Shown here: in pieces, positions 1 to 64,000 of the stretch | How positions within the stretch are numbered: the first letter of the stretch is position 1 | Layout of the letters: each line of letters starts with the position of its first letter | DNA from: an uncultured Rhodobacteraceae bacterium | GTDB taxonomy: Bacteria > Pseudomonadota > Alphaproteobacteria > Rhodobacterales > Rhodobacteraceae | Reading direction: 5' to 3' | Assembly (NCBI GenBank): GCA_947494445.1 | Contig: CANLVD010000005.1 | Coordinates: 184,947 to 248,946, forward strand | DNA: 64,000 nt | Translations under genes and position numbers: made by a program | Notes under the pieces: generated by a model | Told to the model about the DNA's origin: nothing | The model's input: the letters and a program-made list of their open reading frames with translations, nothing else | The model's database searches: none

Positions 1-289
1 AATTCGCGGTTAGCATGGGCCTGAAATGTTCGCGGATGCGTCTCAAAAACACCTGAGACGCATCCGCGGAAGTGCATTCGGGAGTGGGGGCTGCGCCGAA
101 TACTGCTAACTTGAATATATCAATCAGTTTCAAAGACAAGCGAGTCGCAATTGATGCGGAATTTGAGCGGTTTTCCGCCACAATTGAATTGCGATGGCTG
201 GCATTGTTCATGAAAGCAAGGCCGGCTTCATCAATGAAAATGGCATTTGGCGAAACATCGACATGCATATTCTTGACCTGCCCTGACAT
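1..289 (-). CDS. partial ORF of unknown function running off the left edge (ATG at 289)
   Basis: Manual minus-strand translation from 289 (MSGQVKNMHVDVSPNAIFIDEAGLAFMNNASHRN...) stays open to position 2. It is absent from the ORF track, presumably because it has no stop in the window. No family recognised. Confidence 0.25.
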   Translation of the reverse strand, partial: MSGQVKNMHVDVSPNAIFIDEAGLAFMNNASHRNSIVAENRSNSASIATRLSLKLIDIFKLAVFGAAPTPECTSADASQVFLRRIREHFRPMLTAN

Positions 290-340
290 GGTTCCAATTG
301 GGTGTCGGACCGCGACAGGTATCGCGGCCCGGACGTGTGG

Positions 341-1555
341 TTATTCGACCAGACCGGCTTCTTTTGCCGCGGTCAGGTAAGCTGCTTCGATATCGGCCAA
401 AGCGGTGGCCGCATCTTTCGCACCGGTCATGAAGTCAGAGATGCCGTTGCCAAGTGCTGTGTGCATCAGACCCATCTGAGACGAGGCGGGATAGGGCACG
501 GCACCCGCTGCGGCGGATGCGGCAGCACCGGCGGCCAACGGGCCAGGCTCGAAGCCCGGGATCAGCCAGACAGCTGCGTCGTTGTTGGCCTGAACCATCT
601 CGCTGTCCATGCCTTCCATGGCGACCTTGAAGGCGTTTTCGGCCTCTTCGTCAGAGATGTTCTTGGCGATCACGATGCCGTCCCACCACAGTGTGGTTGC
701 CGGACGCATGCCCTCGGCTGGCGACGGCGCGATCGACATGGTCACCTTGTCGACCACCTGGCTTTCCTCGGCGATGTTCATCGCACCTGCGCGCGACGCC
801 CAGAGGTTAGCCATGGCGATTTTGCCCTGCTGGAACTGCTGCTGAACATAGGTGCTGTCAGACACCAGATACTCGGGGTCCATGTAGGCGGTCAGCGATT
901 TCATCAGCTCAAGTGCAGCGACGCCATTTTCGTTGTTGATCGATGGTGTGTTGCCGTCGCCGAAGAACTCTCCACCGTGGCCGAGGTACATGTTGACGAA
1001 GTCCTGAGCCAGGTTCCAGCCGGTCTTGAACGTGCCGCCAAGCGGATAGTCAACAACACCAGCGGCCTTGATCTTTTCGGCTGCAGCCAGAACGTCACCA
1101 TAGGTGGTTGGCGCTTCGATGCCGAGATCGGCAAAGATGTCCGAGCGGTACATCATGTGCTGGACGTTGACCATCATGGCCACCGCCATGATCTGTCCGT
1201 CAACGCGGATCAGCTGGTTTGGTGTCAGCTGCGCGCCGTATTTCTCGACCAGATCATCCAGAGGACGGATCGTGCCCTGATTGAGAAGTGGCACCAGAGT
1301 GCCGTTGGCCACGCCGCCGATGTGGTAGAGCGAAGGGTTCGCTGCAAAGGCTGCTGGCTGTTTTTCGCGGAATTCCTGATCCAGTTCCGCCTCGACCATG
1401 CCGCATTCGGCCATGGCGTCGGTGACGGCTTTCCAGGCCTCAAAGCCTGCGGTCAGTGACTTCACCGTGGTGGTGTTGGTCATGGCGCAATCTGCATATG
1501 CGCCGGTTCCCAGAAGCGCGACCGCGCCTGCCAGTGCCAGTGATTTGAGTTTCAT
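341..1555 (-). CDS. ABC transporter substrate-binding protein (family-1 sugar-type solute-binding protein)
   Basis: 404 aa with signal peptide MKLKSLALAGAVALLGTGAYA. Composition and length are typical of carbohydrate SBPs, and it sits next to a MalK/UgpC-like ATPase. Confidence 0.85.
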   Translation of the reverse strand: MKLKSLALAGAVALLGTGAYADCAMTNTTTVKSLTAGFEAWKAVTDAMAECGMVEAELDQEFREKQPAAFAANPSLYHIGGVANGTLVPLLNQGTIRPLDDLVEKYGAQLTPNQLIRVDGQIMAVAMMVNVQHMMYRSDIFADLGIEAPTTYGDVLAAAEKIKAAGVVDYPLGGTFKTGWNLAQDFVNMYLGHGGEFFGDGNTPSINNENGVAALELMKSLTAYMDPEYLVSDSTYVQQQFQQGKIAMANLWASRAGAMNIAEESQVVDKVTMSIAPSPAEGMRPATTLWWDGIVIAKNISDEEAENAFKVAMEGMDSEMVQANNDAAVWLIPGFEPGPLAAGAAASAAAGAVPYPASSQMGLMHTALGNGISDFMTGAKDAATALADIEAAYLTAAKEAGLVE

Positions 1556-1661
1556 GTTCTAGGTCTCTCCCTGTTGTCAGTAACCGGGGCCGCTCATGTG
1601 CACTTTGAGCGGACCGGCAGTATGCCCGGCAGCGCCTTTCAGGACGGTGCCGGGAATGGCG

Positions 1662-2711
1662 TCAGGCCAGTCGATTGCCGGTATCGGAGGCAAACAGATG
1701 GCATATGCCCGGCGGTATCGACAGGTGAACCTCCTGTCCGATGGCCGCGCGGTACTCCTTGTGGGCCTTGACCGAGACGAGCGCGCCACCTGCGCGCACG
1801 GTCAGCATGGTCGCATCGCCCAGAAGCTCCATGGTGTAGACTTTCGAGGTCACCTCGGCTGCTGTCTCGGAAACGGAGGCGTCTTCGGCCCTGTAGCCGA
1901 GCGTGGCCGGGCCATTGGGGCCGGTCAGGCCCGTGATGGTGATGTTCTCGCCGGTAAAGGTGCCGTCCTCTAACTCCCCTTCCATCAGGTTCATGGCAGG
2001 TGAGCCGATGAAGCTGGCGACAAAGGTGTTGGCCGGATTGTCGTAGATCTCGGTCGGTGTGCCGACCTGTTGCACGATGCCTGCCTTCATCACCACCACA
2101 CGATCAGCCAGCGTCATGGCTTCGATCTGGTCATGGGTCACGTAGATCGTCGTGACCTTCAACTCGTGGCTGAGGTTCTTGATCTGCGCCCGGGTGGACA
2201 CCCGCAGCTTGGCATCGAGGTTCGACAGAGGCTCGTCCATCAGAAAGACGTTCGGCTCTCTGACAATGGCGCGCGCCAAAGCCACACGCTGGCGCTGACC
2301 GCCAGAGAGTTCGGCAGGTTTGCGGTGCAGAAATGGTTCAAGCTCGACCATCTTGGCCGCGCGCATCACCCGGTCATCATGGCTCGCCTCATCGACCTTG
2401 CGGACCTTCAGAGGGAAGCGAATGTTCTCGTAGACATTCATGTTGGGATAGAGGCCGTAGGACTGGAACACCATGGCCACGTCGCGGTCCTTTGGGTCAA
2501 GATCGTTGACCACCTTGCCATCGATGACGATTTCGCCACTGGTGGCCTCTTCAAGGCCCGCGACCATTCGCATCGTTGTGGTCTTGCCACAGCCCGAGGG
2601 GCCGAGCAAAACCAGAAACTCTTCATCGGCAATGGTAAGGTTGAAATCATCGACACCGACAAAGCTGCCCCAGCGTTTGGACAGGTTGCGAAGTTCAATC
2701 TGGGCCATCAA
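1662..2711 (-). CDS. ABC transporter ATP-binding protein, MalK/UgpC-like
   Basis: Walker A GPSGCGKTT, signature [14 protein letters not shown], Walker B FLMDEPLSNLD, and a C-terminal TOBE-like extension. Confidence 0.9.
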   Translation of the reverse strand: MMAQIELRNLSKRWGSFVGVDDFNLTIADEEFLVLLGPSGCGKTTTMRMVAGLEEATSGEIVIDGKVVNDLDPKDRDVAMVFQSYGLYPNMNVYENIRFPLKVRKVDEASHDDRVMRAAKMVELEPFLHRKPAELSGGQRQRVALARAIVREPNVFLMDEPLSNLDAKLRVSTRAQIKNLSHELKVTTIYVTHDQIEAMTLADRVVVMKAGIVQQVGTPTEIYDNPANTFVASFIGSPAMNLMEGELEDGTFTGENITITGLTGPNGPATLGYRAEDASVSETAAEVTSKVYTMELLGDATMLTVRAGGALVSVKAHKEYRAAIGQEVHLSIPPGICHLFASDTGNRLA

Positions 2712-2815
2712 TCACCCCTGTTGGAAGGTGGGCTGCATAATTTTGCAATCGTATGCAAAAAGCTAGACTCAGGGTGATCCGTTTGGCAACACTTTTCTCA
2801 GACAGCAGCCTGACC

Positions 2816-3841
2816 ATGCCAAGGATTCCCTCGCAAATGCCTGATTTCCGTGCAGATACACAAAGCGCCCTTTCTTCCCTTTTGACAGTTCCTGATGCTG
2901 AACTGGACAGTTTCGCCGGCAAAGTGCTGGTAGAAAACGCCGTTTGGGATGTCAGCGATCCGGTTGGATCGCTGATTGGACCCGAAGCGATTCTCAATGG
3001 TTTTATCCGCCCGTTGCGTGCTGCCCTGACCCAGGTGCAGCGCCGGGATGAAATTTTCATGGGCGCTGCCAACATTCGTGAAGAAGGCGGAAACTGGTGC
3101 GCGTCCGTCATGCATTACGTCGGCAATTTCGACGGGCCGCTTTGGGGGATGTCGCCCTGTCAGCGGTTGGTGTTCCTGCGCGCGGGAGAGTTTTACAGGG
3201 TAGATCAAGGCAAGATCACAAAGGCGCGGATCATCATCGATCTGATTGACCTGATGCGTCAGGCCGGGCGCTTTCCATTGCCTATGGAGCTTGGAACCGA
3301 GATGCTGTTTCCCGGACCTGCCACCCATGATGGCGTGTTTCCACAAGGCGGTGACGGCGTGGCGAGCCTTGCAGTGGTCGAAGGCATGTTCGCGGATCTG
3401 CATGCCTTTGATCCCGAGACATTCTCTAGCAAGGGGCAGACAGGCTCGACCGGTTATTGGGCCGATGACATGCTCTGGTACGGGCCCGGTGGCATCGGCT
3501 CGAACTATCTGTGGAGCGGTTTCGTGAAGGACCACCGGGAGAGTTTCCTCAAGGCTTTCCCGGACCGCAAGGGCGGCAATCACTACTGCCGCATTGGCGA
3601 TGGAAACTATGTGGCCGCCTCGGGCTGGCCTTCGATGACCATGACATTTCAGGGGGATTACCTGGGCGTGAAGGCAGATGGGAGGCCGCTTACGCTTCGG
3701 GTGATGGATTTCTATCGCTGTGCGGGCGGTCAGATCAAGGAGAACTGGGTGCATCTGGATTACGTGAACCTGTTGGCGCAGATGGGGTTTGATGCAATCG
3801 CGGCCTCGGAAGCGCTGGCATCATCGGAGCGCCCGCAGTAG
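2816..3841 (+). CDS. hypothetical protein, possibly a tandem NTF2/SnoaL-like (ester cyclase-like) fold
   Basis: Long ORF divergent from the ABC ATPase. The start is placed at the internal ATG (MPRIPSQ); the track ORF begins at 2753. Family call is weak. Confidence 0.45.
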   Translation: MPRIPSQMPDFRADTQSALSSLLTVPDAELDSFAGKVLVENAVWDVSDPVGSLIGPEAILNGFIRPLRAALTQVQRRDEIFMGAANIREEGGNWCASVMHYVGNFDGPLWGMSPCQRLVFLRAGEFYRVDQGKITKARIIIDLIDLMRQAGRFPLPMELGTEMLFPGPATHDGVFPQGGDGVASLAVVEGMFADLHAFDPETFSSKGQTGSTGYWADDMLWYGPGGIGSNYLWSGFVKDHRESFLKAFPDRKGGNHYCRIGDGNYVAASGWPSMTMTFQGDYLGVKADGRPLTLRVMDFYRCAGGQIKENWVHLDYVNLLAQMGFDAIAASEALASSERPQ

Positions 3842-3874
3842 GGTCAGAGTGTTTGACCCAATCAGGCCTGTCCC

Positions 3875-4744
3875 ATGATCGACGCGCATCACCATCTCTG
3901 GAACCTGTCCACAGTGAATTACCCATGGCTGATGGAGAAGGGGGCGAAACGCTTTTTCGGGGACCCGACCCCGATCCAGCGGAATTACGAGGCGGCCGAA
4001 TTCAGTACCGAGGCGGGCGCTGAGGGCGTGACCCAATCCGTTCACATTCAGGTCGGGGCAGACGATCCATGGGCCGAGGCCGTCTGGGTTGACGGCCAGG
4101 CTCAGGAAACGCCGGGCTGGCCTGCGGCTCAAGTGGCGTTTTGCGACCTGGCCGATGGCGATGCGGAGTTGCAGTTGGACCGGCTGATGAGCCTGCCAAC
4201 GGTGCGCGGTGTGCGCCAGATTGTTGGCCGTGCCGCAGAAGAGGATGCAGCCTCGGGCACCAACGCGCTTCTGTCCAACTCGGATTTCGTCGCCCGGCTG
4301 GGCGTTCTGGCCGAAGAAGGCCTGAGCTTTGATCTGCAACTGACACCGCCGCTGATGGCGCAGGCTGCAGATATTTTCGGGGCACAACCTGATCTGCAGG
4401 TGGCGCTGTGTCATGCAGGCTCGCCCCATGATCGAAGCCCGGACGGGCTGGCGCTCTGGGCAGAGCAGTTGAAGCCCCTGTCTGGCTGTCCGAACATCAC
4501 CTGCAAGCTTTCGGGGCTGGGCATGTTTGACCATGGCTGGACGCCCGAGAGGTTTCGTCCGATTGTCGATGTGGTGCTGGAGCAGTTCGGGGCCGAGCGT
4601 GTGATGTTCGGGTCAAACTTTCCGGTGGACAAGCTGACCAGCAGCTATGCCGATCTGGTGGCGGCATACCGCGATCTGATCCCGGCGCAGGATCATGATG
4701 CCGTGTTTCGGGCCACAGCGGCCCGGTTCTACCGGTTGGACTGA
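3875..4744 (+). CDS. amidohydrolase-2 family protein (lactonase/decarboxylase-type metal hydrolase)
   Basis: N-terminal MIDAHHHLWN metal-binding motif and C-terminal FGSNFPVD motif, both typical of the Amidohydro_2 family. Confidence 0.8.
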   Translation: MIDAHHHLWNLSTVNYPWLMEKGAKRFFGDPTPIQRNYEAAEFSTEAGAEGVTQSVHIQVGADDPWAEAVWVDGQAQETPGWPAAQVAFCDLADGDAELQLDRLMSLPTVRGVRQIVGRAAEEDAASGTNALLSNSDFVARLGVLAEEGLSFDLQLTPPLMAQAADIFGAQPDLQVALCHAGSPHDRSPDGLALWAEQLKPLSGCPNITCKLSGLGMFDHGWTPERFRPIVDVVLEQFGAERVMFGSNFPVDKLTSSYADLVAAYRDLIPAQDHDAVFRATAARFYRLD

Positions 4745-4747
4745 CGC

Positions 4748-5662
4748 ATGGCGCAGGGCTCCGCGCCTGAGATCAACAATTTCAAGGGCATCATCTGGAT
4801 TCTGATTTCAGTTTTCGGCTCATCTATCATGAGCGTCGTGGTGCGTGGCATCTCGGCCGATCTGGACAGCCGGATGATTGTCTTGCTGCGCGCTGGCCTG
4901 ACCACGGCGGCGATTGTCATTGCCTTCGTGGCGCTCGCCCGGTTTCGTAAAAGCCTGCGGTTCACCCATCCTGCCTCGCATCTGATCAGGGGCGGTATGA
5001 TTGCAATTTCGACCCATATGGGGTTTTACGCGCTGGCCAATCTGCCGCTTGCCACAGTCACCGTCCTGTTTTTCACCGCACCGATTTTCGCCACGATACT
5101 GGCCGCCCTCTGGCACCGGGAGCGGGTTGGGCTGCGGCGCTGGTCTGCGGTGATGGCGGGTTTTGTCGGGGCATTGATCATTCTGCGCCCCGGTCTGGAA
5201 GCTTTCGAGCCTGCGATGATCGTGGCACTGGGATCATCGGCCTTCTTTGCCATCGCCCTGACCTTTTCGCGTTCACTGGCCCATGCTGACGGGGCGGCCT
5301 CAACGTTCGTGTCCTCTGTGGTGATCACACTGATATTCTCAATCCCGGTGGCCGCTCCGGTTTTCGCGCTGCCGGCCACTTTTGTGATCTGGCTGCTGGT
5401 TCTGGTTCTGGTGATCACCGGTTCGCTGCGCTCTGTGGCTGACATTCAGGCCTATCGCTACGGGGAGGCCGGGTTGATCGCGCCTTTCGTTTACCTGCGT
5501 CTCGTGGTGACCGGGATTGCCGGATACCTGTTGTTTGACGAGGTGCCCGACGGGCCGACATGGGCAGGCGCTGCAATCATCGTGGCGGCTACGCTTTACA
5601 TCAGCCACCGCGAACGACAGGCCCGGCGCGGCAGATCTGCGCAGGCCAAAGGGCCTGCTTGA
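4748..5662 (+). CDS. DMT superfamily (EamA-like) transporter
   Basis: 304 aa with about 10 hydrophobic helices in two EamA-like halves. Confidence 0.85.
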   Translation: MAQGSAPEINNFKGIIWILISVFGSSIMSVVVRGISADLDSRMIVLLRAGLTTAAIVIAFVALARFRKSLRFTHPASHLIRGGMIAISTHMGFYALANLPLATVTVLFFTAPIFATILAALWHRERVGLRRWSAVMAGFVGALIILRPGLEAFEPAMIVALGSSAFFAIALTFSRSLAHADGAASTFVSSVVITLIFSIPVAAPVFALPATFVIWLLVLVLVITGSLRSVADIQAYRYGEAGLIAPFVYLRLVVTGIAGYLLFDEVPDGPTWAGAAIIVAATLYISHRERQARRGRSAQAKGPA

Positions 5663-5663
5663 G

Positions 5664-5697
5664 GCCTCCGGCGGGGATATTTTACCAAGAAGTGAGG
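5664..5697 (+). repeat. intergenic repeat copy A (GCCTCCGGCGGGGATATTTTACCAAGAAGTGAGG)
   Basis: Shares GCCTCCGGCGGG..TATTT with the copies at 10683 and 28898. Shares GGGGATATTT...CCAAGAAGTG.GG with the copy at 17233. Confidence 0.7.
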
Positions 5698-5703
5698 TGT
5701 GGT

Positions 5704-6300
5704 TCAGAAGGACTTGCGGGCGCGCAGCGCAGCCGAGATTGTGCCATCGTCCAGATAATCAAGCTCTCCCCCGATGGGCACGCCCTGAGCCAGCGAGGTG
5801 ATGGTGGTGCCTGTCGGTTCCAGCTGATCCGCAATGTAGTGGGCCGTGGTCTGGCCGTCGACAGTGGCGTTCAGCGCGAGGATCACTTCTGATGTCTGAT
5901 CATTGGCCACCCGGCCAACCAGATGGGGGATGCGCAGATCATCGGGGCCGATGCCATCCAGCGCGGAAAGAACGCCGCCCAGCACATGGTAGCGCCCGCG
6001 AAATTCGCCAGAGCGTTCCATGGCCCAGAGATCGGCGATGTCCTCGACCACGCAGAGCGTGCTGTCGAGACGTTTGGGATCGATGCAGATGCCGCATTGA
6101 TCACCCGTCGAGAGGTTGCCGCAATTGGCACAGATGCGCACTGTCTGGGCGACCTGCTGCATCGCCTCGGTCAGCGGATCAAGGAGAAGCGCGCGTTTGC
6201 GCACCATGGTCAGAACCGCGCGCCGGGCGGAGCGCGGGCCCAGACCGGGCAATCGGGCCATCAGATCGATCAGCCCCTCGATTGCGCTGTCCCCGCTCAT
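5704..6300 (-). CDS. recR: recombination protein RecR
   Basis: 198 aa with an N-terminal HhH ([11 protein letters not shown]), a C4 zinc finger (CANCG...CGIC) and Toprim-type motifs. Confidence 0.95.
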
Positions 6301-6304
6301 CGTC

Positions 6305-7432
6305 TCAGTTGACCTTGCGCACCAGAACCGAGCCTACGGAGTAGCCCGCTCCGAAAGAGCAGATCAGCCCCAGATCACCGTCTGACAGATCATCGGAATA
6401 TTGCGAAAAAGCGATGATCGACCCGGCAGAGGAGGTGTTTGCGTAATTTTGCAGGATGTTGGGTTGTTCGTCTGGCGCTGGCGTGCGGCCCAGCACTTTG
6501 CGGCCAATGAAGTCATTCATCGATTTGTTGGCCTGATGCAACCAGAGGCGTTTGAGCGCGTCCGGGCTTGTTGCCTCTTCCTCAAGATGGCCAAGGATAT
6601 GGCTGCTGACAATCGGCAGCACCTCCTTGAAGACCTTGCGACCTTCCTGCATGAACTGCATGTCACGCCGGTCGGCCACACCATCGGGACGGGAGCGGCG
6701 CAAATATCCATTGTTGTTGCGGATGTTATTGGAAAACTGGGTCAGGCAGCGAGTGGAACGGATGTCGAAATGCGGGCGGCCCTCATCCTCGTCCAGACGT
6801 TCCAGAAGCACCGCCGTACAGACATCGCCAAAGATGAAATGACAGTCGCGGTCGCGCCATTCCAGATGGCCCGAGCAGATCTCTGGATTGACCATCAGAA
6901 CCGACCGGACCGAGCCCGAGCGGATCATGTCGCTGGCAGCCTGAATGCCGAAGGTGGCCGAGGAGCAGGCAACATTCATGTCAAAGCCGAAACCCGATAT
7001 GCCAAGCTGGTCCTGCACTTCGACTGCAATGGCAGGGTAGGCGCGTTCCATATTCGATGCCGCCACAATCACGGCGTCCACGTCACCGGGTTCGCGCCCG
7101 GCCTTGGCGAGCGCCTTTTGGGCTGCGTCCATCGCCATTTCTGTCATGATCGAGGGTTCGTCATCACTGCGCTGGCGCAGAAGAGGATGCATGACTTTCG
7201 GGTCCAGAACACCGGATTTGTCCATCACATGGCGCTGCTCGATCCCTGAAGCCTTGAGAATGAACTCAGACGAGGAGTGTTCCTTGGCCTCAACCTTGCC
7301 TGCTGCAATCGCATCTGCATGCTCAGTGTTATAGAGGTCGGCATAGGCGTTGAAAGCTGTGACCAGTTCGTCATTTGTGATCACCGCTTCGGGCGTGAAG
7401 ACACCCGATCCGGTCAGGGCAACGCGGTGCAT
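6305..7432 (-). CDS. beta-ketoacyl-ACP synthase III-like condensing enzyme
   Basis: 375 aa with active-site Cys context [10 protein letters not shown], then LHQANKSMN and NTSSAGS (Cys-His-Asn triad). Its start overlaps the ybaB stop (TGATG). Confidence 0.85.
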
Positions 7433-7776
7433 CAGAAGGGCAGTTTCATGCCGGGCGGCAGGCCCATGCCTTCGGTCACCGAGGCCATTTCGGCCTGTGC
7501 GGCGTCAGCTGCCTTGGCCTGTGCATCCTTGATGGCGGCCAGGATCAGGTCTTCGACAACTTCCTTGTCATCGCCGTTGAAGATAGACGGATCAATGTTG
7601 ATGCCGGTCAGCGTGCCCTTGGCGTTTGCTGTCGCCTTGACCAGACCCGCACCGGCCTCGCCTTCAACCATGACGGTTTCAAGCCGGTCCTGGGCCTCCG
7701 TCATCTTGGATTGCATTTCCTGCGCCTGTTTCATGATCTTGGCCATATCGCCAAGACCGCCAAGTCCCTTGAGCAT
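7432..7776 (-). CDS. ybaB: YbaB/EbfC family nucleoid-associated protein
   Basis: 114 aa beginning MLKGLGGLGDMAKIMKQAQEMQSKM, in the conserved dnaX/recR neighbourhood. Confidence 0.9.
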   Translation of the reverse strand: MLKGLGGLGDMAKIMKQAQEMQSKMTEAQDRLETVMVEGEAGAGLVKATANAKGTLTGINIDPSIFNGDDKEVVEDLILAAIKDAQAKAADAAQAEMASVTEGMGLPPGMKLPF

Positions 7777-7866
7777 TTCCGGTCTCCTTGCCTGCCTGTT
7801 GAGTTCTGTCAGTGATAAGCATTGAGGCGACGGCTCACAAGGGGCTTGGGCGCTGGGGAGTGCTGC

Positions 7867-8778
7867 TCAGTAACCGGGCAGCGAGCGGATGTCGTTATAC
7901 AGGATCGCAGCCTCCGTCATGGTTTGCATCATCGGCTCGGACAGGCGTGCGATGCGGGCCATGGCTGCCCGGTCGGGTGCTTCGCCTTGCGCGGAAGGGG
8001 CGAACAGTGGGCGGATTTCTTCCCACATGTGGCGCACATTGCGCAATTTGCTTTCGATCACAGACGTCGGCGCCTGCACGACGCCAGCATCGGGAAAGCC
8101 GTCGATCAAGGCGTCAAGAGACCGGTCAAACAATTCCACAGTTTTCATCACCAGTGCGCCTTCATCCGGTTGAGGATCGTTATGAAGACCCAGCATGCAG
8201 GCCTCCTTGACCATCTTCTGGCTGAGCATCAATTGCCGCCCGGCAACACCTACGGTGATCGTCAGAGCAAGCGGTATGTCGAGTTTCGAGATGCCGTAGA
8301 CCCGGCTGATCTGCTTGTTCGCGCTGTCCATCAGGTCCATCACTTCAAGGCCATCGGTGTTCATGGACTGAAGAGCGACAGGGTCGATTTTCTTGGTGCT
8401 GATCAGTGTTTTGGCGTGATAATCGAACCGTTTCCAAGGCGAGTCCGACTTCTCAAACACGTTCAGGACACTGCGTTCCGTTTCCTTGCCGATGCCAAGG
8501 CGTTCATCGCCATAGCGCAACCCCTCGTCCGATGCCGTGTACTGACGGTGGGACATCAAAAGCTGGTCGTAATGCGACGGACCTTCGATCTGGCGCCCGA
8601 TCATGCAGGCGGCTTTGGACATGCGCTGGGAGAGCATGCGTTGCTGGTTGGCAAGGCTTGCTTTGGTGATGGCGGCTTGAATGGTGGTTTCGTTGCGTGT
8701 TTCTGCCCAGGCAGGTGCTGCGAAACCGGCGGATACACAAAGAACAAGACATACTGACCGTGCGGATGTGCGGATCAT
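7867..8778 (-). CDS. secreted protein with two PilJ/NarX-type N-terminal sensor repeats and no output domain
   Basis: Signal peptide ...FAAPAWA. Two copies of the AGRQRMLSQR-type motif (LANQQRMLSQRMSKAACM and VAGRQLMLSQKMVKEACM). Confidence 0.6.
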   Translation of the reverse strand: MIRTSARSVCLVLCVSAGFAAPAWAETRNETTIQAAITKASLANQQRMLSQRMSKAACMIGRQIEGPSHYDQLLMSHRQYTASDEGLRYGDERLGIGKETERSVLNVFEKSDSPWKRFDYHAKTLISTKKIDPVALQSMNTDGLEVMDLMDSANKQISRVYGISKLDIPLALTITVGVAGRQLMLSQKMVKEACMLGLHNDPQPDEGALVMKTVELFDRSLDALIDGFPDAGVVQAPTSVIESKLRNVRHMWEEIRPLFAPSAQGEAPDRAAMARIARLSEPMMQTMTEAAILYNDIRSLPGY

Positions 8779-8860
8779 GGGGGGCTCCTGTTGTGACCTT
8801 ATGGATAGGAGATCACCCCAGCAGTCTTATGAAACTGTTAAGCCCTGCCCGCTAACAGGG

Positions 8861-10594
8861 TTAATCGTCCTCAAAAGGATCCCAGTCAGGCCCGGTCATG
8901 TCTTCGGGGTCTTCGTAAGCCTCCGGGGCATCAGCCTGCGGTAAGGTGACCTCGATGCTGCGCGGGTTCACTTGCGGGAAGGCATCCAGAATGGCCTGCA
9001 CGACAGGATTGGCCATCGCCTGACCTTTCAGACTGTCTTTGCGGGCATCGCGCGCTTCGGCCAGCGTGACGTCGCCGCCACTGCTTACAATGCTGACCCC
9101 CCAGCGCGCTCCGGTCCAGTCCTGCAATTTTCGCCCAAGTCGGGCCGCCAGATCTGCTGGCGCGCCATCTGCCGGTTCGAATTCAATACGGCCGGGCGTG
9201 TAGTTGGCCAGTTTGACATAAGTCTCGACATCGATCTGTAGGGTCATGTCGCGCCGTGCCTTGATCAAGTCTATCACATGGTCAAAAGTCTTGAAGCGCG
9301 ACAGGGCATCTTCGGCCTCGACCGGGGCAGGAGCAGCAATGGGAAGAGCACCTCCGCCCGCAAGACGCATCCGTGCGGTGGTGCCGCCCTGTGGTGCGGC
9401 AGGTGCCGCCTGACCAGCGGCGATCGTGCCGGATTGCGCGGCCTGCAATTTCCTGACCAGATCACCGGGGCTGGGCAGATCGGCCACATGGGTCAGGCGA
9501 ATGATCGCCATCTCGGCTGCCATCATGGCATTGGGGGCGGCTGCGACCTCTTCGAGAGCCTTGAGCAGCATCTGCCACATCCGCGTCAGCGCGCGCATCG
9601 GCAGCTTTTCACCAAGATCCAGACCGCGCGCGCGTTCATCAGGTGACACTGTCGGGTCTTCTGCGGCCTCCGGCGTGATTTTCACGACAGACACCCAATG
9701 GGTGACCTCCGCCAGATCGCGCAGGACAGCCATCGGGTCGGCCCCGTCGGCATATTGACCAGACAATTCGCTGAGTGCTGCTGCAGCCTCTCCTTTCATG
9801 ATCAACTCAAAGAGATCGAGAACCCGGCCCCGGTCCGCCAGCCCCAGCATGGCGCGCACCTGATCGGCAGAGGTCTCGCCCGCCCCATGGGCAATGGCCT
9901 GATCCATCAGCGACAGTGCATCCCGCATCGAGCCTTCGGCGGCGCGCACGATCAGGGCCAGAGCGTCCGCTGCAATTGCGGCATCTTCCTTGGTCGCGAT
10001 CCCGGCCAGATACTCCAGCATCGCATCCGCTTCGATCCGGCGCAGATCGAACCGCTGGCACCGCGAAAGCACCGTGACCGGTACTTTGCGGATCTCGGTC
10101 GTGGCAAAGATGAACTTCACATGGGCAGGCGGCTCTTCGAGGGTTTTGAGCAGCGCATTGAAGGCGGAGGTGCTGAGCATGTGCACCTCGTCGATGATAT
10201 AGACCTTGTAGCGCGCGGAGGCGGCCGAATAATTCACACTGTCGATGATCTCGCGAATGTCATTCACGCCGGTACGCGAGGCGGCATCCATTTCCAGCAC
10301 GTCGACGTGGCGACCCTCGGCAATGGCGGTGCAGGCGTCGCATTCCCCGCAGGGATCCGTGGTCGCACCACCGGTGCCGTCCGGCCCGGTGCAGTTCAGT
10401 CCCTTGGCGATGATCCGGGCTGTGGTGGTCTTGCCGACCCCGCGCACACCGGTCATCACGAAGGCATGGGCAATGCGATCAGCGGTAAATGCGTTCTTAA
10501 GGGTGCGGACCATCGCCTCCTGACCGATAAGATCGGCAAAAGTGGCAGGGCGGTACTTGCGGGCAAGCACCTGATAGGCGGGCTGGTCGGTCAT
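8861..10594 (-). CDS. dnaX: DNA polymerase III subunit gamma/tau
   Basis: 577 aa with AAA+ Walker A GVRGVGKTT, a zinc module CGECDAC and SRCQRF sensor motifs. Confidence 0.95.
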   Translation of the reverse strand: MTDQPAYQVLARKYRPATFADLIGQEAMVRTLKNAFTADRIAHAFVMTGVRGVGKTTTARIIAKGLNCTGPDGTGGATTDPCGECDACTAIAEGRHVDVLEMDAASRTGVNDIREIIDSVNYSAASARYKVYIIDEVHMLSTSAFNALLKTLEEPPAHVKFIFATTEIRKVPVTVLSRCQRFDLRRIEADAMLEYLAGIATKEDAAIAADALALIVRAAEGSMRDALSLMDQAIAHGAGETSADQVRAMLGLADRGRVLDLFELIMKGEAAAALSELSGQYADGADPMAVLRDLAEVTHWVSVVKITPEAAEDPTVSPDERARGLDLGEKLPMRALTRMWQMLLKALEEVAAAPNAMMAAEMAIIRLTHVADLPSPGDLVRKLQAAQSGTIAAGQAAPAAPQGGTTARMRLAGGGALPIAAPAPVEAEDALSRFKTFDHVIDLIKARRDMTLQIDVETYVKLANYTPGRIEFEPADGAPADLAARLGRKLQDWTGARWGVSIVSSGGDVTLAEARDARKDSLKGQAMANPVVQAILDAFPQVNPRSIEVTLPQADAPEAYEDPEDMTGPDWDPFEDD

Positions 10595-10682
10595 CGATTC
10601 CCTCGCGAGGTTCAGGCCGGGGTGAGACTAGAAGCCTCAGCCCATGGCGACAAGATGCATTGGCCCCGGCGTGCCGGGGCCA

Positions 10683-10716
10683 GCCTCCGGCGGGAGTATT
10701 TGGGGAAACTCGAAAG
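10683..10716 (+). repeat. intergenic repeat copy B (GCCTCCGGCGGGAGTATTTGGGGAAACTCGAAAG)
   Basis: Near-identical to the copy at 28898. Both translate as RREYLGK in track ORFs. Preceded by the hairpin GGCCCCGGCGTGCCGGGGCC. Confidence 0.75.
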
Positions 10717-10720
10717 CTGG

Positions 10721-11191
10721 TCAGAGAGGTCGCGAGATCCAGCGTCCGGTGCGCTGAAAATACTGTTCTGCCTGAGCACCGAAAGCTTCACGCAGGCGGG
10801 CTTCTTCATCTTTGATGAAGCGGGAGGTTAAGATGATCGGAAAGAGGATCAGGACAATGAAGGGGCTGAGCGCGCAAAGCCTCAAGACCACGCCCGCAAG
10901 GATCAGGAATAGCCCCAGATAGATCGGATTGCGTGACAGACGGAACGGGCCTTCGACAATCAGGGCGGTCGGCATCTTATGTGGCTCGATGCGGGTTTTC
11001 TTGGCGTAGAACCAGAGAGCTGCCCACAGGATCAGTCCAAGGCCAAGTGCAATCAGCAGATAGCCGGTGGGTGTGGCACCGGGGATGCCGAATTCCACGA
11101 TCGGCAGGTATGCAGTCAGAAGATGGGCCGTGGCATATGCGCCGAGAAACCAGATGGGCGGCAGATCGGGAAAGCCTTTGAAATGATCCAT
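10721..11191 (-). CDS. isoprenylcysteine carboxyl methyltransferase (ICMT)/phospholipid methyltransferase-family membrane protein
   Basis: Motif GPFRLSRNPIYLGLFL. The start is moved to the internal ATG (MDHFKGF) because the track ORF N-terminus (to 11287) overlaps the SRP RNA. Confidence 0.7.
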   Translation of the reverse strand: MDHFKGFPDLPPIWFLGAYATAHLLTAYLPIVEFGIPGATPTGYLLIALGLGLILWAALWFYAKKTRIEPHKMPTALIVEGPFRLSRNPIYLGLFLILAGVVLRLCALSPFIVLILFPIILTSRFIKDEEARLREAFGAQAEQYFQRTGRWISRPL

Positions 11192-11273
11192 GCTCCAATT
11201 GCGCTCCGGTAGAATTGCGACGATCCTCAAAACCCCAAGGGTCAAACACGTCACAGTGCAGGGGGCAAAAGGT

Positions 11274-11367
11274 GAGAGGCTGGACAACGACCCAAGCGGG
11301 GCTCGTTACGGCTGCTTCCTTCCGGATCTGACCGGGTTGGCGAGGCGCTCACCCGCGCCAACCTCTC
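11274..11367 (-). ncRNA. ffs: signal recognition particle RNA (small bacterial 4.5S type)
   Basis: The minus strand reads GAGAGGUUGG...GGUCAGAUCCGGAAGGAAGCAGCC...CCAGCCUCUC. This carries the conserved domain IV motif, a closing helix formed by the 5' and 3' ends, and then CUUUUG. Confidence 0.85.
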
Positions 11368-11374
11368 GACTCGC

Positions 11375-11403
11375 TAGATAGGCCGATTGCCGATGCACTG
11401 CAA
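11375..11403 (-). promoter_or_regulatory. candidate sigma70-type promoter of ffs
   Basis: Minus strand TTGCAG-17 nt-TATCTA, with the -10 element ending 7 nt before the predicted RNA 5' end. Confidence 0.45.
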
Positions 11404-11471
11404 GGGTTGAGCGCGGGCAAGGTGGTCAAAGGCCATTTACGCGCTTTGGCATCCATGGCACATCTCGGGCC

Positions 11472-12446
11472 ATGAGAGATGCTGAATCAGTCACGTTTTC
11501 CGGTGGCACATTGGATCGGGCTGCGCATTTGCGCGGCGATGCAGCGGCACTTGCCCGTCTGGCGGCGGATCCGACGGCCCGCACGATGGTGCTGTGGCGG
11601 GGCAAGCCGGTCCTGACAGGGGACACGGCCCGGCTGGACTGGTTGCCGATGGATGCAGCCGTATTGAAGGAGGCGGGCTCGCCGCCGATTTTTCTGGGTC
11701 TGGAGAATGGTGCGCCGCGTTTTGCCCATGATGTCTCGGCCTGGGAGGATCCGGATGCTGACAGGGATGCCTTGACATCCTTTCGCGATCCGTCCGCCAA
11801 CCAGCACCCGAGCTTTGCACCCGATCAGGCGTTTCGTGACCTGCGTGCCAATATGGGTGATCTCAGCCCTCAGGACGCGGGCAATGCGGCTGCGGCCAAG
11901 GGAATATTCTCCTGGCATCAGAGCCACCTGTTCTGCGCGCGTTGCGGCGGCGCCTCAGATGTAACGGAAGCTGGCTGGCGGCGGACCTGCCGGGACTGTG
12001 GTGCACATCATTTTCCGCGCACCGACCCGGTCGTGATCATGCTGATCGTGCGGGGCAATTCGGTGCTGCTGGGCCGTTCACCCGGCTGGCCCGATGGGAT
12101 GTATTCACTGCTTGCAGGGTTCATGGAGCCGGGCGAAAGCATCGAGGCGGCTGTGCGGCGCGAGGTGATGGAAGAAACCAGCATCACTGTGGGTGAGGTC
12201 GGCTATTTGTCATCCCAACCCTGGCCGTTTCCAGCCTCGCTGATGATCGGCTGCTGGGGCAAGGCAACATCCCAGACCATCCAGTTGGATCCGGTGGAAC
12301 TAGAAGATGCGCGCTGGGTCAGCCGGGAGGACGTGATGGCTGCCATGGATGGCCGCAACCCCGATCTGCTGCCTGCTCGCCACGGCTCCATCGCGCGCTT
12401 TCTGCTCGACAAGTGGCTAGCGGATCGTGTGACGCTGGAGCTTTAG
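11472..12446 (+). CDS. nudC: NAD(+) diphosphatase (NADH pyrophosphatase)
   Basis: Zinc ribbon CARCGG...CRDCG followed by the Nudix box GFMEPGESIEAAVRREVMEETSI. Confidence 0.85.
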   Translation: MRDAESVTFSGGTLDRAAHLRGDAAALARLAADPTARTMVLWRGKPVLTGDTARLDWLPMDAAVLKEAGSPPIFLGLENGAPRFAHDVSAWEDPDADRDALTSFRDPSANQHPSFAPDQAFRDLRANMGDLSPQDAGNAAAAKGIFSWHQSHLFCARCGGASDVTEAGWRRTCRDCGAHHFPRTDPVVIMLIVRGNSVLLGRSPGWPDGMYSLLAGFMEPGESIEAAVRREVMEETSITVGEVGYLSSQPWPFPASLMIGCWGKATSQTIQLDPVELEDARWVSREDVMAAMDGRNPDLLPARHGSIARFLLDKWLADRVTLEL

Positions 12447-12450
12447 GGGC

Positions 12451-12924
12451 ATGTTTTCGCTCTCGGCCAGCCGCGTGCTGAAACTGCCGCAACGCCAGGC
12501 CTTTATCTATGCAACTGATTTCACGCGCTATCAGGCACTGGCCCGCAAGCGCGGCGTTGTGCTGGAAAGCCTCAGTCCCGGCGCGGTCACACTTGGTCAC
12601 AAATGGCGGATCACAAGGGTCAAATCGGGGGAGGAGACCAGAACGGAAGTGGAGATCGTGGACTTCCAGCCGACGTCCGCGATTGCCTATGGCGCGACTG
12701 TGCGGCGCAATGACGTGACAGTGGCGCTGGAACTGACCGAGGAGGCCGCAGAGCGGTGCCGGATGACGGTCGATATCGAGGTGGTGCCAAATGGCCTGCG
12801 CGGACGCGTGACGCTTGCGCCCCTGTTGCTCGCCAAGGCCCGGGCAACCAAGGCGCTGGAGAAGGGCCTGCAAAGGTTGGCGCGGGACTGGGAGGCTGAT
12901 TACCTCAAAGGGCTGGGAGACTAG
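12451..12924 (+). CDS. hypothetical protein (possible SRPBCC fold)
   Basis: 157 aa ORF tightly packed between nudC and the GNAT gene. No diagnostic motif seen. Confidence 0.45.
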   Translation: MFSLSASRVLKLPQRQAFIYATDFTRYQALARKRGVVLESLSPGAVTLGHKWRITRVKSGEETRTEVEIVDFQPTSAIAYGATVRRNDVTVALELTEEAAERCRMTVDIEVVPNGLRGRVTLAPLLLAKARATKALEKGLQRLARDWEADYLKGLGD

Positions 12925-12926
12925 GC

Positions 12927-13475
12927 GTGTCAGTTTCATTTGATCGCCAGCCCTGGCTTGAGGATGCCGATCTGTGTCTCAGACCCTTGGAAAGGGACGA
13001 TCTGGACGGGCTTTATGCGGCTGCCTCGGAGCCTGAGACATGGGCTGGCCATCCCGCAAAGGACCGGCATCTGCACAGTGTCTTCCTGCCGTATTTCGAG
13101 TTTCTTTTGGCATCACACTCCACGCTGGTGGTGGTTGAGCAGGCAAGCGGAAAGATCATCGGCTGTTCGCGATATTACACCGCACCCGATCGTCCTGACA
13201 CCATTTCCATTGGCTTTACCTTTCTGCGACACGTCCATTGGGGCGGCGCGGTCAATCTTGCGCTTAAGCGTCTGATGCTGACCCATGCGTTCGCGCATTT
13301 TGATGCGGTCTGGTTTCACATCGACCCGACAAACATCAGGTCACAGAAGGCCACGGCGAAACTCGGGGCGGCGCATGTCTATGATGCTGTGCTTGATCTA
13401 TCCGGTGCGCCTGCCAAGTGGATGTGTTTCCGGTTGGATCGCACGGTCTGGGAGGATCGGGTGGCCGCGCGCTGA
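12927..13475 (+). CDS. GNAT family N-acetyltransferase
   Basis: 182 aa with RimJ/RimL-like layout (LRPLERDDLDGLY ... acetyl-CoA binding region). Confidence 0.75.
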   Translation: MSVSFDRQPWLEDADLCLRPLERDDLDGLYAAASEPETWAGHPAKDRHLHSVFLPYFEFLLASHSTLVVVEQASGKIIGCSRYYTAPDRPDTISIGFTFLRHVHWGGAVNLALKRLMLTHAFAHFDAVWFHIDPTNIRSQKATAKLGAAHVYDAVLDLSGAPAKWMCFRLDRTVWEDRVAAR

Positions 13476-13534
13476 GCGGATACCGCGACACCCTGCCATC
13501 TCAAACCCCGGTTCGGCCGACATATATTCGGATT

Positions 13535-13993
13535 ATGAAGATCACGGCTGATGCCTTTGCCTATCGTGCAGATCCTCACGTACCACCGTTTGAGGATGAA
13601 GGCGCGATTGTCGTAATGGATGCGGAATGTGGGCTTTGTGCCAAGGGCGCTCGATGGATTGCCCGCAACGACAGCCAAGATGAATTCCGGATTGTCCCGG
13701 TTCAGTCCCCGCTTGGGCAGGCTCTGCTCATCCATTTCGGGCTTGATCCCGACGATCCTGTGTCCTGGCTCTATCTGAAAGCGGGCAGGTGCTATACATC
13801 GCTTGACGCGATCATCCGGGTGGGCAACAGGCTGGGAGGTGTCTGGCGTGGTCTGGCCGTATTTCGTGTGATGCCACGTTGGCTGCAGGACGGGCTCTAC
13901 GGTTTTGTAGCGCGCAAGCGGTACCGGATTGGCGGGCGGGTTGAGATGTGCAGTCTGAAGGATCCCGAGATCGAACGTCGGATGATGACATGA
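13535..13993 (+). CDS. DCC1-like thiol-disulfide oxidoreductase (DUF393 family)
   Basis: Start taken at MKITADAF. Has the characteristic DAECGLC motif near the N-terminus. Confidence 0.7.
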   Translation: MKITADAFAYRADPHVPPFEDEGAIVVMDAECGLCAKGARWIARNDSQDEFRIVPVQSPLGQALLIHFGLDPDDPVSWLYLKAGRCYTSLDAIIRVGNRLGGVWRGLAVFRVMPRWLQDGLYGFVARKRYRIGGRVEMCSLKDPEIERRMMT

Positions 13994-15648
13994 AGCTTCT
14001 GATCCTTGGCGGTTATGGTGTGTTCGGAGGACGGCTTGCACGTTTGCTGGTGGATCTGAACGGGTTGGACATTGTGATTGCAGGGCGATCTGCGGTCAAA
14101 GCACAGGCATTCGTCAACGACGTGCAGGGGGCAGCAATACTGTCGGCTGTGGCTCTTGACCGGAATGAGATTGCAACGAGTTTGCCCGGAATTATGCCGG
14201 ATCTTCTGGTGGATGCCTCGGGCCCGTTTCAGGCCTATGGCGATGATCCCTATGGGGTTGTCAAAGCCTGCCTTGGAATCGGCTGCCACTATCTTGATCT
14301 GGCAGATGGAGCAGAGTTTGTCGCAGGGATCGGGCAGTTTGATGCAGAGGCTAAAGCCAGAGGGCTGATTGTCAGATCCGGCTTGTCGACCTGTCCTGCG
14401 TTGACTTCCGCCGTGGTCAGCGCGTTTGAACGCGAGATGACGGTCACCTCATTGGCAGGGGGCATTGCGCCGTCGCCCAGAGCAGGCGTTGGAGAGACTG
14501 TTTTGCGCGCAGTGCTGGGATATGCCGGTCAGGACCTCGACTTGATGCGGGATGGCCGAATGACCAGCGCCAAAGCTCTGGTGGAACGCCGCCGGATGAC
14601 GATTGCACCGCCGGGAAAACTTCCTTTGCACAACAAGCCGTTTTCCCTGGTCGAGGTGCCTGATCTGCGGCTCTTGCCCAAAACCCGACCCGACCTGCGC
14701 GATATCTGGTTTGGTGCAGGCGTCGTGCCGGAGGTGTTTCAGCGGCTCCTTAACTTTCTGGCCCGTGCACGAGCCACGATTGGTGGTCCTGACCTGACAG
14801 GTCTTGCGCCTGTGGCGCACAAGGTTTTGAGCCTCTTTGCAATCGGTGAGCATCGCGGGGGCATGATCATGGTAGCTGAGGGTCTGCGGGGTGGTCAGCC
14901 TGTGACCATGTCCTGGCATCTGGTGGCTGAGGGCGACGACGGGCCGAATATTCCGGCACTTGCCAGCGAAGTGATGATCCGCCGGATCAAAGCGGGTGAT
15001 CTGCCGGAGGCTGGCGCGAGGCCCGCAATCGGAGATGTGACGCTGGCGGAGTTTGAAACCGCTTTCGCGCACCACGCCATCACGACCGGATTTCACCGCG
15101 AGCCACCTGCTCAGGCGACCCTGTTTCAACAATTGATGGGTTCGGCTTTTGACGACTTGCCCCTAAGCCTGCAACGGTTTCATGGCCAGAGTGGCAAGAC
15201 AACCTGGACCGGCCGCGCGGATGTCATCGGGTCCGGCAATCCGCTTGCAAAGATGATTTCGAGGATCTTTCGCTTTCCTGCACCCGGCAAGGACCAGCCG
15301 CTGACGGTAACCGTGTCGCCTTACAAGGATGGCGAACGCTGGGTGCGAACATATGGCACGCGGTCCATGGTCAGCACTCTGCGACCCGGTGTTGGCCGCT
15401 CGGACAGGTTGATTGTCGAGCGATTCGGTCCGGTGGCTGTGCATATGGCGCTGGTTGTTGAAGATGAGCGACTGCAATTGGTGCCACGGCGGATGACCAT
15501 ATTCGGCGTGCCTTTGCCCGCAAGACTGTTGCCAGGTGATCTGTGTTTCGAGCAGGACCGTGCGGGTGTCTTCGGTTTTGACGTGACGCTCAGCCTGCCC
15601 GGCGTGGGCCGGATCGTGACCTATCGCGGAACTCTTGCCCAGCGGTGA
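13990..15648 (+). CDS. saccharopine dehydrogenase-like NAD(P)-binding protein with a DUF4166-like C-terminal domain
   Basis: Start at MKLLILGGYGVFGG (Rossmann GxGxxG), overlapping the preceding stop (ATGA). Confidence 0.65.
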   Translation: MKLLILGGYGVFGGRLARLLVDLNGLDIVIAGRSAVKAQAFVNDVQGAAILSAVALDRNEIATSLPGIMPDLLVDASGPFQAYGDDPYGVVKACLGIGCHYLDLADGAEFVAGIGQFDAEAKARGLIVRSGLSTCPALTSAVVSAFEREMTVTSLAGGIAPSPRAGVGETVLRAVLGYAGQDLDLMRDGRMTSAKALVERRRMTIAPPGKLPLHNKPFSLVEVPDLRLLPKTRPDLRDIWFGAGVVPEVFQRLLNFLARARATIGGPDLTGLAPVAHKVLSLFAIGEHRGGMIMVAEGLRGGQPVTMSWHLVAEGDDGPNIPALASEVMIRRIKAGDLPEAGARPAIGDVTLAEFETAFAHHAITTGFHREPPAQATLFQQLMGSAFDDLPLSLQRFHGQSGKTTWTGRADVIGSGNPLAKMISRIFRFPAPGKDQPLTVTVSPYKDGERWVRTYGTRSMVSTLRPGVGRSDRLIVERFGPVAVHMALVVEDERLQLVPRRMTIFGVPLPARLLPGDLCFEQDRAGVFGFDVTLSLPGVGRIVTYRGTLAQR

Positions 15649-16485
15649 TCAGGGCGCGTCTTCGCGGAACGGGTCAGCCGGATAGACCCCAAGCACCTTT
15701 AGGTAGGAGGTAAAAAAGCTCAGTTCTTCCATCGCGCGGGCCACAGCCGGGTCGTCTGGATGGCCTTCGATGTCGGCATAGAATTGCGTGGCGGTGAACG
15801 AGCCGTCGACCATATAGCTTTCGAGCTTGACCATGTTGACCGAATTGGTCGCAAACCCACCCATTGCCTTGTAGAGCGCTGCCGGCAAGTTGCGGACGCG
15901 GAAAACGAAACTGGTCAGCACTTTCTGATCCGATGGTGCGGGCATCGGCTCGGGCGACATGATCAGGAACCGTGTGGTGTTGGAGTGGTTGTCTTCTATA
16001 TGTTCTGCCAGCACATCCAGCCCATAGATCTCTCCCGCCAGAGGCGAGGCCAGTGCTGCAAGCGTGGGGTCATCCCCATCACGCACGGCCTTGGCCGATC
16101 CGGCTGTGTCGAACCCGGTGATCCGCGCGATATTGTGTTGTTTGAGAAACGTCCGGCACTGGCCAAGCAGAACCGTGTGACTGGTCGCCCGCGTGATGTC
16201 TTCCAGCGTGACGCCTGGTTTGCCCAGCAGGTTGATGTGGACCCGCACAAAATGCTCGCCATGGATCTGCATGCCGCTTTCGGGCAGAAGCTGATGCACA
16301 TCGGCCACCCGGCCATAGGTCGAGTTTTCGACGGGAATCATCGCGATGTCAGCGTCACCGGCATGCACTGCATCCAGTGCGCCCTCGAATGTCGCGCAGG
16401 GCAGGGGCTCAAAATCCGGGCGTGCTTCAATGCATGCCTGATGAGAATAGGCCCCCAATTCACCCTGAAACGCTATTTTCGCCAT
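15649..16485 (-). CDS. pheA: prephenate dehydratase
   Basis: 278 aa beginning IAFQGELGAYSHQA, with an IPVENS motif and a C-terminal ACT-like region. Confidence 0.9.
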   Translation of the reverse strand: MAKIAFQGELGAYSHQACIEARPDFEPLPCATFEGALDAVHAGDADIAMIPVENSTYGRVADVHQLLPESGMQIHGEHFVRVHINLLGKPGVTLEDITRATSHTVLLGQCRTFLKQHNIARITGFDTAGSAKAVRDGDDPTLAALASPLAGEIYGLDVLAEHIEDNHSNTTRFLIMSPEPMPAPSDQKVLTSFVFRVRNLPAALYKAMGGFATNSVNMVKLESYMVDGSFTATQFYADIEGHPDDPAVARAMEELSFFTSYLKVLGVYPADPFREDAP

Positions 16486-16618
16486 TTTCCCCTCACAAAC
16501 CGATTGGTCGATTGGTCGCGGTTTCTACACCTTGATCCCGACCAGTGAAAGCGAATAGATACGGGGCAATCCCAACGGCTGGAATTCTGCCGAACCAAAG
16601 ACCGAGGTTTGAGAACAC

Positions 16619-17152
16619 ATGGATACGATGGAAATCACAAAGATCGTGGGCGCCAGCTGTGGGGCTCTGCTTCTGTTTCTCGTGATCAACACGGGTGCCG
16701 AGGCGATCTATCACTCTGGCGGCCATGGTGGCGGGCACGGAGACGATCACGGCATGGCCTACCCGATCGAGGTCGAAGTGGCGTCGGTTGCGGATGAGGA
16801 TGCCGAGCCTGTGGTCGAAGTGGCATTTGGCGAGCTTTATGCAGTTGCCGATGCGGCAGCAGGCGAAAAACTGTTCCGGGCCTGTGCGTCGTGCCACAAG
16901 CTGGAAGCAGGTTCGAATGCGGTTGGCCCCTACCTTCACGGTGTTGTCGGGCGTGACATCGCGTCGGCCAGCGGGTTCGACAAGTATTCCAGTTCTCTGG
17001 AAGAAGCCGAAGGCAACTGGGATCCAGAAGTGCTGCAGGCTTTCCTTGAGAACCCCAAAGGGTTTGCCTCAAACACAGTCATGGCCTATCGCGGCATGAA
17101 GGATCCAGTGGACCGGGCAAATCTGATCGCCTATCTCGCGACCTTCAACTGA
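16619..17152 (+). CDS. membrane-anchored class I cytochrome c
   Basis: N-terminal TM helix, heme motif CASCH, and a distal Met region (VMAYRGM). Confidence 0.85.
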   Translation: MDTMEITKIVGASCGALLLFLVINTGAEAIYHSGGHGGGHGDDHGMAYPIEVEVASVADEDAEPVVEVAFGELYAVADAAAGEKLFRACASCHKLEAGSNAVGPYLHGVVGRDIASASGFDKYSSSLEEAEGNWDPEVLQAFLENPKGFASNTVMAYRGMKDPVDRANLIAYLATFN

Positions 17153-17232
17153 TTGGCGCGGCGTCAATTGACCCAGAATTCGGAATGGCCCTGCGGGGCC
17201 ATTTTTCGTTTGAGCGCCTGCGGCGCGGTTTT

Positions 17233-17269
17233 CGCCCCGCTGGGGATATTTGGGCCAAGAAGTGTGGGG
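17233..17269 (+). repeat. intergenic repeat copy C (CGCCCCGCTGGGGATATTTGGGCCAAGAAGTGTGGGG)
   Basis: Matches copy A over GGGGATATTT...CCAAGAAGTG.GG. Confidence 0.6.
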
Positions 17270-17407
17270 GTGGCAGAGGGATGCCTCTCGTGCTGGTGCA
17301 AGGTGACATGTAATCAAGACGGCTCACATTCATGAAATCGGCCTTTACGCGGGGTGGATGTGCATTACTGTAATGAAATCGTTTCGATTGCCATCCGGGA
17401 GCCCGAC

Positions 17408-19312
17408 ATGACTCTGACCAAGGCCGTGCTGTTTGACCGCGACGAGGAGCGTTCGCGATGGAACCGGTTCTGGGGGGCAGCTTTGGCGAGCGCTCTGGCA
17501 TTGGGATTGGTCGGGGCATCTGCTGTCCGGGCAGATGAGCACGTCATCACCTCGCATGGGATTTCGGCCTTTGGCGATCTGAAATACTCCGCTGATTTCA
17601 CACATTGGGACTATGTGAACCCGAATGCCCCCAAGGGCGGCACGTTTTCGGCACGCGGAACGGGGGCATCAGGCACGTTTGACAGCCTGAACGCGTTTAT
17701 TCTGAAAGGTGAACCGGCACAGGGGCTAGGGCTGCTGTATGACAGTCTTTTGATCGGATCAGCGGATGAGGCTGACAGCGCCTACGGTCTGGTGGCCGAG
17801 ACGCTGGAATACCCCGAAGACCGGTCCTGGGTGATTTTCAACATGCGTCCCGAGGCAACATTTGCCGATGGCGCGCCGATCACCGCCGATGACGTTGTGT
17901 TTTCCTTCAACATACTGGTTGAGAAGGGCCATCCGGCCTATCGTATCCGCTATGCCGATTTCGACACTGTCGAGGCGCTGGGCCCGCACCGGGTGAAATT
18001 CACCTTCAAGGATGGTGTGCCGACGCGCGATCTGCCCGCAACAGCAGGCGGGATTTCGATCCTGCCGCGCCATTACTATGATAATGTTGATTTTGCCGAG
18101 AGCACGATGACGCCGCCGGTTGGCTCGGGTGCTTATGTTGTGGCCGATGCTCAGCCCGGGCGGTCGATCACCTATTGCCGCAATCCCGATTACTGGGGGC
18201 AGGCTCTCGCGGTGAATGTCGGGACATATAACTTTGAGTGCATCATCTACGAGTATTTTGCGGACCGAACGGCGGCCTTCGAGGCGTTGAAATCTGGGGA
18301 ATACCTGTTCCACGAGGAGTATTATTCGAAGATCTGGGCGACAGAGTATAACTTCCCTTCGCTTGAGAGGGGCTGGGTGATCCGTGAAGAGATCACCGAT
18401 GGCAGGCCGTCCGGAACCCAAGGCTACTGGATCAATCTGCGCCGCGAGAAATTTGCCGACCCGCGGGTGCGCGAAGCTCTGGGCAAGCTGTTCAATTTCG
18501 AATGGTCCAACGAGACGCTTTTCTATGGCATCTACCAGCGCACGGACAGTTTCTGGGAAAATTCACCAATGCAGGCTGAGGGTGTGCCGGACGGTGAAGA
18601 ACTGGCCGTGCTGGAGCCCTTCCGCGATCAATTGCCCGAAACGGTCTTCTCGCAAGAGCCGTTCACGCCACCTGTTTACCGCCCCACGCGGCTTGATCGG
18701 AAAGCGCTGCGTGAGGCCAAGGCCCTGATGGCCGATGCGGGCTATTCGCTGATTGACGGTCTCTATCATGATGCCGAGGGCAAACGCCTGACCATTGAAT
18801 TGATCGACGACAGCCCGGCGTTCGAGCGGATCAACACACCCTTCGTGGACAATCTGCGCAAGGCAGGTTTCGATGCCAAATACATTCAGGTCGATAGCGC
18901 CCAGATGGAGCAACGGCAGGAAGATTTCGACTATGACATCACGCCGGGACGACTGGTCATGTCGCTGTCCCCGGGGCTGGAATTGCGCCAGCTTCTGGGG
19001 TCTGCCGGTGCCGCCGAGAAAGGCACATTGAACCTGTCTGGTCTGGCGGATCCTGTTGTGGATGCGTTGATCGAGAAGATCATCGAGGCGCCTGACAGGC
19101 CAACGGTGGAGGCGCGCGTGCGTGCACTTGATCGGGTGTTGCGGTCCAAACACATCTGGATCCCGCAATGGTATGGCGGCACGCACAAACTTGCCTATTG
19201 GGATATTTTCGGGCGGCCCGAGATCAAACCACCTTATTCTCGAGCCGTGATGGCAACGTGGTGGATCGATCAGGCGAAACTCGACAAGCTCAAGGCTGAG
19301 GGCGCGCTGTAA
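17408..19312 (+). CDS. yejA: family-5 peptide ABC substrate-binding protein, YejA-like
   Basis: Large SBP with signal peptide, followed by yejB/E/F-like genes. Start chosen at ATG (MTLTKAV); the track ORF starts at 17354 (GTG). Confidence 0.8.
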
Positions 19313-19316
19313 CCTG

Positions 19317-20396
19317 ATGGGTGCCTACCTTCTTCGCCGCATTCTGCTGATTTTCCCGACGCTGTTCGGCATTCTTGCGCTGAATTTTCTGTTGATCCAG
19401 TTCCTGCCCGGCGGTCCGGTCGAGCAGGTTCTGGCGGAACTGGAGAACGAGGCCTCAGCACTGGATCGTATTTCGGGCGGCGGGTCTGAAACGGGAGGTG
19501 GCGGAGGCGAGAGCGACTATCAGGGTGCGCAGGGACTGCCCCCGGATTTCATTGAAGAGCTGGAACGCCAGTTCGGTTTCGACAAACCACCCCTGCAACG
19601 GTTTTTCATCATGGTGGGCAACTACCTGACCTTCGATTTCGGCGAGAGTTATTTCCGCTCGATCTCGGTCATTGATCTGGTGCTGGAAAAGATGCCGGTG
19701 TCGATCACGCTGGGCCTGTGGTCAACCTTGCTGGCCTACGTGATCTCGATCCCTCTGGGCATCCGCAAGGCGGTCAAGGATGGGACCCCGTTTGACACAT
19801 GGACCTCTGGCCTGATCATCGTGGCCTATGCGATCCCCGGGTTCTTGTTTGCCATCCTTTTGATCATTTTTCTGGCAGGCGGGTCCTATTGGCAGATTTT
19901 TCCGCTCAGGGGTCTTACCTCCAGCGACTGGGATCAGATGAGCCTGTTGGGCAAAATTCTTGATTATTTCTGGCACATCGCCCTGCCCATCCTTGCGGTG
20001 TCAATCTCGGGATTTGCGACGCTGACGCTGCTGACCAAGAACTCCTTTCTGGATGAGATCAAGAAACAGTATGTGGTGACCGCTCGTGCCAAAGGTCTGG
20101 AAGAGCGTACGGTGTTCTACGGGCATGTGTTCCGCAATGCGATGCTGATCGTGATCGCGGGGTTTCCCGGGCAATTGATCTCGGTTCTCTTCGGCGCGTC
20201 TCTGGTGATCGAAGTGATTTTCTCGCTCGATGGCTTGGGTCGGTTGGGCTATGAGGCAGCGCTGAACAGGGACTATCCGGTTCTGTTCGGGACGCTTTAT
20301 CTATTTGGTCTGATGGGCCTGCTGATCAACATCCTGACCGATCTGGTCTACACTTGGGTCGATCCGCGCATTGATTTCGAAAGCCGCGACACATGA
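19317..20396 (+). CDS. yejB: ABC permease, YejB-like
   Basis: 359 aa DppB-type permease carrying the Gly-rich insertion typical of YejB. Confidence 0.85.
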
Positions 20397-21502
20397 GGCT
20401 GTCGGGACTGAACCAGCGCCGTCTGGCCAATTTCAAGGCAAATCGCCGGGCCTTCTGGTCCCTGTGGATCTTTCTTGTGCTCTTTTGTCTGTCACTGGTG
20501 GCTGAACTGATAGCCAATGACAAACCCTTGCTGGTCCAATACCGGGGCGACTACTTCACGCCCGTGTTCAACTTCTACCCCGAGACGGTCTTCGGGGGCG
20601 ATTTCGACACGGAAGCCGACTATACCGCGATGGAAGTCAAGTGCCTGATCCGGGCGGGTGGGCTTGAGGATTGTTTCGATGATCCCGAAGGTGTCTTTGA
20701 GGATGCGGCAGATGGCGAGGTGGCAGGAGAGGATATTGAAAAAGGCTGGGTGCTGATGCCTCTGGTCGAGTTCAATTACCGCACCATCGATTACGATCTG
20801 GGCAAGCCGGCCCCGTCTGCGCCCGACAGTCGCCATTGGCTGGGCACGGATGACCAGCAACGCGATGTCGTGGCGCGTGTCATTTACGGTTTTCGCATTT
20901 CGGTCCTCTTTGCGATCGTCGTGACGTTCTTTGCATCGATTATCGGGATTGCAGCGGGTGCGGTGCAGGGGTTTTTCGGAGGCGTGCTGGATCTGTTGTT
21001 CCAGCGCTTCATCGAGATCTGGTCCTCGCTGCCATCGCTTTATGTCATCATCATTGTTGCGGCCATTCTGCCGATCAATTTCACGATCCTGACAACCCTG
21101 ATCATCCTGTTTTCCTGGACAGCACTCGTGGGCGTGGTGCGCGCGGAATTCCTGAGGGCACGGAATTTCGAATATGTGCGCGCGGCCAGATCCTTGGGCG
21201 TGAGCGACGGGACGATCATGTGGCGCCATGTTCTGCCCAATGCGATGGTCGCAACCCTGACCTTGCTGCCGTTCATCATCACAGGCTCCATCGGCTGGCT
21301 CTCGACGCTTGATTTTCTGGGCTTCGGCTTGCCGCCCACCTATCCGTCGCTGGGAGAGCTGGCGCTGCAGGGCAAGAACAACATCCAGAAGCCTTGGCTG
21401 GGGATCACCGCGTTCTTCACCTTTGCCATCATGCTGTCCCTGCTGGTTTTCATCTTTGAAGGCGTGCGGGACGCCTTTGATCCGCGAAAGACCTTCCGAT
21501 GA
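20393..21502 (+). CDS. yejE: ABC permease, YejE-like
   Basis: 369 aa DppC-type permease. Its start overlaps the yejB stop. Confidence 0.85.
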
Positions 21503-21584
21503 GATCTGGCGCAGGGACATCCATCGGCGCAGCGCGGAACACCCCCATCGAGGGGGAGTTCCGCGCGCATGTGTTCGGGGCTCG

Positions 21585-23222
21585 ATGCCCCGGACACCTG
21601 CTGCCCTCCTCGACAGGTGCAGCGCTTTGAGTGATCCCATCCTCTCAGTGCGCGATCTTGCCATCGTGTTTTCCCAGGGCGGGGCCGAAACCAAGGCCGT
21701 GCGGGGTGTGAGTTTTGACATGGCACCGGGGGAGACGGTCGCCCTTGTCGGGGAAAGCGGCTCGGGCAAGTCGGTCACGGCCCTGTCCACAGTAAAGCTT
21801 TTGCCAGAGAACGCGCGCATCTCAGGCTCGGTCCGCTTTTCGGGCGAAGAGTTGATCGGCGCGGATGATGCCAAGCTGCGTCAGGTCCGTGGCAATGACA
21901 TCAGCTTCATCTTTCAGGAACCGATGACCTCGCTCAACCCGTTGCACCGTCTGGACCGACAGATCGCCGAAAGCCTGACGCTGCATCAGGGCCTGACCGG
22001 AGAGGCCGCACGGACACGCACGCTGGAACTGCTCACCCAGGTTGGCATTCGGGACCCCGAAAGCAGGTTGAAAAGCTATCCCCATGAACTTTCCGGCGGG
22101 CAGCGTCAACGCGTGATGATCGCCATGTCACTTGCCAACAATCCCAAGGTGCTGATCGCGGATGAGCCGACAACGGCGCTGGATGTGACCATAGAGGCGC
22201 AGATCCTTGATTTGCTAAAGGACATTCAACATGCGCGCCGCATGTCGATGCTGTTCATTACCCATGATCTGGGTGTGGTCCAGCGCATCGCGGACCGGGT
22301 CTGCGTGATGAAAGACGGGGAGATCGTCGAGACTGGCCCCACGGACCGGATTTTCAGCGCCCCACAACACCCCTACACGGTCAAGCTGATCGAGGCGGCG
22401 CCCAAGGGCGTTCCCGACCCGCTGCCCGATGGTGCCGAGGTCGTGGCCGAAGCAAAGAATCTGAAGGTCTGGTTCCCGGTTACATCCGGTCTGATGCGCC
22501 GGGTGACCGGTCACATCAAGGCGGTCAATCCAACCGATTTTCATGTGCGTGCCGGTGAGACACTCGGTATTGTCGGCGAAAGCGGATCAGGCAAGACGAC
22601 ACTGGCACTGGCCGTGTTGCGCCTGATCAGTTCAAGCGGAGAAATCACCCTTGAAGGCCGTCGCATCGATGGCCTGAAATCCCGCGCTTTGCGTCCATTG
22701 CGGCGCAAGATGCAGATGGTGTTTCAGGACCCGTTCGGGTCTCTGTCACCGCGCATGACCATTGCCCAGATCGTGGCCGAAGGCCTGCGGCTCCATGGTG
22801 CTGACGGCGATCAGGATGACGCTGTGGCCGAGATGCTGACCGAAGTGGGGCTGTCACCGGAGATGATGCAGCGGTATCCGCATGAGTTTTCAGGTGGTCA
22901 GCGTCAGCGCATCGCCATTGCACGGGCCATGATCCTGCGCCCCAAGCTGCTGCTGCTGGATGAGCCAACCTCGGCACTTGATATGACCGTGCAGGTCCAG
23001 ATCGTTGACCTGTTGCGTGATTTGCAGAAAAAATACGGGCTCGCCTATCTGTTCATCAGTCACGATCTGCGGGTGGTGCGTGCCATGTCTCACAGGGTGA
23101 TGGTGATGAAGGCTGGTGATGTGGTTGAGGCTGGTCCGTCCGAACAGATCTTCTCCGATCCACAAAACCCCTACACGCAAACCCTTTTGCAGGCCGCATT
23201 GCGGAAGTCCGACAGAACCTGA
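21585..23222 (+). CDS. yejF: double-NBD ABC ATPase, YejF-like
   Basis: Two Walker A motifs (GESGSGKS twice), two LSGGQRQR signatures and oligopeptide-type C-terminal motifs. The track ORF N-terminus (from 21309) overlaps yejE and is rejected. A TTG at 21627 is an alternative start. Confidence 0.9.
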
Positions 23223-23345
23223 CATCCGCCTGTCTGCATACGATTGCAAAATGCGCCCAAACTGTCTTAGATGCGAGAAAATCATTTTGATGCTGAAAGC
23301 GCCGGAAGACGCGCCTCAGCCGGGACAGCGGGAAGGGCCAAGCGG

Positions 23346-24476
23346 ATGCACCAGTTCACCACCACCCATGCAGGATCGCTTCCGCGTACGCAGGAAGTTG
23401 TCGATTTCATCTTTGCGCGAGAACATGAGAAGCCCTTTGATCAGGCGGCATTTGATGCCTGTATGACCGATGCCGTATCGGCGACGGTCAAAAAGCAAAA
23501 GGTTGCGGGTGTGACTGTGGTCTCGGATGGCGAGACCTCGAAGATCTCCTATGCGACTTACGTCAAGGACCGCTACACCGGGTTTTCCGGCGACAGCCCG
23601 CGCAATGCGCCTGCTGATCTCAAGCAGTTCCCGGGGTTCCTGAAACGTCTGGCCGATGAGGGGGGAACACCACAATACGCGCGCCCCATGTGCACCGGAG
23701 ATGTAACCTCCAAGGGGCAGGGGGAGTTGTTGAAGGACATCTCGAACCTCAAGTCGGCGATGGCAACTCACGGCATTGAGCGGGGCTTCATGAACGCCGC
23801 CTCACCGGGTGTGATTTCCCTCTTTCTGCAGAATGATCACTACTCCAGCCGAGAGGCCTATCTTGCGGCTCTCGCCGATGCGATGGCCGAAGAGTACCGG
23901 ACAATCATCGATGCGGGTCTTGATCTGCAACTGGATTGCCCCGATCTCGCGCTCAGCCGTCATATGCTTTTTGCCGATCTGTCGGATGCAGAATTCCTCA
24001 AGATCGCAGCTTCCCATGTTGAGGCGTTGAACGGTGCGCTTGCTGGCATCGATCCGGCCCGCGTGCGGGTGCACATCTGTTGGGGCAATTACGAAGGACC
24101 TCATGTCTGTGACATCGACATGGACACAGTCTTTTCGACCCTGATGAGCGTCAACGCCTCACAGCTCTTGTTTGAAACGTCGAACCCGCGCCATGCCCAT
24201 GAATGGACCGTGTTTCGGGACCGCAAGACCGAGATCCCGGATGACAAGGTGCTGGTGCCCGGTGTGGTGGATACGACCACCAATTTTGTCGAGCATCCGG
24301 AGCTGGTGCACCAGCGGATCGATCGTTTCGTCGACATCGTCGGCCGTGACCGGGTGATTGCGGGTACGGATTGCGGCTTTGGCACGTTTGCGGGCTTCGG
24401 GGCAGTTGACCCCGACATTGCATATGCGAAGCTGGCCACATTGCGCGCGGGCGCGGATCTTGTGGAAAAAGGGTAG
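23346..24476 (+). CDS. cobalamin-independent methionine synthase II-family (MetE C-terminal-like) protein
   Basis: Starts MHQFTTTHAGSLPRT. Length about 376 aa, typical of stand-alone MetE-like methyltransferases. Confidence 0.75.
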   Translation: MHQFTTTHAGSLPRTQEVVDFIFAREHEKPFDQAAFDACMTDAVSATVKKQKVAGVTVVSDGETSKISYATYVKDRYTGFSGDSPRNAPADLKQFPGFLKRLADEGGTPQYARPMCTGDVTSKGQGELLKDISNLKSAMATHGIERGFMNAASPGVISLFLQNDHYSSREAYLAALADAMAEEYRTIIDAGLDLQLDCPDLALSRHMLFADLSDAEFLKIAASHVEALNGALAGIDPARVRVHICWGNYEGPHVCDIDMDTVFSTLMSVNASQLLFETSNPRHAHEWTVFRDRKTEIPDDKVLVPGVVDTTTNFVEHPELVHQRIDRFVDIVGRDRVIAGTDCGFGTFAGFGAVDPDIAYAKLATLRAGADLVEKG

Positions 24477-24480
24477 GATC

Positions 24481-25230
24481 ATGACTGTGAACTCGGAATT
24501 CAAACGTAGGTTGCTTGCCCGTGAGCGGCTCATGGGTGCTTTCATCAAGACCCCTCATCCGATTGTGATCGAAATCATGGGGGGCTCGGGCCTTGATTTT
24601 CTGGTGCTTGACGGCGAACACGCGCCATTTGAGCGGGCCAACATAGACACTTGCATGATTGCAGCGCGCGCCATTGGCTGCCCGGTCGTTGTGCGCGTTC
24701 CCGACAACACACAATCGACCATTCTGGCCGCCCTCGACAGCGGTGCGGCGGGCGTGGTCGTGCCTCATGTCAATTCCGTTGCGCAAGCCGAGGCGCTGGC
24801 CAAATCCATGCATTACGTGAGCGGCGGGCGGGGGTTTGCCGGAACCACACGGGCCGCAGATTACGCCAAGCGCAAACTGCCAGAGCACAAGGCACAGGCC
24901 CGGGACGAGGTTTGCCTGTTCGTGCAGATCGAGGACATGGAGGGCTATGCCATCCGCGACCAGATCGCCGCAGTCGAAAATGTCGATGCGCTTTTCATCG
25001 GACGGGGTGATCTGGCTGTCGATTCCGGCTATGACGACTTCTTCGCCAAGGAAGTTGGTGAAATGACCGACAATATTCTGGCCTGCAAGGATGCAATCAC
25101 CGGTCTTTATTGCGCGCCGGGCGAGCCGATTGACCGCTGGGAAAAATCCGGTAGCAGCTATTTCGTCATCGGATCAGAACACACGCTCATGACACAGGGT
25201 GTGAACCAGATGCTGGCGGATATCGACTGA
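24481..25230 (+). CDS. HpcH/HpaI family aldolase
   Basis: 249 aa with motifs GLDFLVLDGEHAPF and QIEDMEG. Start taken at ATG 24481. Confidence 0.85.
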   Translation: MTVNSEFKRRLLARERLMGAFIKTPHPIVIEIMGGSGLDFLVLDGEHAPFERANIDTCMIAARAIGCPVVVRVPDNTQSTILAALDSGAAGVVVPHVNSVAQAEALAKSMHYVSGGRGFAGTTRAADYAKRKLPEHKAQARDEVCLFVQIEDMEGYAIRDQIAAVENVDALFIGRGDLAVDSGYDDFFAKEVGEMTDNILACKDAITGLYCAPGEPIDRWEKSGSSYFVIGSEHTLMTQGVNQMLADID

Positions 25231-25231
25231 C

Positions 25232-25531
25232 CTAGAAATTGCTGAGGCGTTTCACATTGGCAGTCGTGCTGGCACGTACCGGCGCGATTGCCGCTTTCAG
25301 CACCTGATCGGGAAGGTTGCCTGAAATGGCGCTCATCCCGGCGGCAGTGGCCGAGCGGGCAAAGGCGAACTGTTTTTCGGTGATCATCCGGCTGATTTCA
25401 GACGGTGCGACGGGCCAGAGACCGGCCAGTCCCATCATGCGCAGGCCGATGACGGTATTGGCTTCGAAGCTCAACTCCACAAGGTCGCGGCAGTTGTCCC
25501 AGATTTGGATCGGGTTGGTTTTGGATGACAA
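25232..25531 (-). CDS. small conserved hypothetical protein
   Basis: 99 aa ORF with good coding character. It resembles small Rhodobacterales proteins I recall seeing auto-annotated as 'antifreeze protein' (from memory, unverified). Confidence 0.45.
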   Translation of the reverse strand: MSSKTNPIQIWDNCRDLVELSFEANTVIGLRMMGLAGLWPVAPSEISRMITEKQFAFARSATAAGMSAISGNLPDQVLKAAIAPVRASTTANVKRLSNF

Positions 25532-25650
25532 GATTGCACCTCCTCATGCGTAGGGCAGACGTTGTCTGAACCCTTCGGAACAACCCTCCCCGCATCTTTT
25601 GTGCGATGCAACATGGATAGGGAAAACCATTTGGAAAGTAAAGCTATTCT

Positions 25651-26400
25651 TTAAGGCAGGAGGCCCTTGGTCCGGCGTTCAAGGCGTGTGGCAAGAATGC
25701 CAAGCGCCCAGTGCATCAGCACCGTGAAGGAGGCCAGCACCACCAGTGCGGCGAACATCAGATCGGTTTTCGCCCGTCCATTTGCCAGCAGCATCAGGTA
25801 GCCCAGACCGCGCGATGCGCCGACCCATTCACCGATCACAGCCCCGATGGGAGCATAGACCGCCGCGAGCCTGAGGCCCGATGCAAGATTGGGCAAGGCT
25901 GATGGCACACGGATGCGCCAGAGCACGCGGGCAGGCGTCGCGTTCATTACGCGAGCCAGATCAAGATAGCCCTTTGGCGTGTTCATCAGCCCATCCAGAA
26001 AGTTGGACGTGACCGGGAAATAGATGATCAGCACGGTCATCAGGATCTTGGACCCGATCCCGTACCCCATCCAAAGGGTCAGAACCGGCGCAAGGGCAAA
26101 GACCGGCACAGCTTGGGAGAAGACAAGCGCGGGCATCACGAACCTGCGCGCCATGGGCGAGGTGCTTAGATGCAAAGCGGTAGCGGCACCCATTGTGGTG
26201 CCAAGGACCAGCCCTGCCAGCACTTCCAGCCCGGTGATCCATGCATTTTCGAAGATCAGAGCACGCGATGTCCACAGGGTCTCGGCTACCTTGGCGGGTG
26301 CGGGCAGAATAAAGCCTGGTGCACCGGTCAGTGTGACGACCACTTGCCAGATCGCGATCAGGACCAGCGCCACAATGCAACCGTTGAGCAGGCTTTTCAT
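25651..26400 (-). CDS. ABC permease (NitT/TauT-type), thiamine-pyrimidine salvage operon
   Basis: 249 aa with 6 TM helices. Overlaps the stop of the upstream ATPase gene. Confidence 0.85.
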   Translation of the reverse strand: MKSLLNGCIVALVLIAIWQVVVTLTGAPGFILPAPAKVAETLWTSRALIFENAWITGLEVLAGLVLGTTMGAATALHLSTSPMARRFVMPALVFSQAVPVFALAPVLTLWMGYGIGSKILMTVLIIYFPVTSNFLDGLMNTPKGYLDLARVMNATPARVLWRIRVPSALPNLASGLRLAAVYAPIGAVIGEWVGASRGLGYLMLLANGRAKTDLMFAALVVLASFTVLMHWALGILATRLERRTKGLLP

Positions 26401-27113
26401 GCGGCCCTCAACTGTCTGAGAAGGGCGGTCTGCCGGTCCAGAACTGCCGGGTCATCAACCGCGCGAATGGGTGTCCCGCTGGGGGCGGCTACTTTTGAGA
26501 TGCCGCTGTCCTGCATCAGCAGGATTTCGGTTCCAAGCCGTGCAGCCTCGGCCGGGTCATGCGTGACCAGCAGAACGCTGCGCCCTTTCAGCAATTCAAA
26601 CGCCAGCTCCTGCATTTCGGCACGTGTCTTTGCATCAAGTGCGGAAAACGGCTCGTCCAGAAGCACGATGGGCCGGTCTTCCATCAACGTTCGCGCCAGA
26701 GCAGCCCGTTGCCGCATTCCACCGGAAAGCGCAGGTGGATGCTTGTCGCGATGGGCTTGTAGACCGGTCCGCACAAGCAGGTCATCCAGCCGGGCCTCTG
26801 TCGCTTCACCCCGCAGCTTCGCTCCAAGCTGGATGTTCTGCGCCACGTTCAGCCAAGGCAGCAGCAGATCGGACTGCGCCATATAGGCAAGCCGTCCTTC
26901 AAGGGACTTGCCGTCGCTGGTGGACACTTCTCCCGAGAACGCCACACCCACATCCAGACCGGCAATCAGGCGCAAGAGCGTGGATTTACCCACACCCGAG
27001 GGACCCAGAAGACAGGTCCAGACACCAATGGGCAGGGCCAGATCAACGGCAGTCTGCGGACCCGCCCCCATGTGCAATTGACCTGTGAGGTGAACCTCAG
27101 GCGGCTGCATCAT
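26397..27113 (-). CDS. ABC ATP-binding protein (NitT/TauT-type)
   Basis: Walker A GPSGVGKST, signature LSGGMRQR, Walker B LLDEPFSALD. Start set at MMQPPEV, directly after the tenA stop. Confidence 0.85.
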   Translation of the reverse strand: MMQPPEVHLTGQLHMGAGPQTAVDLALPIGVWTCLLGPSGVGKSTLLRLIAGLDVGVAFSGEVSTSDGKSLEGRLAYMAQSDLLLPWLNVAQNIQLGAKLRGEATEARLDDLLVRTGLQAHRDKHPPALSGGMRQRAALARTLMEDRPIVLLDEPFSALDAKTRAEMQELAFELLKGRSVLLVTHDPAEAARLGTEILLMQDSGISKVAAPSGTPIRAVDDPAVLDRQTALLRQLRAA

Positions 27114-27790
27114 GCGCCCCGCAGCCCCATGTCCCAGAAACGGGCCTCCAATGTGGTGGCCGTATCGAACCGGGTTTGCAGCGATGCCCACCGTGGAGAG
27201 GTCTGGGACGATGGTCCAATGCGCGCCGCCACAGCGTCATCGATCATCCGACCCACATCCTGACAGAGCGCCTGATAATCCTGACCGCCATATGTGTTGA
27301 TCCAGTCCAGATATGCGGTGTCAGGAGAGTGGGACGCGATCAGATCTGCACCAATTTCCCCGTATCCCAGAACACATGGGGCAAGAGCTGCCATCAGATC
27401 GAGAAAATCCCCCGACAGGCCAGCATCCATGACATAGCGCGTATAGGCCATGTTCTCAGGCGCTTCGGCTGTCGCGAAAAGCTCCTGTTCCGTGATGCCT
27501 TCTGTTGCACAGGTCTGCACATGCATCTGCATCTCGGTGTTGACCAGCGCGTCCACCGTACCGGCGGCGGCCTTCATCTCGTCCAGTGATCCGGATTTTA
27601 CCACCGCCAAGGCCCAAGCCCGCGAGAAATGGATCAGGAAGACATAATCCTGCTTGAGGTAATGCAGGAACGCCGCTCGTGGCAGCGTTCCGTCGCGCAG
27701 GCCTTCAACAAAGGCATGACGGGTGTAGGCAGGCCAGCGCGCGCCCGCAGACGCACGCCACGCTGTATGGGTGGTACCGTAACCGTTCAC
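27110..27790 (-). CDS. tenA: TenA-family aminopyrimidine aminohydrolase (thiaminase II)
   Basis: 226 aa with motif FLHYLKQDYVFLIHFSRAWA, in a thiamine salvage context behind a TPP riboswitch. Confidence 0.85.
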   Translation of the reverse strand: MNGYGTTHTAWRASAGARWPAYTRHAFVEGLRDGTLPRAAFLHYLKQDYVFLIHFSRAWALAVVKSGSLDEMKAAAGTVDALVNTEMQMHVQTCATEGITEQELFATAEAPENMAYTRYVMDAGLSGDFLDLMAALAPCVLGYGEIGADLIASHSPDTAYLDWINTYGGQDYQALCQDVGRMIDDAVAARIGPSSQTSPRWASLQTRFDTATTLEARFWDMGLRGA

Positions 27791-28722
27791 CGGGCGGTCA
27801 CGTCAATGGCGATGTCAGACACCGCGTTTTCAGATGGAATCATGCCGGATCTTGCCAGAAATGCCTCAAACCGGGCGTAGCGGCCCGCATCGAGGGCAGC
27901 CGGGCGCAGGGCAAAACGGGGCAGGGTGTCAACCCAGGCTTTTGCGTTCAATTCGTCCTGCAGTTCCACAGCGGTGCCCGAAAAGATCTCCCAGCTTTCG
28001 ACCGGGTGATTGATGATATACTGGGTCGCGAGTTCGGTTGCCGCCAGAAAGCGCTCGATCATGTCGGGGTCCATGGTTTCGGGATTGGCCACGTAGATCA
28101 ACTCGTCATAGGCGGGCAGGCCTTCTTCTTCGAGATAGAAACAGCGGCCTTCGACACCTTCGATTTCCATCTGGTTCAACTCGAAATTGCGGAACGCGCC
28201 GATGACGGCATCGACCTGACCAGACATGAGCGACGGCGAGAGCGACCAGTTGACGTTGACCAGTTCAACATCATCCATCCCAAGGTCATGGGGGGCGAGG
28301 ATCGCGCCCAGAAGCGCCTCTTCTACACCTGCGACCGAGAAACCGACCTTGCGGCCCTTGAGGTCTGCCAGCGATTTGACCGGGCCTTCTGCGAGCACCA
28401 GCAGACAGTTGAGCGGTGTGGCAACCAGAGTGCCGACCCGTTTGAGCGGCAGGCCCTCATGGATCTGCAGATGCAGTTGCGGCTGGTAGGAAACGGCCAG
28501 ATCGGCCCGACCGGCTGCAGCCATCTTGGGGGGATCGGCGGGATCGGCAGGTGCGATCACCTCGACCTCAAGCCCCTGATCGGCGAAGTACCCTTTCTCC
28601 TGCGCAATAATGATCGGGCCGTGGTCTGGATTGACGAACCAGTCAAGGATCAGGGTCATCTTGTCAGCGGAATGTGCCGGAAGGGCAAGGGTGAGGCTCA
28701 GAAGGGCGGCGGTCAGGCGCAT
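27787..28722 (-). CDS. NMT1/THI5-like substrate-binding protein (ThiY-like HMP precursor binding)
   Basis: 311 aa with signal peptide, then TLILDWFVNPDHGP as in NMT1/THI5-family SBPs. First gene after the TPP riboswitch. Confidence 0.8.
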   Translation of the reverse strand: MRLTAALLSLTLALPAHSADKMTLILDWFVNPDHGPIIIAQEKGYFADQGLEVEVIAPADPADPPKMAAAGRADLAVSYQPQLHLQIHEGLPLKRVGTLVATPLNCLLVLAEGPVKSLADLKGRKVGFSVAGVEEALLGAILAPHDLGMDDVELVNVNWSLSPSLMSGQVDAVIGAFRNFELNQMEIEGVEGRCFYLEEEGLPAYDELIYVANPETMDPDMIERFLAATELATQYIINHPVESWEIFSGTAVELQDELNAKAWVDTLPRFALRPAALDAGRYARFEAFLARSGMIPSENAVSDIAIDVTAR

Positions 28723-28779
28723 GTCTTGGTCCTTGTCATATTGGAACGCAAGAAATGGTTCTGACCCGTTGCCTTGGGT

Positions 28780-28860
28780 CTCAAACCGTTCCCTGCGCCG
28801 GAATTACCCGTATCAGGTTCGATGGGACTCTCTCAGCCAAAGTGGCACCCCAACGGTGTT
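28780..28860 (-). promoter_or_regulatory. TPP (THI-box) riboswitch
   Basis: Minus strand reads ACCGUUGGGGUGCC...GCUGAGAGAGUCCCAUCGAACCUGAUACGGGUAAUUCCGGCGCAGGGAACGGU. It has the conserved CUGAGA, ACCUGAU and GGGUAAU..CCGGCG blocks, and P1 is closed by ACCGUU/AACGGU. Confidence 0.88.
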
Positions 28861-28897
28861 TTGGTGTTAGCAACGGTGGTGCATCGGGTCAAGGGAC

Positions 28898-28932
28898 GCC
28901 TCCGGCGCGAGTATTTGGGGAAAATCGAATTG
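28898..28932 (+). repeat. intergenic repeat copy D (GCCTCCGGCGCGAGTATTTGGGGAAAATCGAATTG)
   Basis: Near-identical to copy B at 10683. Confidence 0.75.
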
Positions 28933-28958
28933 CCTGTCCGCACCTTGGAGGGCTGCGC

Positions 28959-28986
28959 TTGACAGTGCGGGCTGCATGGATATAAC
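28959..28986 (+). promoter_or_regulatory. candidate sigma70 promoter of rpsD
   Basis: TTGACA-16 nt-TATAAC, about 128 nt upstream of the rpsD GTG start. Confidence 0.5.
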
Positions 28987-29113
28987 GCGGCATCGGCTTT
29001 GGCGAGTCGACCAAATTGGTGTTTGTGGCCCCTGCAAAGGGACGCCTGTCGGCCAGACCCAGCGGGGCGAGGCAAAGGAAAGCACCTTTCACAATTGATG
29101 AAAGGATCCAGCC

Positions 29114-29734
29114 GTGACCAAACGCACGTCTGCCAAGTACAAAATCGATCGCCGCATGGGCGAAAACATCTGGGGTCGTCCCAAATCACCCGTCAACCGT
29201 CGTGAATATGGCCCTGGCCAGCACGGTCAGCGCCGCAAGGGCAAGCTGTCGGATTTCGGTATTCAGCTGCGCGCCAAGCAGAAGCTGAAAGGCTATTACG
29301 GCGATTTGACCGAAAAGCAGTTCCGCCGCATCTACGCCGAGGCCGAGCGTGTGAAGGGCGATACCGGTGAGAACCTGATTGGTCTGCTGGAGCGTCGTCT
29401 GGACGCGGTTGTCTACCGCGCCAAGTTCGTGCCGACCGTCTTTGCCGCCCGCCAGTTCGTCAACCATGGCCATGTCAAGGTCAACGGCCAGCGCGTGAAC
29501 ATCCCGTCCTACCGTGTGAAAGAGGGTGATGTGATCGAGGTGCGTGATCGCTCAAAGCAGTTGGCCATCGTTCTGGAAGCCGTGGCTCTGGCCGAGCGTG
29601 ATGTGCCCGAGTACATCACAGCCGATCATTCCAAGATGACGGCTGAGTTCGTGCGTGCGCCCGGCCTGTCCGACGTGCCTTACCCGGTCCAGATGGAACC
29701 CAACCTGGTGGTGGAATATTACGCGAAGAACTGA
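29114..29734 (+). CDS. rpsD: 30S ribosomal protein S4
   Basis: 206 aa beginning [26 protein letters not shown], with a C-terminal S4 RNA-binding domain. Confidence 0.97.
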
Positions 29735-29774
29735 TCTGCCCGATCAGGTATCGCAGCCAATTCGAGGCCGTCTC

Positions 29775-29809
29775 CCGGGGAGGCGGCCTTTTTCTTTTTG
29801 AACCAACCG
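29775..29809 (+). terminator. rho-independent terminator after rpsD
   Basis: AGGCCGTCTCCCGGGGAGGCGGCCT stem-loop followed by TTTTCTTTTT. Confidence 0.7.
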
Positions 29810-29882
29810 CGGCGTCAGGCCGACAGATGGATAGAACGGGCCATTGGGGCGTGTTCGCAAATTCTGATCTTGGAGGTTCAAA

Positions 29883-30218
29883 ATGCGCCGTTTCATCTCA
29901 AGAGCCCTGACCATCACAGCTGTGTTTGCCAGCACATTGACATCTGTCGATGCAGGACCTGCCAGCGGGCCGGTCTTTGGCACGACGCCCACCGCGCCAA
30001 CATGTCTGTCCGGGTTTCAGACCGAAATTGCAAACTCGTGGCTTCTGGTTTGCCGGATCATCGTGGCACCCAAGCTCAAGCGGGCAACGATCTCGCGCAT
30101 TCGCAGGGCCGATTGCGCAGTGAACAGCTACTGGAACTACGGGCCCAAGCTGAAGATCCTGCAGGACACGCCCAATTTCGTCGAGATGCAGTACACCTGC
30201 GGGCATGTCGAAGGATGA
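29883..30218 (+). CDS. small secreted Cys-containing hypothetical protein
   Basis: 111 aa with signal peptide MRRFISRALTITAVFASTLTSVDA and four Cys in the mature part. Confidence 0.5.
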   Translation: MRRFISRALTITAVFASTLTSVDAGPASGPVFGTTPTAPTCLSGFQTEIANSWLLVCRIIVAPKLKRATISRIRRADCAVNSYWNYGPKLKILQDTPNFVEMQYTCGHVEG

Positions 30219-30284
30219 CCTCTGCTCTGTAACCGGCGGTCGGGTTGACCGTCGGTCAGGAACAGAATTCTCTCGCAAATTACC

Positions 30285-31559
30285 GTGAAGGGGCCTAACA
30301 CGGGGCCCATGGCTCAGTCGTTATTCAGACCCACGGTCACAATTCACGAGGCAAACAGCTATCCATTCTGGCGACGGCCGGTCGCACTGCTGGTGTTACT
30401 GGCGATTGCGCAGCCCTTGAGCTTTGCTGTCTGGGCGGCCGTGTTGCAGAACTTCGTGATCGAGCGGGCTGGCTTTGACGGCTCTGACTGGGGGTGGTTG
30501 CAATCAGTGCGCGAGATCCCCGGGTTTCTGGCCTTTGGTGTGATCATCGTAATCCTCGTGATGCGCGAACAGATCCTGGCCTTGATCTCGCTTCTGATGC
30601 TGGGTGGTGCCGTTGCCCTGACAGCGCATTTCCCGACTTTTGGCGGGTTGATCCTGACGACCACCATTTCGTCAATCGGGTTCCATTACTTCGAGACGGT
30701 CAACCAGTCGCTGCAATTGCAGTGGATTGCCAAGGACCGTGCACCTCAGGTGCTGGGCTGGCTGGTTGCGGTTGGATCGGGCGCGTCACTGATTGCTTAC
30801 GGCGTGATTGTCGCAACCTGGAAAGCGTTGGAACTGAGCTATGAGGCCGTTTTCCTGACGGCAGGATTGCTGACCGTGCTGATCGCGCTGGCGTGTTTCA
30901 TCATCTACCCGCAATTTGAGGCACCACATCCGCAACGAAAGGAGTTTGTGCTCAGACGCCGGTATTGGCTGTATTACGCACTGCAATTCATGTCAGGTGC
31001 ACGGCGGCAGATCTTCATCGTCTTTGCGGCCTTCATGATGGTCGAGAAATTCGGCTTCGAGGTCCATGAAGTGACTGGCCTCTTCCTGATCAACTTTCTG
31101 GCCAACATGATCTTTGCTCCCTTGATGGGACGGGTGGTAGGAAAGATGGGTGAAAGGTTCTCGCTCGTGTTTGAATACATCGGACTGGTGCTGGTGTTTC
31201 TGGCCTATGGCGGGGTCTATTATTTCGGCTGGGGTGTGCTGATTGCGGCAAGTCTCTACGTTCTGGATCATCTGTTTTTCGCGCTTGCACTGGCGTTGAA
31301 GACCTATTTCCAGAAGATCGCGGATCCGTCGGACATTGCGCCAACAGCCGCTGTTTCATTCACAATTAACCACATCGCCGCCGTATTTCTGCCCGCTGCA
31401 CTGGGATATCTGTGGATTCAATCGCCCGGTGCGGTATTTTTTCTGGCGGCCTGTATGGCCATGGTCTCATTGGGACTGGCATTTTTGATCCCCCGGCATC
31501 CCGAGCCGGGATTTGAGACGATCTTTTCAAAGCCGCCTCTTGCGGCAGCAGCAGAGTAG
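30285..31559 (+). CDS. MFS-type transporter
   Basis: About 12 predicted TM helices. Start uncertain (GTG 30285 or ATG 30309). Confidence 0.7.
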   Translation: MKGPNTGPMAQSLFRPTVTIHEANSYPFWRRPVALLVLLAIAQPLSFAVWAAVLQNFVIERAGFDGSDWGWLQSVREIPGFLAFGVIIVILVMREQILALISLLMLGGAVALTAHFPTFGGLILTTTISSIGFHYFETVNQSLQLQWIAKDRAPQVLGWLVAVGSGASLIAYGVIVATWKALELSYEAVFLTAGLLTVLIALACFIIYPQFEAPHPQRKEFVLRRRYWLYYALQFMSGARRQIFIVFAAFMMVEKFGFEVHEVTGLFLINFLANMIFAPLMGRVVGKMGERFSLVFEYIGLVLVFLAYGGVYYFGWGVLIAASLYVLDHLFFALALALKTYFQKIADPSDIAPTAAVSFTINHIAAVFLPAALGYLWIQSPGAVFFLAACMAMVSLGLAFLIPRHPEPGFETIFSKPPLAAAAE

Positions 31560-31562
31560 CGC

Positions 31563-32921
31563 ATGGCCGAACAAGGCAAGTTTGTAACCGGAAGCACAAT
31601 GCGTCATGTCGTTGTCATGACCGTGTCGGGTTCGCTTGGCCTGTTGTTCACGTTTCTGGTGGATTTCGCAGCGCTCTGGTGGGTCAGCCAGATCGGGGTA
31701 GAACGGCTGGTGGCCGCCGTTGGTTTTGCCTGGACCATTCAGTTTGCCACCGTATCGGTGGCCATTGGCCTGATGATCGCCGCAGTTGCTCTGGTCAGTC
31801 GCAATCTGGGCGCAGGTGATCGGGACCGGGCGCGACGGATCGCGACCTCGGCCATGGTGATCACAGCCGTGATCCAGTCGGGTGTGGCACTGGCCGTGAT
31901 GATCTGGCGGCACGAGATTCTGGCGATCTCGGGCGCACAGGGCGAGACGCTTGAGATCGCAGCCCGTTTTCTGGCCATTTCCATTCCTTCCCTGCCGCTG
32001 ATGGCGCTGGGCATGATTGCCTCGGCCATCTTGCGCGCCGCAGGTGATGCATGGCGCTCCATGGCGGTGACCCTGAGTGCGGGTCTGGTTGCCATGTTCA
32101 TGGATCCGCTGCTGATCGTGGTCTTCGGCTGGGGTGTGGAAGGGGCCGCGATTGCCATTGCCATCTCCCGCACCATGATGGCTGTGGTCGGTTTCTACTA
32201 CGTCTACAAGGTGCATAATCTGCTCGCCCCTTATCGATGGGGTGATGTGGTGGACAACGCGCGGCCCTATTTCGACATCGCCCTGCCAGCAGTTGCGACC
32301 CAGATGGCGACCCCGTTTGGAAACTGGATCCTGACGCGCGCCATTGCCGATTTTGGCGACAGCGCGGTTGCAGGCTGGGGCGTTGTTTCCCGGCTGACGA
32401 TACTGGCATTTGGCGGCATCTTTGCGTTGTCGGGAGCCATTGGCGGCATCATCGGTCAGAATTTCGGCGCCGGAAAGCCGGATCGTGTGGTGCAGGCCTA
32501 TATTGATGCGTTGAAGTTCTGCACCGCCTACACGCTGGTGACATGGGGGCTGCTCTACGGGTTACAGGATCCGATCATTGCCGGGTTCGGGTTGTCCATG
32601 GAAGGGGCTGATGTTGTGCGCGCATTCAATTCGCTGGCTGCTGGCGCATTTATTTTTACCGGGGCCCTGTTTGTCTCGAACGCGGCTTTCAACAATCTGG
32701 GAAGGCCGCTTTGGTCGACCTATTCAAACTGGTTTCGCGACGGCATCCTGATGTTTCCGCTGGCGATGTTCCTTGGCAGCCTGTTCGCGGCACCCGGTGT
32801 CATTTACGCACAAGGCATCGCCGGAGTGATTGCGGGCTGTGTCGCTGCATGGATCGGCTGGCGCTTTGTCAAATCTCAGAGAGCACCCTTGGAGAAACCG
32901 CGCAAGGACCCTACCTCCTGA
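31563..32921 (+). CDS. MATE family efflux transporter
   Basis: 452 aa with 12 TM helices and a two-fold MatE repeat pattern. Confidence 0.8.
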   Translation: MAEQGKFVTGSTMRHVVVMTVSGSLGLLFTFLVDFAALWWVSQIGVERLVAAVGFAWTIQFATVSVAIGLMIAAVALVSRNLGAGDRDRARRIATSAMVITAVIQSGVALAVMIWRHEILAISGAQGETLEIAARFLAISIPSLPLMALGMIASAILRAAGDAWRSMAVTLSAGLVAMFMDPLLIVVFGWGVEGAAIAIAISRTMMAVVGFYYVYKVHNLLAPYRWGDVVDNARPYFDIALPAVATQMATPFGNWILTRAIADFGDSAVAGWGVVSRLTILAFGGIFALSGAIGGIIGQNFGAGKPDRVVQAYIDALKFCTAYTLVTWGLLYGLQDPIIAGFGLSMEGADVVRAFNSLAAGAFIFTGALFVSNAAFNNLGRPLWSTYSNWFRDGILMFPLAMFLGSLFAAPGVIYAQGIAGVIAGCVAAWIGWRFVKSQRAPLEKPRKDPTS

Positions 32922-32944
32922 CCAACAGAACATAGGAGAATGGC

Positions 32945-33601
32945 ATGTTGTTTGGCTTCGGAAAATCGAGTGAAATCCCTGCGGCGGCGAATGCCTTGCC
33001 CGGGCGTACCGATCCCATTCCCACGGCAGATGCGCATTTTCTGAATAGTAGACCGCTGAAAGGTCCGTTCCCGGATGGTCTGGAAATGGCCATGTTCGGC
33101 ATGGGCTGTTTCTGGGGGGTCGAGCGGATGTTCTGGGGTCTGCCCGGGGTCTACATCACTGCTGTCGGCTACGCCGCAGGGCACACGCCCAATGCCACAT
33201 ACAAGGAGGTCTGTACCGGTCAGACTGGTCACAACGAGGTGGTTCTGGTGGTTTTCAACCCTGAAGAGATTTCCTACGACACTCTGCTGCAGACTTTCTG
33301 GGAAGGCCATGATCCGACCCAGGGCATGCGTCAGGGCAATGACCGCGGCACGCAGTACCGTTCGGGCATCTATACCTATTCGGAGGCGCAGAAATCTGCT
33401 GCCATCGAAAGCAAGCAGATGTTCCAGCCGAAGCTGACCTCCGCGGGTTATGGCGCGATCACGACCGAGATCCTGCCTGCGCCCGAGTTCTATTATGCCG
33501 AGGATTATCACCAGCAGTATCTGGCCAAGAACCCCAACGGGTATTGCGGCATCGGCGGGACCGGGGTGACCTGCCCGATCGGAACCGGTGCTGTGGCTTG
33601 A
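32945..33601 (+). CDS. msrA: peptide-methionine (S)-S-oxide reductase
   Basis: Active-site motif GMGCFWGVE, with the family conserved throughout. Confidence 0.95.
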
Positions 33602-33660
33602 CCTGAGGCAATTGCCGCTCTATCGCGTGGCCTTCCATCGCCCTTGGGAAGGCCCGCACC

Positions 33661-34530
33661 ATGCCGACATTCACTGCCCTGACCACATTGACCGACAAGG
33701 ATCACGCCGAGGCGTTGGGCCTTGCGCTGGAGATGCTGGAGCCTGAGCCGACCGGCATAGGTGTTTTCGAGGTCGAGGATGGCACAGGCACATGGGAGGT
33801 TGGCGGCTATTTTCTTGAGCGGCCCGACGAAGTTGGACTGGCATTGCTGGCTGCAGCGCATGAAGCAAAACCCTTTGCTGTTTCCAAAGTCGAGGATCGG
33901 GACTGGGTTGCTCAGGTCAGGCGGGAACTGACCCCGGTGGAAGCGGGGCGATTTTGGGTCTATGGCGGCCATGACGCTCATCTTTTGCCATCCAACCGCA
34001 TCGGGCTTGAGATCGAAGCCGCCATGGCGTTCGGCACCGGGCACCATGGAACGACACAGGGTTGTCTGACCGCACTCGACAAACTGATCCGGCAAGGATT
34101 GCGTGCACGCAACGTGGCCGACATTGGTGCGGGTACTGGCGTGCTTGCCATGGCGGCGGCAAAGTCCTTCCCGGCACGGGTTCTGGCCTCTGACATCGAC
34201 CCGATTGCGGCAAGCACAGCGCGGGCCAACATGCGGGCCAATACGCTCGGCAATCGTGTGGTCTGCCTGACCGCTGTCGGTTTTCGACATCCGGCAATCC
34301 GACGCGCAGCGCCTTTTGATCTGATCATGGCCAATATTCTGGCCAATCCGCTGCGCCGTCTGGCTCCGGACATGGCGCGCCACAGCGAGCCGGGCGCCAA
34401 AGTTATTCTGTCGGGCATTCTGAACCGTCAGGCTCAGGGAGTGATTTCAGTTTATGAAGGCAATGGATTTGCGCTGAGCGACCGGTTGGTCATTGGTGAA
34501 TGGACCACGCTGACCCTGACGCGGACATAA
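33661..34530 (+). CDS. prmA: ribosomal protein L11 methyltransferase
   Basis: Motifs GTGHHGTTQ and the SAM-binding DIGAGTGVLAMAA. Confidence 0.9.
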   Translation: MPTFTALTTLTDKDHAEALGLALEMLEPEPTGIGVFEVEDGTGTWEVGGYFLERPDEVGLALLAAAHEAKPFAVSKVEDRDWVAQVRRELTPVEAGRFWVYGGHDAHLLPSNRIGLEIEAAMAFGTGHHGTTQGCLTALDKLIRQGLRARNVADIGAGTGVLAMAAAKSFPARVLASDIDPIAASTARANMRANTLGNRVVCLTAVGFRHPAIRRAAPFDLIMANILANPLRRLAPDMARHSEPGAKVILSGILNRQAQGVISVYEGNGFALSDRLVIGEWTTLTLTRT

Positions 34531-34532
34531 AA

Positions 34533-34556
34533 AAGGCCGCGATCAGTCGCGGCCTT
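34533..34556. terminator. bidirectional hairpin terminator between convergent prmA and the DUF1127 gene
   Basis: AAGGCCGCGATCAGTCGCGGCCTT flanked by an A-run on one side and a T-rich run on the other. Confidence 0.6.
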
Positions 34557-34577
34557 TCTTCCCGGATTTGGGTGTGT

Positions 34578-34814
34578 TCAGCGTGCGCTCATCGAATGCG
34601 CTGCGTCTTCGATCATGCCGCGCGTCAGGCCGATATCATCAAGCTCACGGTCGGTAAGCTGACGCAGAACCTTGTCGGTTTCGCGGGCTTTCAGCCAGGC
34701 GTCTACGGCCTCAGGCAAAGCATAGAGAGCGGCCACAACGCGGTGGACGGAGATCGCGCCGAAGGGCACAGAACGAGTAGGTACAAGATAAGCCATCTGA
34801 CGGGTCCTCTTCAT
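34578..34814 (-). CDS. DUF1127 domain small protein
   Basis: C-terminal LRQLTDRELDDIGLTRGMIEDAA is typical of DUF1127. Start is uncertain: 34814 or 34796, while the track ORF extends to 34940. Confidence 0.6.
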   Translation of the reverse strand: MKRTRQMAYLVPTRSVPFGAISVHRVVAALYALPEAVDAWLKARETDKVLRQLTDRELDDIGLTRGMIEDAAHSMSAR

Positions 34815-35145
34815 GATCGCGTGCTCGAAGCACAGGTGTTTTGATAGGCCGCAGCTAGTAGGGATTCGCTGGCGCAGCAAGATCGATTTCAGCATGCCTG
34901 AGTTGCGCTTTTTGCATGGTGGAAGGCGATTTTGTGGCAAGTGTCGAAAAGCGACTGAGGGCAGTCGTATTTGCCTGATTTTTCTGCCTGGGCAGGTAAT
35001 GTTTCATTTACTCTGATGACGGGTTTTCACATTAATTTGTGGGCGGCCAGATCATTCACTGCGATTGTGCCGGGAAGAGGAGCCTTTTCAGATGTTCCCC
35101 TTTCGTGCTAGGACGTGGGTAACAAGGATAAATGCAGGGGCAGGC

Positions 35146-35655
35146 ATGCGCGTTATCGGGATTGATCCGGGGCTGCGCCGCACGGGTTGGGGCGTCGTGG
35201 ATGTCGATGGATCGCGTCTGCGCCACATTGGAAATGGCACCTGCACATCGGATGCTGGTGCACTGTCGGACAGGCTGTTGGCGCTGTTCTCGCAATTGAG
35301 CGATGTTGTGGAAAACTTCGCGCCTGATACGGCTGCGGTCGAGCAGACATTCGTGAACAAGGATGCAGCAGGCACCTTGAAGCTGGGTCAGGCGCGCGGG
35401 ATCGCGCTTCTGGTTCCTGCACGCGCAGGGCTTGATGTGGCGGAATACGCACCCAATGCGGTGAAGAAGGTGGTCGTGGGTGTTGGTCATGCGGCAAAGG
35501 CGCAGGTCGAACACATGGTGCGCCTGCAATTGCCGGGGGTCGAGATCAACGGGCCGGATGCAGCGGATGCATTGGCGATTGCCCTGTGTCATGCACATCA
35601 GGCGCGGTTTTCGGGCAGACTGGATGCAGCATTGGCCAAGGCGGCTGGTCAATGA
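35146..35655 (+). CDS. ruvC: crossover junction endodeoxyribonuclease RuvC
   Basis: Starts [18 protein letters not shown], with catalytic acidic residues and ruvA/ruvB downstream. Confidence 0.93.
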
Positions 35656-36332
35656 TCGGCAAGGTGAGCGGGCGCATCGATTACAAGGCATCAGACCATG
35701 TGCTGATTGAAACAGCAGGCGTCGGGTATGTTGTCTACTGCTCGGAACGCACGCTGGCAGGATTGCCGGCAAAGGGCGAGTTTGCAGCACTCTATACGGA
35801 ACTGGTCGTGCGGGAGGATCTGCTGCAGCTCTACGGCTTTTTGTCATTGGCGGAGAAGGAATGGCATCGCTTGCTGACCTCTGTTCAGGGCGTGGGCGCC
35901 AAGGCCGCACTTGCGATCCTGGGGACGCTCGGACCTGACGGGGTCGGCCGGGCACTGTCACTGGGAGATGCAACAGCGATCAAGGCGGCACCCGGCATCG
36001 GTCCGAAGATTGCGCAGCGGGTGATCATGGAGTTGCGCAACAAGGCGCCATCGGTCATCGCCATGGGCGGAGATGGCGCGCAACCGGCCATGGTGTCGGG
36101 CATGCCCGACACCCCGCAGGCCATGCCTGCGGCTCAGCCGCAATCGGCTGAGATGGCCTTATCGCAGGTGTCTGAGGCCAGTGCCACGGCAGACGCCTTG
36201 TCCGCTCTGACAAATCTGGGTTACAGCCCCGGTGATGCCGCGCAGGCCGTGGCCGAGGCCGCAGGTGAGGGCGCGCAGGATGCCGCCGCTCTGATCCGTC
36301 TTGCCCTCAAACGCCTTGCCCCGAAAGGCTGA
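35652..36332 (+). CDS. ruvA: Holliday junction branch migration complex subunit RuvA
   Basis: Starts MIGKVSGRI, with HhH motifs ([21 protein letters not shown]). Has an ATGA overlap with ruvC. Confidence 0.93.
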
Positions 36333-36333
36333 C

Positions 36334-37368
36334 ATGTCCGAGCCCGATCCAACATTGCGCCCCGATCCTCTGTCAGGCGACGCCGACCGCGCACTGCGTC
36401 CGCAATCGCTGGATGAGTTCATCGGCCAAAAGGCAGCACGGGCCAATCTTAAGGTCTTTGTCGAAAGTGCCCGCATGCGCGGCGAGGCGATGGACCACAC
36501 CCTGTTTTATGGCCCTCCCGGTCTGGGCAAGACCACACTGGCGCAGATCATGTCGCGCGAGCTTGGGGTCAATTTCCGCATGACTTCAGGCCCGGTTCTG
36601 GCCAAGGCCGGTGATCTGGCTGCGATCCTGACCAATCTGGACGCGCGCGACGTCTTGTTCATTGATGAGATCCACCGCCTCAATCCGGTGGTCGAAGAGG
36701 TGCTTTATCCCGCATTGGAAGATTTCGCCCTTGATCTTGTGATCGGCGAAGGGCCTGCTGCGCGCACCGTACGCATTGACCTGCCGCCCTTCACTCTGGT
36801 TGGCGCAACCACCCGGTTGGGGTTGCTGACGACGCCGCTGAGAGACCGCTTCGGCATCCCGACACGGCTGGAATTCTATGATGTCGACGAACTGGTGCAG
36901 ATCGTATCGCGCGCTGCCAAGCTGATGCAGGCAGACGCCACTGCCGATGGTGCACGCGAGATTGCCCGGCGGGCTCGCGGCACGCCTCGGATTGCTGGAC
37001 GTCTGCTGCGACGTGTCGTTGATTTCGCCGTGGTCGAGGGCGATGGCAAGGTAACGCAAAAACTTGCTGATATGGCGCTCAACCGGCTTGGGGTCGATGA
37101 TCTGGGTCTTGATGGAGCAGACCGGCGGTATCTGTCGCTTTTGGCCGAAAATTATGGTGGTGGCCCGGTTGGGGTCGAGACGATTGCTGCCGCCCTGTCG
37201 GAGGCCCGCGATGCCATCGAAGAAGTGATCGAGCCGTTCTTGTTGCAACAGGGCCTGATCCAGCGGACCCCGCGCGGGCGCATGCTGGCACAAAAAGCAT
37301 GGACCCATCTTGGGCTGACAGCGCCCCAACGTCCGGATCAATCTGATCTCTTTGAGAGTGGAAAATGA
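36334..37368 (+). CDS. ruvB: Holliday junction DNA helicase RuvB
   Basis: Walker [10 protein letters not shown], Walker B FIDEIHR, and a C-terminal winged helix. Confidence 0.97.
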
Positions 37369-38009
37369 CACCAGAGGCCGCTGAAAACCTGTTTACCCGC
37401 TCCGACGGTGCGTTTCGCTTCGCACGTTGGGCACGACCCATGGCCCCTGTGGTCTTTGGCACGGATGATGCGTCCCTTGGTTTGCTGAAGGACGCCATGG
37501 CCACCGTGGCCGGATTGGCCGACATGAAGCTGGCCGAAACCGATCCCGAGCTTGGTGCAAACTTCCTGATGTTTTTCTGCGAAGACTGGCAGGAATTGCG
37601 CGAGGTCCCCAATCTGGACCGGCTGCTGCCCGATTTCGATCAGCTTCTCGACCGGCTGGGGCAGGCTGGGGCCAACCAGTATCGATCTTTCGGGTTTGAT
37701 CCTGCTGGTGCGATCCGGATTTGCACCGTTTTGCTGCGTTTTGACGAGCATCTGGCCGCAGTACCCGCCCAGACCCTTGGCACCTCGCAGGCCATTCAAA
37801 GTCTGCTTTTGTGGTCGGACACGGCGTTCAAGGACCGCAGTCCGCTTGCGCTTGTTGGGGACGGGCACACTGCAATCGTGCGCCCTGACATCGCGGCTCT
37901 TACGCGTGCGGCTTATGATCCGGTCATTCCAGATTGCTCGGATGATCAGGCTCTTGCTCACCGGCTGAGCGCACGCGCAGGCCTTTTGCTGGGAGATCTG
38001 GCCGAATGA
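37365..38009 (+). CDS. conserved hypothetical protein
   Basis: 214 aa. Its start overlaps the ruvB stop and its stop overlaps the ybgC start. No motif recognised. Confidence 0.6.
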
Positions 38010-38407
38010 TCCATCTTCTGCCGCTACGCGTTTACTATGAAGATACGGACATGGCGGGCATCGTCTACTACGCCAACTATCTGAAGTATCTGGAACGCGG
38101 TCGGTCCGAGGCCGTGCGCGAGATGCAGATAGACCAGCTTGCCCTGCGCGACGGCCCGGGGCTGGTCTTTGCCGTCCGGCGGGTCGAGATCGACTATCTT
38201 CTGCCGGCGCGGTTCGGTGATGATCTGACGGTTGAAACCCGCACCACGCAGGTCGGTGCGGTGACCCTGCAAATGGCCCAGCGGATGCTGCGCGGGGATG
38301 CGGTTTTGATACAAGCTGACATAAAAGTTGCTTTCATGACCATGGCCGGAAAACCTCAACGCTTTCCGGCAGATATCCGCCAGAAGCTTAGCGCCACGAT
38401 TGTGTGA
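38006..38407 (+). CDS. ybgC: tol-pal-associated acyl-CoA thioesterase YbgC
   Basis: 4HBT hotdog motif VYYEDTDMAGIVYYANY. Sits immediately upstream of tolQ. Confidence 0.85.
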   Translation: MIHLLPLRVYYEDTDMAGIVYYANYLKYLERGRSEAVREMQIDQLALRDGPGLVFAVRRVEIDYLLPARFGDDLTVETRTTQVGAVTLQMAQRMLRGDAVLIQADIKVAFMTMAGKPQRFPADIRQKLSATIV

Positions 38408-38529
38408 TCACGAGAATTCTGGACTTGGTTCAGGTTTTTGGTCACAAAGCCTTTGATATGGGTTAGGATGGCCCCCAGATGTCGGCAGAAGACCGGCACG
38501 AAGGCAAATGCGAGCTGTGAGCAGGCGAT

Positions 38530-39234
38530 ATGGAAACAGAAACACTGGCTGCGGCCAGCGAGATTGATTTCTCGCTACTGGCCCTGTTCTTAAGGGCAAC
38601 CCTGACGGTCAAGATCGTCATGATCATTCTGGTGGTGGCATCAGTCTGGTCCTGGGGCATCATCATTCAACGGCATCTCCTGTATCGCAAGTCGCGCGGC
38701 CAAAGCCGGACGTTCGAGGACGCATTCTGGTCAGGTCAGCCACTTGATCAGGTCTATGACCAGATCAAGGATGATCCAGACGGCGGGGCCGAAAAGATTT
38801 TCGTCTCGGGCATGCGGGAATGGCGGCGGTCCCATCGCGGCGATGGTGGTTTGATCGCAGGCGCGCAGGCGCGCATCGACCGGGCCATGAACGTGGCCAT
38901 CCAGCGCGAAGCGGATGATGTGAACTCCGGTCTGACGTTTCTGGCCACTGTCGGCTCGATCTCGCCTTTCGTGGGTCTCTTTGGGACGGTCTGGGGCATC
39001 AAGCACGCTTTTGAGGAGATTGCGATCCAGCAATCGACAAATCTGGCAGTGGTCGCGCCCGGTATTGCCGAGGCGCTGCTGGCCACGGCACTGGGTCTTC
39101 TGGCCGCGATTCCGGCGGTTGTTTTTTACAACAAGCTTTCTGGTGATGCCGAGAAGATCACCGGCTCTCATGAGAGTTTTGCCGACGAGTTTTCCATGAT
39201 CCTGTCGCGTCAGTTAGACCGGGCGGACGACTGA
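38530..39234 (+). CDS. tolQ: Tol-Pal system protein TolQ
   Basis: 234 aa MotA/TolQ/ExbB-family protein with 3 TM helices. Confidence 0.9.
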   Translation: METETLAAASEIDFSLLALFLRATLTVKIVMIILVVASVWSWGIIIQRHLLYRKSRGQSRTFEDAFWSGQPLDQVYDQIKDDPDGGAEKIFVSGMREWRRSHRGDGGLIAGAQARIDRAMNVAIQREADDVNSGLTFLATVGSISPFVGLFGTVWGIKHAFEEIAIQQSTNLAVVAPGIAEALLATALGLLAAIPAVVFYNKLSGDAEKITGSHESFADEFSMILSRQLDRADD

Positions 39235-39235
39235 C

Positions 39236-39706
39236 ATGGGTGCCAACCTGATGCAAAACAGGTCGAGCGGCGGACGCAGGGTCCGGCGCTCGGCTGGCAA
39301 GCCGATGTCGGAAATCAACGTGACGCCATTCGTGGACGTGATGCTGGTTCTGTTGATCATCTTCATGGTTGCTGCCCCGTTGCTGACCGTTGGCGTGCCG
39401 ATCGAATTGCCTGAAACTGCTGCCGAGCCTCTGGAGCAGGAGGATCAGGAACCGCTGACGATCTCGCTCTCGTCCGATGGTCTGGTGATGGTCCAGGAGG
39501 CCGAGGTTGACCGGTCGGAACTGATCAACCGCCTGCGCGCAGTGGCGGCTGAGCGCAGTGATGACAAGATTTTCCTGCGCGCCGATGGGGCCATTCCATA
39601 CGCGGAAGTGGCCGAAGTTATGGGCGCGCTGAATGCGGCAGGGTTCAACAAGATCGGGCTGGTGACCGACGGGGGTGGTCCGACGCTGGACGGCACAGGG
39701 AACTAG
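39236..39706 (+). CDS. tolR: Tol-Pal system protein TolR (ExbD/TolR family)
   Basis: Motif INVTPFVDVMLVLLIIFMV containing the conserved Asp. Confidence 0.9.
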   Translation: MGANLMQNRSSGGRRVRRSAGKPMSEINVTPFVDVMLVLLIIFMVAAPLLTVGVPIELPETAAEPLEQEDQEPLTISLSSDGLVMVQEAEVDRSELINRLRAVAAERSDDKIFLRADGAIPYAEVAEVMGALNAAGFNKIGLVTDGGGPTLDGTGN

Positions 39707-39715
39707 GTCTCCGGG

Positions 39716-40921
39716 ATGGACAGAGGCATGGCCATATCGATGGGAGGGCACGCGGTTCTGATCGCGATTGCGCTCTTTGGTCTGCCGTGGTTCTCGGATG
39801 ACGATCGCCAGCCGATGCAGATCAGTGAAGTGTCGATCATGAGCGCGTCCGAATTTGAGGCACTTCGGTCTTCTGCGCCGCAAGCGCCGGAGATTGATGC
39901 GAACCTGACCCAGCCATCGGTGGAATTTGATCCCAACTCGGCACCTGCCGAAGACAGCCGTCCTGTGGCCACGGCCAAGGATGAGGTGGAGGCCCCGACA
40001 GAGCAGGATGCAGCCGCCAATCTGGACGCGGTGACCACACGGGTGGTCGACCCGACTGTACAGACGGCTGTGGCCGAACCGGAGACGAGTGCACCACAGG
40101 TTTCAACCCTGACCGCGCCCAGTACCGGGCTTGACACCCAAAGCCTGAGCCCGCAGGCACCGGTTGCGCTCAATCGCCCTCCTGCACCACGCCCGGCCGA
40201 TGTGATTTCACCCATTCCCAACCCCGCACCGACACGACCAGCAGAACCGTCACCGCGCGAGGTGGCATCTGTTCAGCCAGATGAGGCTGCTGAGACACCG
40301 GAGACACCTCCCGAACCGGAAGCTGCTCCGGAAGAGACGACAACCGAAGTATCCCCAGAACAGCCAAGCGGGGAAGAGGATGGCGCACGTTTGTTGACGG
40401 CGGCACGGCCTCAGGCACGCCCGCGGGATCTGGCTGAACAGGTTGAGGCTGCTTCGCGTGCTGCCGAGGAAGAGGCCGAAAGACAGCGCCAGGCTGAGGC
40501 GGATGCACAGGCCGCCGAAGTCGCAGCGGCTCTGGCTGCGGCAAGCGAGGCACCGTCTACGCCAGCACCCGCCGCGCAGCCCGATCTGCCAACAGGCCCG
40601 CCGATCACATCGGGAGAGCGCAATGCCTTCTTCTCGCAGATCAGCGCCTGCTGGGTGTTCGATCCCGGCACGGAAAATGCTGCCGACCTGATCGTGACCA
40701 TCGAGTTCGATCTGAACGCGGATGGCACCGTCAAGGGCAAGCCCCGTCAGGTGGGTGGCAACCAGACGCCAGCGTCCAGGCGCGCCTTTGATGCGGCCAG
40801 CCGGGCCGTGATGCGCTGTTCGGCACAAAACGGTGGGTATTCTTTGCCAGCGGAAAAGTACGGACGCTGGCAGAAAGCAAGGATCACATTCGACCCCAGC
40901 AAGCGGGTCCTGAATTGGTGA
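39716..40921 (+). CDS. tolA: TolA-like cell envelope integrity protein
   Basis: N-terminal TM helix, a long A/E/P/Q-rich linker and a C-terminal TolA-III-like domain. Position in the operon fits tolA. Confidence 0.75.
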
Positions 40922-40932
40922 GGGGAGAGACC

Positions 40933-42261
40933 ATGAAGACGCTTTTTGCAGCGGTGGCCATCGCGTTTGGCCTGATGGGTGGCAGCGCGATTGCGCAAGG
41001 CTGCGCATCGGATACGATCTGCGGCACGATTGAGGATTTCTCGGTCAAACCGTTGCCCTATGCAGTGCCGCGTTTCATTGCCGAGACCGCAGGCGCAGAT
41101 CAGGTCGCCAACGACATCACGTCCGTGATCGCAGGCAACCTGAACAACACCGGCCTGTTCCGTGAGGTGCCGGCAGAGGCGCATCTGTCGCGCCGCGACA
41201 GTTTCGGTGCGCCTGTGCAATTCGCCAACTGGACGCCGATCAATGTGCAAGCGCTGATCACCGGGGCTGTATCAACCGGAGCGGATGGGCGGATCACCGT
41301 CAAGTTTCGTTTGTGGGATACTTTCAACGGACGGGAACTGGGGCAGGGCCAACAGTTTACCGGATCCGCTGCCGGGTGGCGGCGCATGGCTCACAAAGTG
41401 GCCGATCAGGTCTATTCGCGTCTGACTGGCGAAAGCGGGTACTTCGACAGCCGGGTAGTGTTCGTCTCGGAAAGCGGACCAAAGAACGCGCGGCGCAAAC
41501 AGATCACCGTTATGGATCAGGATGGTGCGAATGTTCGCAACCTGACAGGTGCGGGGTCGATTGTCCTCGCGCCCCGGTTTTCGCCAGATGCGAACAGCGT
41601 GATCTACACCTCCTATGAAACAGGCCGTCCGCAGGTTTATCTGCTGGACGCGACATCCGGCCAGCGCCGCAATCTGGGCGGTGGCTCGGCAGTGAGCTTC
41701 TCGCCGCGCTTTTCACCTGACGGGCGCAAGATCGTGATGTCGCTTGGTGATGGGTCGAATACGGATATTTTCACGCTTGATCTGGCCAGCGGCCAGCAGA
41801 GCCGTCTGACCAATACACCGGCGATCGAAACCTCGCCTTCCTATTCGCCAGATGGTTCGCAGGTTGTGTTTGAAAGCGACCGGGGCGGGTCGCAACAGCT
41901 TTACGTAATGCCAGCCTCGGGCGGTCAGGCCAAACGGATCAGCTTTGGCGAGGGGCGTTATGCAACGCCGGTCTGGTCCCCGCGTGGTGATCTGGTGGCT
42001 TTCACCAAGATGGTCGGCGGGCGGTTCCACATCGGCGTGATGCGCCTTGACGGCTCGCAGGAACGCTTGCTGACGGCATCGTTTCTGGACGAGGGGCCGA
42101 CATGGGCACCCAACGGCCGGGTGCTGATGTTTTTCCGGGAAACCTCAGGCGCAAGCGGCGCACCTGCGCTTTATTCAGTGGACATCACCGGCCGCAACCT
42201 GCGCCGCGTGCCAACACCCAGCTTTGCCTCTGATCCAAGCTGGTCGGGACTGCTGCCTTGA
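40933..42261 (+). CDS. tolB: Tol-Pal system beta-propeller protein TolB
   Basis: Signal peptide [21 protein letters not shown] and repeated SPDG beta-propeller blades (FSPDANS, FSPDGRK, YSPDGSQ, WSPRGD). Confidence 0.92.
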
Positions 42262-42346
42262 AGATTCTATGCGGCACCGGGAAAGGGTGCTAAACTTGAC
42301 CCAAGGCCGCGCAAAAGCGGCCACATAAAACAAAAGGTAAAAGAGC

Positions 42347-42868
42347 ATGACACGTTCAAAATACATGATTGCAGGCTTGGCCCTGTTGGCAGCCGGCTGT
42401 TCCGGTGGCGCAGGCGACGACGGATTGTTCGGCAGTGATCGCGATCTTGACGCGGCAGGTAGCGGCACCACCGGGATCAGCAGCGCAAATCTGGATCCCA
42501 CGACAGTTGCCTATTTCAATCAGGTGATCGGGGACCGCGTGTTTTTCGAGGTTGATCAGAGCAATCTGACACCTGGCGCCATGGCTGTGCTGGATCAGCA
42601 GGTTGCCTGGCTTATGCAGAACTCGTCGGCACCTGTCCTGATTGAAGGTCATGCGGATGAACAGGGCACGCGGGAATACAACATCGCACTAAGCGCGCGC
42701 AGGGCCGCGGCCGTGCGCAACTACATGGTCACCAAAGGACTGTCAGACAGCCGCCTTTCGACCATTCCCTACGGCAAGGAACGCCCGATCGAGATCTGCT
42801 CGGAAGAGCGGTGCTGGTCACAGAACCGCCGTGCGGTAACGGTTGTGACGGGCGCGGCTGGGGTTTAA
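42347..42868 (+). CDS. pal: peptidoglycan-associated lipoprotein Pal
   Basis: Lipobox LLAAGC and an OmpA-like domain (EGHADEQGTREYNIALSARRA...NRRAV). Confidence 0.92.
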   Translation: MTRSKYMIAGLALLAAGCSGGAGDDGLFGSDRDLDAAGSGTTGISSANLDPTTVAYFNQVIGDRVFFEVDQSNLTPGAMAVLDQQVAWLMQNSSAPVLIEGHADEQGTREYNIALSARRAAAVRNYMVTKGLSDSRLSTIPYGKERPIEICSEERCWSQNRRAVTVVTGAAGV

Positions 42869-42901
42869 CCTCCCCGCAACCAAGTCGAGAAGGGGTTTGC
42901 T

Positions 42902-43717
42902 ATGTTTCGCGGTATTCTGGCCATACTGGTTCTGCTGCCATGCCTTGCCATGGCGCAGGATGAGCGCAGGCAAACCCTTGCCGACATCCGGGCAGAGCTT
43001 GAGACGCTCAACGGGCTGATCCTTGGTTTGAAGCAGGAAATGGTTCAGACCGGTGCATCGGGTACCGGTATTTCGAACACCCAACCGGTTCTGCAGCGGA
43101 TCGATGCGCTTGAAGATGCGCTGCGGGACGTCACAGGGCAGGTGGAAGCGTTGAGCTTCCGTGTTGACCGGATCGTGCAGGACGGCACCAACCGGGTCGG
43201 GGATCTGGAATACCGGCTTGTCGAGCTGGAAGGCGGCGATGTCAGCACTTTGGGGGCGACCTCGACCCTTGGTGGTGAACCCACAAGCCTGACCTTGCCG
43301 GACGCCGGAACAGGTGGCTCCGGCCCGCAACTGGCGGTGGGGGAAACGGCTGATTTTGACAGTGCGTTTGCGCTTTATCAAAGCGGAGACTACACCGGCT
43401 CGACATTGGCGTTCCGATCCTTCATCGACAACTACCCCGGCGGTCCCCTGACCGTCAAAGCCACCTTCTGGCTGGGCGAGTCACAGGCGGCTCAGGGCAA
43501 TTGGAATGCGGCAGCACGCAGTTATCTCGACAGTTTTTCCAGTGCGCCCGACGGAGAGACTGCGGATCAGGCCCTCTTCAAGCTGGCCCATTCGCTGGAG
43601 CAACTTGGCCAACGCTCTGAGGCTTGCCTGACCCTGAGTGAGATACCACGACGGTTCCCGACCTCGCCATTTTCCGAGCAGGTGCCCGGCAAGAGAAGCG
43701 CTCTTGGATGCTCCTGA
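42902..43717 (+). CDS. cpoB: Tol-Pal system protein YbgF/CpoB
   Basis: Signal peptide, coiled-coil N-terminal domain and TPR-like C-terminal domain. Confidence 0.85.
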   Translation: MFRGILAILVLLPCLAMAQDERRQTLADIRAELETLNGLILGLKQEMVQTGASGTGISNTQPVLQRIDALEDALRDVTGQVEALSFRVDRIVQDGTNRVGDLEYRLVELEGGDVSTLGATSTLGGEPTSLTLPDAGTGGSGPQLAVGETADFDSAFALYQSGDYTGSTLAFRSFIDNYPGGPLTVKATFWLGESQAAQGNWNAAARSYLDSFSSAPDGETADQALFKLAHSLEQLGQRSEACLTLSEIPRRFPTSPFSEQVPGKRSALGCS

Positions 43718-44948
43718 CACGGTTGCCGGACTGACCGGCGATCTGTTTGCCGACCTTCCTGACGGACCTTTGATCGTTGCGGTTTCGGGCGGCAGTGATT
43801 CGATGGCGCTTTTGCACTTGTTGGCCGAGCATGGCAGGAAAGCGCTGATTGTCGCATCTGTTGATCACCGCTTACGTAGGGGCAGTGCCGGGGACGTGGA
43901 ATTCGTGGCAAAAGCCGCTGCAGACCTGTCACTCCCGTTTCATCGGCTGGAATGGGAAACACATCCGACCCAAGGCAACCTCCAGGCAAATGCGCGCGCT
44001 GCCCGGCTGGATCTGCTGGCTGGTCTGGCAAGGTCAAAGCGTGCTGTTGGTGTGGCGCTGGGCCACACGCTGGACGATCAGGCCGAGACGTTTTTGATGC
44101 GTCTTGCGCGCGGGTCGGGCGTTGATGGGTTAAGCGCAATGAGCGCGATCCAGAACCACCACGGCATCACTTTTTACAGACCCTTGTTGGGTGCCCGAAG
44201 GGAAGATCTTCGGGCGTATCTGCGAAAAGACGGACATGGTTGGCGGGAAGATCCCAGCAACGATGATGACCGTTTTGACCGGGTGCGGATGCGCAAAGCC
44301 TTCCCGGAACTGGAGGCCATTGGCTTGACGGCGGAGCGTTTGGCAGGAACAGCGATCCGGATGGCTGATGCCCGATCCGCCCTTGATACATTGGCCCTGA
44401 GCTTTGTCGATGCAGCTGTCGAGACAACCCCGGTTGGCGATATCTCACTTGATTTGTGCAGCTTTCAGGCCCTCGCTTCCGAGACCCGGCACCGCGTGAT
44501 TGCAGCCGGGATCAGATGGATCACCGGCACTCCCTATCGCCCGCGTGCAGATAGTTTGGACCGTGTTCTAGAGAGTTTCGCGCAAGCCGATACGGCCATG
44601 AGGACACTGGCAGGTTGCATCTTCTGGACAGAAGCTGACAGGCTGATCGTCGCGCGAGAACCGGGTGCAGTGGTCAACACCCTAGGCGCTGGCAGACAGT
44701 GGGACGGGCGCTGGCTGATCGGTGCGATGCCCCAAGGTTGCACGTTGCGCGCGCTTGGTCAGGACGGGCTGCTTGTTGTGGGAAACTGGCGTGACAGCGG
44801 ATGGTCAAGGACCCGGCTTTTGTCGTTGCCGTCGTTCTGGCGTGACGGCGCGCTTGTTGCGCAGCCTCTGCTGATGCCGCAACAGGGGTGTGATGCGGTG
44901 CTTCTCAGAGGGCGCGAAGAGTTTATGGATATGTTCATCAGTCGTTGA
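43704..44948 (+). CDS. tilS: tRNA(Ile)-lysidine synthetase
   Basis: PP-loop VAVSGGSDSMALL. Start is uncertain: TTG 43704 is chosen, while the track ORF from 43638 overlaps ybgF. Confidence 0.85.
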   Translation: MDAPDTVAGLTGDLFADLPDGPLIVAVSGGSDSMALLHLLAEHGRKALIVASVDHRLRRGSAGDVEFVAKAAADLSLPFHRLEWETHPTQGNLQANARAARLDLLAGLARSKRAVGVALGHTLDDQAETFLMRLARGSGVDGLSAMSAIQNHHGITFYRPLLGARREDLRAYLRKDGHGWREDPSNDDDRFDRVRMRKAFPELEAIGLTAERLAGTAIRMADARSALDTLALSFVDAAVETTPVGDISLDLCSFQALASETRHRVIAAGIRWITGTPYRPRADSLDRVLESFAQADTAMRTLAGCIFWTEADRLIVAREPGAVVNTLGAGRQWDGRWLIGAMPQGCTLRALGQDGLLVVGNWRDSGWSRTRLLSLPSFWRDGALVAQPLLMPQQGCDAVLLRGREEFMDMFISR

Positions 44949-45026
44949 AACCTTCGTGACAGAGTTTATGTTAAGCCGCAGATGAGGGCGTCCGTTTGGG
45001 ATGGAGGCCCGACAAGGAGCCTTACT

Positions 45027-46955
<1,929 letters not shown>

Positions 46956-46968
46956 TCTGATCAGATTT

Positions 46969-46995
46969 GCCGGGCGCTTGCGCCCGGCTTTTTTT
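46969..46995 (+). terminator. rho-independent terminator after ftsH
   Basis: GCCGGGCGCTTGCGCCCGGC followed by TTTTTTT. Confidence 0.8.
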
Positions 46996-47027
46996 CATTT
47001 GACCTTCAAGAGCTTTGCATCTGACCC

Positions 47028-47618
47028 ATGGCGATACTGTCTCCAACCGGATTGAGCGGAACCATTGTCTGGATGGGCAGGGTCGAGGATCGTGACGCAG
47101 CCCTTGCATCCTCGGAGATGGGTCAGGCAGAGGTCGGCTATGACGGGCTTCCCGGTGAAAGCCACGGCGGTCTGACCCGCAAGTCCTGCGCACGTGTCTT
47201 GCAACAATATCCGCGCGGCACGGAGATCCGCAATGTGCGCCAGATCACGATCCTGTCCGAAGAGGACATGGCCGCGACTGCACGGGACATGGGGCTCGAC
47301 CGGCTGGAGCCTGAATGGGTCGGCGCCAGTCTGATCATCAAAGGCATTCCCGACTTCACGATGATCCCACCCTCGTCGCGGTTGATATCGCAATCGGGTC
47401 TTGGACTTGTGGTGGATATGGAAAATGCCCCTTGCACACTAAGTGCGCGCTCGATCGAGCAATTCGCTCCGGGGTATGGAAAACTATACAAGCAGGCGGC
47501 CCAGAACCGCCGCGGTGTGACCGCCTGGGTCGAGCGCCCAGGACCGTTGCATATCGGAGATGTCCTTCAGCTTCATGCGCCGCCAAACCGGATTTACCGG
47601 CATATTCCGACCTCCTGA
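47028..47618 (+). CDS. MOSC domain-containing protein
   Basis: 196 aa with a beta-barrel MOSC-like pattern (GLPGESHGG...). Assignment made by eye. Confidence 0.65.
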   Translation: MAILSPTGLSGTIVWMGRVEDRDAALASSEMGQAEVGYDGLPGESHGGLTRKSCARVLQQYPRGTEIRNVRQITILSEEDMAATARDMGLDRLEPEWVGASLIIKGIPDFTMIPPSSRLISQSGLGLVVDMENAPCTLSARSIEQFAPGYGKLYKQAAQNRRGVTAWVERPGPLHIGDVLQLHAPPNRIYRHIPTS

Positions 47619-47784
47619 GACGCCGATACCAAAGTGTACGTTGTTTCCGTTTGGAAACCTGCGGAACCTGTCGCGCCGGTTTCGGTCGATAATGCTGCGC
47701 GGGACGCCGGATTTATCCTAGCGGACCTTTGGCTTGGGATTGATTATACGGCCAAATCCGTTGCCTGTTCTGGGAGGAAACAAA

Positions 47785-49461
47785 ATGGCTTTCAAAACCG
47801 ATATTGAAATTGCGCGTGAAGCAAAGAAGAAACCTATTCAGGACATCGGAGCCAAGCTTGGGATCCCGTCAGAGCATCTTGTGCCTTATGGCCATGACAA
47901 GGCGAAGATCTCTCAGGAGTTTCTGAAAACCCTCGGGGACCGCCCCGACGGCAAGCTGATCCTGGTCACTGCCATCAACCCCACGCCTGCAGGTGAAGGC
48001 AAAACCACCACGACGGTCGGTCTTGGGGATGGGCTGAACGCCATCGGCAAAAACGCCGCGATCTGTATTCGCGAAGCATCGCTTGGCCCATGCTTTGGCA
48101 TGAAGGGCGGAGCCGCTGGGGGCGGCTATGCCCAAGTGGTGCCGATGGAGGACATGAACCTTCATTTCACCGGTGACTTTCACGCGATCACATCTGCACA
48201 CAACCTGCTGTCCGCAATGATCGACAACCACATCTATTGGGGCAACAGCCTTGAGATCGATCAGCGCCGGGTCGTCTGGCGGCGGGTGCTTGACATGAAC
48301 GATCGGGCGCTGCGCGACATCGTGACCTCGTTGGGCGGCGTGTCGAACGGGTTCCCGCGTCAGGCAGGATTTGACATCACCGTGGCTTCCGAGGTCATGG
48401 CGATCCTCTGCCTTGCAACCGATCTTGACGATCTGCAGAAGCGTCTGGGCGACATCATCGTGGCGTACCGCCGGGACCGCTCACCGGTGTTTGCGCGCGA
48501 CATCAAGGCAGATGGTGCGATGACGGTTCTGTTGCAGCAGGCCATGCAGCCCAACATCGTGCAAACGCTTGAGAACAACCCTGCGTTTGTTCACGGCGGC
48601 CCGTTCGCCAACATTGCCCATGGCTGCAACTCTGTCATCGCGACGAAATCCGCGCTGAAGCTTGCTGATTTCGTGGTTACGGAGGCAGGCTTCGGTGCTG
48701 ACCTCGGCGCTGAGAAATTCATGAACATCAAGTGCCGCAAAGCGGGCATCGCGCCCGATTGTGTGGTGCTGGTGGCAACCGTGCGCGCGATGAAAATGAA
48801 CGGTGGCGTCGCCAAGGCAGATCTTGGTCCTGAGAACGTGAAGGCCGTGCAGGACGGTTGCCCGAACCTGGGTCGCCACATCTCGAACGTCAAGAGTTTC
48901 GGCGTGCCTGTGGTCGTGGCAATCAACCATTTCGTCACCGACACCGATGCCGAAGTGCAGGCCGTCAAGGACTACGTGGCCGATCAGGGCGCCGAGGCGA
49001 TCCTGTGCAAGCACTGGGCTCATGGCTCGGATGGTACGAAAGAGCTTGCCACCCGCGTGGCCGAGATTGCCGAGGCAGGAGAGGCACAGTTCGCCCCGCT
49101 CTACCCCGACGAAATGCCGCTTCTGGACAAGATCAACACCATCGCGAAGAAAATCTATCGCGCCGAAGAGGTTCAGGTCGACAAGAAGATCGTGGATCAG
49201 TTGGCGCAGTGGGAGGCCGCAGGCTTTGGCAATCTGCCGGTCTGCATGGCCAAGACGCAGTATTCCTTCTCAACCGATCCGAACCAGCGCGGCGCCCCGA
49301 CAGGCCATTCCGTGCCGGTGCGTGAGGTTCGCCTGTCAGCAGGTGCGGGCTTCATCGTGGCCATCTGCGGTGAGATCATGACCATGCCGGGCCTGCCTCG
49401 CGTGCCTTCTGCCGAGGCGATCATGCTCAACGATGACGGCCAGATTGACGGTCTGTTCTGA
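47785..49461 (+). CDS. fhs: formate--tetrahydrofolate ligase
   Basis: Starts [13 protein letters not shown], with P-loop [12 protein letters not shown]. About 558 aa. Confidence 0.95.
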
Positions 49462-49473
49462 GGAGGCAAGACG

Positions 49474-50376
49474 GTGACAGCACAATTGATAGACGGCAAA
49501 GCTTTTGCCGCAACGGTCCGCGAAAAAGTGGCCGCTCATGTTTCCAAGTTGAAGGCCGATCATGACCTGACGCCAGGGCTGGCGGTGGTGCTGGTCGGGG
49601 AAGATCCCGCCAGCCAGGTCTATGTCCGCTCCAAGGGCAAGCAGACGGTTGAGGTCGGCATGAAATCGGTCGAGCACAAGCTGGACCGGGACACATCCGA
49701 GGCGGATCTGCTGGCTTTGATCAAAAGCCTGAACGCTGATCCGACGATCCACGGTATTCTGGTGCAATTGCCCCTGCCGGACCATCTGGACGAGGATCTG
49801 GTAATCAATTCCATCGATCCGGCCAAGGATGTGGATGGGTTTCATATCTCCAATGTGGGCCTGCTGGGCACAGGGCAGAAATCCATGGTGCCTTGCACAC
49901 CGCTTGGCTGTCTGATGATGCTGCGGGATCACCACGGCTCGCTGTCCGGGCTGAATGCGGTGGTTGTGGGGCGGTCCAACATTGTCGGCAAACCGATGGC
50001 GCAATTGCTGCTCGGAGACAGCTGCACAGTCACGATTGCACATTCGCGCACGAAGGATCTGCCCGATGTGGTGCGAGGCGCGGATATTGTTGTGGCCGCC
50101 GTTGGGCGGCCGCAGATGGTTCCCGGTGATTGGATCAAGCCCGGTGCCACGGTGATTGACGTCGGCATCAACCGGATTGATGCGCCTGAGCGTGGTGAGG
50201 GGAAGACAAGACTTGTGGGCGATGTCGATTTTGACAGTTGCGCAGCCGTGGCCGGTGCGATTACGCCCGTTCCCGGCGGCGTTGGTCCAATGACCATCGC
50301 CTGTCTTTTGGCCAACACTCTGACCGCCTGTTGCCGGGCCAATCAGCTGGAAGAACCCGAAGGACTGACTGTCTGA
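49474..50376 (+). CDS. folD: bifunctional methylene-THF dehydrogenase/methenyl-THF cyclohydrolase
   Basis: GTG start. Motifs [22 protein letters not shown] and GRSNIVGKP. Confidence 0.95.
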
Positions 50377-50415
50377 CAGACCTTCCCTGCAAGGAATTGC
50401 TCCAATCCTGACATC

Positions 50416-50447
50416 AGGCACCTCTGCACAGGAGGTGCCTTTTTCTT
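50416..50447 (+). terminator. rho-independent terminator after folD
   Basis: AGGCACCTCTGCACAGGAGGTGCCT followed by TTTTCTTT. Confidence 0.75.
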
Positions 50448-50604
50448 TGCCGGTTCAGATGGCGTTCCGGTCAACCTCACCTCTTGAAACTCCTTCAATG
50501 GGTGATCGCGACTTGTCGCATTCAAGCAAGTTTCGCCGCAGACGGTCCAGAAGACAGTGCTTCACCCGATAGGCTCGCTCAAGACGGAATATGGGAGAGA
50601 TGTC

Positions 50605-53154
50605 ATGCAAACCCAGGCTCGGGTCGTTGTAATCGGCGGTGGAGTGGTCGGATGTTCGGTCCTGTACCACCTTGCCAAGGCAGGCTGGACCGATGTTCTG
50701 CTGATCGAGCGTTCAGAGCTGACTTCTGGATCGTCATGGCATGCGGCAGGCGGGTTTCACACGCTTAACGGCGATCCCAACGTGGCAAAGCTGCAAGCCT
50801 ATACAGTGGGTCTGTACAAGGAGCTGGAAGAGCTTTCGGGCCAATCCTGCGGCTTGCATCTGACCGGTGGTTTCATGATGGCGGATACGCCTGAGCGGAT
50901 GGATTTCCTGCGTGCCGCCCATGCCAAGGGGCGATACCTTGGCATGTCTACGGAACTTGTCTCCCCTGAGGAGGCCAAGGCAATGTTCCCGCTTCTGGAC
51001 ACGTCTCATTTTGTTGGCGGTCTTTGGGATCCGGTTGAGGGCCATCTCGATCCATCAGGCACCACGCATGCCTATGCCAAGGCCGCGCGCAAACTTGGCG
51101 CATCCATCGAGCTGCGCAATCCAGTGGTGGAGATCACGCAGGATGCTGACGGCACCTGGAATGTGGTGTGCGAGAATGGAACCGTGCGCTGCGAGCACGT
51201 GGTCAACGCCGGCGGGCTTTGGGCGCGTGAGGTGGGTCGGATGGTCGGGCTGGAGCTGCCGCTTCTGGCCATGGAGCATATGTATCTTTTGACCGAAGAC
51301 ATCCCCGAGATCGTCGAATTCAACGAGACCCACGGCCGGGAAGTCTGCCACATCATTGATTTCAAGGGTGAGATCTACACGCGTCAGGAACGTAACGGCC
51401 TGCTGGTCGGCACCTATGAGAAAGCCTGTAAACCATGGTCACCGGTGACCACACCATGGGAATTCGGCCATGAATTGCTGGAGCCGGATCTGGATCGCAT
51501 CAGCCCCAGTCTTGAGATCGGCTTCAGGCACTTTCCGGCCTTGGAACATGCTGGCATCAAGCAGGTCATCAATGGACCATTCACCTTTGCACCCGATGGC
51601 AACCCGCTGGTTGGTCCTGTACCGGGCCTGACGAATTTCTGGTCGGCCTGTGCGGTCATGGCAGGGTTCTCTCAAGGGGGAGGAGTGGGGCTGGCGCTGT
51701 CGAACTGGATGGTTCACGGCGATCCCGGGTTTGATGTTTTCGGTATGGATGTTGCACGCTTCGGAGAATGGGCCAGCCTGCGCTACACGAATGCGAAGGT
51801 TCGCGAGAACTATTCCAACCGCTTCTCCATCCAGTTCCCCAATGAGGAACGGCCTGCGGGGCGGCCTGCTCAGACAACGGCGCTCTACGATGTGATGACG
51901 CGCGACAACAATGCGGCCATGGGCTTTTCCTGGGGTCTTGAGACGCCGCTTTGGTTCGCGCCTGAAGGGGAGGCGCCTGTAGATGTGCTGTCTTTCCACC
52001 GCTCAAACGACTTTGAGCATGTAGGTGCAGAGGTCCGGGCTGTGCGCGAGGCTGTTGGCGTCACCGAAATCTCGAATTTTGCGAAATACGAGGTCACGGG
52101 CGAAGGTGCTGAAGACTGGTTGAACCATCTGATGACGAACCGGATGCCAAAGACCGGACGGATCGTTCTCAGTCCGATGCTCAACGAAGCGGGCAAGCTC
52201 ATCGGAGATTTCACGATCGCCAAACCTGCTGAAGACCGTTTTGTGATCTGGGGCTCTTCTGGCGCGCAGATGTATCATATGCGCTGGTTCGATGTGCATC
52301 TGCCCAAAGATGGTTCGGTGCGGATCCATCGTTTTGACCAGACATTGTCGGGTCTTTCTCTTGCGGGGCCAAAGTCACGGGATGTTCTTGCCGCTCTGGT
52401 GGAGTGTGATGTCTCGAACGCAGCTTTCCGCTTCATGGACCACCGGGAAATGGCTGTGGCAGGCGCGCCTTGTCGGGTCAACCGGATCACCTATACCGGT
52501 GATCTGGGATATGAGATCTGGATGCAACCGGCGCATTTGCGTCAGGTCTATGACGGCATCAAGCAGGCAGGTGCGGCACATGGCATCCGGGACTTCGGGA
52601 TGCGGGCTCTGCTGTCGATGCGCTTAGAAAAGAACTTCCCGACTTGGGGGCACGAGTTGCGCCCGATCTATGGTCCAATGGAAGGGGCGATGGAGCGTTT
52701 CGTGAAACTGTACAACACCGACTTCATCGGGCGGGATGCGGCCCTGAAGGAGGCTCAGGATGGCCCGAACCTTCGACGTAGCGCATTTGTCATAGATGCC
52801 GAAACCGCAGACGTGATGCGTGACGAACCGATTTGGGCGCGGGTTGGCGATCAGGATTTTGGCATTTCTGCGCCCGTGCATGACAGTGGTGTCAGACGTT
52901 ACCGGGATGATGGCAGCACAGTCGAGATGGTGAGCAATCTGACAGACGGAGAGTGGCGGGTCGTCGGCTGGGTGACCTCTGGCGGCTATGCGCATTATGT
53001 CGGTCTTTCCATGGCTCAGGGCTATGTTCCAGCGTCCCTGTCTGAGAAAACCGAAGATGGTTTCTTTGAGATCGAGATCCTTGGAAAGCGCTTGCCAGCG
53101 CGTCTTGTCCTTGATCCACCGTTCGATCCCGAAGGTCACATCATGCGTTCTTGA
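50605..53154 (+). CDS. FAD-dependent oxidoreductase fused to a GcvT-type aminomethyltransferase domain (dimethylglycine/sarcosine dehydrogenase family)
   Basis: Start at MQTQARVVVIGGGVVGCS (FAD GxGxxG). Has a large C-terminal folate-binding GcvT-like region. Confidence 0.85.
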   Translation: MQTQARVVVIGGGVVGCSVLYHLAKAGWTDVLLIERSELTSGSSWHAAGGFHTLNGDPNVAKLQAYTVGLYKELEELSGQSCGLHLTGGFMMADTPERMDFLRAAHAKGRYLGMSTELVSPEEAKAMFPLLDTSHFVGGLWDPVEGHLDPSGTTHAYAKAARKLGASIELRNPVVEITQDADGTWNVVCENGTVRCEHVVNAGGLWAREVGRMVGLELPLLAMEHMYLLTEDIPEIVEFNETHGREVCHIIDFKGEIYTRQERNGLLVGTYEKACKPWSPVTTPWEFGHELLEPDLDRISPSLEIGFRHFPALEHAGIKQVINGPFTFAPDGNPLVGPVPGLTNFWSACAVMAGFSQGGGVGLALSNWMVHGDPGFDVFGMDVARFGEWASLRYTNAKVRENYSNRFSIQFPNEERPAGRPAQTTALYDVMTRDNNAAMGFSWGLETPLWFAPEGEAPVDVLSFHRSNDFEHVGAEVRAVREAVGVTEISNFAKYEVTGEGAEDWLNHLMTNRMPKTGRIVLSPMLNEAGKLIGDFTIAKPAEDRFVIWGSSGAQMYHMRWFDVHLPKDGSVRIHRFDQTLSGLSLAGPKSRDVLAALVECDVSNAAFRFMDHREMAVAGAPCRVNRITYTGDLGYEIWMQPAHLRQVYDGIKQAGAAHGIRDFGMRALLSMRLEKNFPTWGHELRPIYGPMEGAMERFVKLYNTDFIGRDAALKEAQDGPNLRRSAFVIDAETADVMRDEPIWARVGDQDFGISAPVHDSGVRRYRDDGSTVEMVSNLTDGEWRVVGWVTSGGYAHYVGLSMAQGYVPASLSEKTEDGFFEIEILGKRLPARLVLDPPFDPEGHIMRS

Positions 53155-53226
53155 CCTTAGGGCAGCTGCAAGAGGCGATTCTCTACCCGCCACGATCCGA
53201 ACACAGTTAACGGAGAACATTTGGCG

Positions 53227-53264
53227 TTAAGCACTGGTTAACCAGCAAGATTGCCCTATATAAT
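53227..53264 (+). promoter_or_regulatory. candidate CtrA-dependent promoter: TTAA-N7-TTAAC box over the -35 position plus a TATAAT -10
   Basis: The box TTAAGCACTGGTTAAC (53227-53242) is a perfect match to the alphaproteobacterial CtrA consensus. TATAAT lies at 53259-53264, 16 nt downstream of the box. Confidence 0.5.
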
Positions 53265-53422
53265 GGGTTCGATCAGCTGAAAAACGCCAAAAGATGACAA
53301 AAACACATGTTTGATATGCATATGATGCATGGCAGTCATGACGAGAATGCACTACTGAATGGTCAAAAAATTGTCATATTGCGCGTCACACCGATTAACC
53401 GGATGAAATGAGGTAGAACGTA

Positions 53423-53737
53423 ATGTTCGATTACGTTGATGAAAATGCTTTCTCCTACGATCAGGGGAAACGCTCACAGAAATTGTTCGCCGCCGTTGTG
53501 CTGGCAGCATTGGATGACGCCATCGCTGATGACAAGAAATACGGCAATGGTCCGGATGTCATTGCCAGATGGGCACGCTCTCGCGATGGGCGCGAGGTCC
53601 TGATGTGCGCTGGCATTGATCCGAACGAGCGGACTGTCAAAGGTATGATGGATTTTGTTGGCCGTGGTGTCAGAACTTCTGTCGCACTTAGCCGCGAAGA
53701 AAGCGAACGTCAGGCTTTGGCGCGCGACGCCGCCTGA
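53423..53737 (+). CDS. small orphan cytoplasmic protein (possible regulator)
   Basis: 104 aa with a GAGG Shine-Dalgarno 7 nt upstream. No signal peptide or TM helix, and no family recognised. Confidence 0.55.
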   Translation: MFDYVDENAFSYDQGKRSQKLFAAVVLAALDDAIADDKKYGNGPDVIARWARSRDGREVLMCAGIDPNERTVKGMMDFVGRGVRTSVALSREESERQALARDAA

Positions 53738-53752
53738 TTTCCAAGAAACCAA

Positions 53753-53774
53753 ATGCCCGCCACTGGCAGGGCAT
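53753..53774. terminator. hairpin between convergent genes (weak terminator candidate)
   Basis: ATGCCCGCCACTGGCAGGGCAT is an imperfect stem-loop. An A-run precedes it, giving a U-run on the minus strand. Confidence 0.35.
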
Positions 53775-53799
53775 CTGTCGATGATCCTAGGCGATTGCG

Positions 53800-54429
53800 T
53801 TAACCGCAGTCGCCCAGTCCTTTTCTAGCGAAGATTTCCACACGTCGATTGCGCGGGTCAGATCCGGCAACGCCCGGTAATGGGCTGGTTTCACCGGCAC
53901 CCACCAGCCAGAACCCGAAACCTTCCGTGCCGATCCGATCTTCAAGGAAGCGCCTGACCAGCTCGGCGCGCCGCAAAGAGACCCGGGCATTTGCATCCTC
54001 TGCGCCGATGGTGTCGGCATGGCCCACAAGTTTGATGCAGGTTCCCTGAAATTCTGGCAGCCGCAATGCATTTGCCAGCTTATTCAGAATCTGCTCAACC
54101 TCGGCGGAAAGCGAACTCGAACTGGCCATGGCCACCGAAAAACTGCCCGTATCAACACTTGCCGCAGGCAGGTTTGTCTGAATGATCTCAGGCTGCGGGG
54201 CAGGGGTCGGAGCGATCGTCTGGGCTGGCGCAAGATCGGCATCTCCACCTTTGGACAAGGCAGTGTGGCAGGTTGCGCGGTCCATGCCGTAAAGTGAAAA
54301 CAGGACTTTGCAATGGGCGTCCACGACCTCTGGTGCAAGCGGGCGTTCGTTTGCAAGAGCGGAACTCATTGAACAGCAGCAAGCAGCGATTAGCGCTAGT
54401 GCAAGACGCGGCAGGTTTGGTAGTCGCAT
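53800..54429 (-). CDS. OmpA-like peptidoglycan-binding (lipo)protein
   Basis: Signal peptide with possible lipobox LIAAC. C-terminal OmpA_C-like motifs (VGHADTIG...NARVSLRRAE...NRRVEI). Confidence 0.8.
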   Translation of the reverse strand: MRLPNLPRLALALIAACCCSMSSALANERPLAPEVVDAHCKVLFSLYGMDRATCHTALSKGGDADLAPAQTIAPTPAPQPEIIQTNLPAASVDTGSFSVAMASSSSLSAEVEQILNKLANALRLPEFQGTCIKLVGHADTIGAEDANARVSLRRAELVRRFLEDRIGTEGFGFWLVGAGETSPLPGVAGSDPRNRRVEIFARKGLGDCG

Positions 54430-54595
54430 GACGGTGTCCTCCTGCGCGGTTTAATAAAAACAAGTCAATAACGCTTCGTAAACGGCGAGGCCCCGTCTTA
54501 AGCCAAGGGCCTGGGAATAATTTTCGGATGCTTCACGGTTAATTTACCGCCCTCAGTCATTTGACGTCACAAATGCCGGGAAGGAGGGAATATCC

Positions 54596-55738
54596 GTGCC
54601 AAAACAATCTGATCGCATGATCTGGCTGGATTGCCTTCGTTTGCTGGCGGGCGTGTCCATGGTCGGGCTTCATGCCTCTTCAGACGCAAACGGACTGCCA
54701 TTTCCTGATTTCCCAGCAGAAGAGCGCGTCTTCCCGGTGCTGTTTCGGTCCGTGATCTACATCGCGCGAACTGAGCTTTTTATCATCATTTCACTTTTCC
54801 TTTTGTGCATGGCCGTGGATGCACGACCTCGCAGCTATGCTGAAATGGTGCGCCAGCAGTTTCGCAGATTGATGGTTCCTTTTGCTTTTTGGGTTGTTGT
54901 TTTTGCGTTCTACAACCTCATCAAGGCACAGCAGTTCGGGTATGTTGATGCAATCCGCACGGACCTTGGAAGTCCTGTCGTCTGGTTAGGGTACTTCGTT
55001 CTGGGCGATGTGAAATACCATATGCATTTCCTTCCCACACTCTTTCCGCTGGTTTTCATGCTGCCACTTTACCGTCTGGCCGTCCGCCATCCGGAACTTG
55101 CATTGGTCATTCTGCTGTGTCTGGCAGCCAAACGTGAGATCGACATGTTCCTGTGGGCCAATCTCAAGGAGGTTGCCGGCTTTGACTACATCGTCCGCTT
55201 CATCAAGGTCCTGACGTATATGGGATATGGAATGGTGGCGGGAGCGTTCTATGGCATCTACACCCGGGGATTTTCCCGGACAGAGGGAACAGCATTGATC
55301 GGTTTAGCGCTGACGGTGGGTTTGATGCTCTATGCGCTCAAGCTCGCCTATTCCTGGCGGGTGATAAACACCGGCAATTGGCAATGGAATTTCACACCCG
55401 CCTTCTGGGCGGACTTTCTGATGCCGGTTGTTGTCTTTCTTGGTGTCATGGCTGCCTGCCACCGAGCATGGCCGTTGATCCTGAGCAAGCTCGCACCATT
55501 CAGTTTTGGCCTTTACCTTGCGCATCCACTGTTTCTTGATCTGGCGGAAATCGGATCGCGAAACTGGGACCTTTCACCCAGTCAATTGGTCATTGTGAAG
55601 GTCACGTTCGCAGTTCTGACCACATCCCTGTTTCTCGCAGGTCTGGCACGTTTCAAACCTCTTGCCTGGACCATAGGCATGGGGCCATTGCCAGGGATCT
55701 TGCGCCTCAAGCTCACGTCTTCGAAAGCCACTCAATGA
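54596..55738 (+). CDS. acyltransferase-3 family integral membrane O-acyltransferase (OpgC/OafA-like)
   Basis: GTG start behind AAGGAGGG. About 10 TM helices and the N-terminal WLDCLRLLAGVSMVGLH motif typical of Acyl_transf_3. Confidence 0.8.
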   Translation: MPKQSDRMIWLDCLRLLAGVSMVGLHASSDANGLPFPDFPAEERVFPVLFRSVIYIARTELFIIISLFLLCMAVDARPRSYAEMVRQQFRRLMVPFAFWVVVFAFYNLIKAQQFGYVDAIRTDLGSPVVWLGYFVLGDVKYHMHFLPTLFPLVFMLPLYRLAVRHPELALVILLCLAAKREIDMFLWANLKEVAGFDYIVRFIKVLTYMGYGMVAGAFYGIYTRGFSRTEGTALIGLALTVGLMLYALKLAYSWRVINTGNWQWNFTPAFWADFLMPVVVFLGVMAACHRAWPLILSKLAPFSFGLYLAHPLFLDLAEIGSRNWDLSPSQLVIVKVTFAVLTTSLFLAGLARFKPLAWTIGMGPLPGILRLKLTSSKATQ

Positions 55739-55772
55739 TACAAAAAATACACAAGAATGAAGCAGGTTTTCC

Positions 55773-57263
55773 ATGAGGTTGATGACTCAAACATACCGGC
55801 AAATCTGTCTGGTTTCACTTGACGACGAGCGGTTCGATCGCAAACGCGTGCCGTCCTTCATCAGTCAGATCAACGGCTTGATCAAAACAGGACAGCGACA
55901 TTTCGTGTTTGACTTCAGCAAGGTACGCCATGTCGATTTCTCGGCGCTGACGGCTGTGGTGACGGTATTCCAATCGCTGGGATCGGCAGGCTCTGCCGGA
56001 CTTTGCGGCCTTGATATCCGCGCCAGTGCCCGGTTGAAACAAGCTGGTCTTGAAAGTGTTTTCGTTCAATGGCCGGATGCGCGGGCCGCACTGAACTATT
56101 ATGGCTTGTCTCCCATCAATTGCTTGCGGACATCTGGCATGCAGGCGGTCGTATTGTCTGGGAAGAGATCCCAGTCAATCTGTTCCATGGCGCCTGGTCA
56201 AACCTCAGCAATGTTTCCTTTGCTGCACCGGCCCGTTCTTGACCATGTCCTGAACTATCTGTCGGTCCACGGACAGCGCAAGGTGGTTGCGAGTGTTGAC
56301 TACGGTATGCCGGAGATCGAAGGCTATTTCGGGCAAGGCGATGCATATGGAATAGACCTTAAGCTCTCGTCTGAAGCCATTATGACAGCAGCGGGCTCGG
56401 TCCCGGCACCCCTTGGCAGTACCGCCAGTCTGAGGCAGTCGCTTCTGTTGCATGGGCCCGGTGATATGCCGGTGCTGGCAATTACCATGGGCTGCCTGCC
56501 CCAAGTTGACCTGACGGCCATGCAGCGTGCGCATAATCGAACCGGAGCGGATATTACCTTGAGCGGCAGCGCAACGATCGGCAGGACTGCACCCTCCGAT
56601 AATCCGGTCTGGTTTGTGGATCACGATGGTGAGGTCAAGGGGCAGGGCAGTTTGCTTCAGGTGCCCCCTGATCTTGCCGGATTTGCAGATACGGGCGTCA
56701 TGATTCTGTCATCACGTGCACTGGATCTTCTCCCCGATGTTGAGGACTTCGATCTGGTTGCAGAATTCGTGCCTGTCGCGATCAAGTCCGGCCTGAAAGT
56801 GGCTCTGGTACGCGATGATGCCCAGAGGATGCTTCTATCGACCTTGTCGGACATCTATTCATCAACCTGCCACCTACTTGATCGCAATGCCTGTTCAAAC
56901 GCACAGGCCCAAGAAGCCTCGTATCTCTTCGCTGACCATGCCGCCACATGCCATATTTCACCCGATGCCCGTATTTCTGGACAGGTATCCTTTGGCACCG
57001 ATGTCGTTGTTCAGGCAGGAGTTGAAATTTCGGGCCCGACCGTTATTGGCGCGGGTAGCTTCATTGCCAAGAACAGCCGGATCAATCGATCACTTCTGAT
57101 GCCCGGCACCAATTTGGCTGAAGGCGCGCGCATCAATGACCTGATCGTCAACAACCAGCAGGCCATGCGTTTGCATCCGCAAAAAGCTGTTGTCGATCTG
57201 CCTGAGCCTGTCCTGCTCCGCCCTGATCAGGTGCCAGAGACACTCTCGAAACAGGCTTCATGA
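55773..57263 (+). CDS. fusion protein: N-terminal STAS (anti-sigma-antagonist-like) domain + sugar-nucleotidyltransferase-like domain + left-handed beta-helix hexapeptide repeats
   Basis: STAS-like block FVFDFSKVRHVDFSALTAVV...ARLKQAGLESVF (aa 8-108). NTP_transferase-like block AVVLSGKRSQS...FPLLHRPVLDHVLNYL...GYFGQGDAYGIDL. Hexapeptide repeats ISGQVSFGTDVVVQAGVEISGPTVIGAGSFIAKNSRI. Confidence 0.7.
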   Translation: MRLMTQTYRQICLVSLDDERFDRKRVPSFISQINGLIKTGQRHFVFDFSKVRHVDFSALTAVVTVFQSLGSAGSAGLCGLDIRASARLKQAGLESVFVQWPDARAALNYYGLSPINCLRTSGMQAVVLSGKRSQSICSMAPGQTSAMFPLLHRPVLDHVLNYLSVHGQRKVVASVDYGMPEIEGYFGQGDAYGIDLKLSSEAIMTAAGSVPAPLGSTASLRQSLLLHGPGDMPVLAITMGCLPQVDLTAMQRAHNRTGADITLSGSATIGRTAPSDNPVWFVDHDGEVKGQGSLLQVPPDLAGFADTGVMILSSRALDLLPDVEDFDLVAEFVPVAIKSGLKVALVRDDAQRMLLSTLSDIYSSTCHLLDRNACSNAQAQEASYLFADHAATCHISPDARISGQVSFGTDVVVQAGVEISGPTVIGAGSFIAKNSRINRSLLMPGTNLAEGARINDLIVNNQQAMRLHPQKAVVDLPEPVLLRPDQVPETLSKQAS

Positions 57264-57356
57264 GAGGCGTGGGATTCCTAAGATTTTAGGCATTTTCAGT
57301 TTTAATGCCCAAGCGATTTAACACTCTTTGACCGATTTGCTCCGATAAGTCCGAGC

Positions 57357-59363
57357 ATGAACATGATAAACGGATCCTTACCGGTATCAGATGCGCAGGA
57401 TGCGCAGAACACAGCACCGGACCCTCGGGTGGTAACCATCAGGGACCGTGTTCTGCCAAACTGGGCCAAGATCCTGATCGCAATCTTTGCGATAAGTTCC
57501 GGCCTGCTGGGGCTGTCTGTCTCTTTCCTGCCGCTGTTTTTTCTCGACTCTGCTATTTTGTCGGGATCCGCCGACTTGATCATGACGATTTTAGGGGTTG
57601 GGGCTGTCCTACTGTCGGGAAGCATGCTCCTGGATTTCATTCGCACCCAGATCCTTGCCGGTCTGGAAAGTGAGCAGAATCGCTACATCACTATTGTGGA
57701 GGCCTGTCTTGGATTGGCTGTCGCAGCGTTTCTGGCTCTGGTTCACCCTTTGCTTGTGTTTGGTGTTCTGTTCAGTGCGGTGCTGACGACGTTGGCGACA
57801 TTCATGTTCATGCGCTTCTTTCCTGTGGATCTCTCGGACAGTTTCGACAAGTCAGAGGCGGCTGCGATGCTGTCGGGCCGCGACCCGTTTGGGCTTTCAC
57901 TCAGTGTCCTTGGCAAGAGCAGGGTTCCGGTTCTGTTTGGCTCGGTGATGCAGCTTATCTCGGGCTTCGGATTTCTGATCGTCTTTGGCACGGGTGCATG
58001 GCTGGTCTCAGAGCATATGATTTCCGAGGGTGGCCTGGTGGCGGCGGCGTTTTTGAGTCTTCGCGCATCGCGTGCCTTTGCCGATTTTGCTCGGCTGGAA
58101 TTCGACAGTGAGGTGTCGCTGTTTGACTGGCTGATGGAACGTCGAAGTCAGGAACGGGCCATGCCTGCAAGCACATCGGATGATGACGTGATAACCGACG
58201 AAATGGCTGAGTCCGATGGACTGCTGGTGTCCAACCTGATGGTGCATTCTGTCGAAGATACCTCGCGTCTGGTCGGGCCGTTGGATTTCAAGGTCGCGAG
58301 AGGGCGTGTGCTGGGTCTGACTGGCGAACGGTCAGGCGGTAAATCTACAGTTCTGAAAGCCCTGATTGCCGGCAAGCGGGCCAATGGCTTTCATGTGTCG
58401 GGCACTGTTCTCATGGATGGCGCATTTCTGTGGCGCTGGAGTTCGCGAAACACCGGTCTGCAGGCCATGGCAGTCCCTGAATCGCCGGCAAACCTTCCGG
58501 GAAGTGGCATCGACAACGTCACGACCTTTGATGAGGAAATCGACGTGCGCGAGGCAAAGGCGGCATTGCAACGCATCGATGTGATGTCCGCTCATACAGA
58601 CCGTATTCTCACCACCAGTGATGCCAGAAGCCTGTCAGCACAGGAGACCAAAATTCTGGCGCTCGCCAGGACTTTTCTGCTTCGGCCAAAACTGTATCTG
58701 CTCGACATGCCGGAAAAGGATCTTTACCCGCGGGGACTGTTCGCTCTCGCCGATCTGATCCGCAAGGAAAAGGAGTTTGGCGCATCCTTTGTAATTGTCT
58801 CCAAAAACCGATCTATCCTGGACCTTTGTGATGAGGTGATTGTTCTTGAGTCCGGCAATATCAACGACCGTGGAACGGCTGAGGAAGTCCTCGCGCGCCA
58901 GGACTCCGGTTGTCATCGGATCGTCGTTGAGCAAAACCCGGATTCAGAAGATCGCCTGTCGGCTTGGGTCAGATCGCTCTACACCCGCAAAGGTGACGAG
59001 GAAAACAGAAAGACAGCTGCAGATCTTGTCAGCGATCTGATTGCCTACTCCTGTGCCGGATCGGGCGCGGCTCCGGGCCAGACCATCTTTGATCTTCGCC
59101 ATCAGGTCGGCTCGACCACGATCACGATGTATGATCATGGCCCCATGCTGTCGACCGTGCAGATTGCGGCAGTGCGGGAGTTGAAGGAAGCCCCTCCGAT
59201 CAACTCTCCCAAACGACCGTTGTGGAACATCGTCAACTCAAGTCTGGAGTTTCATCAGGAGGTCAGCGGCGATGCCGAGGAAACACGCGTCACCAAGGTA
59301 TCGTTCGAAATCTATGACCCACGGCTGAAAGGGGATCCATCATTGAAAGAGGCAGGCAAATGA
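57357..59363 (+). CDS. ABC exporter-like protein (TMD-NBD) with degenerate catalytic motifs and an extra C-terminal RsbW/SpoIIAB-like domain
   Basis: About 6 TM helices (aa 35-245). Walker A GERSGGKST is intact. The signature is LSAQE (canonical LSGGQ), Walker B is LYLLDMPE (no catalytic Glu), and the H-loop position is Lys. About 140 extra residues follow the NBD. Confidence 0.75.
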   Translation: MNMINGSLPVSDAQDAQNTAPDPRVVTIRDRVLPNWAKILIAIFAISSGLLGLSVSFLPLFFLDSAILSGSADLIMTILGVGAVLLSGSMLLDFIRTQILAGLESEQNRYITIVEACLGLAVAAFLALVHPLLVFGVLFSAVLTTLATFMFMRFFPVDLSDSFDKSEAAAMLSGRDPFGLSLSVLGKSRVPVLFGSVMQLISGFGFLIVFGTGAWLVSEHMISEGGLVAAAFLSLRASRAFADFARLEFDSEVSLFDWLMERRSQERAMPASTSDDDVITDEMAESDGLLVSNLMVHSVEDTSRLVGPLDFKVARGRVLGLTGERSGGKSTVLKALIAGKRANGFHVSGTVLMDGAFLWRWSSRNTGLQAMAVPESPANLPGSGIDNVTTFDEEIDVREAKAALQRIDVMSAHTDRILTTSDARSLSAQETKILALARTFLLRPKLYLLDMPEKDLYPRGLFALADLIRKEKEFGASFVIVSKNRSILDLCDEVIVLESGNINDRGTAEEVLARQDSGCHRIVVEQNPDSEDRLSAWVRSLYTRKGDEENRKTAADLVSDLIAYSCAGSGAAPGQTIFDLRHQVGSTTITMYDHGPMLSTVQIAAVRELKEAPPINSPKRPLWNIVNSSLEFHQEVSGDAEETRVTKVSFEIYDPRLKGDPSLKEAGK

Positions 59364-60556
59364 CACAGCCAGATCAGGCTCTGCCAAGGCGTAAAAAGCC
59401 ATCTGTGCTTCGCAAACTGGTTCGGGGCACCGTCGTTCTTTTGTTTACCGGGACGGTCTTCTTTGTCATCGGATGGAGTTGGGGCACTGAGGAAGAGCAC
59501 CTGACCTATCGGGGATGGATGAGTTCCCAAACTGTGGTGGAAACCATCACGATCCCCCGCAGCCACAGTCTTGTGCGGTTGGAAGTGACCGAAGGGCAGC
59601 GCATTCGCGAAGGCCAGCGCATCGCTGTGATCCAGCATAGACCGGACACGAAGCAAGACGTGAATGTAGCGGCCGAGATAGCAGAAATAGACGGGATACT
59701 TGCCTGTTTGACAGGTCAGAGAAGCGCAGGAATACCCGGAACCGACGTGCGTTCTCATGAAATTTGCGAGGCTTTGGCTCCACCAAACCAGATTGATGAC
59801 CCATCATCTGAACTTCAGGTGTTACGCTGGAGGCGTCTCGTCCTGGCATCAAGATTGCTTGACGAATACCAGGCGCAAATCGGACAATCTCCATCGGAAC
59901 TGGCGGCAGGATTATCGCTTTATCAGGATTCCCTGAAAGCAAGGTCGACCTCACTGGAAGGTGGCCTGAGAGCCAAGAGAGCTGGGGCAAATATTAACCC
60001 GGACTTGTTGCGTCAACAGCGTGAAAACCTTGCTGCGGTCCTGAACAAGGTCCGATCCCAATTGGTCAGCCGATCCCAGCAAGCACAGACACCACCCACC
60101 ATGATTGATCTGGTGGCACCACGCTCGGGCCGTATTGTACATCTGCGTGAAGGCGTATCCGGTGTCGAGGCCCGCCAGCCGATCACCCTTGCGCAGATCC
60201 TTCCGGAGACGGTGAGTCCGCCAACCGTGGTATTCGAGATCCCGATTGCCCAGTCGCAGACAATCTCTGTCGGGTCCGAAGTACTTGTGACCACGATCGG
60301 CTTGCCTTCGAAAAGTCAGGAGTTTGTAGGCTTGGTTACAAACCATCGTCTGACGTATTCCCCCGGAACAGACGCTCGGCGCATTGCTCTGACAGTCTTG
60401 TTGGATGACACCGTTGCCGCCGCAATTGAGCAGGATCCGGCATCAGCATTGATTCTGGATCCAGGGTCAATGACGCCTGTTGAGATCAAACCACGACATC
60501 GACCGCTTGGTCTGGTTGGCCTGAAAGCACGCATCCGAACTTTGGTGAGGCTCTGA
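59360..60556 (+). CDS. HlyD-family periplasmic adaptor (membrane fusion protein)-like
   Basis: ATGA overlap with the ABC gene. N-terminal TM helix, lipoyl-like hairpin halves (VRLEVTEGQRIREGQRIAVI ... APRSGRIVHLREG) and a coiled-coil middle. Confidence 0.75.
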   Translation: MTQPDQALPRRKKPSVLRKLVRGTVVLLFTGTVFFVIGWSWGTEEEHLTYRGWMSSQTVVETITIPRSHSLVRLEVTEGQRIREGQRIAVIQHRPDTKQDVNVAAEIAEIDGILACLTGQRSAGIPGTDVRSHEICEALAPPNQIDDPSSELQVLRWRRLVLASRLLDEYQAQIGQSPSELAAGLSLYQDSLKARSTSLEGGLRAKRAGANINPDLLRQQRENLAAVLNKVRSQLVSRSQQAQTPPTMIDLVAPRSGRIVHLREGVSGVEARQPITLAQILPETVSPPTVVFEIPIAQSQTISVGSEVLVTTIGLPSKSQEFVGLVTNHRLTYSPGTDARRIALTVLLDDTVAAAIEQDPASALILDPGSMTPVEIKPRHRPLGLVGLKARIRTLVRL

Positions 60557-60651
60557 CATGGCGATTACATCGGGAAAAATCGTCTCAACGTTATGCATTC
60601 ATTTACGGCATTTTGTTTTGAATGCCGCAAACCGGAAGAGTTAGAGACAGC

Positions 60652-62352
60652 ATGGAACCGTCCAGAAACAACAAGTCCAAGAAAAATCGTGGAGCGCCAT
60701 TCCTGGCGACGGCGCTGTTTCTCGTTGTGGGGACAGCCGTTCTTGCCGGGGCAGTCAGTCTGGGCGACTACGCCAAACATATTTTCCGAAACAAGGAATT
60801 CGAAACCAACCCGATCATCGCCGGTTCCGAGGATGACGATCTGCCCATGCTCATGCGCGGCAACCTGCCAACGGTTACCAACAGTCTGTCTTTTGGTACG
60901 AAAAAGCGCGAGCGTGTTCCACGCATGTGCGAGATGCCCAAAAATTACTATGAAAAGAACCCGTGGCCTGAAGACCTGGTGGTCGGGTATCAAAGAGACA
61001 ACAGTTATGTACGCCCGTACCGTCCCAATCGTGGATTTCTGACCGAGCGGGAAATGGCTGCGGCACGGGTCGCTTGGCACTACTTCGAGTCCTTCACTCA
61101 GGAAAATACCGGATTGGCAAATTCGGTGGGTAACTACCCCTCAACAACCCTGTGGGATACGGCATCCTATATCAGCGGTCTGGTTGCTGCGTATGAACTT
61201 TGCATCATAGAAAAGCCCGAGTTCGACAAACGCGCCTATGCGTTGCTGACAACATTCAAGACCCTCAAGCTTTTCCGTCGCGAGATGCCCAACAAGGTGT
61301 ATCAGACCAAGACAGGCGAGCAGGTGGACTACACCAACAAGCCTGGCGAAGTCGGGTATTCTGCACTGGACATCGGACGCTTTATGGTCTGGATGCGCAT
61401 ACTCAAAAATAGATACCCTTATCTTGGAAACACGATCGATAGTGTTTTGCTCCGGTGGGACTACTCGCGCATTTTTGATGCTGACGGTCTCATGTATGGC
61501 GCGCGCATCGACAAGGAAACTAACGAGACCCTTTACGATCAGGAAGGCCGCCTTGGCTACGAGGAGTATGCTGCAAAGGGATTTGCGCTCTGGGGTTTTC
61601 AACCCAGGCTGGCGCATAGGGCTGAGCCGTTCCTGATGGCCAGTATCTTCGGAATTCAGGTGCCCTATGATGGACGGGACCCCCGTGTATTTCACTCGCA
61701 GAATTATGTGGTTACAGAGTCTTATCTGCTTGATGGATTGGAGTTGAACTTTGATCTTCCGCATGATGATACCAGCCCCGACTGGGTTCATTCCGACGGT
61801 TGGAGAGCAGAATTTGCCGACCGGATCTACCAGGTTCAGGAAAACCGGTACCTAAGAACGGGATTCATGACGGCTCGGTCAGAGCACAACGTCAAAGGCC
61901 CTCCGTATTTCACCTATGATACGATTTTCTCGGATGGGTATCCTTGGAACACTGTCACGCCAAGGGGCGATTACGCCCCTGACCATGCAGCCATTGCTTC
62001 AAAAGCGGCATTGGGGATCTGGTCGCTATGGAAGACAGACTACAGCGGTCTTTTGTTCGATGCGATCATCGACCTCTACAACCCGGAAAGCGGTATGTAC
62101 GAAGGCCTTTATGAAGGCGGTCAGGGACGGGTCGAGATCTATACCGCCAACAACAATGGCATCATTCTTGGTTCACTTTTGCACAAGGTTCAGGGAAAAA
62201 TCCTGACCCCTTACAATGGCCCGACCGAAGTCTGGTATACCGCATTCCGTGATCGCGACATCCGGCTGGTCAGAAACCTTCCTGATCCACCGCAACGCGA
62301 AGACTGGCTTCCAGCTTTGCGTCACTCAACCCAACTGGAGCTAGACTACTGA
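60652..62352 (+). CDS. membrane-anchored periplasmic protein, six-hairpin glycosidase-like (DUF3131-like)
   Basis: N-terminal TM helix (FLATALFLVVGTAVLAGAV), then a domain of about 480 aa with motifs such as TTLWDTASYISGLVAAYEL and SALDIGRFMVWM. Family assignment is from memory. ATG 60622 is an alternative start. Confidence 0.6.
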   Translation: MEPSRNNKSKKNRGAPFLATALFLVVGTAVLAGAVSLGDYAKHIFRNKEFETNPIIAGSEDDDLPMLMRGNLPTVTNSLSFGTKKRERVPRMCEMPKNYYEKNPWPEDLVVGYQRDNSYVRPYRPNRGFLTEREMAAARVAWHYFESFTQENTGLANSVGNYPSTTLWDTASYISGLVAAYELCIIEKPEFDKRAYALLTTFKTLKLFRREMPNKVYQTKTGEQVDYTNKPGEVGYSALDIGRFMVWMRILKNRYPYLGNTIDSVLLRWDYSRIFDADGLMYGARIDKETNETLYDQEGRLGYEEYAAKGFALWGFQPRLAHRAEPFLMASIFGIQVPYDGRDPRVFHSQNYVVTESYLLDGLELNFDLPHDDTSPDWVHSDGWRAEFADRIYQVQENRYLRTGFMTARSEHNVKGPPYFTYDTIFSDGYPWNTVTPRGDYAPDHAAIASKAALGIWSLWKTDYSGLLFDAIIDLYNPESGMYEGLYEGGQGRVEIYTANNNGIILGSLLHKVQGKILTPYNGPTEVWYTAFRDRDIRLVRNLPDPPQREDWLPALRHSTQLELDY

Positions 62353-63926
62353 TGAACAGCAAAAAACTCAGAATGTTGTTGATTGCATCCATCATTGTTG
62401 CAGCAACTCCAACTCATCAGGCTGCTGCACAATCAAATGCAGGACCAGAGAGATTTGACTCCGAAAATGCGGTACTGGACACGTCCAAGCCATTTGCCAT
62501 AGGCGCTACTGAGGCTGAGCAGGCCATTCGCGGAGCTTTTGGATGGCCGGTTTTTCAAGAAGGCATCGTTGCTGGCGCATATTTCCGGTTTGATCCGGAC
62601 GGATACGCACGTTTTGGCCCTTCGCCGCGGCTCGACAGGGATGTCTGGGAGGTAACCTGTGTTGCCCGCACTGTGATCTGTGCAGCCAACAAGATGGGTG
62701 TCGAGGTGGCGCTGACGGATCAGGGCATGATGCAAATGGCCATCTCGGGATTAACTGTGCAGGACACTTTTTTTCTGTCAGACGGGACGTCTGAATTGCC
62801 CTTGCCACCAAGGGTGTTGGAGCCGCTTGATGATCGGCTTGAGGCGCTCCTGATTTCTGGTGGCAACCTTGTTGTTCGTCGTGAAAACGAAACCATTCAT
62901 GACATCAGCCTCAATGGTCTGGGCGCCGTTGTCCCGTATTTGCGGTGGGTTGCCAACAAGCAGGATTACTCTGTTTTGCCTGTTAACTGGCCGATCCCGA
63001 ATTCTGGAAACCAGATTAGTAAAGGGTTGACACAGGTTGCGGACTGGAACGGAAATGGTGCGCCTCCACAGAATTTGCAAACGTCCTGGGCAATGCGAAA
63101 CCAGCAGAATACCGCTCCGAGCGGAGGCTTTGACCAGCAACATCAAAGAGGGAACCAGCCGGTCAATGTTACAATCGTGCCAGGCTTGATGGGCGCAACC
63201 CAGTCCATGCAACAGGCAGGTCTCGGTTCGACAGGATCTGCCGGTGGCAACGAGCTGAATTCTGAGATCTCCCGTCTTGAAGGGCAAATTGCCCAACTTC
63301 AGCAGGCATTCAACAAGGATGCTGAGGTAGCCGGAACGAACTCAGTTGGTCAGCTTCAGTCCAGTTCAAATCAAATGACCCCAACACCGCAAGCAACTCC
63401 ATCAGATGCTATGGGCAGTGATAGCCTCCGACCTTATCTGGAGGAAATTCTGGTTCGTTTGGCTTGGATTCAAAGTGTTTTGCAACCGATTGCTCATGAT
63501 CATGCGCAGGTGTCTGCGGCGCAAAGTGCAGCTCCACACCATTCCACAAGTTCCAGTGGTGTGCTGCAAATGGCCTCTCCAGGACAGCTGGAAACCATGC
63601 CAAGCATAGCCTTGAACCAGATTGCCGGGTTGACGGCTGCTCCAAGTCCTCTGGAACACTCACAAAACAACGCACTGGTTCCCGCCATGCCGTCACTCCA
63701 GCAATCACCCGTTCAGGCTAGCGCTGGGATCTCTCCCGAACTTGAGATGGAAAAGGCTTTGATTGAACGTATTCTGCTTGAACTGGATGAAGGTCAGTCA
63801 GGAAACGCACCCCAAGCGGCAGAGCTTGCACCTGTGGTCACTCCGCAAATTGCCGGCCAAGCTCCTCAGGGAGAGTTCAAGGCAATCACAGATTTCCTGA
63901 ACGAAGCCATGTCGTCAGGCGGCTAG
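62352..63926 (+). CDS. secreted protein with a globular N-terminal half and a Q/S/P-rich low-complexity C-terminal half
   Basis: TGATG overlap with the upstream gene. Signal peptide MNSKKLRMLLIASIIVAATPTHQAAA and a short coiled-coil segment (EISRLEGQIAQLQQAF). Confidence 0.6.
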   Translation: MNSKKLRMLLIASIIVAATPTHQAAAQSNAGPERFDSENAVLDTSKPFAIGATEAEQAIRGAFGWPVFQEGIVAGAYFRFDPDGYARFGPSPRLDRDVWEVTCVARTVICAANKMGVEVALTDQGMMQMAISGLTVQDTFFLSDGTSELPLPPRVLEPLDDRLEALLISGGNLVVRRENETIHDISLNGLGAVVPYLRWVANKQDYSVLPVNWPIPNSGNQISKGLTQVADWNGNGAPPQNLQTSWAMRNQQNTAPSGGFDQQHQRGNQPVNVTIVPGLMGATQSMQQAGLGSTGSAGGNELNSEISRLEGQIAQLQQAFNKDAEVAGTNSVGQLQSSSNQMTPTPQATPSDAMGSDSLRPYLEEILVRLAWIQSVLQPIAHDHAQVSAAQSAAPHHSTSSSGVLQMASPGQLETMPSIALNQIAGLTAAPSPLEHSQNNALVPAMPSLQQSPVQASAGISPELEMEKALIERILLELDEGQSGNAPQAAELAPVVTPQIAGQAPQGEFKAITDFLNEAMSSGG

Positions 63927-63969
63927 CATGACACTGAATTGCTTCGCTCTTGATGCCCAGAGGTAGGCT

Positions 63970-64000
63970 ATGCCAGACGCTTCGATGAGCAAGGCATCCG
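63970..64000 (+). CDS. 5' end of the next operon gene (truncated by the window)
   Basis: ATG at 63970 about 7 nt after AGAGG (MPDASMSKAS...). Only 10 codons are visible. Confidence 0.25.
   Translation, partial: MPDASMSKAS

Follow-up and report, generated by a model that had tools for sequence, protein, structure and literature searches.

A gene in the 64-kb stretch of Rhodobacteraceae DNA analysed here (64,000 nucleotides, hereafter the window) encodes a protein in which a STAS domain is fused to a nucleotidyltransferase (NT) domain and a left-handed β-helix (LbH). The protein retains none of the five catalytic motifs that mark CugP/GMPP-type pyrophosphorylases. Judged by this loss, the STAS-NT protein is probably a pseudo-enzyme rather than a catalyst, which was also suggested by the initial annotation and is the best-supported reading. 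The explanation that we prefer for its role, plausible but tentative, is that of a non-catalytic adaptor which would be docked to the ABC-exporter-like (ABC-like) protein encoded downstream, within a locus for β-glucan synthesis and export.

The gene frame is open over 496 codons, while the forward frames beside it hold 18 and 24 stops. The encoded protein is homologous over its full length to P0015, a fused member of the same family (E 4.8e-43, residues 9-459), and its AF2 model reached a pLDDT of 82.6 and a pTM of 0.78. Scans for promoters and terminators gave background levels. The three-part layout that had been read from the open reading frame was borne out by a Pfam STAS match, a match to PDB 8x7s and the AF2 model. 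STAS (PF01740) passed its threshold on residues 4-97 with 29.4 bits (GA 22.6), and residues 1-112 were modelled as a β-α fold with a pLDDT of 80-91. This domain is 33% identical to the product of a Vibrio STAS gene that adjoins a CugP-like gene. The lone STAS sequence retrieved nothing significant from the PDB; the matches came with the family profile, which found the solved anti-sigma-factor antagonists 4qtp, TM1442, RsfB and SpoIIAA with E-values of 1e-13 to 1e-8.

For the enzyme-like body, 8x7s was the best match by sequence (phmmer, residues 119-460, E 4e-19) as well as by fold (Foldseek with the AF2 model, E 1.5e-22, TM 0.79 on the target), so that the structural comparison agreed with the earlier assignment. 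The entry is Tlr0611 from Thermosynechococcus, deposited as UTP-glucose-1-phosphate uridylyltransferase, which we take to be the CugP providing UDP-glucose to cellulose synthesis; the reference for this type of UDP-glucose pyrophosphorylase is Maeda et al. 2014. The query shares with it a Rossmann-like NT fold and a subsequent left-handed β-helix, the arrangement that characterises the NDP-sugar pyrophosphorylase fold. Further Foldseek matches were GMPPB, VTC1, AGPase, GMPPA, KJC2, GlgD, AGPase large subunits and eIF2B gamma/epsilon. In the β-helix region, LbH_EIF2B, Hexapep and Hexapep_GlmU of Pfam matched, each under its cut-off, and the strands between residues 400 and 466 were modelled with a pLDDT >90. 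The predicted model thus keeps a foldable STAS domain, the Rossmann core and the β-helix. The features of the gene and its neighbours are listed in Table 1.

Table 1. Features of the STAS-NT gene and the surrounding locus (positions within the window).
Feature	Position	Strand	Evidence
OmpA-family protein, N-terminal signal-like hydrophobic stretch, divergent, conserved locus border	53800..54429	-	Pfam OmpA
Acyltransferase-3 membrane protein	54596..55738	+	Pfam PF01757, E 1.5e-28
Whole gene: STAS, probably inactive nucleotidyltransferase, left-handed β-helix, 496 aa	55773..57263	+	ORF, family homology, AF2
STAS domain, SpoIIAA/RsbV type, residues 1-112	55773..56108	+	Pfam PF01740, Vibrio STAS alignment, family profile
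Phe56-Ser57; Phe in canonical phospho-Ser column, Ser57 next	55938..55943	+	Alignments, family column table
Nucleotidyltransferase (Rossmann-like) domain, residues 121-376, catalytic motifs lost	56133..56900	+	phmmer and Foldseek vs 8x7s
Degenerate signature loop LSGKRSQSICS for L-x-A-G-x-G-[TS]-R-x-x-P	56154..56186	+	Alignments
TSAMFPLL for PKPM(L/I)xx, catalytic Lys lost, residues 144-151	56202..56225	+	Alignments
MGCL for CGDA, (presumed) metal-binding Asp lost	56487..56498	+	Alignments
GSLLQ for Q-E-K-P, sugar-phosphate-binding Lys lost	56646..56660	+	Alignments
RMLLS for W-x-D-x-G, second Asp lost	56826..56840	+	Alignments
Left-handed β-helix (hexapeptide) domain, residues 395-466	56955..57170	+	Pfam sub-threshold, AF2
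ABC-exporter-like protein, 668 aa, ~4-6 TM segments, degenerate NBD, C-terminal extra domain	57357..59363	+	Pfam/NCBIfam sub-threshold
ABC C-terminal domain, residues 516-668, predicted SpoIIAB/RsbW-like (GHKL), proposed STAS docking site	58902..59360	+	AF2, Foldseek
HlyD-type membrane-fusion protein, 4-nt overlap with ABC gene	59360..60556	+	Pfam HlyD_3
Long DUF3131 protein, N-terminal membrane anchor	60622..62352	+	Pfam PF11329, E 1.8e-113
Secreted protein, signal peptide, no known family, 524 aa	62352..63926	+	No Pfam match

The pyrophosphorylase signature had been described as degenerate, and the alignments extended this to five out of five motifs (GxGTR, PKPM, CGD, EKP and WxDxG). The positions given for it were correct: 56145-56177 encodes residues 125-135 (AVVLSGKRSQS) and 56202-56225 encodes TSAMFPLL. 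At the signature loop, relatives read LAAGKGTRVKP or LAAGKGTR(V)RP. For the CGDA site, the metal-binding role of the Asp is presumably the one of RmlA/GMPP-type enzymes. NTP_transferase (PF00483) of Pfam did not match the STAS-NT protein, and the best NCBIfam model scored 71 bits where 440 are required. Identity to intact relatives in the NT domain was 21%, compared to 47% among the intact relatives themselves, while the STAS domain (17 vs 24%) and the β-helix (30 vs 37%) came close to what is usual in the family. It is the NT domain that carries the excess divergence. Given these replacements, the protein probably cannot synthesise a sugar nucleotide.

The initial annotation knew of no characterised STAS-NTP_transferase fusion. 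This stood in so far as a literature search on STAS-nucleotidyltransferase fusions yielded no paper, searches on CugP with STAS, on tlr0611 and on the function of DUF3131 found nothing, and no curated family model reached its cut-off for the STAS-NT protein or its intact relatives. The layout is, however, not unique. The STAS-NT-LbH fusions fall into approx. 44 clusters at 50% identity, namely, the query and 43 other representatives. Their chains have ~460-560 aa (most 475-510), are homologous from end to end and, where the genome is named, come from Rhodobacterales. Two of them, P0015 and P0019, carry precomputed Pfam matches to both STAS and NTP_transferase. Judged from sequence, the STAS and CugP-like fusion is an unannotated and uncharacterised family; it exists without a curated name, and profile alignment places the query among the members whose catalytic residues are not intact.

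The catalytic motifs are intact in about two thirds of the fused family and lost in about one third. In a tree built by neighbour joining, which has no support values, the losses occupy at least four positions, and the big motif-less cluster in it may partly reflect long-branch attraction. The same tree separates the fused proteins from non-fused CugP-like outgroups; the nearest non-fused relatives come from cyanobacteria and betaproteobacteria and are similar to 8x7s and to the CugP-like protein of Vibrio. The query itself is an extremely divergent member, with 28% identity at best. In a single-protein word search, local identities to relatives reached no more than 33% and were mostly 21-26%, and single-protein scans of genome contigs and metagenome contigs retrieved nothing. 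A profile word search with the family alignment returned generic GMPP/PMM matches again and was uninformative. The motif-less members P0019 and P0100 still lie directly upstream of the synthase, and P0019 adjoins intact GT2 and DUF3131 genes. The closest relative by context is P0040, which is motif-less as well, is followed directly by an ABC gene and is 22% identical to the query, both reading frames being intact. As the two proteins share this derived context at such low identity, long maintenance after catalytic loss is indicated.

A Ser in the VDFSAL segment (Ser57, correctly placed at 55941-55943) had been pointed out as lying near the site where SpoIIAA and RsbV are phosphorylated. It is indeed near this site, but it does not occupy the canonical acceptor column. 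This column holds Phe56 in an ungapped alignment of VDFSAL with MDSSGL of the canonical DSSGLG-type STAS and in the profile alignment with TM1442 (MDSAGLG), and Ser57 is one residue further. The acceptor pattern D-S-[STA]-G-L, with Ser or Thr right after the conserved Asp, is replaced by D55-F56-S57-A58-L59. Across the fused family, the acceptor column is variable. When RsbW and REC-PP2C of Vibrio served as tblastn queries, the window gave no match. Since Ser57 lies past the canonical Phe column and no RsbW kinase or PP2C gene was found in the window, phosphorylation in the manner of SpoIIAA is unlikely.

The gene lies in a locus that was also seen, in part through a genome scan with 16 aligned intact members, in Thalassovita mediterranea, Litoreibacter and four MAGs of Pseudomonadota. 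Its typical order is OmpA-like, acyltransferase-3, STAS-NT, BcsA-like glucan synthase, DUF3131, ABC-like and membrane-fusion protein. The window shares with it the divergent OmpA-like gene (in the equal position in loci L005-L010 and L087), the acyltransferase-3 gene, which ends 34 nt 5' of the STAS-NT gene and precedes STAS-NT in every related locus, the ABC-like gene, which starts 93 nt 3' of it, the gene for the membrane-fusion protein (one N-terminal TM segment; counterpart after the ABC gene in L005-L008), the long DUF3131 gene with 72-75% identity to its orthologs and the gene of the secreted 524-aa protein. The N-terminal ~240 aa of the latter are kept in related loci, with 50-57% identity over ~215 aa (L005-L009). 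The GT2 synthase and the short DUF3131 gene, the usual 3' neighbours of STAS-NT, are absent from the window, and locus L004 likewise lacks both at that position; the glucan machinery that STAS-NT would serve may be incomplete here, or the two genes may lie beyond base 64,000. In related loci, the synthase resembles BcsA (E 1e-30), is ~270 aa shorter than that of E. coli (615 aa vs 886-908 aa) and contains no PilZ domain by Pfam. Locus L087, which belongs to a motif-less member, has split GT2 and DUF3131 genes and looks decayed. No genes of the window's locus are more accelerated than STAS-NT and ABC, and STAS-NT leads with 0.44 of the normal identity. An unfused version occurs in Vibrio and Sphaerotilus in the order REC-SpoIIE (REC-PP2C), STAS, CugP-like, HATPase_c_2 (RsbW kinase), GT2 and DUF3131.

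The ABC-like protein matched ABC_tran of Pfam and the PrtD-like type I secretion model of NCBIfam, both under the cut-off. Its nucleotide-binding domain (NBD) has an intact Walker A motif, while LSGGQ is changed to LSAQE, the catalytic Glu to Met and the H-loop His to Lys; this degeneracy is common to six orthologs. The C-terminal extra domain is kept in each of the seven loci that are long enough to cover it. Its AF2 model, built from a shallow alignment of four sequences, reached a pLDDT of 79 and a pTM of 0.75, and the top 12 Foldseek matches in the PDB were all SpoIIAB, RsbW or UsfX (E 2e-6 to 4e-4, TM 0.47-0.75). By sequence, Pfam including HATPase_c_2 gave no match in seven of seven orthologs, neither BLASTP nor hhalign related the C-terminus to the RsbW of Vibrio, and a PDB profile search with it was negative too. 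Two aligned ABC sequences, used to scan metagenomes, retrieved generic ABC ATPases only. The domain is thus predicted to be RsbW-like from one AF2 model of four sequences, with every sequence method negative. As read from the aligned helix and loops, SDLIAYS (AELLAFS in orthologs) lacks the N-box Asn, and a glycine-rich G2 box is missing.

Taken together, the STAS-NT protein may be regarded as an inactive member of a family of STAS and CugP-like NDP-glucose pyrophosphorylases in a conserved envelope β-glucan locus. Its unphosphorylated STAS domain would dock onto the predicted SpoIIAB/RsbW-like pseudokinase domain that ends the downstream ABC-like protein, and its β-helix would oligomerise the protein. 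STAS-NT would then assist the machinery for glucan export and processing from the cytoplasmic side, as an adaptor or regulatory subunit that is itself non-catalytic. The fused form appears to have descended, as a hard-wired version, from the free-standing REC-PP2C, STAS, CugP and RsbW module of Vibrio and Sphaerotilus. A bolder form of this proposal, possible but doubtful, is that phosphorylation-driven partner switching turned into a hard-wired complex of pseudoenzymes in Roseobacter-type bacteria. There, a STAS-pyrophosphorylase (dead in the query) and an RsbW-like pseudokinase on a degenerate-ATPase ABC-like protein would gate envelope β-glucan synthesis or export by docking, perhaps modulated by bound nucleotides or sugar nucleotides in place of phosphorylation.

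An alternative raised by the initial annotation, which we consider unlikely, is a sugar-nucleotide sensor, in which the dead pocket would bind UDP-glucose or another nucleotide sugar and signal allosterically via the STAS domain or the β-helix to the export machinery; the genomic context points to docking or an adaptor role. GMPPA and KJC2 are dead NT-LbH paralogs that act as regulators, and inactive GMPPA binds GDP-mannose and inhibits GMPPB. GMPPA/GMPPB and VTC1/KJC2 were among the best fold matches, the pocket-lining PLGS (residues 213-216), DTG (306-308) and the D246-L pair are retained, and the altered loop still contains Lys131 and Arg132. The phosphate- and metal-binding residues are, however, all replaced, the near-canonical GxGTR nucleotide loop that GMPPA keeps is gone, and the window contains no intact paralog to regulate. 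The same two basic residues and the kept Rossmann fold are what speaks for an active pyrophosphorylase or other nucleotidyltransferase with a non-canonical active site. Against the joint loss of five independent motifs and the failure of the PF00483 and NCBIfam models, this is very improbable.

A decaying remnant, functionless under relaxed selection after loss or relocation of the synthase and with its frame still open, appears quite unlikely. The missing GT2 gene, the acceleration of STAS-NT beyond that of any other gene in the locus and the split genes of L087 would fit with decay, but the frame is intact over its whole length, the fold is confidently predicted and the excess divergence is limited to the NT domain. 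Moreover, P0040 has stayed intact in the same derived context, motif-less P0019 adjoins intact GT2 and DUF3131 genes, and the neighbours in the window are intact, with the long DUF3131 protein 72% identical to orthologs. Least probable, and hardly credible, is a classical anti-sigma-factor antagonist in which phosphorylation of Ser57 controls sigma release and the enzyme-like body is the input domain. The SpoIIAA/RsbV type of the STAS domain and a Ser adjoining the canonical site agree with it; the Phe in a variable acceptor column, the lack of an RsbW-type kinase or PP2C gene in the window and of a sigma factor among the locus genes scanned (53.4-64 kb), and polysaccharide genes throughout the context do not.

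The proposed adaptor can be compared to several known systems. It shares its fold class with human GMPPA, Arabidopsis KONJAC (KJC2), GlgD, AGPase large subunits and eIF2B gamma/epsilon, in which a pyrophosphorylase body is kept non-catalytically. These proteins form hetero-oligomers with an active paralog and have no STAS domain, whereas the query combines dead motifs and an NT-LbH fold with STAS, and the window holds no active paralog. The partner-switching pairs SpoIIAA-SpoIIAB, RsbV-RsbW and RsfB-UsfX are mirrored on both sides, as the STAS profile matches SpoIIAA and RsfB and the model of the ABC C-terminus matches SpoIIAB, RsbW and UsfX. In contrast to these pairs, each half is part of a larger fusion protein here. 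The kinase-like half is without the N-box Asn and glycine boxes, the STAS half has Phe in its acceptor column, and the locus genes scanned include no sigma factor.

MlaB-MlaF resembles the query system in combining STAS with an ABC transporter, and MlaB binds the nucleotide-binding domain itself. The family STAS profile matched MlaB weakly (E 2e-4, compared to 1e-13 for the SpoIIAA type). As the STAS domain groups with the SpoIIAA type and the ABC-like protein has a predicted RsbW-like extra domain, the extra domain is the more economical partner and the likelier docking site, and docking on the NBD in the style of MlaB is less probable. CipG, which binds GlgC, belongs to the pentapeptide-repeat proteins and is not a STAS protein.

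A precedent for the fusion is found in All4160 of Anabaena and XssP of Synechocystis. There, STAS forms the N-terminal part of an enzyme of a polysaccharide pathway, termed 'bacterial sugar transferase', and regulation needs STAS phosphorylation (PMC13555669). That system is controlled by the REC-SpoIIE phosphatase HenR and RsbW-type kinases, and the fusion strategy was called cyanobacteria-specific (PMC13555669). The HenR- and RsbW-type parts are those that are present unfused in the Vibrio and Sphaerotilus loci. The query differs in carrying a nucleotidyltransferase instead of a sugar transferase and a Phe in the acceptor column instead of a phosphorylated STAS, with no active kinase or phosphatase gene in the window; its relatives' loci are proteobacterial rather than cyanobacterial. 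Tripartite β-glucan secretion is known from BgsA/BgsB/TolC (mixed-linkage glucan) and the cyanobacterial cellulose system (PMC13438883). These systems and the STAS-NT loci both combine a BcsA-like synthase with an HlyD-type membrane-fusion protein. The tripartite-system synthases are controlled by c-di-GMP, in contrast to the shorter, PilZ-less synthase of the STAS-NT loci. Further components of the STAS-NT loci are an ABC-like pseudo-ATPase, DUF3131 proteins and STAS-NT itself.

Direct action of STAS on a polysaccharide enzyme has so far been shown only for a cyanobacterial glycosyltransferase (PMC13555669). If the proposed adaptor role holds, direct action of STAS or partner switching on such enzymes would extend to Proteobacteria and to the step of sugar-nucleotide supply. 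It would define an unannotated family of STAS and CugP-like proteins, plus an unrecognised RsbW-like domain on an ABC-like pseudo-ATPase, and a series from enzyme to pseudoenzyme that leads from unfused and phosphorylatable (Vibrio, Sphaerotilus) over fused and catalytic (Thalassovita, Litoreibacter) to fused and dead forms (query, P0040, P0019). A conserved, uncharacterised glucan locus in abundant marine Rhodobacterales would be indicated, which may play a part in attachment to surfaces and in the colonisation of particles. The complex made up of pseudoenzymes, if real, would represent an undescribed, c-di-GMP-free control of polysaccharide secretion. With regard to annotation, the names mannose-1-phosphate guanylyltransferase and NDP-sugar synthase should be avoided for the STAS-NT protein.

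The STAS-nucleotidyltransferase (STAS-NT) protein is encoded by 496 open codons, while the other two forward frames of this interval contain 18 and 24 stops. Its GC1/GC2/GC3 profile agrees with the neighbouring genes. The STAS domain was recognised by Pfam (29.4 bits, gathering score 22.6) and recovered as a STAS fold by AlphaFold2, as proposed in the initial annotation, whose positions for the altered signature loop, the TSAMFPLL segment and Ser57 were all correct on re-reading. An NTP_transferase domain was not detected in the window protein by the Pfam scan and the beta-helix matches at residues 392-463 were all sub-threshold. The top NCBIfam model, mannose-1-phosphate guanylyltransferase, covered residues 123-463 and scored 71 bits (cut-off 440). 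In a search of solved structures, residues 119-460 aligned to PDB 8x7s (E 4e-19), deposited as UTP-glucose-1-phosphate uridylyltransferase.

Features of the STAS-NT gene, its product and the surrounding polysaccharide locus
Feature	Nucleotides	Residues	Remark
OmpA-family gene	53800-54429		minus strand
Acyltransferase-3 gene	54596-55738		34 nt upstream of STAS-NT
STAS-NT gene	55773-57263		plus strand
STAS domain (Pfam)		4-97	
STAS part (AlphaFold2)		1-112	
Rossmann-like part (AlphaFold2)		121-376	
Beta-helix (AlphaFold2)		395-466	
Ser57	55941-55943	57	
Altered signature loop	56145-56177	125-135	
TSAMFPLL		144-151	
ABC-exporter-like gene	57357-59363		93 nt downstream of STAS-NT
ABC-like motif sites	58323-58349, 58632-58646, 58692-58715, 58791-58811		
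ABC-like C-terminal domain	58902-59360		153 aa
HlyD-type membrane-fusion gene	59360-60556		4-nt overlap with ABC gene
Long DUF3131 gene	60622-62352		
Gene of secreted 524-aa protein	62352-63926		

In an alignment that also included 43 fused relatives and a CugP-like enzyme from Vibrio, all five conserved catalytic elements are substituted in the window protein: L-x-A-G-x-G-[TS]-R-x-x-P reads LSGKRSQSICS, P-K-P-M reads TSAM, C-G-D reads MGC, E-K-P reads SLL and W-x-D-x-G reads RMLLS. In RmlA/GMPP-type enzymes, the residues of these motifs bind phosphate, Mg2+ and sugar phosphate. The fold is retained in the AlphaFold2 model, which was built from the alignment of the 44 family sequences (mean pLDDT 82.6, pTM 0.78). 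Its top Foldseek match was again 8x7s (Tlr0611, E 1.5e-22), followed by GMPPA/GMPPB, VTC1/KJC2, ADP-glucose pyrophosphorylases and eIF2B. With five catalytic elements gone while the predicted fold persists, the earlier suspicion of a pseudo-enzyme is supported, and the protein is very probably one. The CugP-type UGPase (8x7s; Maeda et al. 2014) is closest to the enzyme body, but the window protein lacks its every catalytic feature. The closest non-catalytic uses of the fold are GMPPA, KONJAC, GlgD and eIF2B gamma/epsilon; unlike in their setting, no active partner paralog was seen in the window.

An exhaustive HMMER search over 1.84 billion cluster representatives returned 43 other fused proteins of 461-556 aa (most of them 475-510) which align from STAS through the beta-helix. 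The fusion is thus not unique. The best match, P0015, reached E 4.8e-43 at 28% identity; precomputed Pfam annotation of this protein and of the family member P0019 is STAS plus NTP_transferase. Searches of 5.8 billion proteins, of genomes sampled at one per species and of the JGI metagenomes gave no relative closer than 28% identity. About two thirds of the fused members retain every catalytic motif (e.g. LCAGKGTRARP...PKPM in P0015) and about 14-16 have lost all of them jointly. In a neighbour-joining tree without support values, the fused proteins separate from non-fused CugP-like enzymes of cyanobacteria, beta- and gammaproteobacteria, and motif-less members occupy at least four positions, some as sisters of intact ones; a large motif-less cluster may be partly due to long-branch attraction. 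No NCBIfam model attains its cut-off for intact or degenerate fused members, and a literature search found no paper describing a STAS-nucleotidyltransferase fusion. The window protein almost certainly belongs to this STAS-CugP fusion family, of which it is an extreme member. It represents a new, catalytically dead variant inside a recurrent, uncharacterised family.

The gene is part of a polysaccharide block (window ~53000-64000) at whose start the GC content falls from ~0.59 to ~0.53, which may indicate horizontal acquisition or merely a locus-specific composition. GC3 of the locus is also below that of the upstream housekeeping genes. Translations from 43638-53154 were read as TilS-like, FtsH, formate-tetrahydrofolate ligase, FolD and dimethylglycine-dehydrogenase-like genes, and since these are ordinary housekeeping genes, they suggest a chromosomal and not a mobile-element setting. 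Immediately beyond the border of the locus there is a small DUF6280 gene (53423-53737, E 1e-44). Scanning genomes with intact family members located the fusion in Thalassovita mediterranea, in Litoreibacter and in four MAGs of Pseudomonadota. These loci share the order OmpA-like (minus strand), acyltransferase-3, STAS-NT, GT2 synthase, short DUF3131, further genes, 524-aa protein (minus), long DUF3131 (minus), ABC-like and membrane-fusion protein. The GT2, a processive synthase of the BcsA-like type, matches E. coli BcsA with E 1e-30, is ~270 aa shorter and has no PilZ domain reported by Pfam. Its combination with a HlyD-type protein is similar to BgsA/BgsB/TolC and to the cellulose system of cyanobacteria (PMC13438883). 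Neither GT2 nor short DUF3131 was found anywhere in the 64-kb window, which ends 74 nt past its last gene. Both here and at the locus of the motif-less member P0040, STAS-NT is directly followed by the ABC gene.

The STAS profile of the family matches the solved anti-sigma antagonists 4qtp, TM1442, RsfB and SpoIIAA with E 1e-13 to 1e-8 and, much more weakly, MlaB (E about 1e-4). The phosphoacceptor column, where the Ser that immediately follows the conserved Asp stands (S58 in SpoIIAA, S56 in RsbV), is occupied by Phe56 in the profile alignments and in an ungapped alignment with the Vibrio STAS protein. It is variable across the fused family, whose conserved Ser (Ser57 here) comes one residue later. 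RsbW and PP2C homologs were not found in the 64-kb window, and phosphorylation of Ser57, the residue pointed out in the initial annotation, is therefore unlikely.

Walker A is intact in the ABC-like protein. Its signature, however, reads LSAQE instead of LSGGQ, Met (LLDMPE; Arg in most orthologs) replaces the catalytic Glu that follows Walker B, and Lys replaces the H-loop His. The same three positions are changed in all six orthologs compared, which marks a conserved family of pseudo-ATPases and not a local defect. A C-terminal domain of ~150 aa is conserved in all orthologs and has no Pfam or PDB sequence match. Its AlphaFold2 model (window copy, four-sequence alignment; pLDDT 79, pTM 0.75) has the topology beta-alpha-alpha-beta-beta-alpha-alpha-beta-beta. 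The top twelve PDB Foldseek matches (E 2e-6 to 4e-4) were without exception SpoIIAB, RsbW or UsfX, several of them from complexes with STAS partners, and histidine-kinase ATP-binding domains ranked next. The N-box Asn is absent from the aligned helix (SDLIAYS in the window, AELLAFS in orthologs) and the glycine-rich G2 box is missing. From the model, the domain is read as a putative RsbW-like pseudokinase.

Unfused, ancestor-like versions of the module were also found. Searching plasmid and chromid records with tblastn revealed a cluster in Vibrio sp. THAF190c (L002 6473-15692, NZ_CP045339.1) with, according to Pfam, a REC-SpoIIE phosphatase, a STAS protein, an intact CugP-like enzyme, a HATPase_c_2 (RsbW-type) kinase, the same GT2 and three DUF3131 genes. 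The Vibrio STAS protein carries canonical DSSGLG and is 33% identical to the window's STAS domain over 58 residues. A Sphaerotilus MAG (L034 8403-19915) has the same order, and its RsbW-like ORF contains the N, G1 and G2 boxes. In both, the CugP-like gene is flanked by the STAS gene and the kinase gene, and the module is followed by a BcsA-like GT2 without PilZ match and by three to four DUF3131 genes; these clusters look like an uncharacterised c-di-GMP-independent glucan system. On a plasmid of Streptomyces sp. NBC_00464 (L001 5624-8505), a STAS gene overlaps an NTP_transferase-phosphomannomutase fusion gene by 4 nt, an independent STAS-pyrophosphorylase linkage in Actinomycetota; an AGE-family epimerase gene adjoins the pair. 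The link between STAS and pyrophosphorylase therefore predates the fusion and is more widespread. In the unfused forms, the pair belongs to a complete partner-switching module. Unfused loci have free-standing RsbW kinases and the ABC-fused RsbW-like domain is present in all seven fused loci long enough to show it, so that the two distributions are complementary.

A rival reading is that the gene is a decaying remnant. The locus of the motif-less P0100 (L087), with GT2 split into three ORFs (11565-14097) and long DUF3131 into two (19758-20984), suggests a decaying copy of the locus. However, motif-less P0019 is directly followed by intact GT2 and DUF3131 genes, so the protein can persist in a working locus after catalytic loss. 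P0040 and the window protein share only 22% identity, but both are full-length ORFs with a shared derived gene order, which argues for long maintenance after that loss; the ABC protein of the P0040 locus is 39% identical to the window's, but 28-29% to the canonical ABC proteins. Decay is quite unlikely for the window protein. Its divergence is domain-specific: identity to intact members is 21% in the NT domain, 17% in STAS and 30% in the beta-helix, compared to 47%, 24% and 37% among intact members themselves. Other motif-less members (NT identity 29%) behave likewise. The most accelerated genes of the window locus are STAS-NT and ABC-like, with 0.44 and 0.58 of normal identity, versus ~0.86 for acyltransferase-3 and long DUF3131. 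This pattern is consistent with, though no proof of, a co-diverging pair.

A sensor that continues to bind a nucleotide sugar in its dead pocket, the initial annotation's idea, would have its analogue in GMPPA and is unlikely here. With all five elements substituted, a cryptically active enzyme is very improbable, and so is a classical phospho-regulated anti-sigma antagonist, with Phe56 in the acceptor column. We tentatively favour a docking model, which may well be wrong in its full form: independently of phosphorylation, the STAS domain would dock on the RsbW-like domain that the ABC-like protein carries, the beta-helix would oligomerise the protein as in relatives, and the whole would act in the cytoplasm as an adaptor or regulator of the machinery that exports and processes the glucan. 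Were intact relatives to dock in this way, they would make UDP-glucose at the membrane, next to the synthase. The STAS fusion and the predicted RsbW-like pseudokinase on a conserved ABC-like pseudo-ATPase, the most interesting by-product of this analysis, suggest a hard-wired partner-switching pair controlling glucan secretion. The closest STAS-fused polysaccharide enzymes are the cyanobacterial All4160 and XssP, which RsbW-type kinases and a REC-SpoIIE phosphatase control in a strategy considered cyanobacteria-specific (PMC13555669). In contrast, the present loci are proteobacterial, the enzyme is a different one and the fused form is apparently phosphorylation-independent.

Regarding the remaining locus genes, the long DUF3131 protein is membrane-anchored, by far the most conserved (72-75% identity to orthologs) and without a solved relative by sequence. 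The translated 524-aa protein has a conserved N-terminus of ~240 aa and a C-terminal half rich in Q, S, P and A. At the P0015 locus (L003 2067-2909), a signal-peptide protein gene comes next instead of the synthase; its homolog in Litoreibacter (L008 18060-19262) adjoins the 524-aa protein gene, and the gene order around STAS-NT is therefore fluid.

Follow-up and report, generated by a model that had tools for sequence, protein, structure and literature searches.

An ABC-exporter-like protein family of the Rhodobacterales with degenerate nucleotide sites and a C-terminal SpoIIAB/RsbW-like domain, encoded beside putative polysaccharide genes

The stretch of DNA analysed (64,000 nucleotides, hereafter the window) carries in its final portion a series of genes arranged around one that codes for an ABC-exporter-like protein, the start of which is placed two codons later by public gene calls (57363, yielding a product of 666 aa). 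The translational coupling (ATGA) to a HlyD-like adaptor claimed in the first-pass annotation was confirmed, the stop codon of the ABC-like gene overlapping the start codon of the adaptor gene at 59360-59363, and a homologous downstream adaptor ORF, either overlapping or adjacent, was present in 38 of 41 loci. The adaptor itself scored 26.4 bits with HlyD_3 against a cutoff of 22.2. Directly upstream of the ABC-like gene lies that of a protein in which a STAS domain is joined to a sugar-1-P nucleotidyltransferase-like region and a left-handed beta-helix, as indicated by matches to Pfam STAS (29.4 bits; cutoff 22.6), Hexapep/LbH and NCBIfam man1P_GTase_Rv (71 bits). This STAS-NTP architecture was conserved in 24 loci.

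The long DUF3131 gene (DUF3131L) located beyond the adaptor is the most conserved of the cluster, its product retaining 68-75% identity across genera, and it adjoined the ABC-like gene in 32 of the 36 genome loci. Searches of the 524 aa secreted protein encoded next to it returned no Pfam or NCBIfam match; homologues of that protein (Unk524 or L003unk448) likewise adjoined DUF3131L in related loci. A cellulose-synthase-like (BcsA-like) GT2 gene was recorded in 26 of the 36 Rhodobacterales genome loci and was not seen in the window, which ends at 64000; look-ups of the window's gene products, aimed at the sequence past that point, returned no record. Some genomes (L006, L011 and L026) contained the four-gene core only, the STAS-NTP and GT2 genes being absent within 10 kb. 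No TolC-like gene was seen at the locus, and the proteins encoded nearby begin with a signal peptide or a membrane anchor. Comparison of DUF3131 with the PDB by sequence yielded no match, and the idea that DUF3131 might represent a GH144-like beta-1,2-glucanase was dropped as it found no PDB sequence support. The locus is predicted to have a polysaccharide-related role.

Table 1. Coordinates of the genes, domains and motifs discussed in the text (positions are those of the window).
Feature	Position	Strand	Basis or remark
OmpA-family peptidoglycan-binding protein, divergent	53800..54429	-	Profile matches; recurs at related-locus edges
Acyl_transf_3 (OpgC-like) membrane acyltransferase	54596..55738	+	Pfam 100 bits; co-occurs in related loci
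STAS (residues 1 to ~110) + sugar-1-P nucleotidyltransferase-like + left-handed beta-helix protein	55773..57263	+	Pfam, NCBIfam
ABC-exporter-like gene	57357..59363	+	668 aa ORF
Membrane domain, residues about 35-250	57459..58106	+	Hydropathy; DSSP of AF2 model
Degenerate NBD, residues 288-515	58218..58901	+	Profile and pairwise alignments
Walker A, GERSGGKST	58323..58349	+	Canonical GxxxxGK[ST]
Q-loop position, Glu375 (Gln expected)	58479..58481	+	Aligned to ABCB1 Q-loop Gln
Signature, LSAQE replacing LSGGQ	58632..58646	+	phmmer alignment to PDB chains
Walker B region, LYLLD450-M451-P452-E453	58692..58715	+	LYLLDM = 58692-58709
H-loop position, Lys483 (His expected)	58803..58805	+	phmmer alignment to PDB chains
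C-terminal SpoIIAB/RsbW-like GHKL-fold domain, residues 516-657	58902..59327	+	AF2 model + Foldseek
HlyD-like membrane-fusion (adaptor) protein, 398 aa	59360..60556	+	HlyD_3, HlyD_D23 weak matches
DUF3131 protein, 576 aa, N-terminal membrane anchor	60622..62352	+	Pfam DUF3131 380 bits
Secreted protein, 524 aa, signal peptide	62352..63926	+	Always paired with long DUF3131 gene

The ABC-exporter-like protein consists of three domains, a compact six-helix membrane domain being followed by a degenerate nucleotide-binding domain (NBD) and a C-terminal SpoIIAB/RsbW-like domain. The sole Pfam match was ABC_tran (PF00005), which covered residues 308-452 (48.5 bits; gathering score 25). An AF2 model of the whole protein (pLDDT 88, pTM 0.85) returned PrtD (5l22, E 3e-16) and HlyB (8dck) as its best Foldseek matches in the PDB, the alignment extending over some 567 columns with TM-scores of only 0.3-0.4. 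These T1SS half-transporters also supplied the best NCBIfam models, albeit with scores far below the respective cutoffs (TIGR01842, 91 versus 510; TIGR03375, 74 versus 693; TIGR01846, 41 versus 726). Sequence homology with PrtD and HlyB spans the region from TM5-TM6 through the NBD, and in both cases a HlyD-like adaptor is coupled to the ABC protein. Unlike PrtD and HlyB, however, the present protein gives no match to the ABC_membrane Pfam profile, its six predicted membrane helices (24-35 residues each) are shorter than those of canonical type-IV exporters, an additional GHKL domain is present at the C-terminus, all catalytic and coupling motifs have been lost throughout the family, and the neighbouring genes are polysaccharide genes rather than those of RTX-type substrates. 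The cytoplasmic loop between helices 4 and 5 contains a near-invariant motif, S-G174-R175-D176, of which G174 was present in 87/87 and R175 in 85/87 relatives, and this conservation suggests that TMD-NBD coupling is still under selection.

The set of relatives used throughout comprised 87 distinct full-length sequences, all of them from Rhodobacterales where the taxonomy was known, and was recovered by exhaustive phmmer searching only, 57 representative clusters matching the ABC-like protein at E<1e-30. Word-indexed homologue searches did not recover it: with the single protein as query they returned only a 99.7% identical metagenomic copy plus generic ABC proteins, with the family alignment only generic ABC transporters, and with the C-terminal alignment three proteins. 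Searching GTDB species representatives with the single protein produced no related locus, and the plasmid collection gave no match. Related loci were obtained by deploying as query a sub-alignment containing the DRPEDG motif; 12 matches from outside the Rhodobacterales (L044-L055) were discarded as canonical ABC proteins in which that motif was lacking. PGAP labels these relatives merely as 'ATP-binding cassette domain-containing protein'. The family is uncharacterised, is restricted to Rhodobacterales and is derived from T1SS-type (PrtD/HlyB-like) ABC half-transporters.

The first-pass annotation had described an intact P-loop accompanied by degenerate hydrolysis motifs, and recomputed coordinates, together with the Pfam profile and pairwise alignments to PDB chains, agreed with it on both the positions and the registers of these motifs. 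In the phmmer alignments the segment 'lsaqetkilalartfllrpklylldmpekdl' was aligned with its ABCB1 counterpart such that LSAQE fell on LSGGQ and LLDM on LLDE, while 'fvivsknrs' fell on 'viviAHRLS' and 'avpesp' (the AVPESP stretch at 58470-58487) on 'vSQEP', so that profile alignment did not rescue a canonical Glu or His. Of the features that define the ABC ATPase superfamily, the protein thus exhibits the ABC_tran match, Walker A and the hhhhD of Walker B, whereas the catalytic Glu, LSGGQ, the Q-loop Gln, the H-loop His and the SALD of the D-loop (here KDLY) are absent.

Equivalent inspection of the relatives indicated that the substitutions are family-wide. Walker A is all but invariant (G323 87/87, G328 86/87, K329 86/87, and Ser or Thr at position 330 in 87/87), as is the Walker B Asp450 (87/87). 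By way of contrast, Glu was found in 0/87 at position 451, the site of the catalytic Glu, which is occupied by Arg in 69, Gln in five, Met in four, Leu in four, Thr in two, and Val, Cys and His in one each; His was likewise found in 0/87 at the H-loop position, where the residues recorded were E40, D24, Q6, G5, S4, N3 and R2. The commonest residues at the Q-loop position were P34, A16, E15 and S7, the signature follows the pattern L-[S/P]-x-x-[E/Q/D] with the Gly-Gly unconserved, and the D-loop is similarly unconserved. Position 451 is followed by a family-specific Pro-Glu (P452 87/87, E453 84/87). Judged from these columns, the P-loop Lys and the Walker B Asp, which would contact Mg and the phosphates of the nucleotide, are kept, and the residues that would catalyse or couple hydrolysis are lost, a degeneracy that is ancient and not the result of decay in one strain. 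His297 aligns with the A-loop Tyr, and an aromatic residue is unconserved there within the family; the identity of the bound nucleotide, and even the predicted binding of ATP, is therefore uncertain.

A decaying or strain-specific pseudogene, or else an ordinary T1SS ABC gene seen through a mis-registered alignment, might be suspected from two features, namely that the ABC-like protein shows only some 28-33% identity across genera, and hence diverges far more rapidly than the DUF3131 protein encoded beside it, and that the GC of the locus is below that of the rest of the window. The chance of either is nevertheless negligible. All 87 distinct sequences retain an uninterrupted reading frame of 640-680 aa in which the domains are arranged alike, a series of family-specific residues is invariant (G174, R175, P452, W537, R544 and D654-P655-R656), and comparison with a 99% identical metagenomic copy (L001) revealed 8 synonymous and 2 non-synonymous differences, a pattern indicative of purifying selection. 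These intact relatives, conserved residues and synonymous excess rule out the reading as a pseudogene, and the Pfam, NCBIfam and PDB alignments independently confirm the registers.

The protein is predicted to bind nucleotide without hydrolysing it, and to form a homodimer. Given the head-to-tail geometry of NBD dimers (PMC7756269), both composite sites would be impaired in any dimer containing it, because Walker B, the H-loop and the signature are all degenerate in the one chain; the earlier proposal that both nucleotide sites of a homodimer would be degenerate is thereby upheld. The heterodimeric type-IV exporters and their kin (TM287/288, TmrAB, BmrCD, CFTR and SUR) similarly have the catalytic Glu and the H-loop His replaced while nucleotide binding, which is a prediction here, is retained. 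CFTR and SUR are exporter-fold ABC proteins that have turned into channels or regulators. A structural or regulatory role has been ascribed to the degenerate site of heterodimeric exporters (PMC7756269). Such exporters keep one canonical composite site, however, whereas both would be degenerate in the ABC-like protein and no partner was encoded in the window or recurred within 10 kb in the 36 loci.

Alternatively, the protein might be a non-catalytic subunit comparable to TM287, TmrB or BmrC, pairing in a heterodimeric exporter with a canonical chain whose gene lies at another place in the genome. Heterodimers of the type-IV class in which one site is degenerate are common (PMC7756269), and the contig, of which 64 kb were inspected, is 344 kb long. 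Such an arrangement is nonetheless considered most unlikely: the window contains no other exporter-type half-transporter, canonical or otherwise, its remaining ABC matches (1662-2711, 21309-23222 and 26397-27191) being importer-type ATPases; no second half-transporter recurred within 10 kb in the 36 related loci; and the signature and D-loop of the protein are themselves degenerate, so the site on a partner chain would depart from the consensus as well, unlike those of known heterodimers.

Somewhat more credible, although still unlikely, is a working ATP-driven exporter whose substrate, be it a protein, a glycan or some lipid-linked intermediate, is pumped through the HlyD-like adaptor by non-canonical chemistry, with Glu453, two residues past the catalytic position, acting perhaps as a substitute general base, or with Arg451 or Lys483 stabilising the transition state. 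The strict conservation of the P-loop and the Walker B Asp, the retention of Pro452 and Glu453, and the resemblance of the fold and the coupled adaptor to T1SS are all consistent with such activity, as is the almost constant presence of a basic residue near the gamma-phosphate site, three of the four Met451 relatives that lack Arg451 carrying Lys or Arg at position 483 instead. Against this must be set the joint loss of five motifs (Q-loop, signature, D-loop, H-loop and catalytic Glu) when mutation of the catalytic Glu alone blocks the function of a canonical exporter (PMC7756269), as well as the shortfall of the NCBIfam T1SS scores noted above. In addition, the neighbouring secreted proteins would not be T1SS substrates, since a Sec signal or membrane anchor can be read from their sequences.

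The C-terminal SpoIIAB/RsbW-like domain had previously gone unnoticed, being absent from the first-pass annotation. A domain-only AF2 model (pLDDT 92.6) gave SpoIIAB, RsbW and UsfX as the top 15 Foldseek matches in the PDB, with E values of 4e-7 to 3e-4, a probability of 1.00 and TM-scores normalised to the target (TMt) of 0.62-0.82. Several of these structures were solved in complex with STAS antagonists, and BceS (8g3a_D) featured among the weaker matches. Recognition by sequence was far more limited: the HATPase_c_2 profile (PF13581) did not match the window's own domain and matched 3 of 29 family members (best E 2.8e-4), and a search of PDB sequences with the domain profile produced a chance match only, such that fold comparison was needed. 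An hhalign comparison of the C-terminal profile with SpoIIAB was not significant, and its register, although consistent, served solely as a guide to where the motifs would fall. On that basis, Glu or Asp was present at position 560 of the N-box in 83/87, while the position of the Mg-binding Asn (564) was occupied by L46, F28, V7 and Y3; within the G1 box the Asp alone is conserved (D593 in 78/87, G595 in only 31/87), and no G2 box or ATP lid was recognisable in the columns of the 87 members.

The domain is accordingly modelled as probably a pseudokinase or binding domain. It shares its fold with the anti-sigma-factor kinases SpoIIAB, RsbW and UsfX, and the adjacent gene codes for a protein with a STAS domain; both its fold and this adjacency suggest a contact with the STAS domain, which makes the upstream protein a putative binding partner. 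Unlike those kinases, it forms part of a membrane protein of ABC-like type, has neither the G boxes nor the Asn of the N-box, and involves no sigma factor as far as is visible, and the STAS domain, unlike their antagonists, is fused to an enzyme-like protein, its phospho-Ser position being unconserved. The position equivalent to SpoIIAA-Ser58 is Ser in the window and Ser or Thr in 14 of 24 loci, the other ten having Ala, Gly or Glu.

An active Ser/Thr kinase that phosphorylates the upstream STAS domain in an RsbW/RsbV-type switch, the ABC portion then acting chiefly to anchor it in the membrane or to sense a signal, would fit the fold, the Ser of the window's STAS domain and the precedent of All4160, which is regulated in exactly such a manner (PMC13555669). 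It is considered distinctly unlikely, given that the N-box Asn position is Leu, Phe, Val or Tyr in 84/87, Asn not being among the four commonest residues, that the remaining nucleotide-binding boxes are reduced to the G1 Asp, and that no PP2C phosphatase was detected in the related loci. A classical phosphorylation switch is unlikely because the N-box Asn is absent and the phospho-Ser position of the STAS domain is unconserved.

The reading preferred here, held with slightly better than even confidence, is that the protein is a non-hydrolysing, nucleotide-binding ABC/adaptor module which regulates or scaffolds polysaccharide synthesis and export by means of a contact resembling partner switching. 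A conformational switch or scaffold is favoured over a pump because the phosphate- and Mg-binding residues are kept while those required for hydrolysis are lost, and the C-terminal domain and the upstream STAS protein both strengthen the regulatory or scaffolding role originally envisaged for it. As such a nucleotide-binding switch or scaffold, the protein would be located, through its membrane domain and coupled adaptor, in the envelope beside a synthase-type polysaccharide machine composed of the BcsA-like GT2, the DUF3131 proteins, the OpgC-like acyltransferase and the OmpA-like anchor. The C-terminal domain, probably a pseudokinase, would contact the STAS portion of the upstream sugar-nucleotidyltransferase-like protein, and envelope or export status and nucleotide occupancy would thereby be linked to precursor supply or to assembly of the machine.

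A bolder and more tentative version of this scheme, which we regard as possible but do not expect to prove correct, envisages the hydrolysis-dead exporter-fold homodimer as a transmembrane partner-switch receptor, in which nucleotide occupancy of the two non-catalytic sites, plus the state of the periplasmic adaptor or nascent polymer, would set the conformation of the fused RsbW-like pseudokinase dimer, so that the STAS domain of the sugar-nucleotide enzyme would be captured or released and polysaccharide synthesis gated without phosphorylation or ATP turnover.

Partner switching directed at polysaccharide synthesis has precedents in the STAS-glycosyltransferase All4160 of Anabaena (PMC13555669) and in SypA/SypE of Vibrio fischeri (PMC4517449), and, according to PMC13438883, which cites Baena et al. 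2019, in the Bgr system (BgrV/W) that controls BgsBA and mixed-linkage glucan in Sinorhizobium. In these systems the exopolysaccharide machinery is controlled after translation by modules of the STAS and RsbW types, and the HlyD-like adaptor BgsB operates together with TolC and a GT2 synthase (PMC13438883). Their kinases are active, soluble proteins and are not known to act with any ABC-like protein, whereas at the present locus the RsbW-like module is fused to an apparently dead ABC protein, to which, rather than to the GT2, the adaptor is coupled.

Hydrolysis of ATP is ordinarily the defining property of an ABC exporter, and to our knowledge degenerate sites occur in them only beside a canonical one. 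A family in which both sites are degenerate, yet in which the protein, the TMD-NBD coupling loop and the adaptor are conserved across dozens of genera, would constitute a natural experiment that could reveal what nucleotide binding alone does in the exporter fold. The RsbW-like fusion, with a STAS-tagged enzyme encoded next door, would extend partner switching from the control of sigma factors to a membrane machine, and a transmembrane partner-switch receptor, if real, would represent a mode of signalling new to ABC proteins and to partner-switching modules alike. The fusion also provides a concrete and testable point of entry to a polysaccharide locus (GT2, DUF3131 and OpgC-like) that is uncharacterised yet common among marine bacteria of the Roseobacter group, and that is relevant to surface colonisation and biofilm formation. 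The family further flags a gap in annotation, consisting of the generic PGAP name and a C-terminal domain matched by no Pfam model in most relatives.

Regulation through a domain appended to an NBD is itself familiar from MalK, MetN and ModC, in which such a domain binds regulatory partners, and signalling by a transporter through a GHKL protein is familiar from BceAB-BceS. The ABC-like protein resembles the former in carrying a putative regulatory domain on its NBD and the latter in the GHKL nature of the putative signalling module. Unlike the protein described here, which on the preferred reading is hydrolysis-dead, MalK, MetN, ModC and BceAB all hydrolyse ATP, and their regulatory domains are of other folds or are replaced by a separate histidine kinase.

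Alignment of the ABC-like protein with ABCB1 and other PDB chains using phmmer placed its LSAQE onto LSGGQ, LLD-M onto LLD-E, VS-K-N onto IA-H-R and VP-E-SP onto VS-Q-EP, with His297 matching the A-loop Tyr. The first-pass annotation, which had described an ABC exporter-like protein with an intact P-loop and degenerate hydrolysis motifs, was thus confirmed as correct in each motif register, and its motif coordinates proved exact on recomputation; the observation is real. Residues 308-452 matched Pfam ABC_tran with a modest 48.5 bits, and the top NCBIfam models were the T1SS families PrtD (91 bits, cutoff 510) and LssB (74 bits, cutoff 693), both far below cutoff. The protein belongs to a conserved, uncharacterised family of new domain architecture in which an apparently dead ABC exporter is fused to a probable RsbW-like pseudokinase; PGAP names its members merely 'ATP-binding cassette domain-containing protein'.

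Features of the ABC-like gene and its surrounding cluster (motif coordinates recomputed)
Feature	Position	Strand	Remarks
OmpA-family gene	upstream of cluster		divergent
Gene 1, Acyl_transf_3 (OpgC-like)	from 54596	+	
Gene 2, STAS-NTP, directly upstream of ABC-like gene	55773-57263	+	N-terminal STAS (29.4 bits), sugar-1-phosphate nucleotidyltransferase-like domain, left-handed beta-helix
Gene 3, ABC-like ORF	57357-59363	+	668 aa by ORF call; public gene calls begin at third codon (666 aa)
Walker A GERSGGKST	58323-58349	+	
Q-loop region AVPESP	58470-58487	+	
Signature position LSAQE	58632-58646	+	
Walker B region LYLLDM	58692-58709	+	
H-loop position Lys483	58803-58805	+	
Gene 4, HlyD-like adaptor	directly after ABC-like gene	+	ATGA overlap
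Gene 5, DUF3131	60622-62352	+	380 bits
Gene 6, secreted 524-aa protein without assigned function	to 63926	+	last gene of cluster

A word-indexed search returned as its sole close match P0001, a protein on metagenomic contig L001 identical at 664/666 residues, whereas with an exhaustive phmmer search at E<1e-30, 57 representative clusters were recovered, almost all of them 640-680 aa long and aligning end to end. Combining 48 of these clusters with ORFs from 36 genome loci yielded the 87 distinct sequences used for column counts. Walker A Gly323 (87/87), Gly328 and Lys329 (86/87 each) and Walker B Asp450 (87/87) were retained, as were the family-specific Pro452 (87/87) and Glu453 (84/87) and a cytoplasmic-loop motif, S-G174-R175-D176, of which G174 was invariant (87/87). 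The catalytic-Glu position, 451, was occupied by R69, Q5, M4, L4, T2, V1, C1 and one His (Glu 0/87), the H-loop position, 483, included E40, D24, Q6, G5, S4, N3 and R2 (His 0/87), and the Q-loop position, 375, included P34, A16, E15 and S7. The signature followed the pattern L-[S/P]-x-x-[E/Q/D], the D-loop read DG[L/A]x in place of SALD, and the A-loop position was not a conserved aromatic. The family retains its phosphate- and Mg-binding residues and the TMD-NBD loop, and has lost all catalytic and coupling residues.

Given this conservation across 87 sequences, together with the 8 synonymous and 2 non-synonymous differences that separate the ABC-like gene from its L001 counterpart, the degeneracy reflects neither a mis-registered alignment nor a strain-specific departure from canonical orthologues, and pseudogene decay is refuted; the degenerate state is both old and under selection.

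A separate pattern was apparent at residues 451 and 483 (58707-58709 and 58803-58805): Arg451 was paired with Glu or Asp483 in 54/87 members, and three of the four Met451 members, the window protein included, had a basic residue (Lys or Arg) at 483. What the family conserves may be a basic side chain close to the gamma-phosphate pocket, its charge relocated between the two positions, the numbers involved being small.

An AF2 model made from a 48-sequence alignment (pLDDT 88, pTM 0.85) comprised six membrane helices that, at 24-35 residues, fall short of those in canonical type-IV exporters; the NBD comes next, and after it another alpha/beta domain. Pfam ABC_membrane gave no match in the protein, and the best PDB matches identified by Foldseek were PrtD (5l22, E 3e-16) and then HlyB (8dck), with low TM-scores of 0.3-0.4.

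Since NBDs dimerise head-to-tail to form composite sites (review PMC7756269), and the Walker B/H-loop and signature/D-loop motifs are all degenerate within one chain, both sites would be non-canonical not only in a homodimer, as had been proposed, but in any dimer that includes the ABC-like protein. The same geometry makes it very unlikely that the protein heterodimerises with a canonical half-transporter encoded far away: such a partner would leave neither site canonical, and the search for one revealed no second exporter-type half-transporter elsewhere in the 64-kb window and none recurring near the 36 related loci. A non-canonical pump, in which the base would be Glu453 or a finger would be provided by Arg451/Lys483, would have to overcome the loss of five motifs and is considered doubtful.

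Residues 516-657, which the first-pass annotation had overlooked although its account of the ABC motifs stands, gave no Pfam match in the window protein. They were well conserved in the family (GW-R-F, W537, R544-x-GD-E-x-N-RR, ELLALSC, F-F-KHF, TYDPR), and 3/29 relatives matched Pfam HATPase_c_2 (best E 2.8e-4). When a domain-only model (pLDDT 92.6) was submitted to Foldseek, the 15 best PDB matches were the anti-sigma-factor kinases SpoIIAB, RsbW and UsfX (E 4e-7 to 3e-4, probability 1.00, TM-score normalised to target 0.62-0.82), several of them in complex with STAS antagonists. The Mg-ATP-binding residues of this kinase class were not kept: in an hhalign register to SpoIIAB that was not statistically significant, the N-box Asn position was occupied by Leu, Phe, Val or Tyr, and in that register and the family columns Asp alone was conserved in the G1 box and no G2 box was recognisable. 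On account of these losses, the domain is read here as a probable binding-only pseudokinase. A 222-aa ORF, P0229, on a further contig (L056 2198-4160; ENA contig k141_348223) consisted of little beyond the RsbW-like domain, lacking TMD and NBD, with an adaptor gene downstream and a G6PD gene upstream; it represents a natural truncation or else a remnant.

The STAS-NTP architecture was found again in 24 loci, across which the position equivalent to SpoIIAA-Ser58, Ser in the window, was Ser/Thr in 14, Ala/Gly in 9 and Glu in 1, a variability that argues against an obligatory phosphorylation switch. An active C-terminal kinase, as the structural matches might imply, is accordingly disfavoured as improbable, since the N-box and G boxes are missing and the STAS phospho-site is not conserved. 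The nucleotidyltransferase signature present in most loci, AG.G[ST]R..PL[ST]...PKP, reads SGKRSQSICSMAPGQTSAMFPLL in the window (56139-56220; residues ~123-150) and is lost, as in five other lineages (L002, L009, L018/L038, L025 and L040); Pfam NTP_transferase was below threshold for the window protein, as against 131 bits in L003. In the window lineage, the 'enzyme' fused to STAS may itself be a pseudoenzyme.

Every gene between 54596 and 63926 lies on the + strand. A pattern search on the family Walker B motif DRPEDG yielded 36 true loci, all in Rhodobacterales (Shimia, Pseudoruegeria, Sulfitobacter, Tropicimonas, Phaeobacter italicus, Thalassovita, Actibacterium, Roseivivax and others); 12 further matches were canonical ABCs without the motif and were excluded. 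Among the carriers are Phaeobacter italicus CECT 7645 (L043) and Shimia marina CECT 7688 (L021). Within 10 kb of the ABC-like gene, a long DUF3131 gene, usually divergent and paired with a secreted protein of no assigned function, occurred in 32/36 loci, a GT2 of 613-619 aa in 26/36, nearest to cellulose synthase CelA/BcsA (155 bits, below cutoff), and STAS-NTP in at least 20/36; a second, shorter DUF3131 gene came after the GT2, and Acyl_transf_3 and OmpA recurred at the cluster edge. The arrangement on metagenomic contigs L002-L006 agreed with that of the 36 genome loci. The proposed translational coupling to the adaptor, which itself gave weak HlyD_3 and HlyD_D23 Pfam matches, was borne out by the shared stop/start ATGA and by a homologous adaptor ORF overlapping or abutting the ABC-like stop in 38/41 loci. 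Neither GT2 nor short DUF3131 gene was visible in the window, which is part of a 344-kb contig and ends 74 bases past the last cluster gene (63927-64000); they may be situated right after that end or be missing in this divergent lineage. A conserved protein of ~230-260 aa, without Pfam or NCBIfam match, was usually encoded directly upstream of the GT2 in ~20 loci (for example L004 12030-12809, L017 2775-3434 and L019 16358-17041), and no counterpart appears in the stretch of the cluster that the window covers.

The ABC-like protein carries the RsbW-like domain, and its gene is tied genetically to the adaptor, the STAS-tagged enzyme-like protein and a synthase-type polysaccharide cluster. The regulatory or scaffolding role suggested earlier is supported by these computations, and was incomplete in omitting the fused domain. 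The protein would homodimerise, bind nucleotide without turning it over and act as a switch or scaffold, with the adaptor belonging to an assembly that spans the envelope and serves the polymer synthesised by the GT2; the RsbW-like domain would bind the STAS domain encoded directly upstream, recruiting, sequestering or activating STAS-NTP. Precedents for STAS/RsbW-type modules acting directly on polysaccharide machinery are the STAS-glycosyltransferase All4160 (PMC13555669), SypA/SypE (PMC4517449) and the Bgr partner switch, which governs the BgsBA system for mixed-linkage glucan, where GT2 and TolC operate together with a HlyD-like protein (PMC13438883).

A small DUF6280 gene (53423-53737; 151 bits) lies between a dimethylglycine-dehydrogenase-like gene (50557-53154) and the OmpA-like gene. 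Identity between genera (loci L003-L043) was 68-75% for the long DUF3131 protein (60622-62352), ~28-33% for the ABC-like protein (57357-59363) and 21-27% for STAS-NTP, and evolutionary rates therefore differ greatly inside one cluster. GC content fell from 0.57-0.62 at 1-52000 to 0.53-0.55 at 52001-64000, across the polysaccharide/ABC-like locus, a possible sign that the cluster was acquired horizontally.

Follow-up and report, generated by a model that had tools for sequence, protein, structure and literature searches.

A putative SpoIIAB/RsbW-like pseudokinase domain on a degenerate ABC protein as a possible dock for a STAS-bearing enzyme in the Roseobacter group

Introduction

Partner switching by modules of a STAS protein and an RsbW-like kinase is familiar chiefly as a means of controlling sigma factors. 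In the SpoIIAB-SpoIIAA and RsbW-RsbV systems, the kinases are free proteins of 140-160 aa. UsfX of Mycobacterium tuberculosis, a soluble, transcription-controlling anti-sigma-F factor without a transporter fusion, is reported not to phosphorylate its antagonists, which would make UsfX-RsfB independent of phosphorylation, as we propose for the pair described below. Direct action of partner-switching modules on polysaccharide enzymes was shown only recently. In Anabaena, RsbW-like proteins control STAS-enzyme fusions in polysaccharide synthesis; All4160, a STAS domain joined to a glycosyltransferase, is handled by the kinases Alr3423 and All2284 and the phosphatase HenR (bioRxiv 10.64898/2026.04.08.717354). 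SypA and SypE of Vibrio fischeri are another case of partner-switching-like control in a polysaccharide system (PMC10120452, PMC4517449). In both systems the kinases are active, a phosphatase of the SpoIIE/PP2C type takes part and there is a Ser that can be phosphorylated.

ABC proteins may also carry regulatory appendages. MalK, MetN, ModC and Wzt have an extra domain directly after the ABC ATPase, placed to control dimer closure or to bind a ligand; these extras are TOBE/OB, ACT-like or jelly-roll domains and none has the Bergerat fold, unlike the domain described here. In Escherichia coli, the stand-alone STAS protein MlaB binds the ATPase domain of the ABC protein MlaF itself and regulates or stabilises MlaF; the C-terminal extension of MlaF, a short tail and not a GHKL domain, is functional as well (PMC7367683). 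In BceAB-BceS, a GHKL-domain protein is physically coupled to an ABC transporter; BceS is an active histidine kinase that has a DHp domain and is a protein of its own. A literature search for HATPase_c_2/ABC fusions found nothing.

We describe here a locus of an uncultured Rhodobacteraceae bacterium, present in a 64-kb stretch of DNA (the window), in which a precursor enzyme carries the STAS half of such a module and a membrane protein of the ABC type appears to carry its receptor half, both halves being predicted to be phosphorylation-dead. As for SpoIIAB and RsbW, an antagonist-type STAS protein is encoded near a domain with the same predicted fold and secondary-structure order; unlike in those systems, the domain is fused to a membrane ABC-like protein, the STAS domain, without the phospho-Ser, is joined to an enzyme, and sigma factor and phosphatase are absent from the Pfam-annotated related clusters. 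The arrangement shares with All4160 and SypA/SypE a STAS domain on or with a polysaccharide enzyme, a proposed RsbW-like handler and the absence of a sigma-factor route, whereas the phosphorylation chemistry seems lost on both sides and a membrane protein of the ABC type contains the kinase-like module. In contrast to BceS, the GHKL module is fused, has no DHp domain and is predicted to be inactive. The system is a plausible variant of the partner-switching-like control of polysaccharide systems, new in form.

Results

The ABC-like protein and the nucleotide-binding and C-terminal parts delimited within it are encoded as follows.

57357..59363, + strand: ABC-like protein of 668 aa (ORF call and Pfam ABC_tran)
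58224..58901, + strand: degenerate nucleotide-binding domain, aa ~290-515 (family alignment against exporter ABC proteins)
58911..59324, + strand: predicted SpoIIAB/RsbW-like GHKL (Bergerat-fold) pseudokinase domain, aa 519-656 (homologues, AF2, Foldseek, HATPase_c_2)

The protein has three parts. The N-terminal domain is hydrophobic, with about six hydrophobic stretches by visual count; a degenerate nucleotide-binding domain follows, and a GHKL-like domain forms the C-terminus. Pfam recognised ABC_tran at aa 308-452 (E 1.8e-12) and no ABC_membrane domain. The NCBIfam type I secretion models PrtD/LssB matched weakly over aa ~200-515; the best model, TIGR01842, reached 91 bits against a cut-off of 510 (aa 208-513), and the scores lay below the NCBIfam cut-offs for a full-length type I secretion ABC permease/ATPase of the PrtD/HlyB type. 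The protein is 100% identical to P0001, encoded on an ENA metagenome contig. The ATPase domain was aligned for 45 family members together with 4 ordinary exporter ABC proteins, 2 of them named type I secretion permease/ATPases. The domain retains GERSGGKS as Walker A and the Asp of Walker B (LYLLD). In contrast, the catalytic Glu is replaced by Met (LYLLDMPE), the Q-loop Gln by Glu and the H-loop His by Lys, and the signature reads LSAQE instead of LSGGQ. In the consensus of the 45 members (lyllDrPEd, T.nR, Ls....), the position of the catalytic Glu is occupied by Arg and that of the H-loop His by E/D/N, the Q-loop is variable and the signature is reduced to Ls..... Judged from these motifs, the ABC ATPase domain is degenerate throughout the family, which makes an ATP-driven pump a less likely role for the protein than that of a scaffold or gate that binds nucleotide.

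The segment 58911..59321, corresponding to residues 519-655, had been singled out in a preliminary description on the basis of three peptides, which we located at aa 520-541, 554-568 and 575-596. An exhaustive phmmer search identified 61 homologues of this tail, nearly all of them ABC proteins of ~650 aa, and the domain was C-terminal every time. Word-index searches found nothing with the tail alone, only the protein itself and distant ABC proteins with the full-length sequence, and only five short fragments with the family alignment A1 (56 sequences, to which the residue counts below refer). A scan of reference genomes with the window's own ABC-like protein detected no relatives; with patterns derived from A2, a 10-sequence subset of the more diverse A1, it yielded 24 genuine loci, every one in Rhodobacterales (Roseobacter group). 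Two loci from Vicinamibacterales (L029, L030) were discarded as chance matches of the pattern HFRRDGDE in an unrelated membrane protein. There was no genuine free-standing form of the domain among the homologues: P0092 (L002) is without beta1 and alpha1 and hence a truncated remnant, and the starts of P0049, P0090 and P0091 fall within the ABC domain, P0090 belonging to a fragmented locus and P0049 and P0091 to contigs of ~1 kb. Combined, these results indicate that the tail is a previously unannotated domain family fused C-terminally to one particular ABC-like protein, an extent that had escaped the preliminary description.

The structure of the tail was predicted with AF2. A single sequence gave an unusable model (pLDDT 34.6). 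With the 56-sequence family alignment and no templates, the model reached a pLDDT of 91.2 and a pTM of 0.85, all five models having a pLDDT of at least 89.7. The predicted topology, beta1-alpha1-alpha2-beta2-beta3-alpha-alpha-beta4-beta5, follows the order of the Bergerat sandwich (beta1-alpha1-alpha2-beta2-beta3-lid-alpha-beta4-beta5). In a Foldseek search of the PDB, ranks 1-18 were occupied exclusively by the anti-sigma Ser kinases SpoIIAB, UsfX and RsbW (E 4e-7 to 4e-4, probability 1.00, TM 0.41-0.60 by query and 0.58-0.81 by target); the best SpoIIAB/RsbW matches were 1TID, 1TH8, 1L0O and 6M36, and UsfX (8IH8, 8JZT) was also among the best. Rank 19 was 8G3A chain D, from BceAB-BceS. CA domains of histidine kinases and PDK trailed with E 5e-4 or worse, and the CA domain of CckA with bound c-di-GMP stood at rank 34. 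Helix 2-9 of the model continues into beta1, so that the tail abuts the ABC domain without a linker. On this model, the tail most probably adopts a SpoIIAB/RsbW-type GHKL fold and is a remote homologue of anti-sigma kinases.

Sequence comparisons were less telling. BLASTP of the tail against Bacillus subtilis RsbW gave only spurious matches of 11-15 residues (E 4.6). Pfam returned nothing relevant for the window's tail, HATPase_c_2 (PF13581) being absent even at E <= 10, and PDB sequences returned only a weak match to an unrelated chaperonin (E 0.007). Neither the tail-family profile against the PDB nor a 3-sequence SpoIIAB/RsbW HMM against the tail family gave a significant match. Across the 56 tail members, HATPase_c_2 was the commonest Pfam family (6/56, best E 3.1e-4). 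When the family profile was compared by hhalign with 16 anti-sigma kinases taken from plasmid records (a search of viral contigs for further ones found none), the probability was 18% (E 0.0013, over 39 columns only); all hhalign probabilities lay between 4% and 18%. Taken alone, the sequence similarity does not stand above chance, and the homology therefore rests mainly on the predicted structure. hhalign placed QTIFDL..TMYDHGP on the beta2-beta3-G1 segment of SpoIIAB/RsbW, and a forced global profile alignment set VSD560LIAY564 opposite VSE46AVTN50. The motifs of the tail could then be positioned as follows.

58965..59012, + strand: family signature W537-x6-R544-x-G-D-E-x-N550-R-K (column counts in alignment A1)
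59016..59060, + strand: putative remnant of the N-box helix, AADLVSDLIAYSCAG, aa 554-568 (forced global hhalign against the 16 anti-sigma kinases)
59127..59144, + strand: putative remnant of the G1 box, MYDHGP, aa 591-596 (hhalign local alignments)
59313..59324, + strand: Y-D-P-R motif that ends the domain after beta5, aa 653-656 (alignment A1)

The N-box motif E-x3-N-x3-H is invariant in the 16 reference kinases. In the register of the forced alignment, which is non-significant but matches the secondary structure, Asp560 of the tail occupies the position of the Glu and Tyr564 that of the Mg-binding Asn. The Glu column holds E in 43 and D in 10 members, the Asn column L28/F16/Y6/V3/M1/H1 with Asn in 0/56, and the His column is variable; no conserved Asn was found in helix alpha2 in any register. 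In the G1 box (D-x-G-x-G), Asp593 is the counterpart of SpoIIAB Asp81 and the Asp is present in 51/56; the first Gly is kept in 25/56 (Gly595 here) and the second is absent. The G-x-G of the G2 box is replaced by S-P-L-A (R-P-L-W in the window), with Gly in 0/56. As compared with SpoIIAB and RsbW, the tail is thus deprived of the N-box Asn and His and of the G2 box. Without these residues for Mg-ATP chemistry, kinase activity has very probably been lost and the domain would be a pseudokinase. The preliminary description had proposed an RsbW/SpoIIAB-type GHKL domain that is catalytically dead, its N-box Glu and Asn replaced by D and Y. The fold search on the AF2 model bore out the fold, the family counts agree with the loss of activity, and the profile alignments reproduced the registers assigned to the peptides, the forced one also the two substitutions.

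The family signature, with the consensus W..S.FRR.GDE.NRR, runs from the last part of helix alpha1 through the alpha1-alpha2 loop into the first part of alpha2; in fragment numbering, W29, R36 and N42 are invariant (56/56) and G38, D39 and R44 are conserved in at least 90%. In the terminal Y-D-P-R motif, D146, P147 and R148 are likewise found in all 56 sequences. The invariant W537, R544, N550 and D654-P-R may simply serve packing against the ABC domain.

The candidate partner is encoded upstream of the ABC gene.

55773..57263, + strand: candidate partner of 496 aa, with STAS, sugar-1-phosphate nucleotidyltransferase-like and left-handed beta-helix parts (Pfam, NCBIfam)
55773..56102, + strand: STAS domain, aa 1-110 (Pfam, alignment A4, profile against the PDB)

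Pfam STAS (PF01740) matched aa 4-97 of the product (E 7e-7, 29.4 bits against a cut-off of 22.6) and Hexapep/LbH matched aa 392-463. The central part scored 71 bits against the NCBIfam mannose-1-P guanylyltransferase model (cut-off 440), and Pfam found no NTP_transferase (PF00483). The signature GxGxR..PKPM, intact in 10 relatives, is lost in the window protein, which reads SGKRSQS..SAMFPLL where the Shimia orthologue, itself matching PF00483 at 4.6e-35, reads AGAGTRM..PKPML. Five lineages, including that of the window, have lost the signature and kept the STAS-bearing protein. With a STAS profile searched against the PDB, the best chains were 4QTP (1.5e-9), RsfB (8IH8_A, 1.5e-7) and TM1442 (1.8e-6), followed at a lower level by SpoIIAA (5.7e-4) and MlaB (3e-3). 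By sequence, the domain is closest to the anti-sigma antagonists and more weakly related to MlaB; RsfB and SpoIIAA pair with just those kinases that ranked highest in the fold search with the tail. Phe56 (55938..55940) stands at the phospho-Ser position of SpoIIAA (S58) and TM1442 (S59), and this column contains F/Q/R/M/E/A/D and Ser in 0/11 aligned members (alignment A4). A STAS domain without phospho-acceptor Ser matches a kinase-dead partner.

A custom HMM scan of the 64-kb window detected no other STAS domain and no bona fide anti-sigma kinase; a weak STAS-HMM match at 47025..47615 falls in an ORF for a MOSC-domain protein. The statement that the upstream gene, described as nucleotidyltransferase-like, carries the only nearby STAS domain was therefore accurate as to the STAS domain, while the decay of the nucleotidyltransferase motif in the window's lineage had been overlooked, as had that of the ABC ATPase domain.

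Four further genes of the window belong to the same gene cluster.

54596..55738, + strand: Acyl_transf_3 membrane acyltransferase (Pfam E 1.5e-28)
59360..60556, + strand: HlyD-like membrane-fusion protein of 398 aa (Pfam HlyD_3 E 1.2e-5, HlyD_D23)
60622..62352, + strand: DUF3131 protein of 576 aa (Pfam E 1.8e-113)
62352..63926, + strand: uncharacterised protein of 524 aa (cluster membership by identity in related loci)

The acyltransferase is 45-52% identical to the one that adjoins the STAS-nucleotidyltransferase gene in related loci. The HlyD-like gene begins before the ABC gene ends, the overlap at the ABC stop codon being 4 nt; in the related loci inspected, the ABC gene is likewise followed by an ORF of about this size, with a weak BLAST match to the HlyD-like protein in two only. 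The DUF3131 protein is 69-76% identical to the product of an ABC-adjacent gene in Roseobacter-group loci; PDB sequences include no solved relative of it, and the literature search on DUF3131 returned mentions in gene lists only. The 524-aa protein, for which Pfam gave no significant match, has a conserved N-terminal half of ~240 aa, 45-55% identical in related loci, and a low-complexity tail, and its gene always lies beside a long DUF3131 gene.

The STAS-nucleotidyltransferase and the ABC protein are encoded in one cluster in 17 loci, drawn from Rhodobacterales genomes and unassigned metagenome contigs, together with an acyltransferase, GT2, two DUF3131 genes and a membrane-fusion protein. This answers positively the question of whether the two fusions co-occur, raised in the earlier description. 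The STAS-nucleotidyltransferase was found in every locus in which DNA upstream of GT2 was in range. In the window and in L004 its gene immediately precedes the ABC gene; most relatives have 5-8 kb between the two genes, which lie in different transcription units. Three 20-kb loci (L014, L017, L018) showed no STAS-nucleotidyltransferase within 10 kb of the ABC gene and no GT2 nearby. No phosphatase, active kinase or sigma-factor gene was found in three related clusters annotated with Pfam, and Pfam detected no sigma-factor domain in the genes of the window's cluster. As the co-occurrence extends to the whole cluster, it is not specific to the STAS-GHKL pair. In a mirror-tree comparison, the GHKL-STAS correlation was r 0.51 against 0.34-0.45 for other inter-protein domain pairs, a small margin.

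Discussion

The joint presence of the tail and the STAS domain in a conserved glucan cluster of the Roseobacter group suggests a built-in, phosphorylation-free docking pair. The tail would have kept the ancestral task of the kinase, the binding of a STAS domain, and its partner would be the N-terminal STAS domain of the nucleotidyltransferase or nucleotidyltransferase-like protein of the same cluster. Since the kinase motifs are gone and the phospho-acceptor Ser is absent, binding would be independent of phosphorylation. Through it, the sugar-nucleotide enzyme would be tethered or regulated at a complex in the membrane formed by the ABC-like protein, the membrane-fusion protein and the GT2 synthase, a complex that may make or export an acylated glucan. 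We give this explanation as a whole, a pseudokinase tail serving as STAS dock for the sugar-nucleotide enzyme of the cluster, a probability of about 0.5. The docking step, drawn by analogy with the anti-sigma systems, falls just short of even odds.

The tail may instead regulate the ABC dimer by associating with itself and not bind STAS; like the C-terminal regulatory domains of MalK or MetN, it would hold or release the two ATPase-like domains, perhaps upon binding of a small ligand such as a nucleotide, a nucleotide-sugar or c-di-GMP. The junction without linker would suit such a role, SpoIIAB and RsbW are homodimers, and the family retains both the adenine-contacting G1 Asp of GHKL proteins and the invariant Arg-rich motif FRR.GDE.NRR; the c-di-GMP-bound CckA domain among the weaker fold matches and the three loci devoid of a nearby STAS-nucleotidyltransferase point the same way. 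However, no ligand-binding motif was recognised in the tail, and self-association leaves unexplained why an antagonist-type STAS domain is carried by an enzyme of the cluster and kept despite decay of the enzyme motif. We regard it as somewhat unlikely as a substitute for docking, with which it is compatible.

A second possibility is that, in the manner of MlaB on MlaF, the STAS domain attaches to the ATPase-like part of the ABC protein, the tail having a separate role, for instance in structural support or in binding the membrane-fusion protein or the synthase. The Mla precedent, with a C-terminal extension on MlaF (PMC7367683), and the recovery of MlaB chains by the STAS profile speak for this arrangement; antagonists outscore MlaB by several orders of magnitude, however, and the same ABC-like protein already offers a natural STAS-receptor fold, which makes it improbable. 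That the tail acts as a genuine anti-sigma factor tethered to the membrane, sequestering a sigma factor and releasing it when the STAS protein binds, as in classical partner switching, is very improbable. All the closest structures are indeed anti-sigma factors, but the related clusters annotated with Pfam contain no sigma-factor gene and no phosphatase to reset the switch, the STAS domain has no phospho-acceptor Ser, and to our knowledge the SigF/SigB group bound by SpoIIAB/RsbW-type proteins is atypical of Alphaproteobacteria. Lastly, an artefactual GHKL likeness, through a wrong fold or a chance match of a generic alpha/beta sandwich, would fit the poor single-sequence model, the lack of significant Pfam or PDB sequence matches and the low hhalign probabilities, yet is hardly credible given five confident template-free models, 18 consecutive top matches that all belong to a single functional class and are collinear in secondary structure, weak Pfam matches that independently point to HATPase_c_2, and local sequence alignments that all share one register.

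If the docking reading is correct, the locus would provide a simple case of a transport or synthesis machine that recruits or senses the enzyme making its precursor; it would also define a new domain family without a Pfam entry and add another to the rare ABC proteins with ATPase motifs degenerate family-wide. A broader and rather doubtful reading takes the cluster as a phosphorylation-free membrane partner-switching device made largely of pseudoenzymes. Its parts would be a hydrolysis-dead ABC half-transporter, an anti-sigma-type pseudokinase and a STAS-tagged sugar-nucleotide enzyme that is itself catalytically decayed in some lineages, the window's included, and the contact between STAS and pseudokinase would gate a GT2/membrane-fusion-protein complex for glucan synthesis and export, or bring about its assembly. 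Such a device would represent a new coupling of precursor supply to polysaccharide export in the marine Roseobacter group. The cluster is carried by cultured members of Shimia, Actibacterium, Harenicola, Pseudaestuariivita and Cognatishimia, which makes genetics feasible.

A conserved domain family at the C-terminus of the ABC-like protein

The preliminary description had likened the C-terminal part of the ABC-like protein to RsbW/SpoIIAB-type anti-sigma-factor kinases on the basis of three peptides, which map to aa 520-541, 554-568 and 575-596 of the protein.

58911..59321, + strand: the tail, aa 519-655 of the 668-aa ORF 57357..59363

The final 160 residues gave no relevant Pfam match and, in a PDB sequence search, a weak unrelated match only; BLASTP of the tail against B. 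subtilis RsbW (sequence checked against PDB 6M36) found no match. Taken as a sequence comparison, the resemblance was therefore not above chance. Word-index searches for homologues of the tail family were unsuccessful. When 1.84 billion representative proteins were searched exhaustively with phmmer, 61 homologues were recovered (E down to 1e-38), nearly all of about 650 aa and matching at their C-terminus. They define the tail as a conserved family of domains. In an alignment of 56 members, W537, R544, N550 and D654-P655-R656 (window numbering) were invariant, and the signatures SGW.RF, W..S.FRR.GDE.NRR, ELLALSC, FEFKHF.G.C and TYDPR were recognized. The sole named member bears only the NCBI label "ATP-binding cassette domain-containing protein". 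Two candidates from Vicinamibacterales MAGs (L029, 9584..10459, and L030) were rejected: they encode an unrelated 291-aa membrane protein, excluded from the family by the HMM, in which HFRRDGDEGARR is a chance copy of a family signature motif.

The tail is predicted to adopt an anti-sigma-kinase fold

When the window tail was modelled with AlphaFold2 as a single sequence, the result was unusable (pLDDT 34.6). With the 56-sequence alignment, all five models reached a pLDDT of at least 89.7 (best model 91.2, pTM 0.85), with the predicted order beta1, alpha1, alpha2, beta2, beta3, two short helices, beta4, beta5. In a Foldseek search of the PDB with the tail model, ranks 1-18 were exclusively anti-sigma serine kinases, namely SpoIIAB (1TID, 1TH8, 1L0O, 1TIL, 1THN), M. 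tuberculosis UsfX (8IH8, 8JZT) and RsbW (6M36, 6M37), with E from 4e-7 to 4e-4, probability 1.00 throughout and TM scores of 0.41-0.60 (query-normalised) or 0.58-0.81 (target-normalised). Lower scores went to pyruvate dehydrogenase kinases and to the CA domains of histidine kinases. The GHKL fold proposed earlier was thus recovered at the structural level, and the models give good support to an anti-sigma-kinase type of fold.

A weak, independent signal from sequence agrees with this. In Pfam scans of all 56 members one by one (E <= 10), HATPase_c_2 was the commonest match (6/56, best E 3.1e-4) and HATPase_c was matched by one further member; the tail falls outside formal Pfam membership of HATPase_c_2. 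A reference profile was built from 16 anti-sigma kinases (PDB-verified sequences and plasmid records). Its hhalign comparison with the family alignment (probability 18%, E 0.0013, restricted to the beta2-beta3-G1-lid segment) reproduced the register first proposed for that segment.

Loss of phosphorylation residues in the tail and in its STAS neighbour

In the 16 reference kinases, E46, N50, H54, D81, G83, G107 and G109 (SpoIIAB numbering) are invariant. Tail residues were mapped onto the kinases by forcing the two profiles into a global alignment, which proved collinear with the secondary structure predicted for the tail.

Kinase positions and their counterparts in the tail family (56 members)
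E46, N-box Glu: Asp560 in the window; E in 43 members, D in 10
N50, N-box Asn: Tyr564 in the window; L in 28, F in 16, Y in 6, V in 3, M in 1 and H in 1, with no Asn
H54, N-box His: Gly568 in the window; variable
D81, G1 Asp: Asp593 in the window; conserved in 51/56
G2 box: R-P-L-W in the window; S-P-L-A in the family, no Gly in any member

The replacement of the N-box Glu and Asn by Asp and Tyr, as initially described, was found again in this alignment. No conserved Asn was present in any other register of helix alpha2 in the family, the invariant N550 being at the extreme start of this helix. Judged from these residues, kinase activity of the tail is very unlikely; residual binding of an adenine nucleotide may persist.

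The upstream gene encodes STAS-NT, a protein in three parts: a STAS domain, a middle region with a weak match to the mannose-1-phosphate guanylyltransferase model, and a left-handed beta-helix.

55773..57263, + strand: STAS-NT, with the STAS domain at aa 4-97 (Pfam E 7e-7, over the gathering score)

As stated in the preliminary description, this is the sole STAS domain nearby: no other STAS match was found in the 64-kb window, a borderline one at 47025..47615 being a MOSC protein, and a bona fide anti-sigma kinase is absent from the window. In the PDB, a profile built from 11 STAS domains of the family matched anti-sigma antagonists best (4QTP, 1.5e-9; RsfB 8IH8_A, 1.5e-7; TM1442, 1.8e-6; SpoIIAA, 5.7e-4), and more weakly MlaB (about 3e-3). 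Phe56 of the window STAS, the residue following the conserved Asp, aligns with the phosphorylated Ser of TM1442. This Ser is S59 in TM1442 and corresponds to S58 in SpoIIAA. In the family alignment the acceptor column holds F, Q, R, M, E, A or D and never Ser. Given the N-box and G2 losses in the tail, phosphorylation chemistry is thus missing on the side of the putative kinase and of its putative substrate alike.

Decay extends to the enzymatic region of STAS-NT. Ten relatives keep the nucleotidyltransferase signature (L)xAGxGxRxxPL...PKPM unbroken, and GxGxR...PKPM is lost in the window (56139..56250, aa 123-160) and in loci L004, L015, L024 and L027, so that STAS-NT of the window lineage looks like a pseudoenzyme. 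Since all five signature-less proteins keep the STAS domain and the beta-helix, and the decayed enzyme adjoins the ABC gene, a binding or regulatory role is suggested.

The ABC domain is also degenerate

ABC_tran (aa 308-452) is the sole Pfam match of the ABC-like protein, and aa ~200-515 align weakly with an NCBIfam type I secretion permease/ATPase (91 bits vs a cut-off of 510). Family-wide, the ABC ATPase domain (58224..58901) retains Walker A and the Walker B Asp. The catalytic Glu is replaced by Arg in the family (consensus lyllDrPEd) and by Met in the window. The Q-loop Gln has disappeared, only "Ls...." is left of LSGGQ, and in place of the H-loop His the family has E/D/N and the window Lys. 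A Glu three residues past the Walker B Asp (DrPE) is conserved. The clusters showed no further ABC gene belonging to this family, so a homodimer would carry two degenerate sites. ATP binding by this domain is plausible from its motifs and hydrolysis doubtful.

Distribution and organization of the gene cluster

A pattern search of one genome per GTDB species identified 24 genuine loci, all in Rhodobacterales (Harenicola, Amylibacter, Actibacterium, Pseudaestuariivita, Shimia, Cognatishimia, Litoreibacter, Roseivivax, HTCC2150 and related MAGs); metagenome scans and contig look-ups added five. The cluster is conserved among related loci.

Gene cluster in Shimia
ABC-GHKL protein, 665 aa, then an ORF of ~400 aa
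Acyl_transf_3 protein, nearby
STAS-NTP_transferase-LbH protein, 498 aa (PF00483, E 4.6e-35), nearby
Unknown 252-aa gene; GT2, 605 aa; short DUF3131 protein; all nearby
Long DUF3131 protein and unknown ~520-aa protein, usually divergent from the ABC gene
OmpA-family gene

STAS-NT was detected by HMM in 17 loci, including every locus whose DNA upstream of GT2 fell within the fetched flank. Three loci, L014, L017 and L018, showed no GT2 and no STAS-NT within 10 kb. The window and its closest relative, L004 (tails 50% identical), have STAS-NT immediately upstream of the ABC gene. An overlap of 4 nt joins the stop codon of the ABC gene to the start codon of the membrane-fusion protein (59360..59363), suggesting that the two are translationally coupled and produced together. 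No GT2 was found in the 64 kb of the window, and its cluster may therefore continue past position 64000.

A proposed docking model and its alternatives

The fold, the motif losses, the family and the cluster conservation are shown by the analysis; we infer that the tail keeps STAS binding and would dock the STAS-enzyme, independently of phosphorylation, at a complex in the membrane that the ABC-like protein forms with the membrane-fusion protein and probably also with the GT2 synthase. This docking is an attractive hypothesis. Mirror-tree analysis gave the highest correlation for the GHKL-STAS pair (r 0.51), by a margin over other inter-protein domain pairs (0.34-0.45) that is too small to decide the matter. 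The tail may instead be a self-associating or ligand-sensing regulatory domain of the MalK/MetN kind. Alternatively, the ABC domain may be what STAS binds, on the pattern of MlaFB (PMC7367683); the order of the STAS profile matches favours this reading less. A real anti-sigma function would agree with the fold; three related clusters annotated with Pfam contained neither a SpoIIE/PP2C phosphatase nor an active kinase, nor did they contain a sigma factor. An artefactual likeness fits poorly with the Foldseek matches.

In its tail fold and likely STAS partner, the docking arrangement resembles SpoIIAB-SpoIIAA and UsfX-RsfB. It also resembles SypA/SypE and the recently described Anabaena All4160 (bioRxiv 10.64898/2026.04.08.717354), partner-switching-like modules that act directly on polysaccharide enzymes. 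Unlike known partner-switching systems, it has its receptor as part of an ABC-like protein, phosphorylation residues are missing from both partners, and the enzymatic modules all tend towards pseudoenzymes. A literature search found no published description of an ABC protein that carries a domain resembling anti-sigma kinases.

Judged from GT2, Acyl_transf_3 and DUF3131, the cluster product is probably an acylated beta-glucan. OpgC, the OPG succinyltransferase, belongs to Acyl_transf_3. A link to the GH189 cyclization domain may also exist.

Additional features of the cluster

53423..53737 and 53800..54429, - strand: DUF6280 protein (Pfam E 1e-44) and OmpA-family protein, flanking the cluster

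The OmpA-family gene recurs beside the acyltransferase in several related loci. The long DUF3131 protein (69-76% identity between genera) invariably comes with an unknown partner gene product of ~450-580 aa (window pair 60622..63926; L005-L028), which has a conserved N-terminal 240 aa and then a low-complexity Pro/Gln/Ala/Ser-rich tail. A second, shorter DUF3131 protein adjoins GT2 in most clusters; neither has a solved relative by sequence. The G+C content is 0.53-0.55 over the cluster (52001..64000) vs 0.57-0.62 in the preceding 52 kb, so the cluster may have been acquired horizontally. In L002, a related locus (ENA ERZ27250978), a 175-aa gene at 10001..10528 encodes the GHKL-like domain from alpha2 onward only, without the transmembrane and ABC parts; the remaining cluster is intact, and the gene is probably a deletion remnant.
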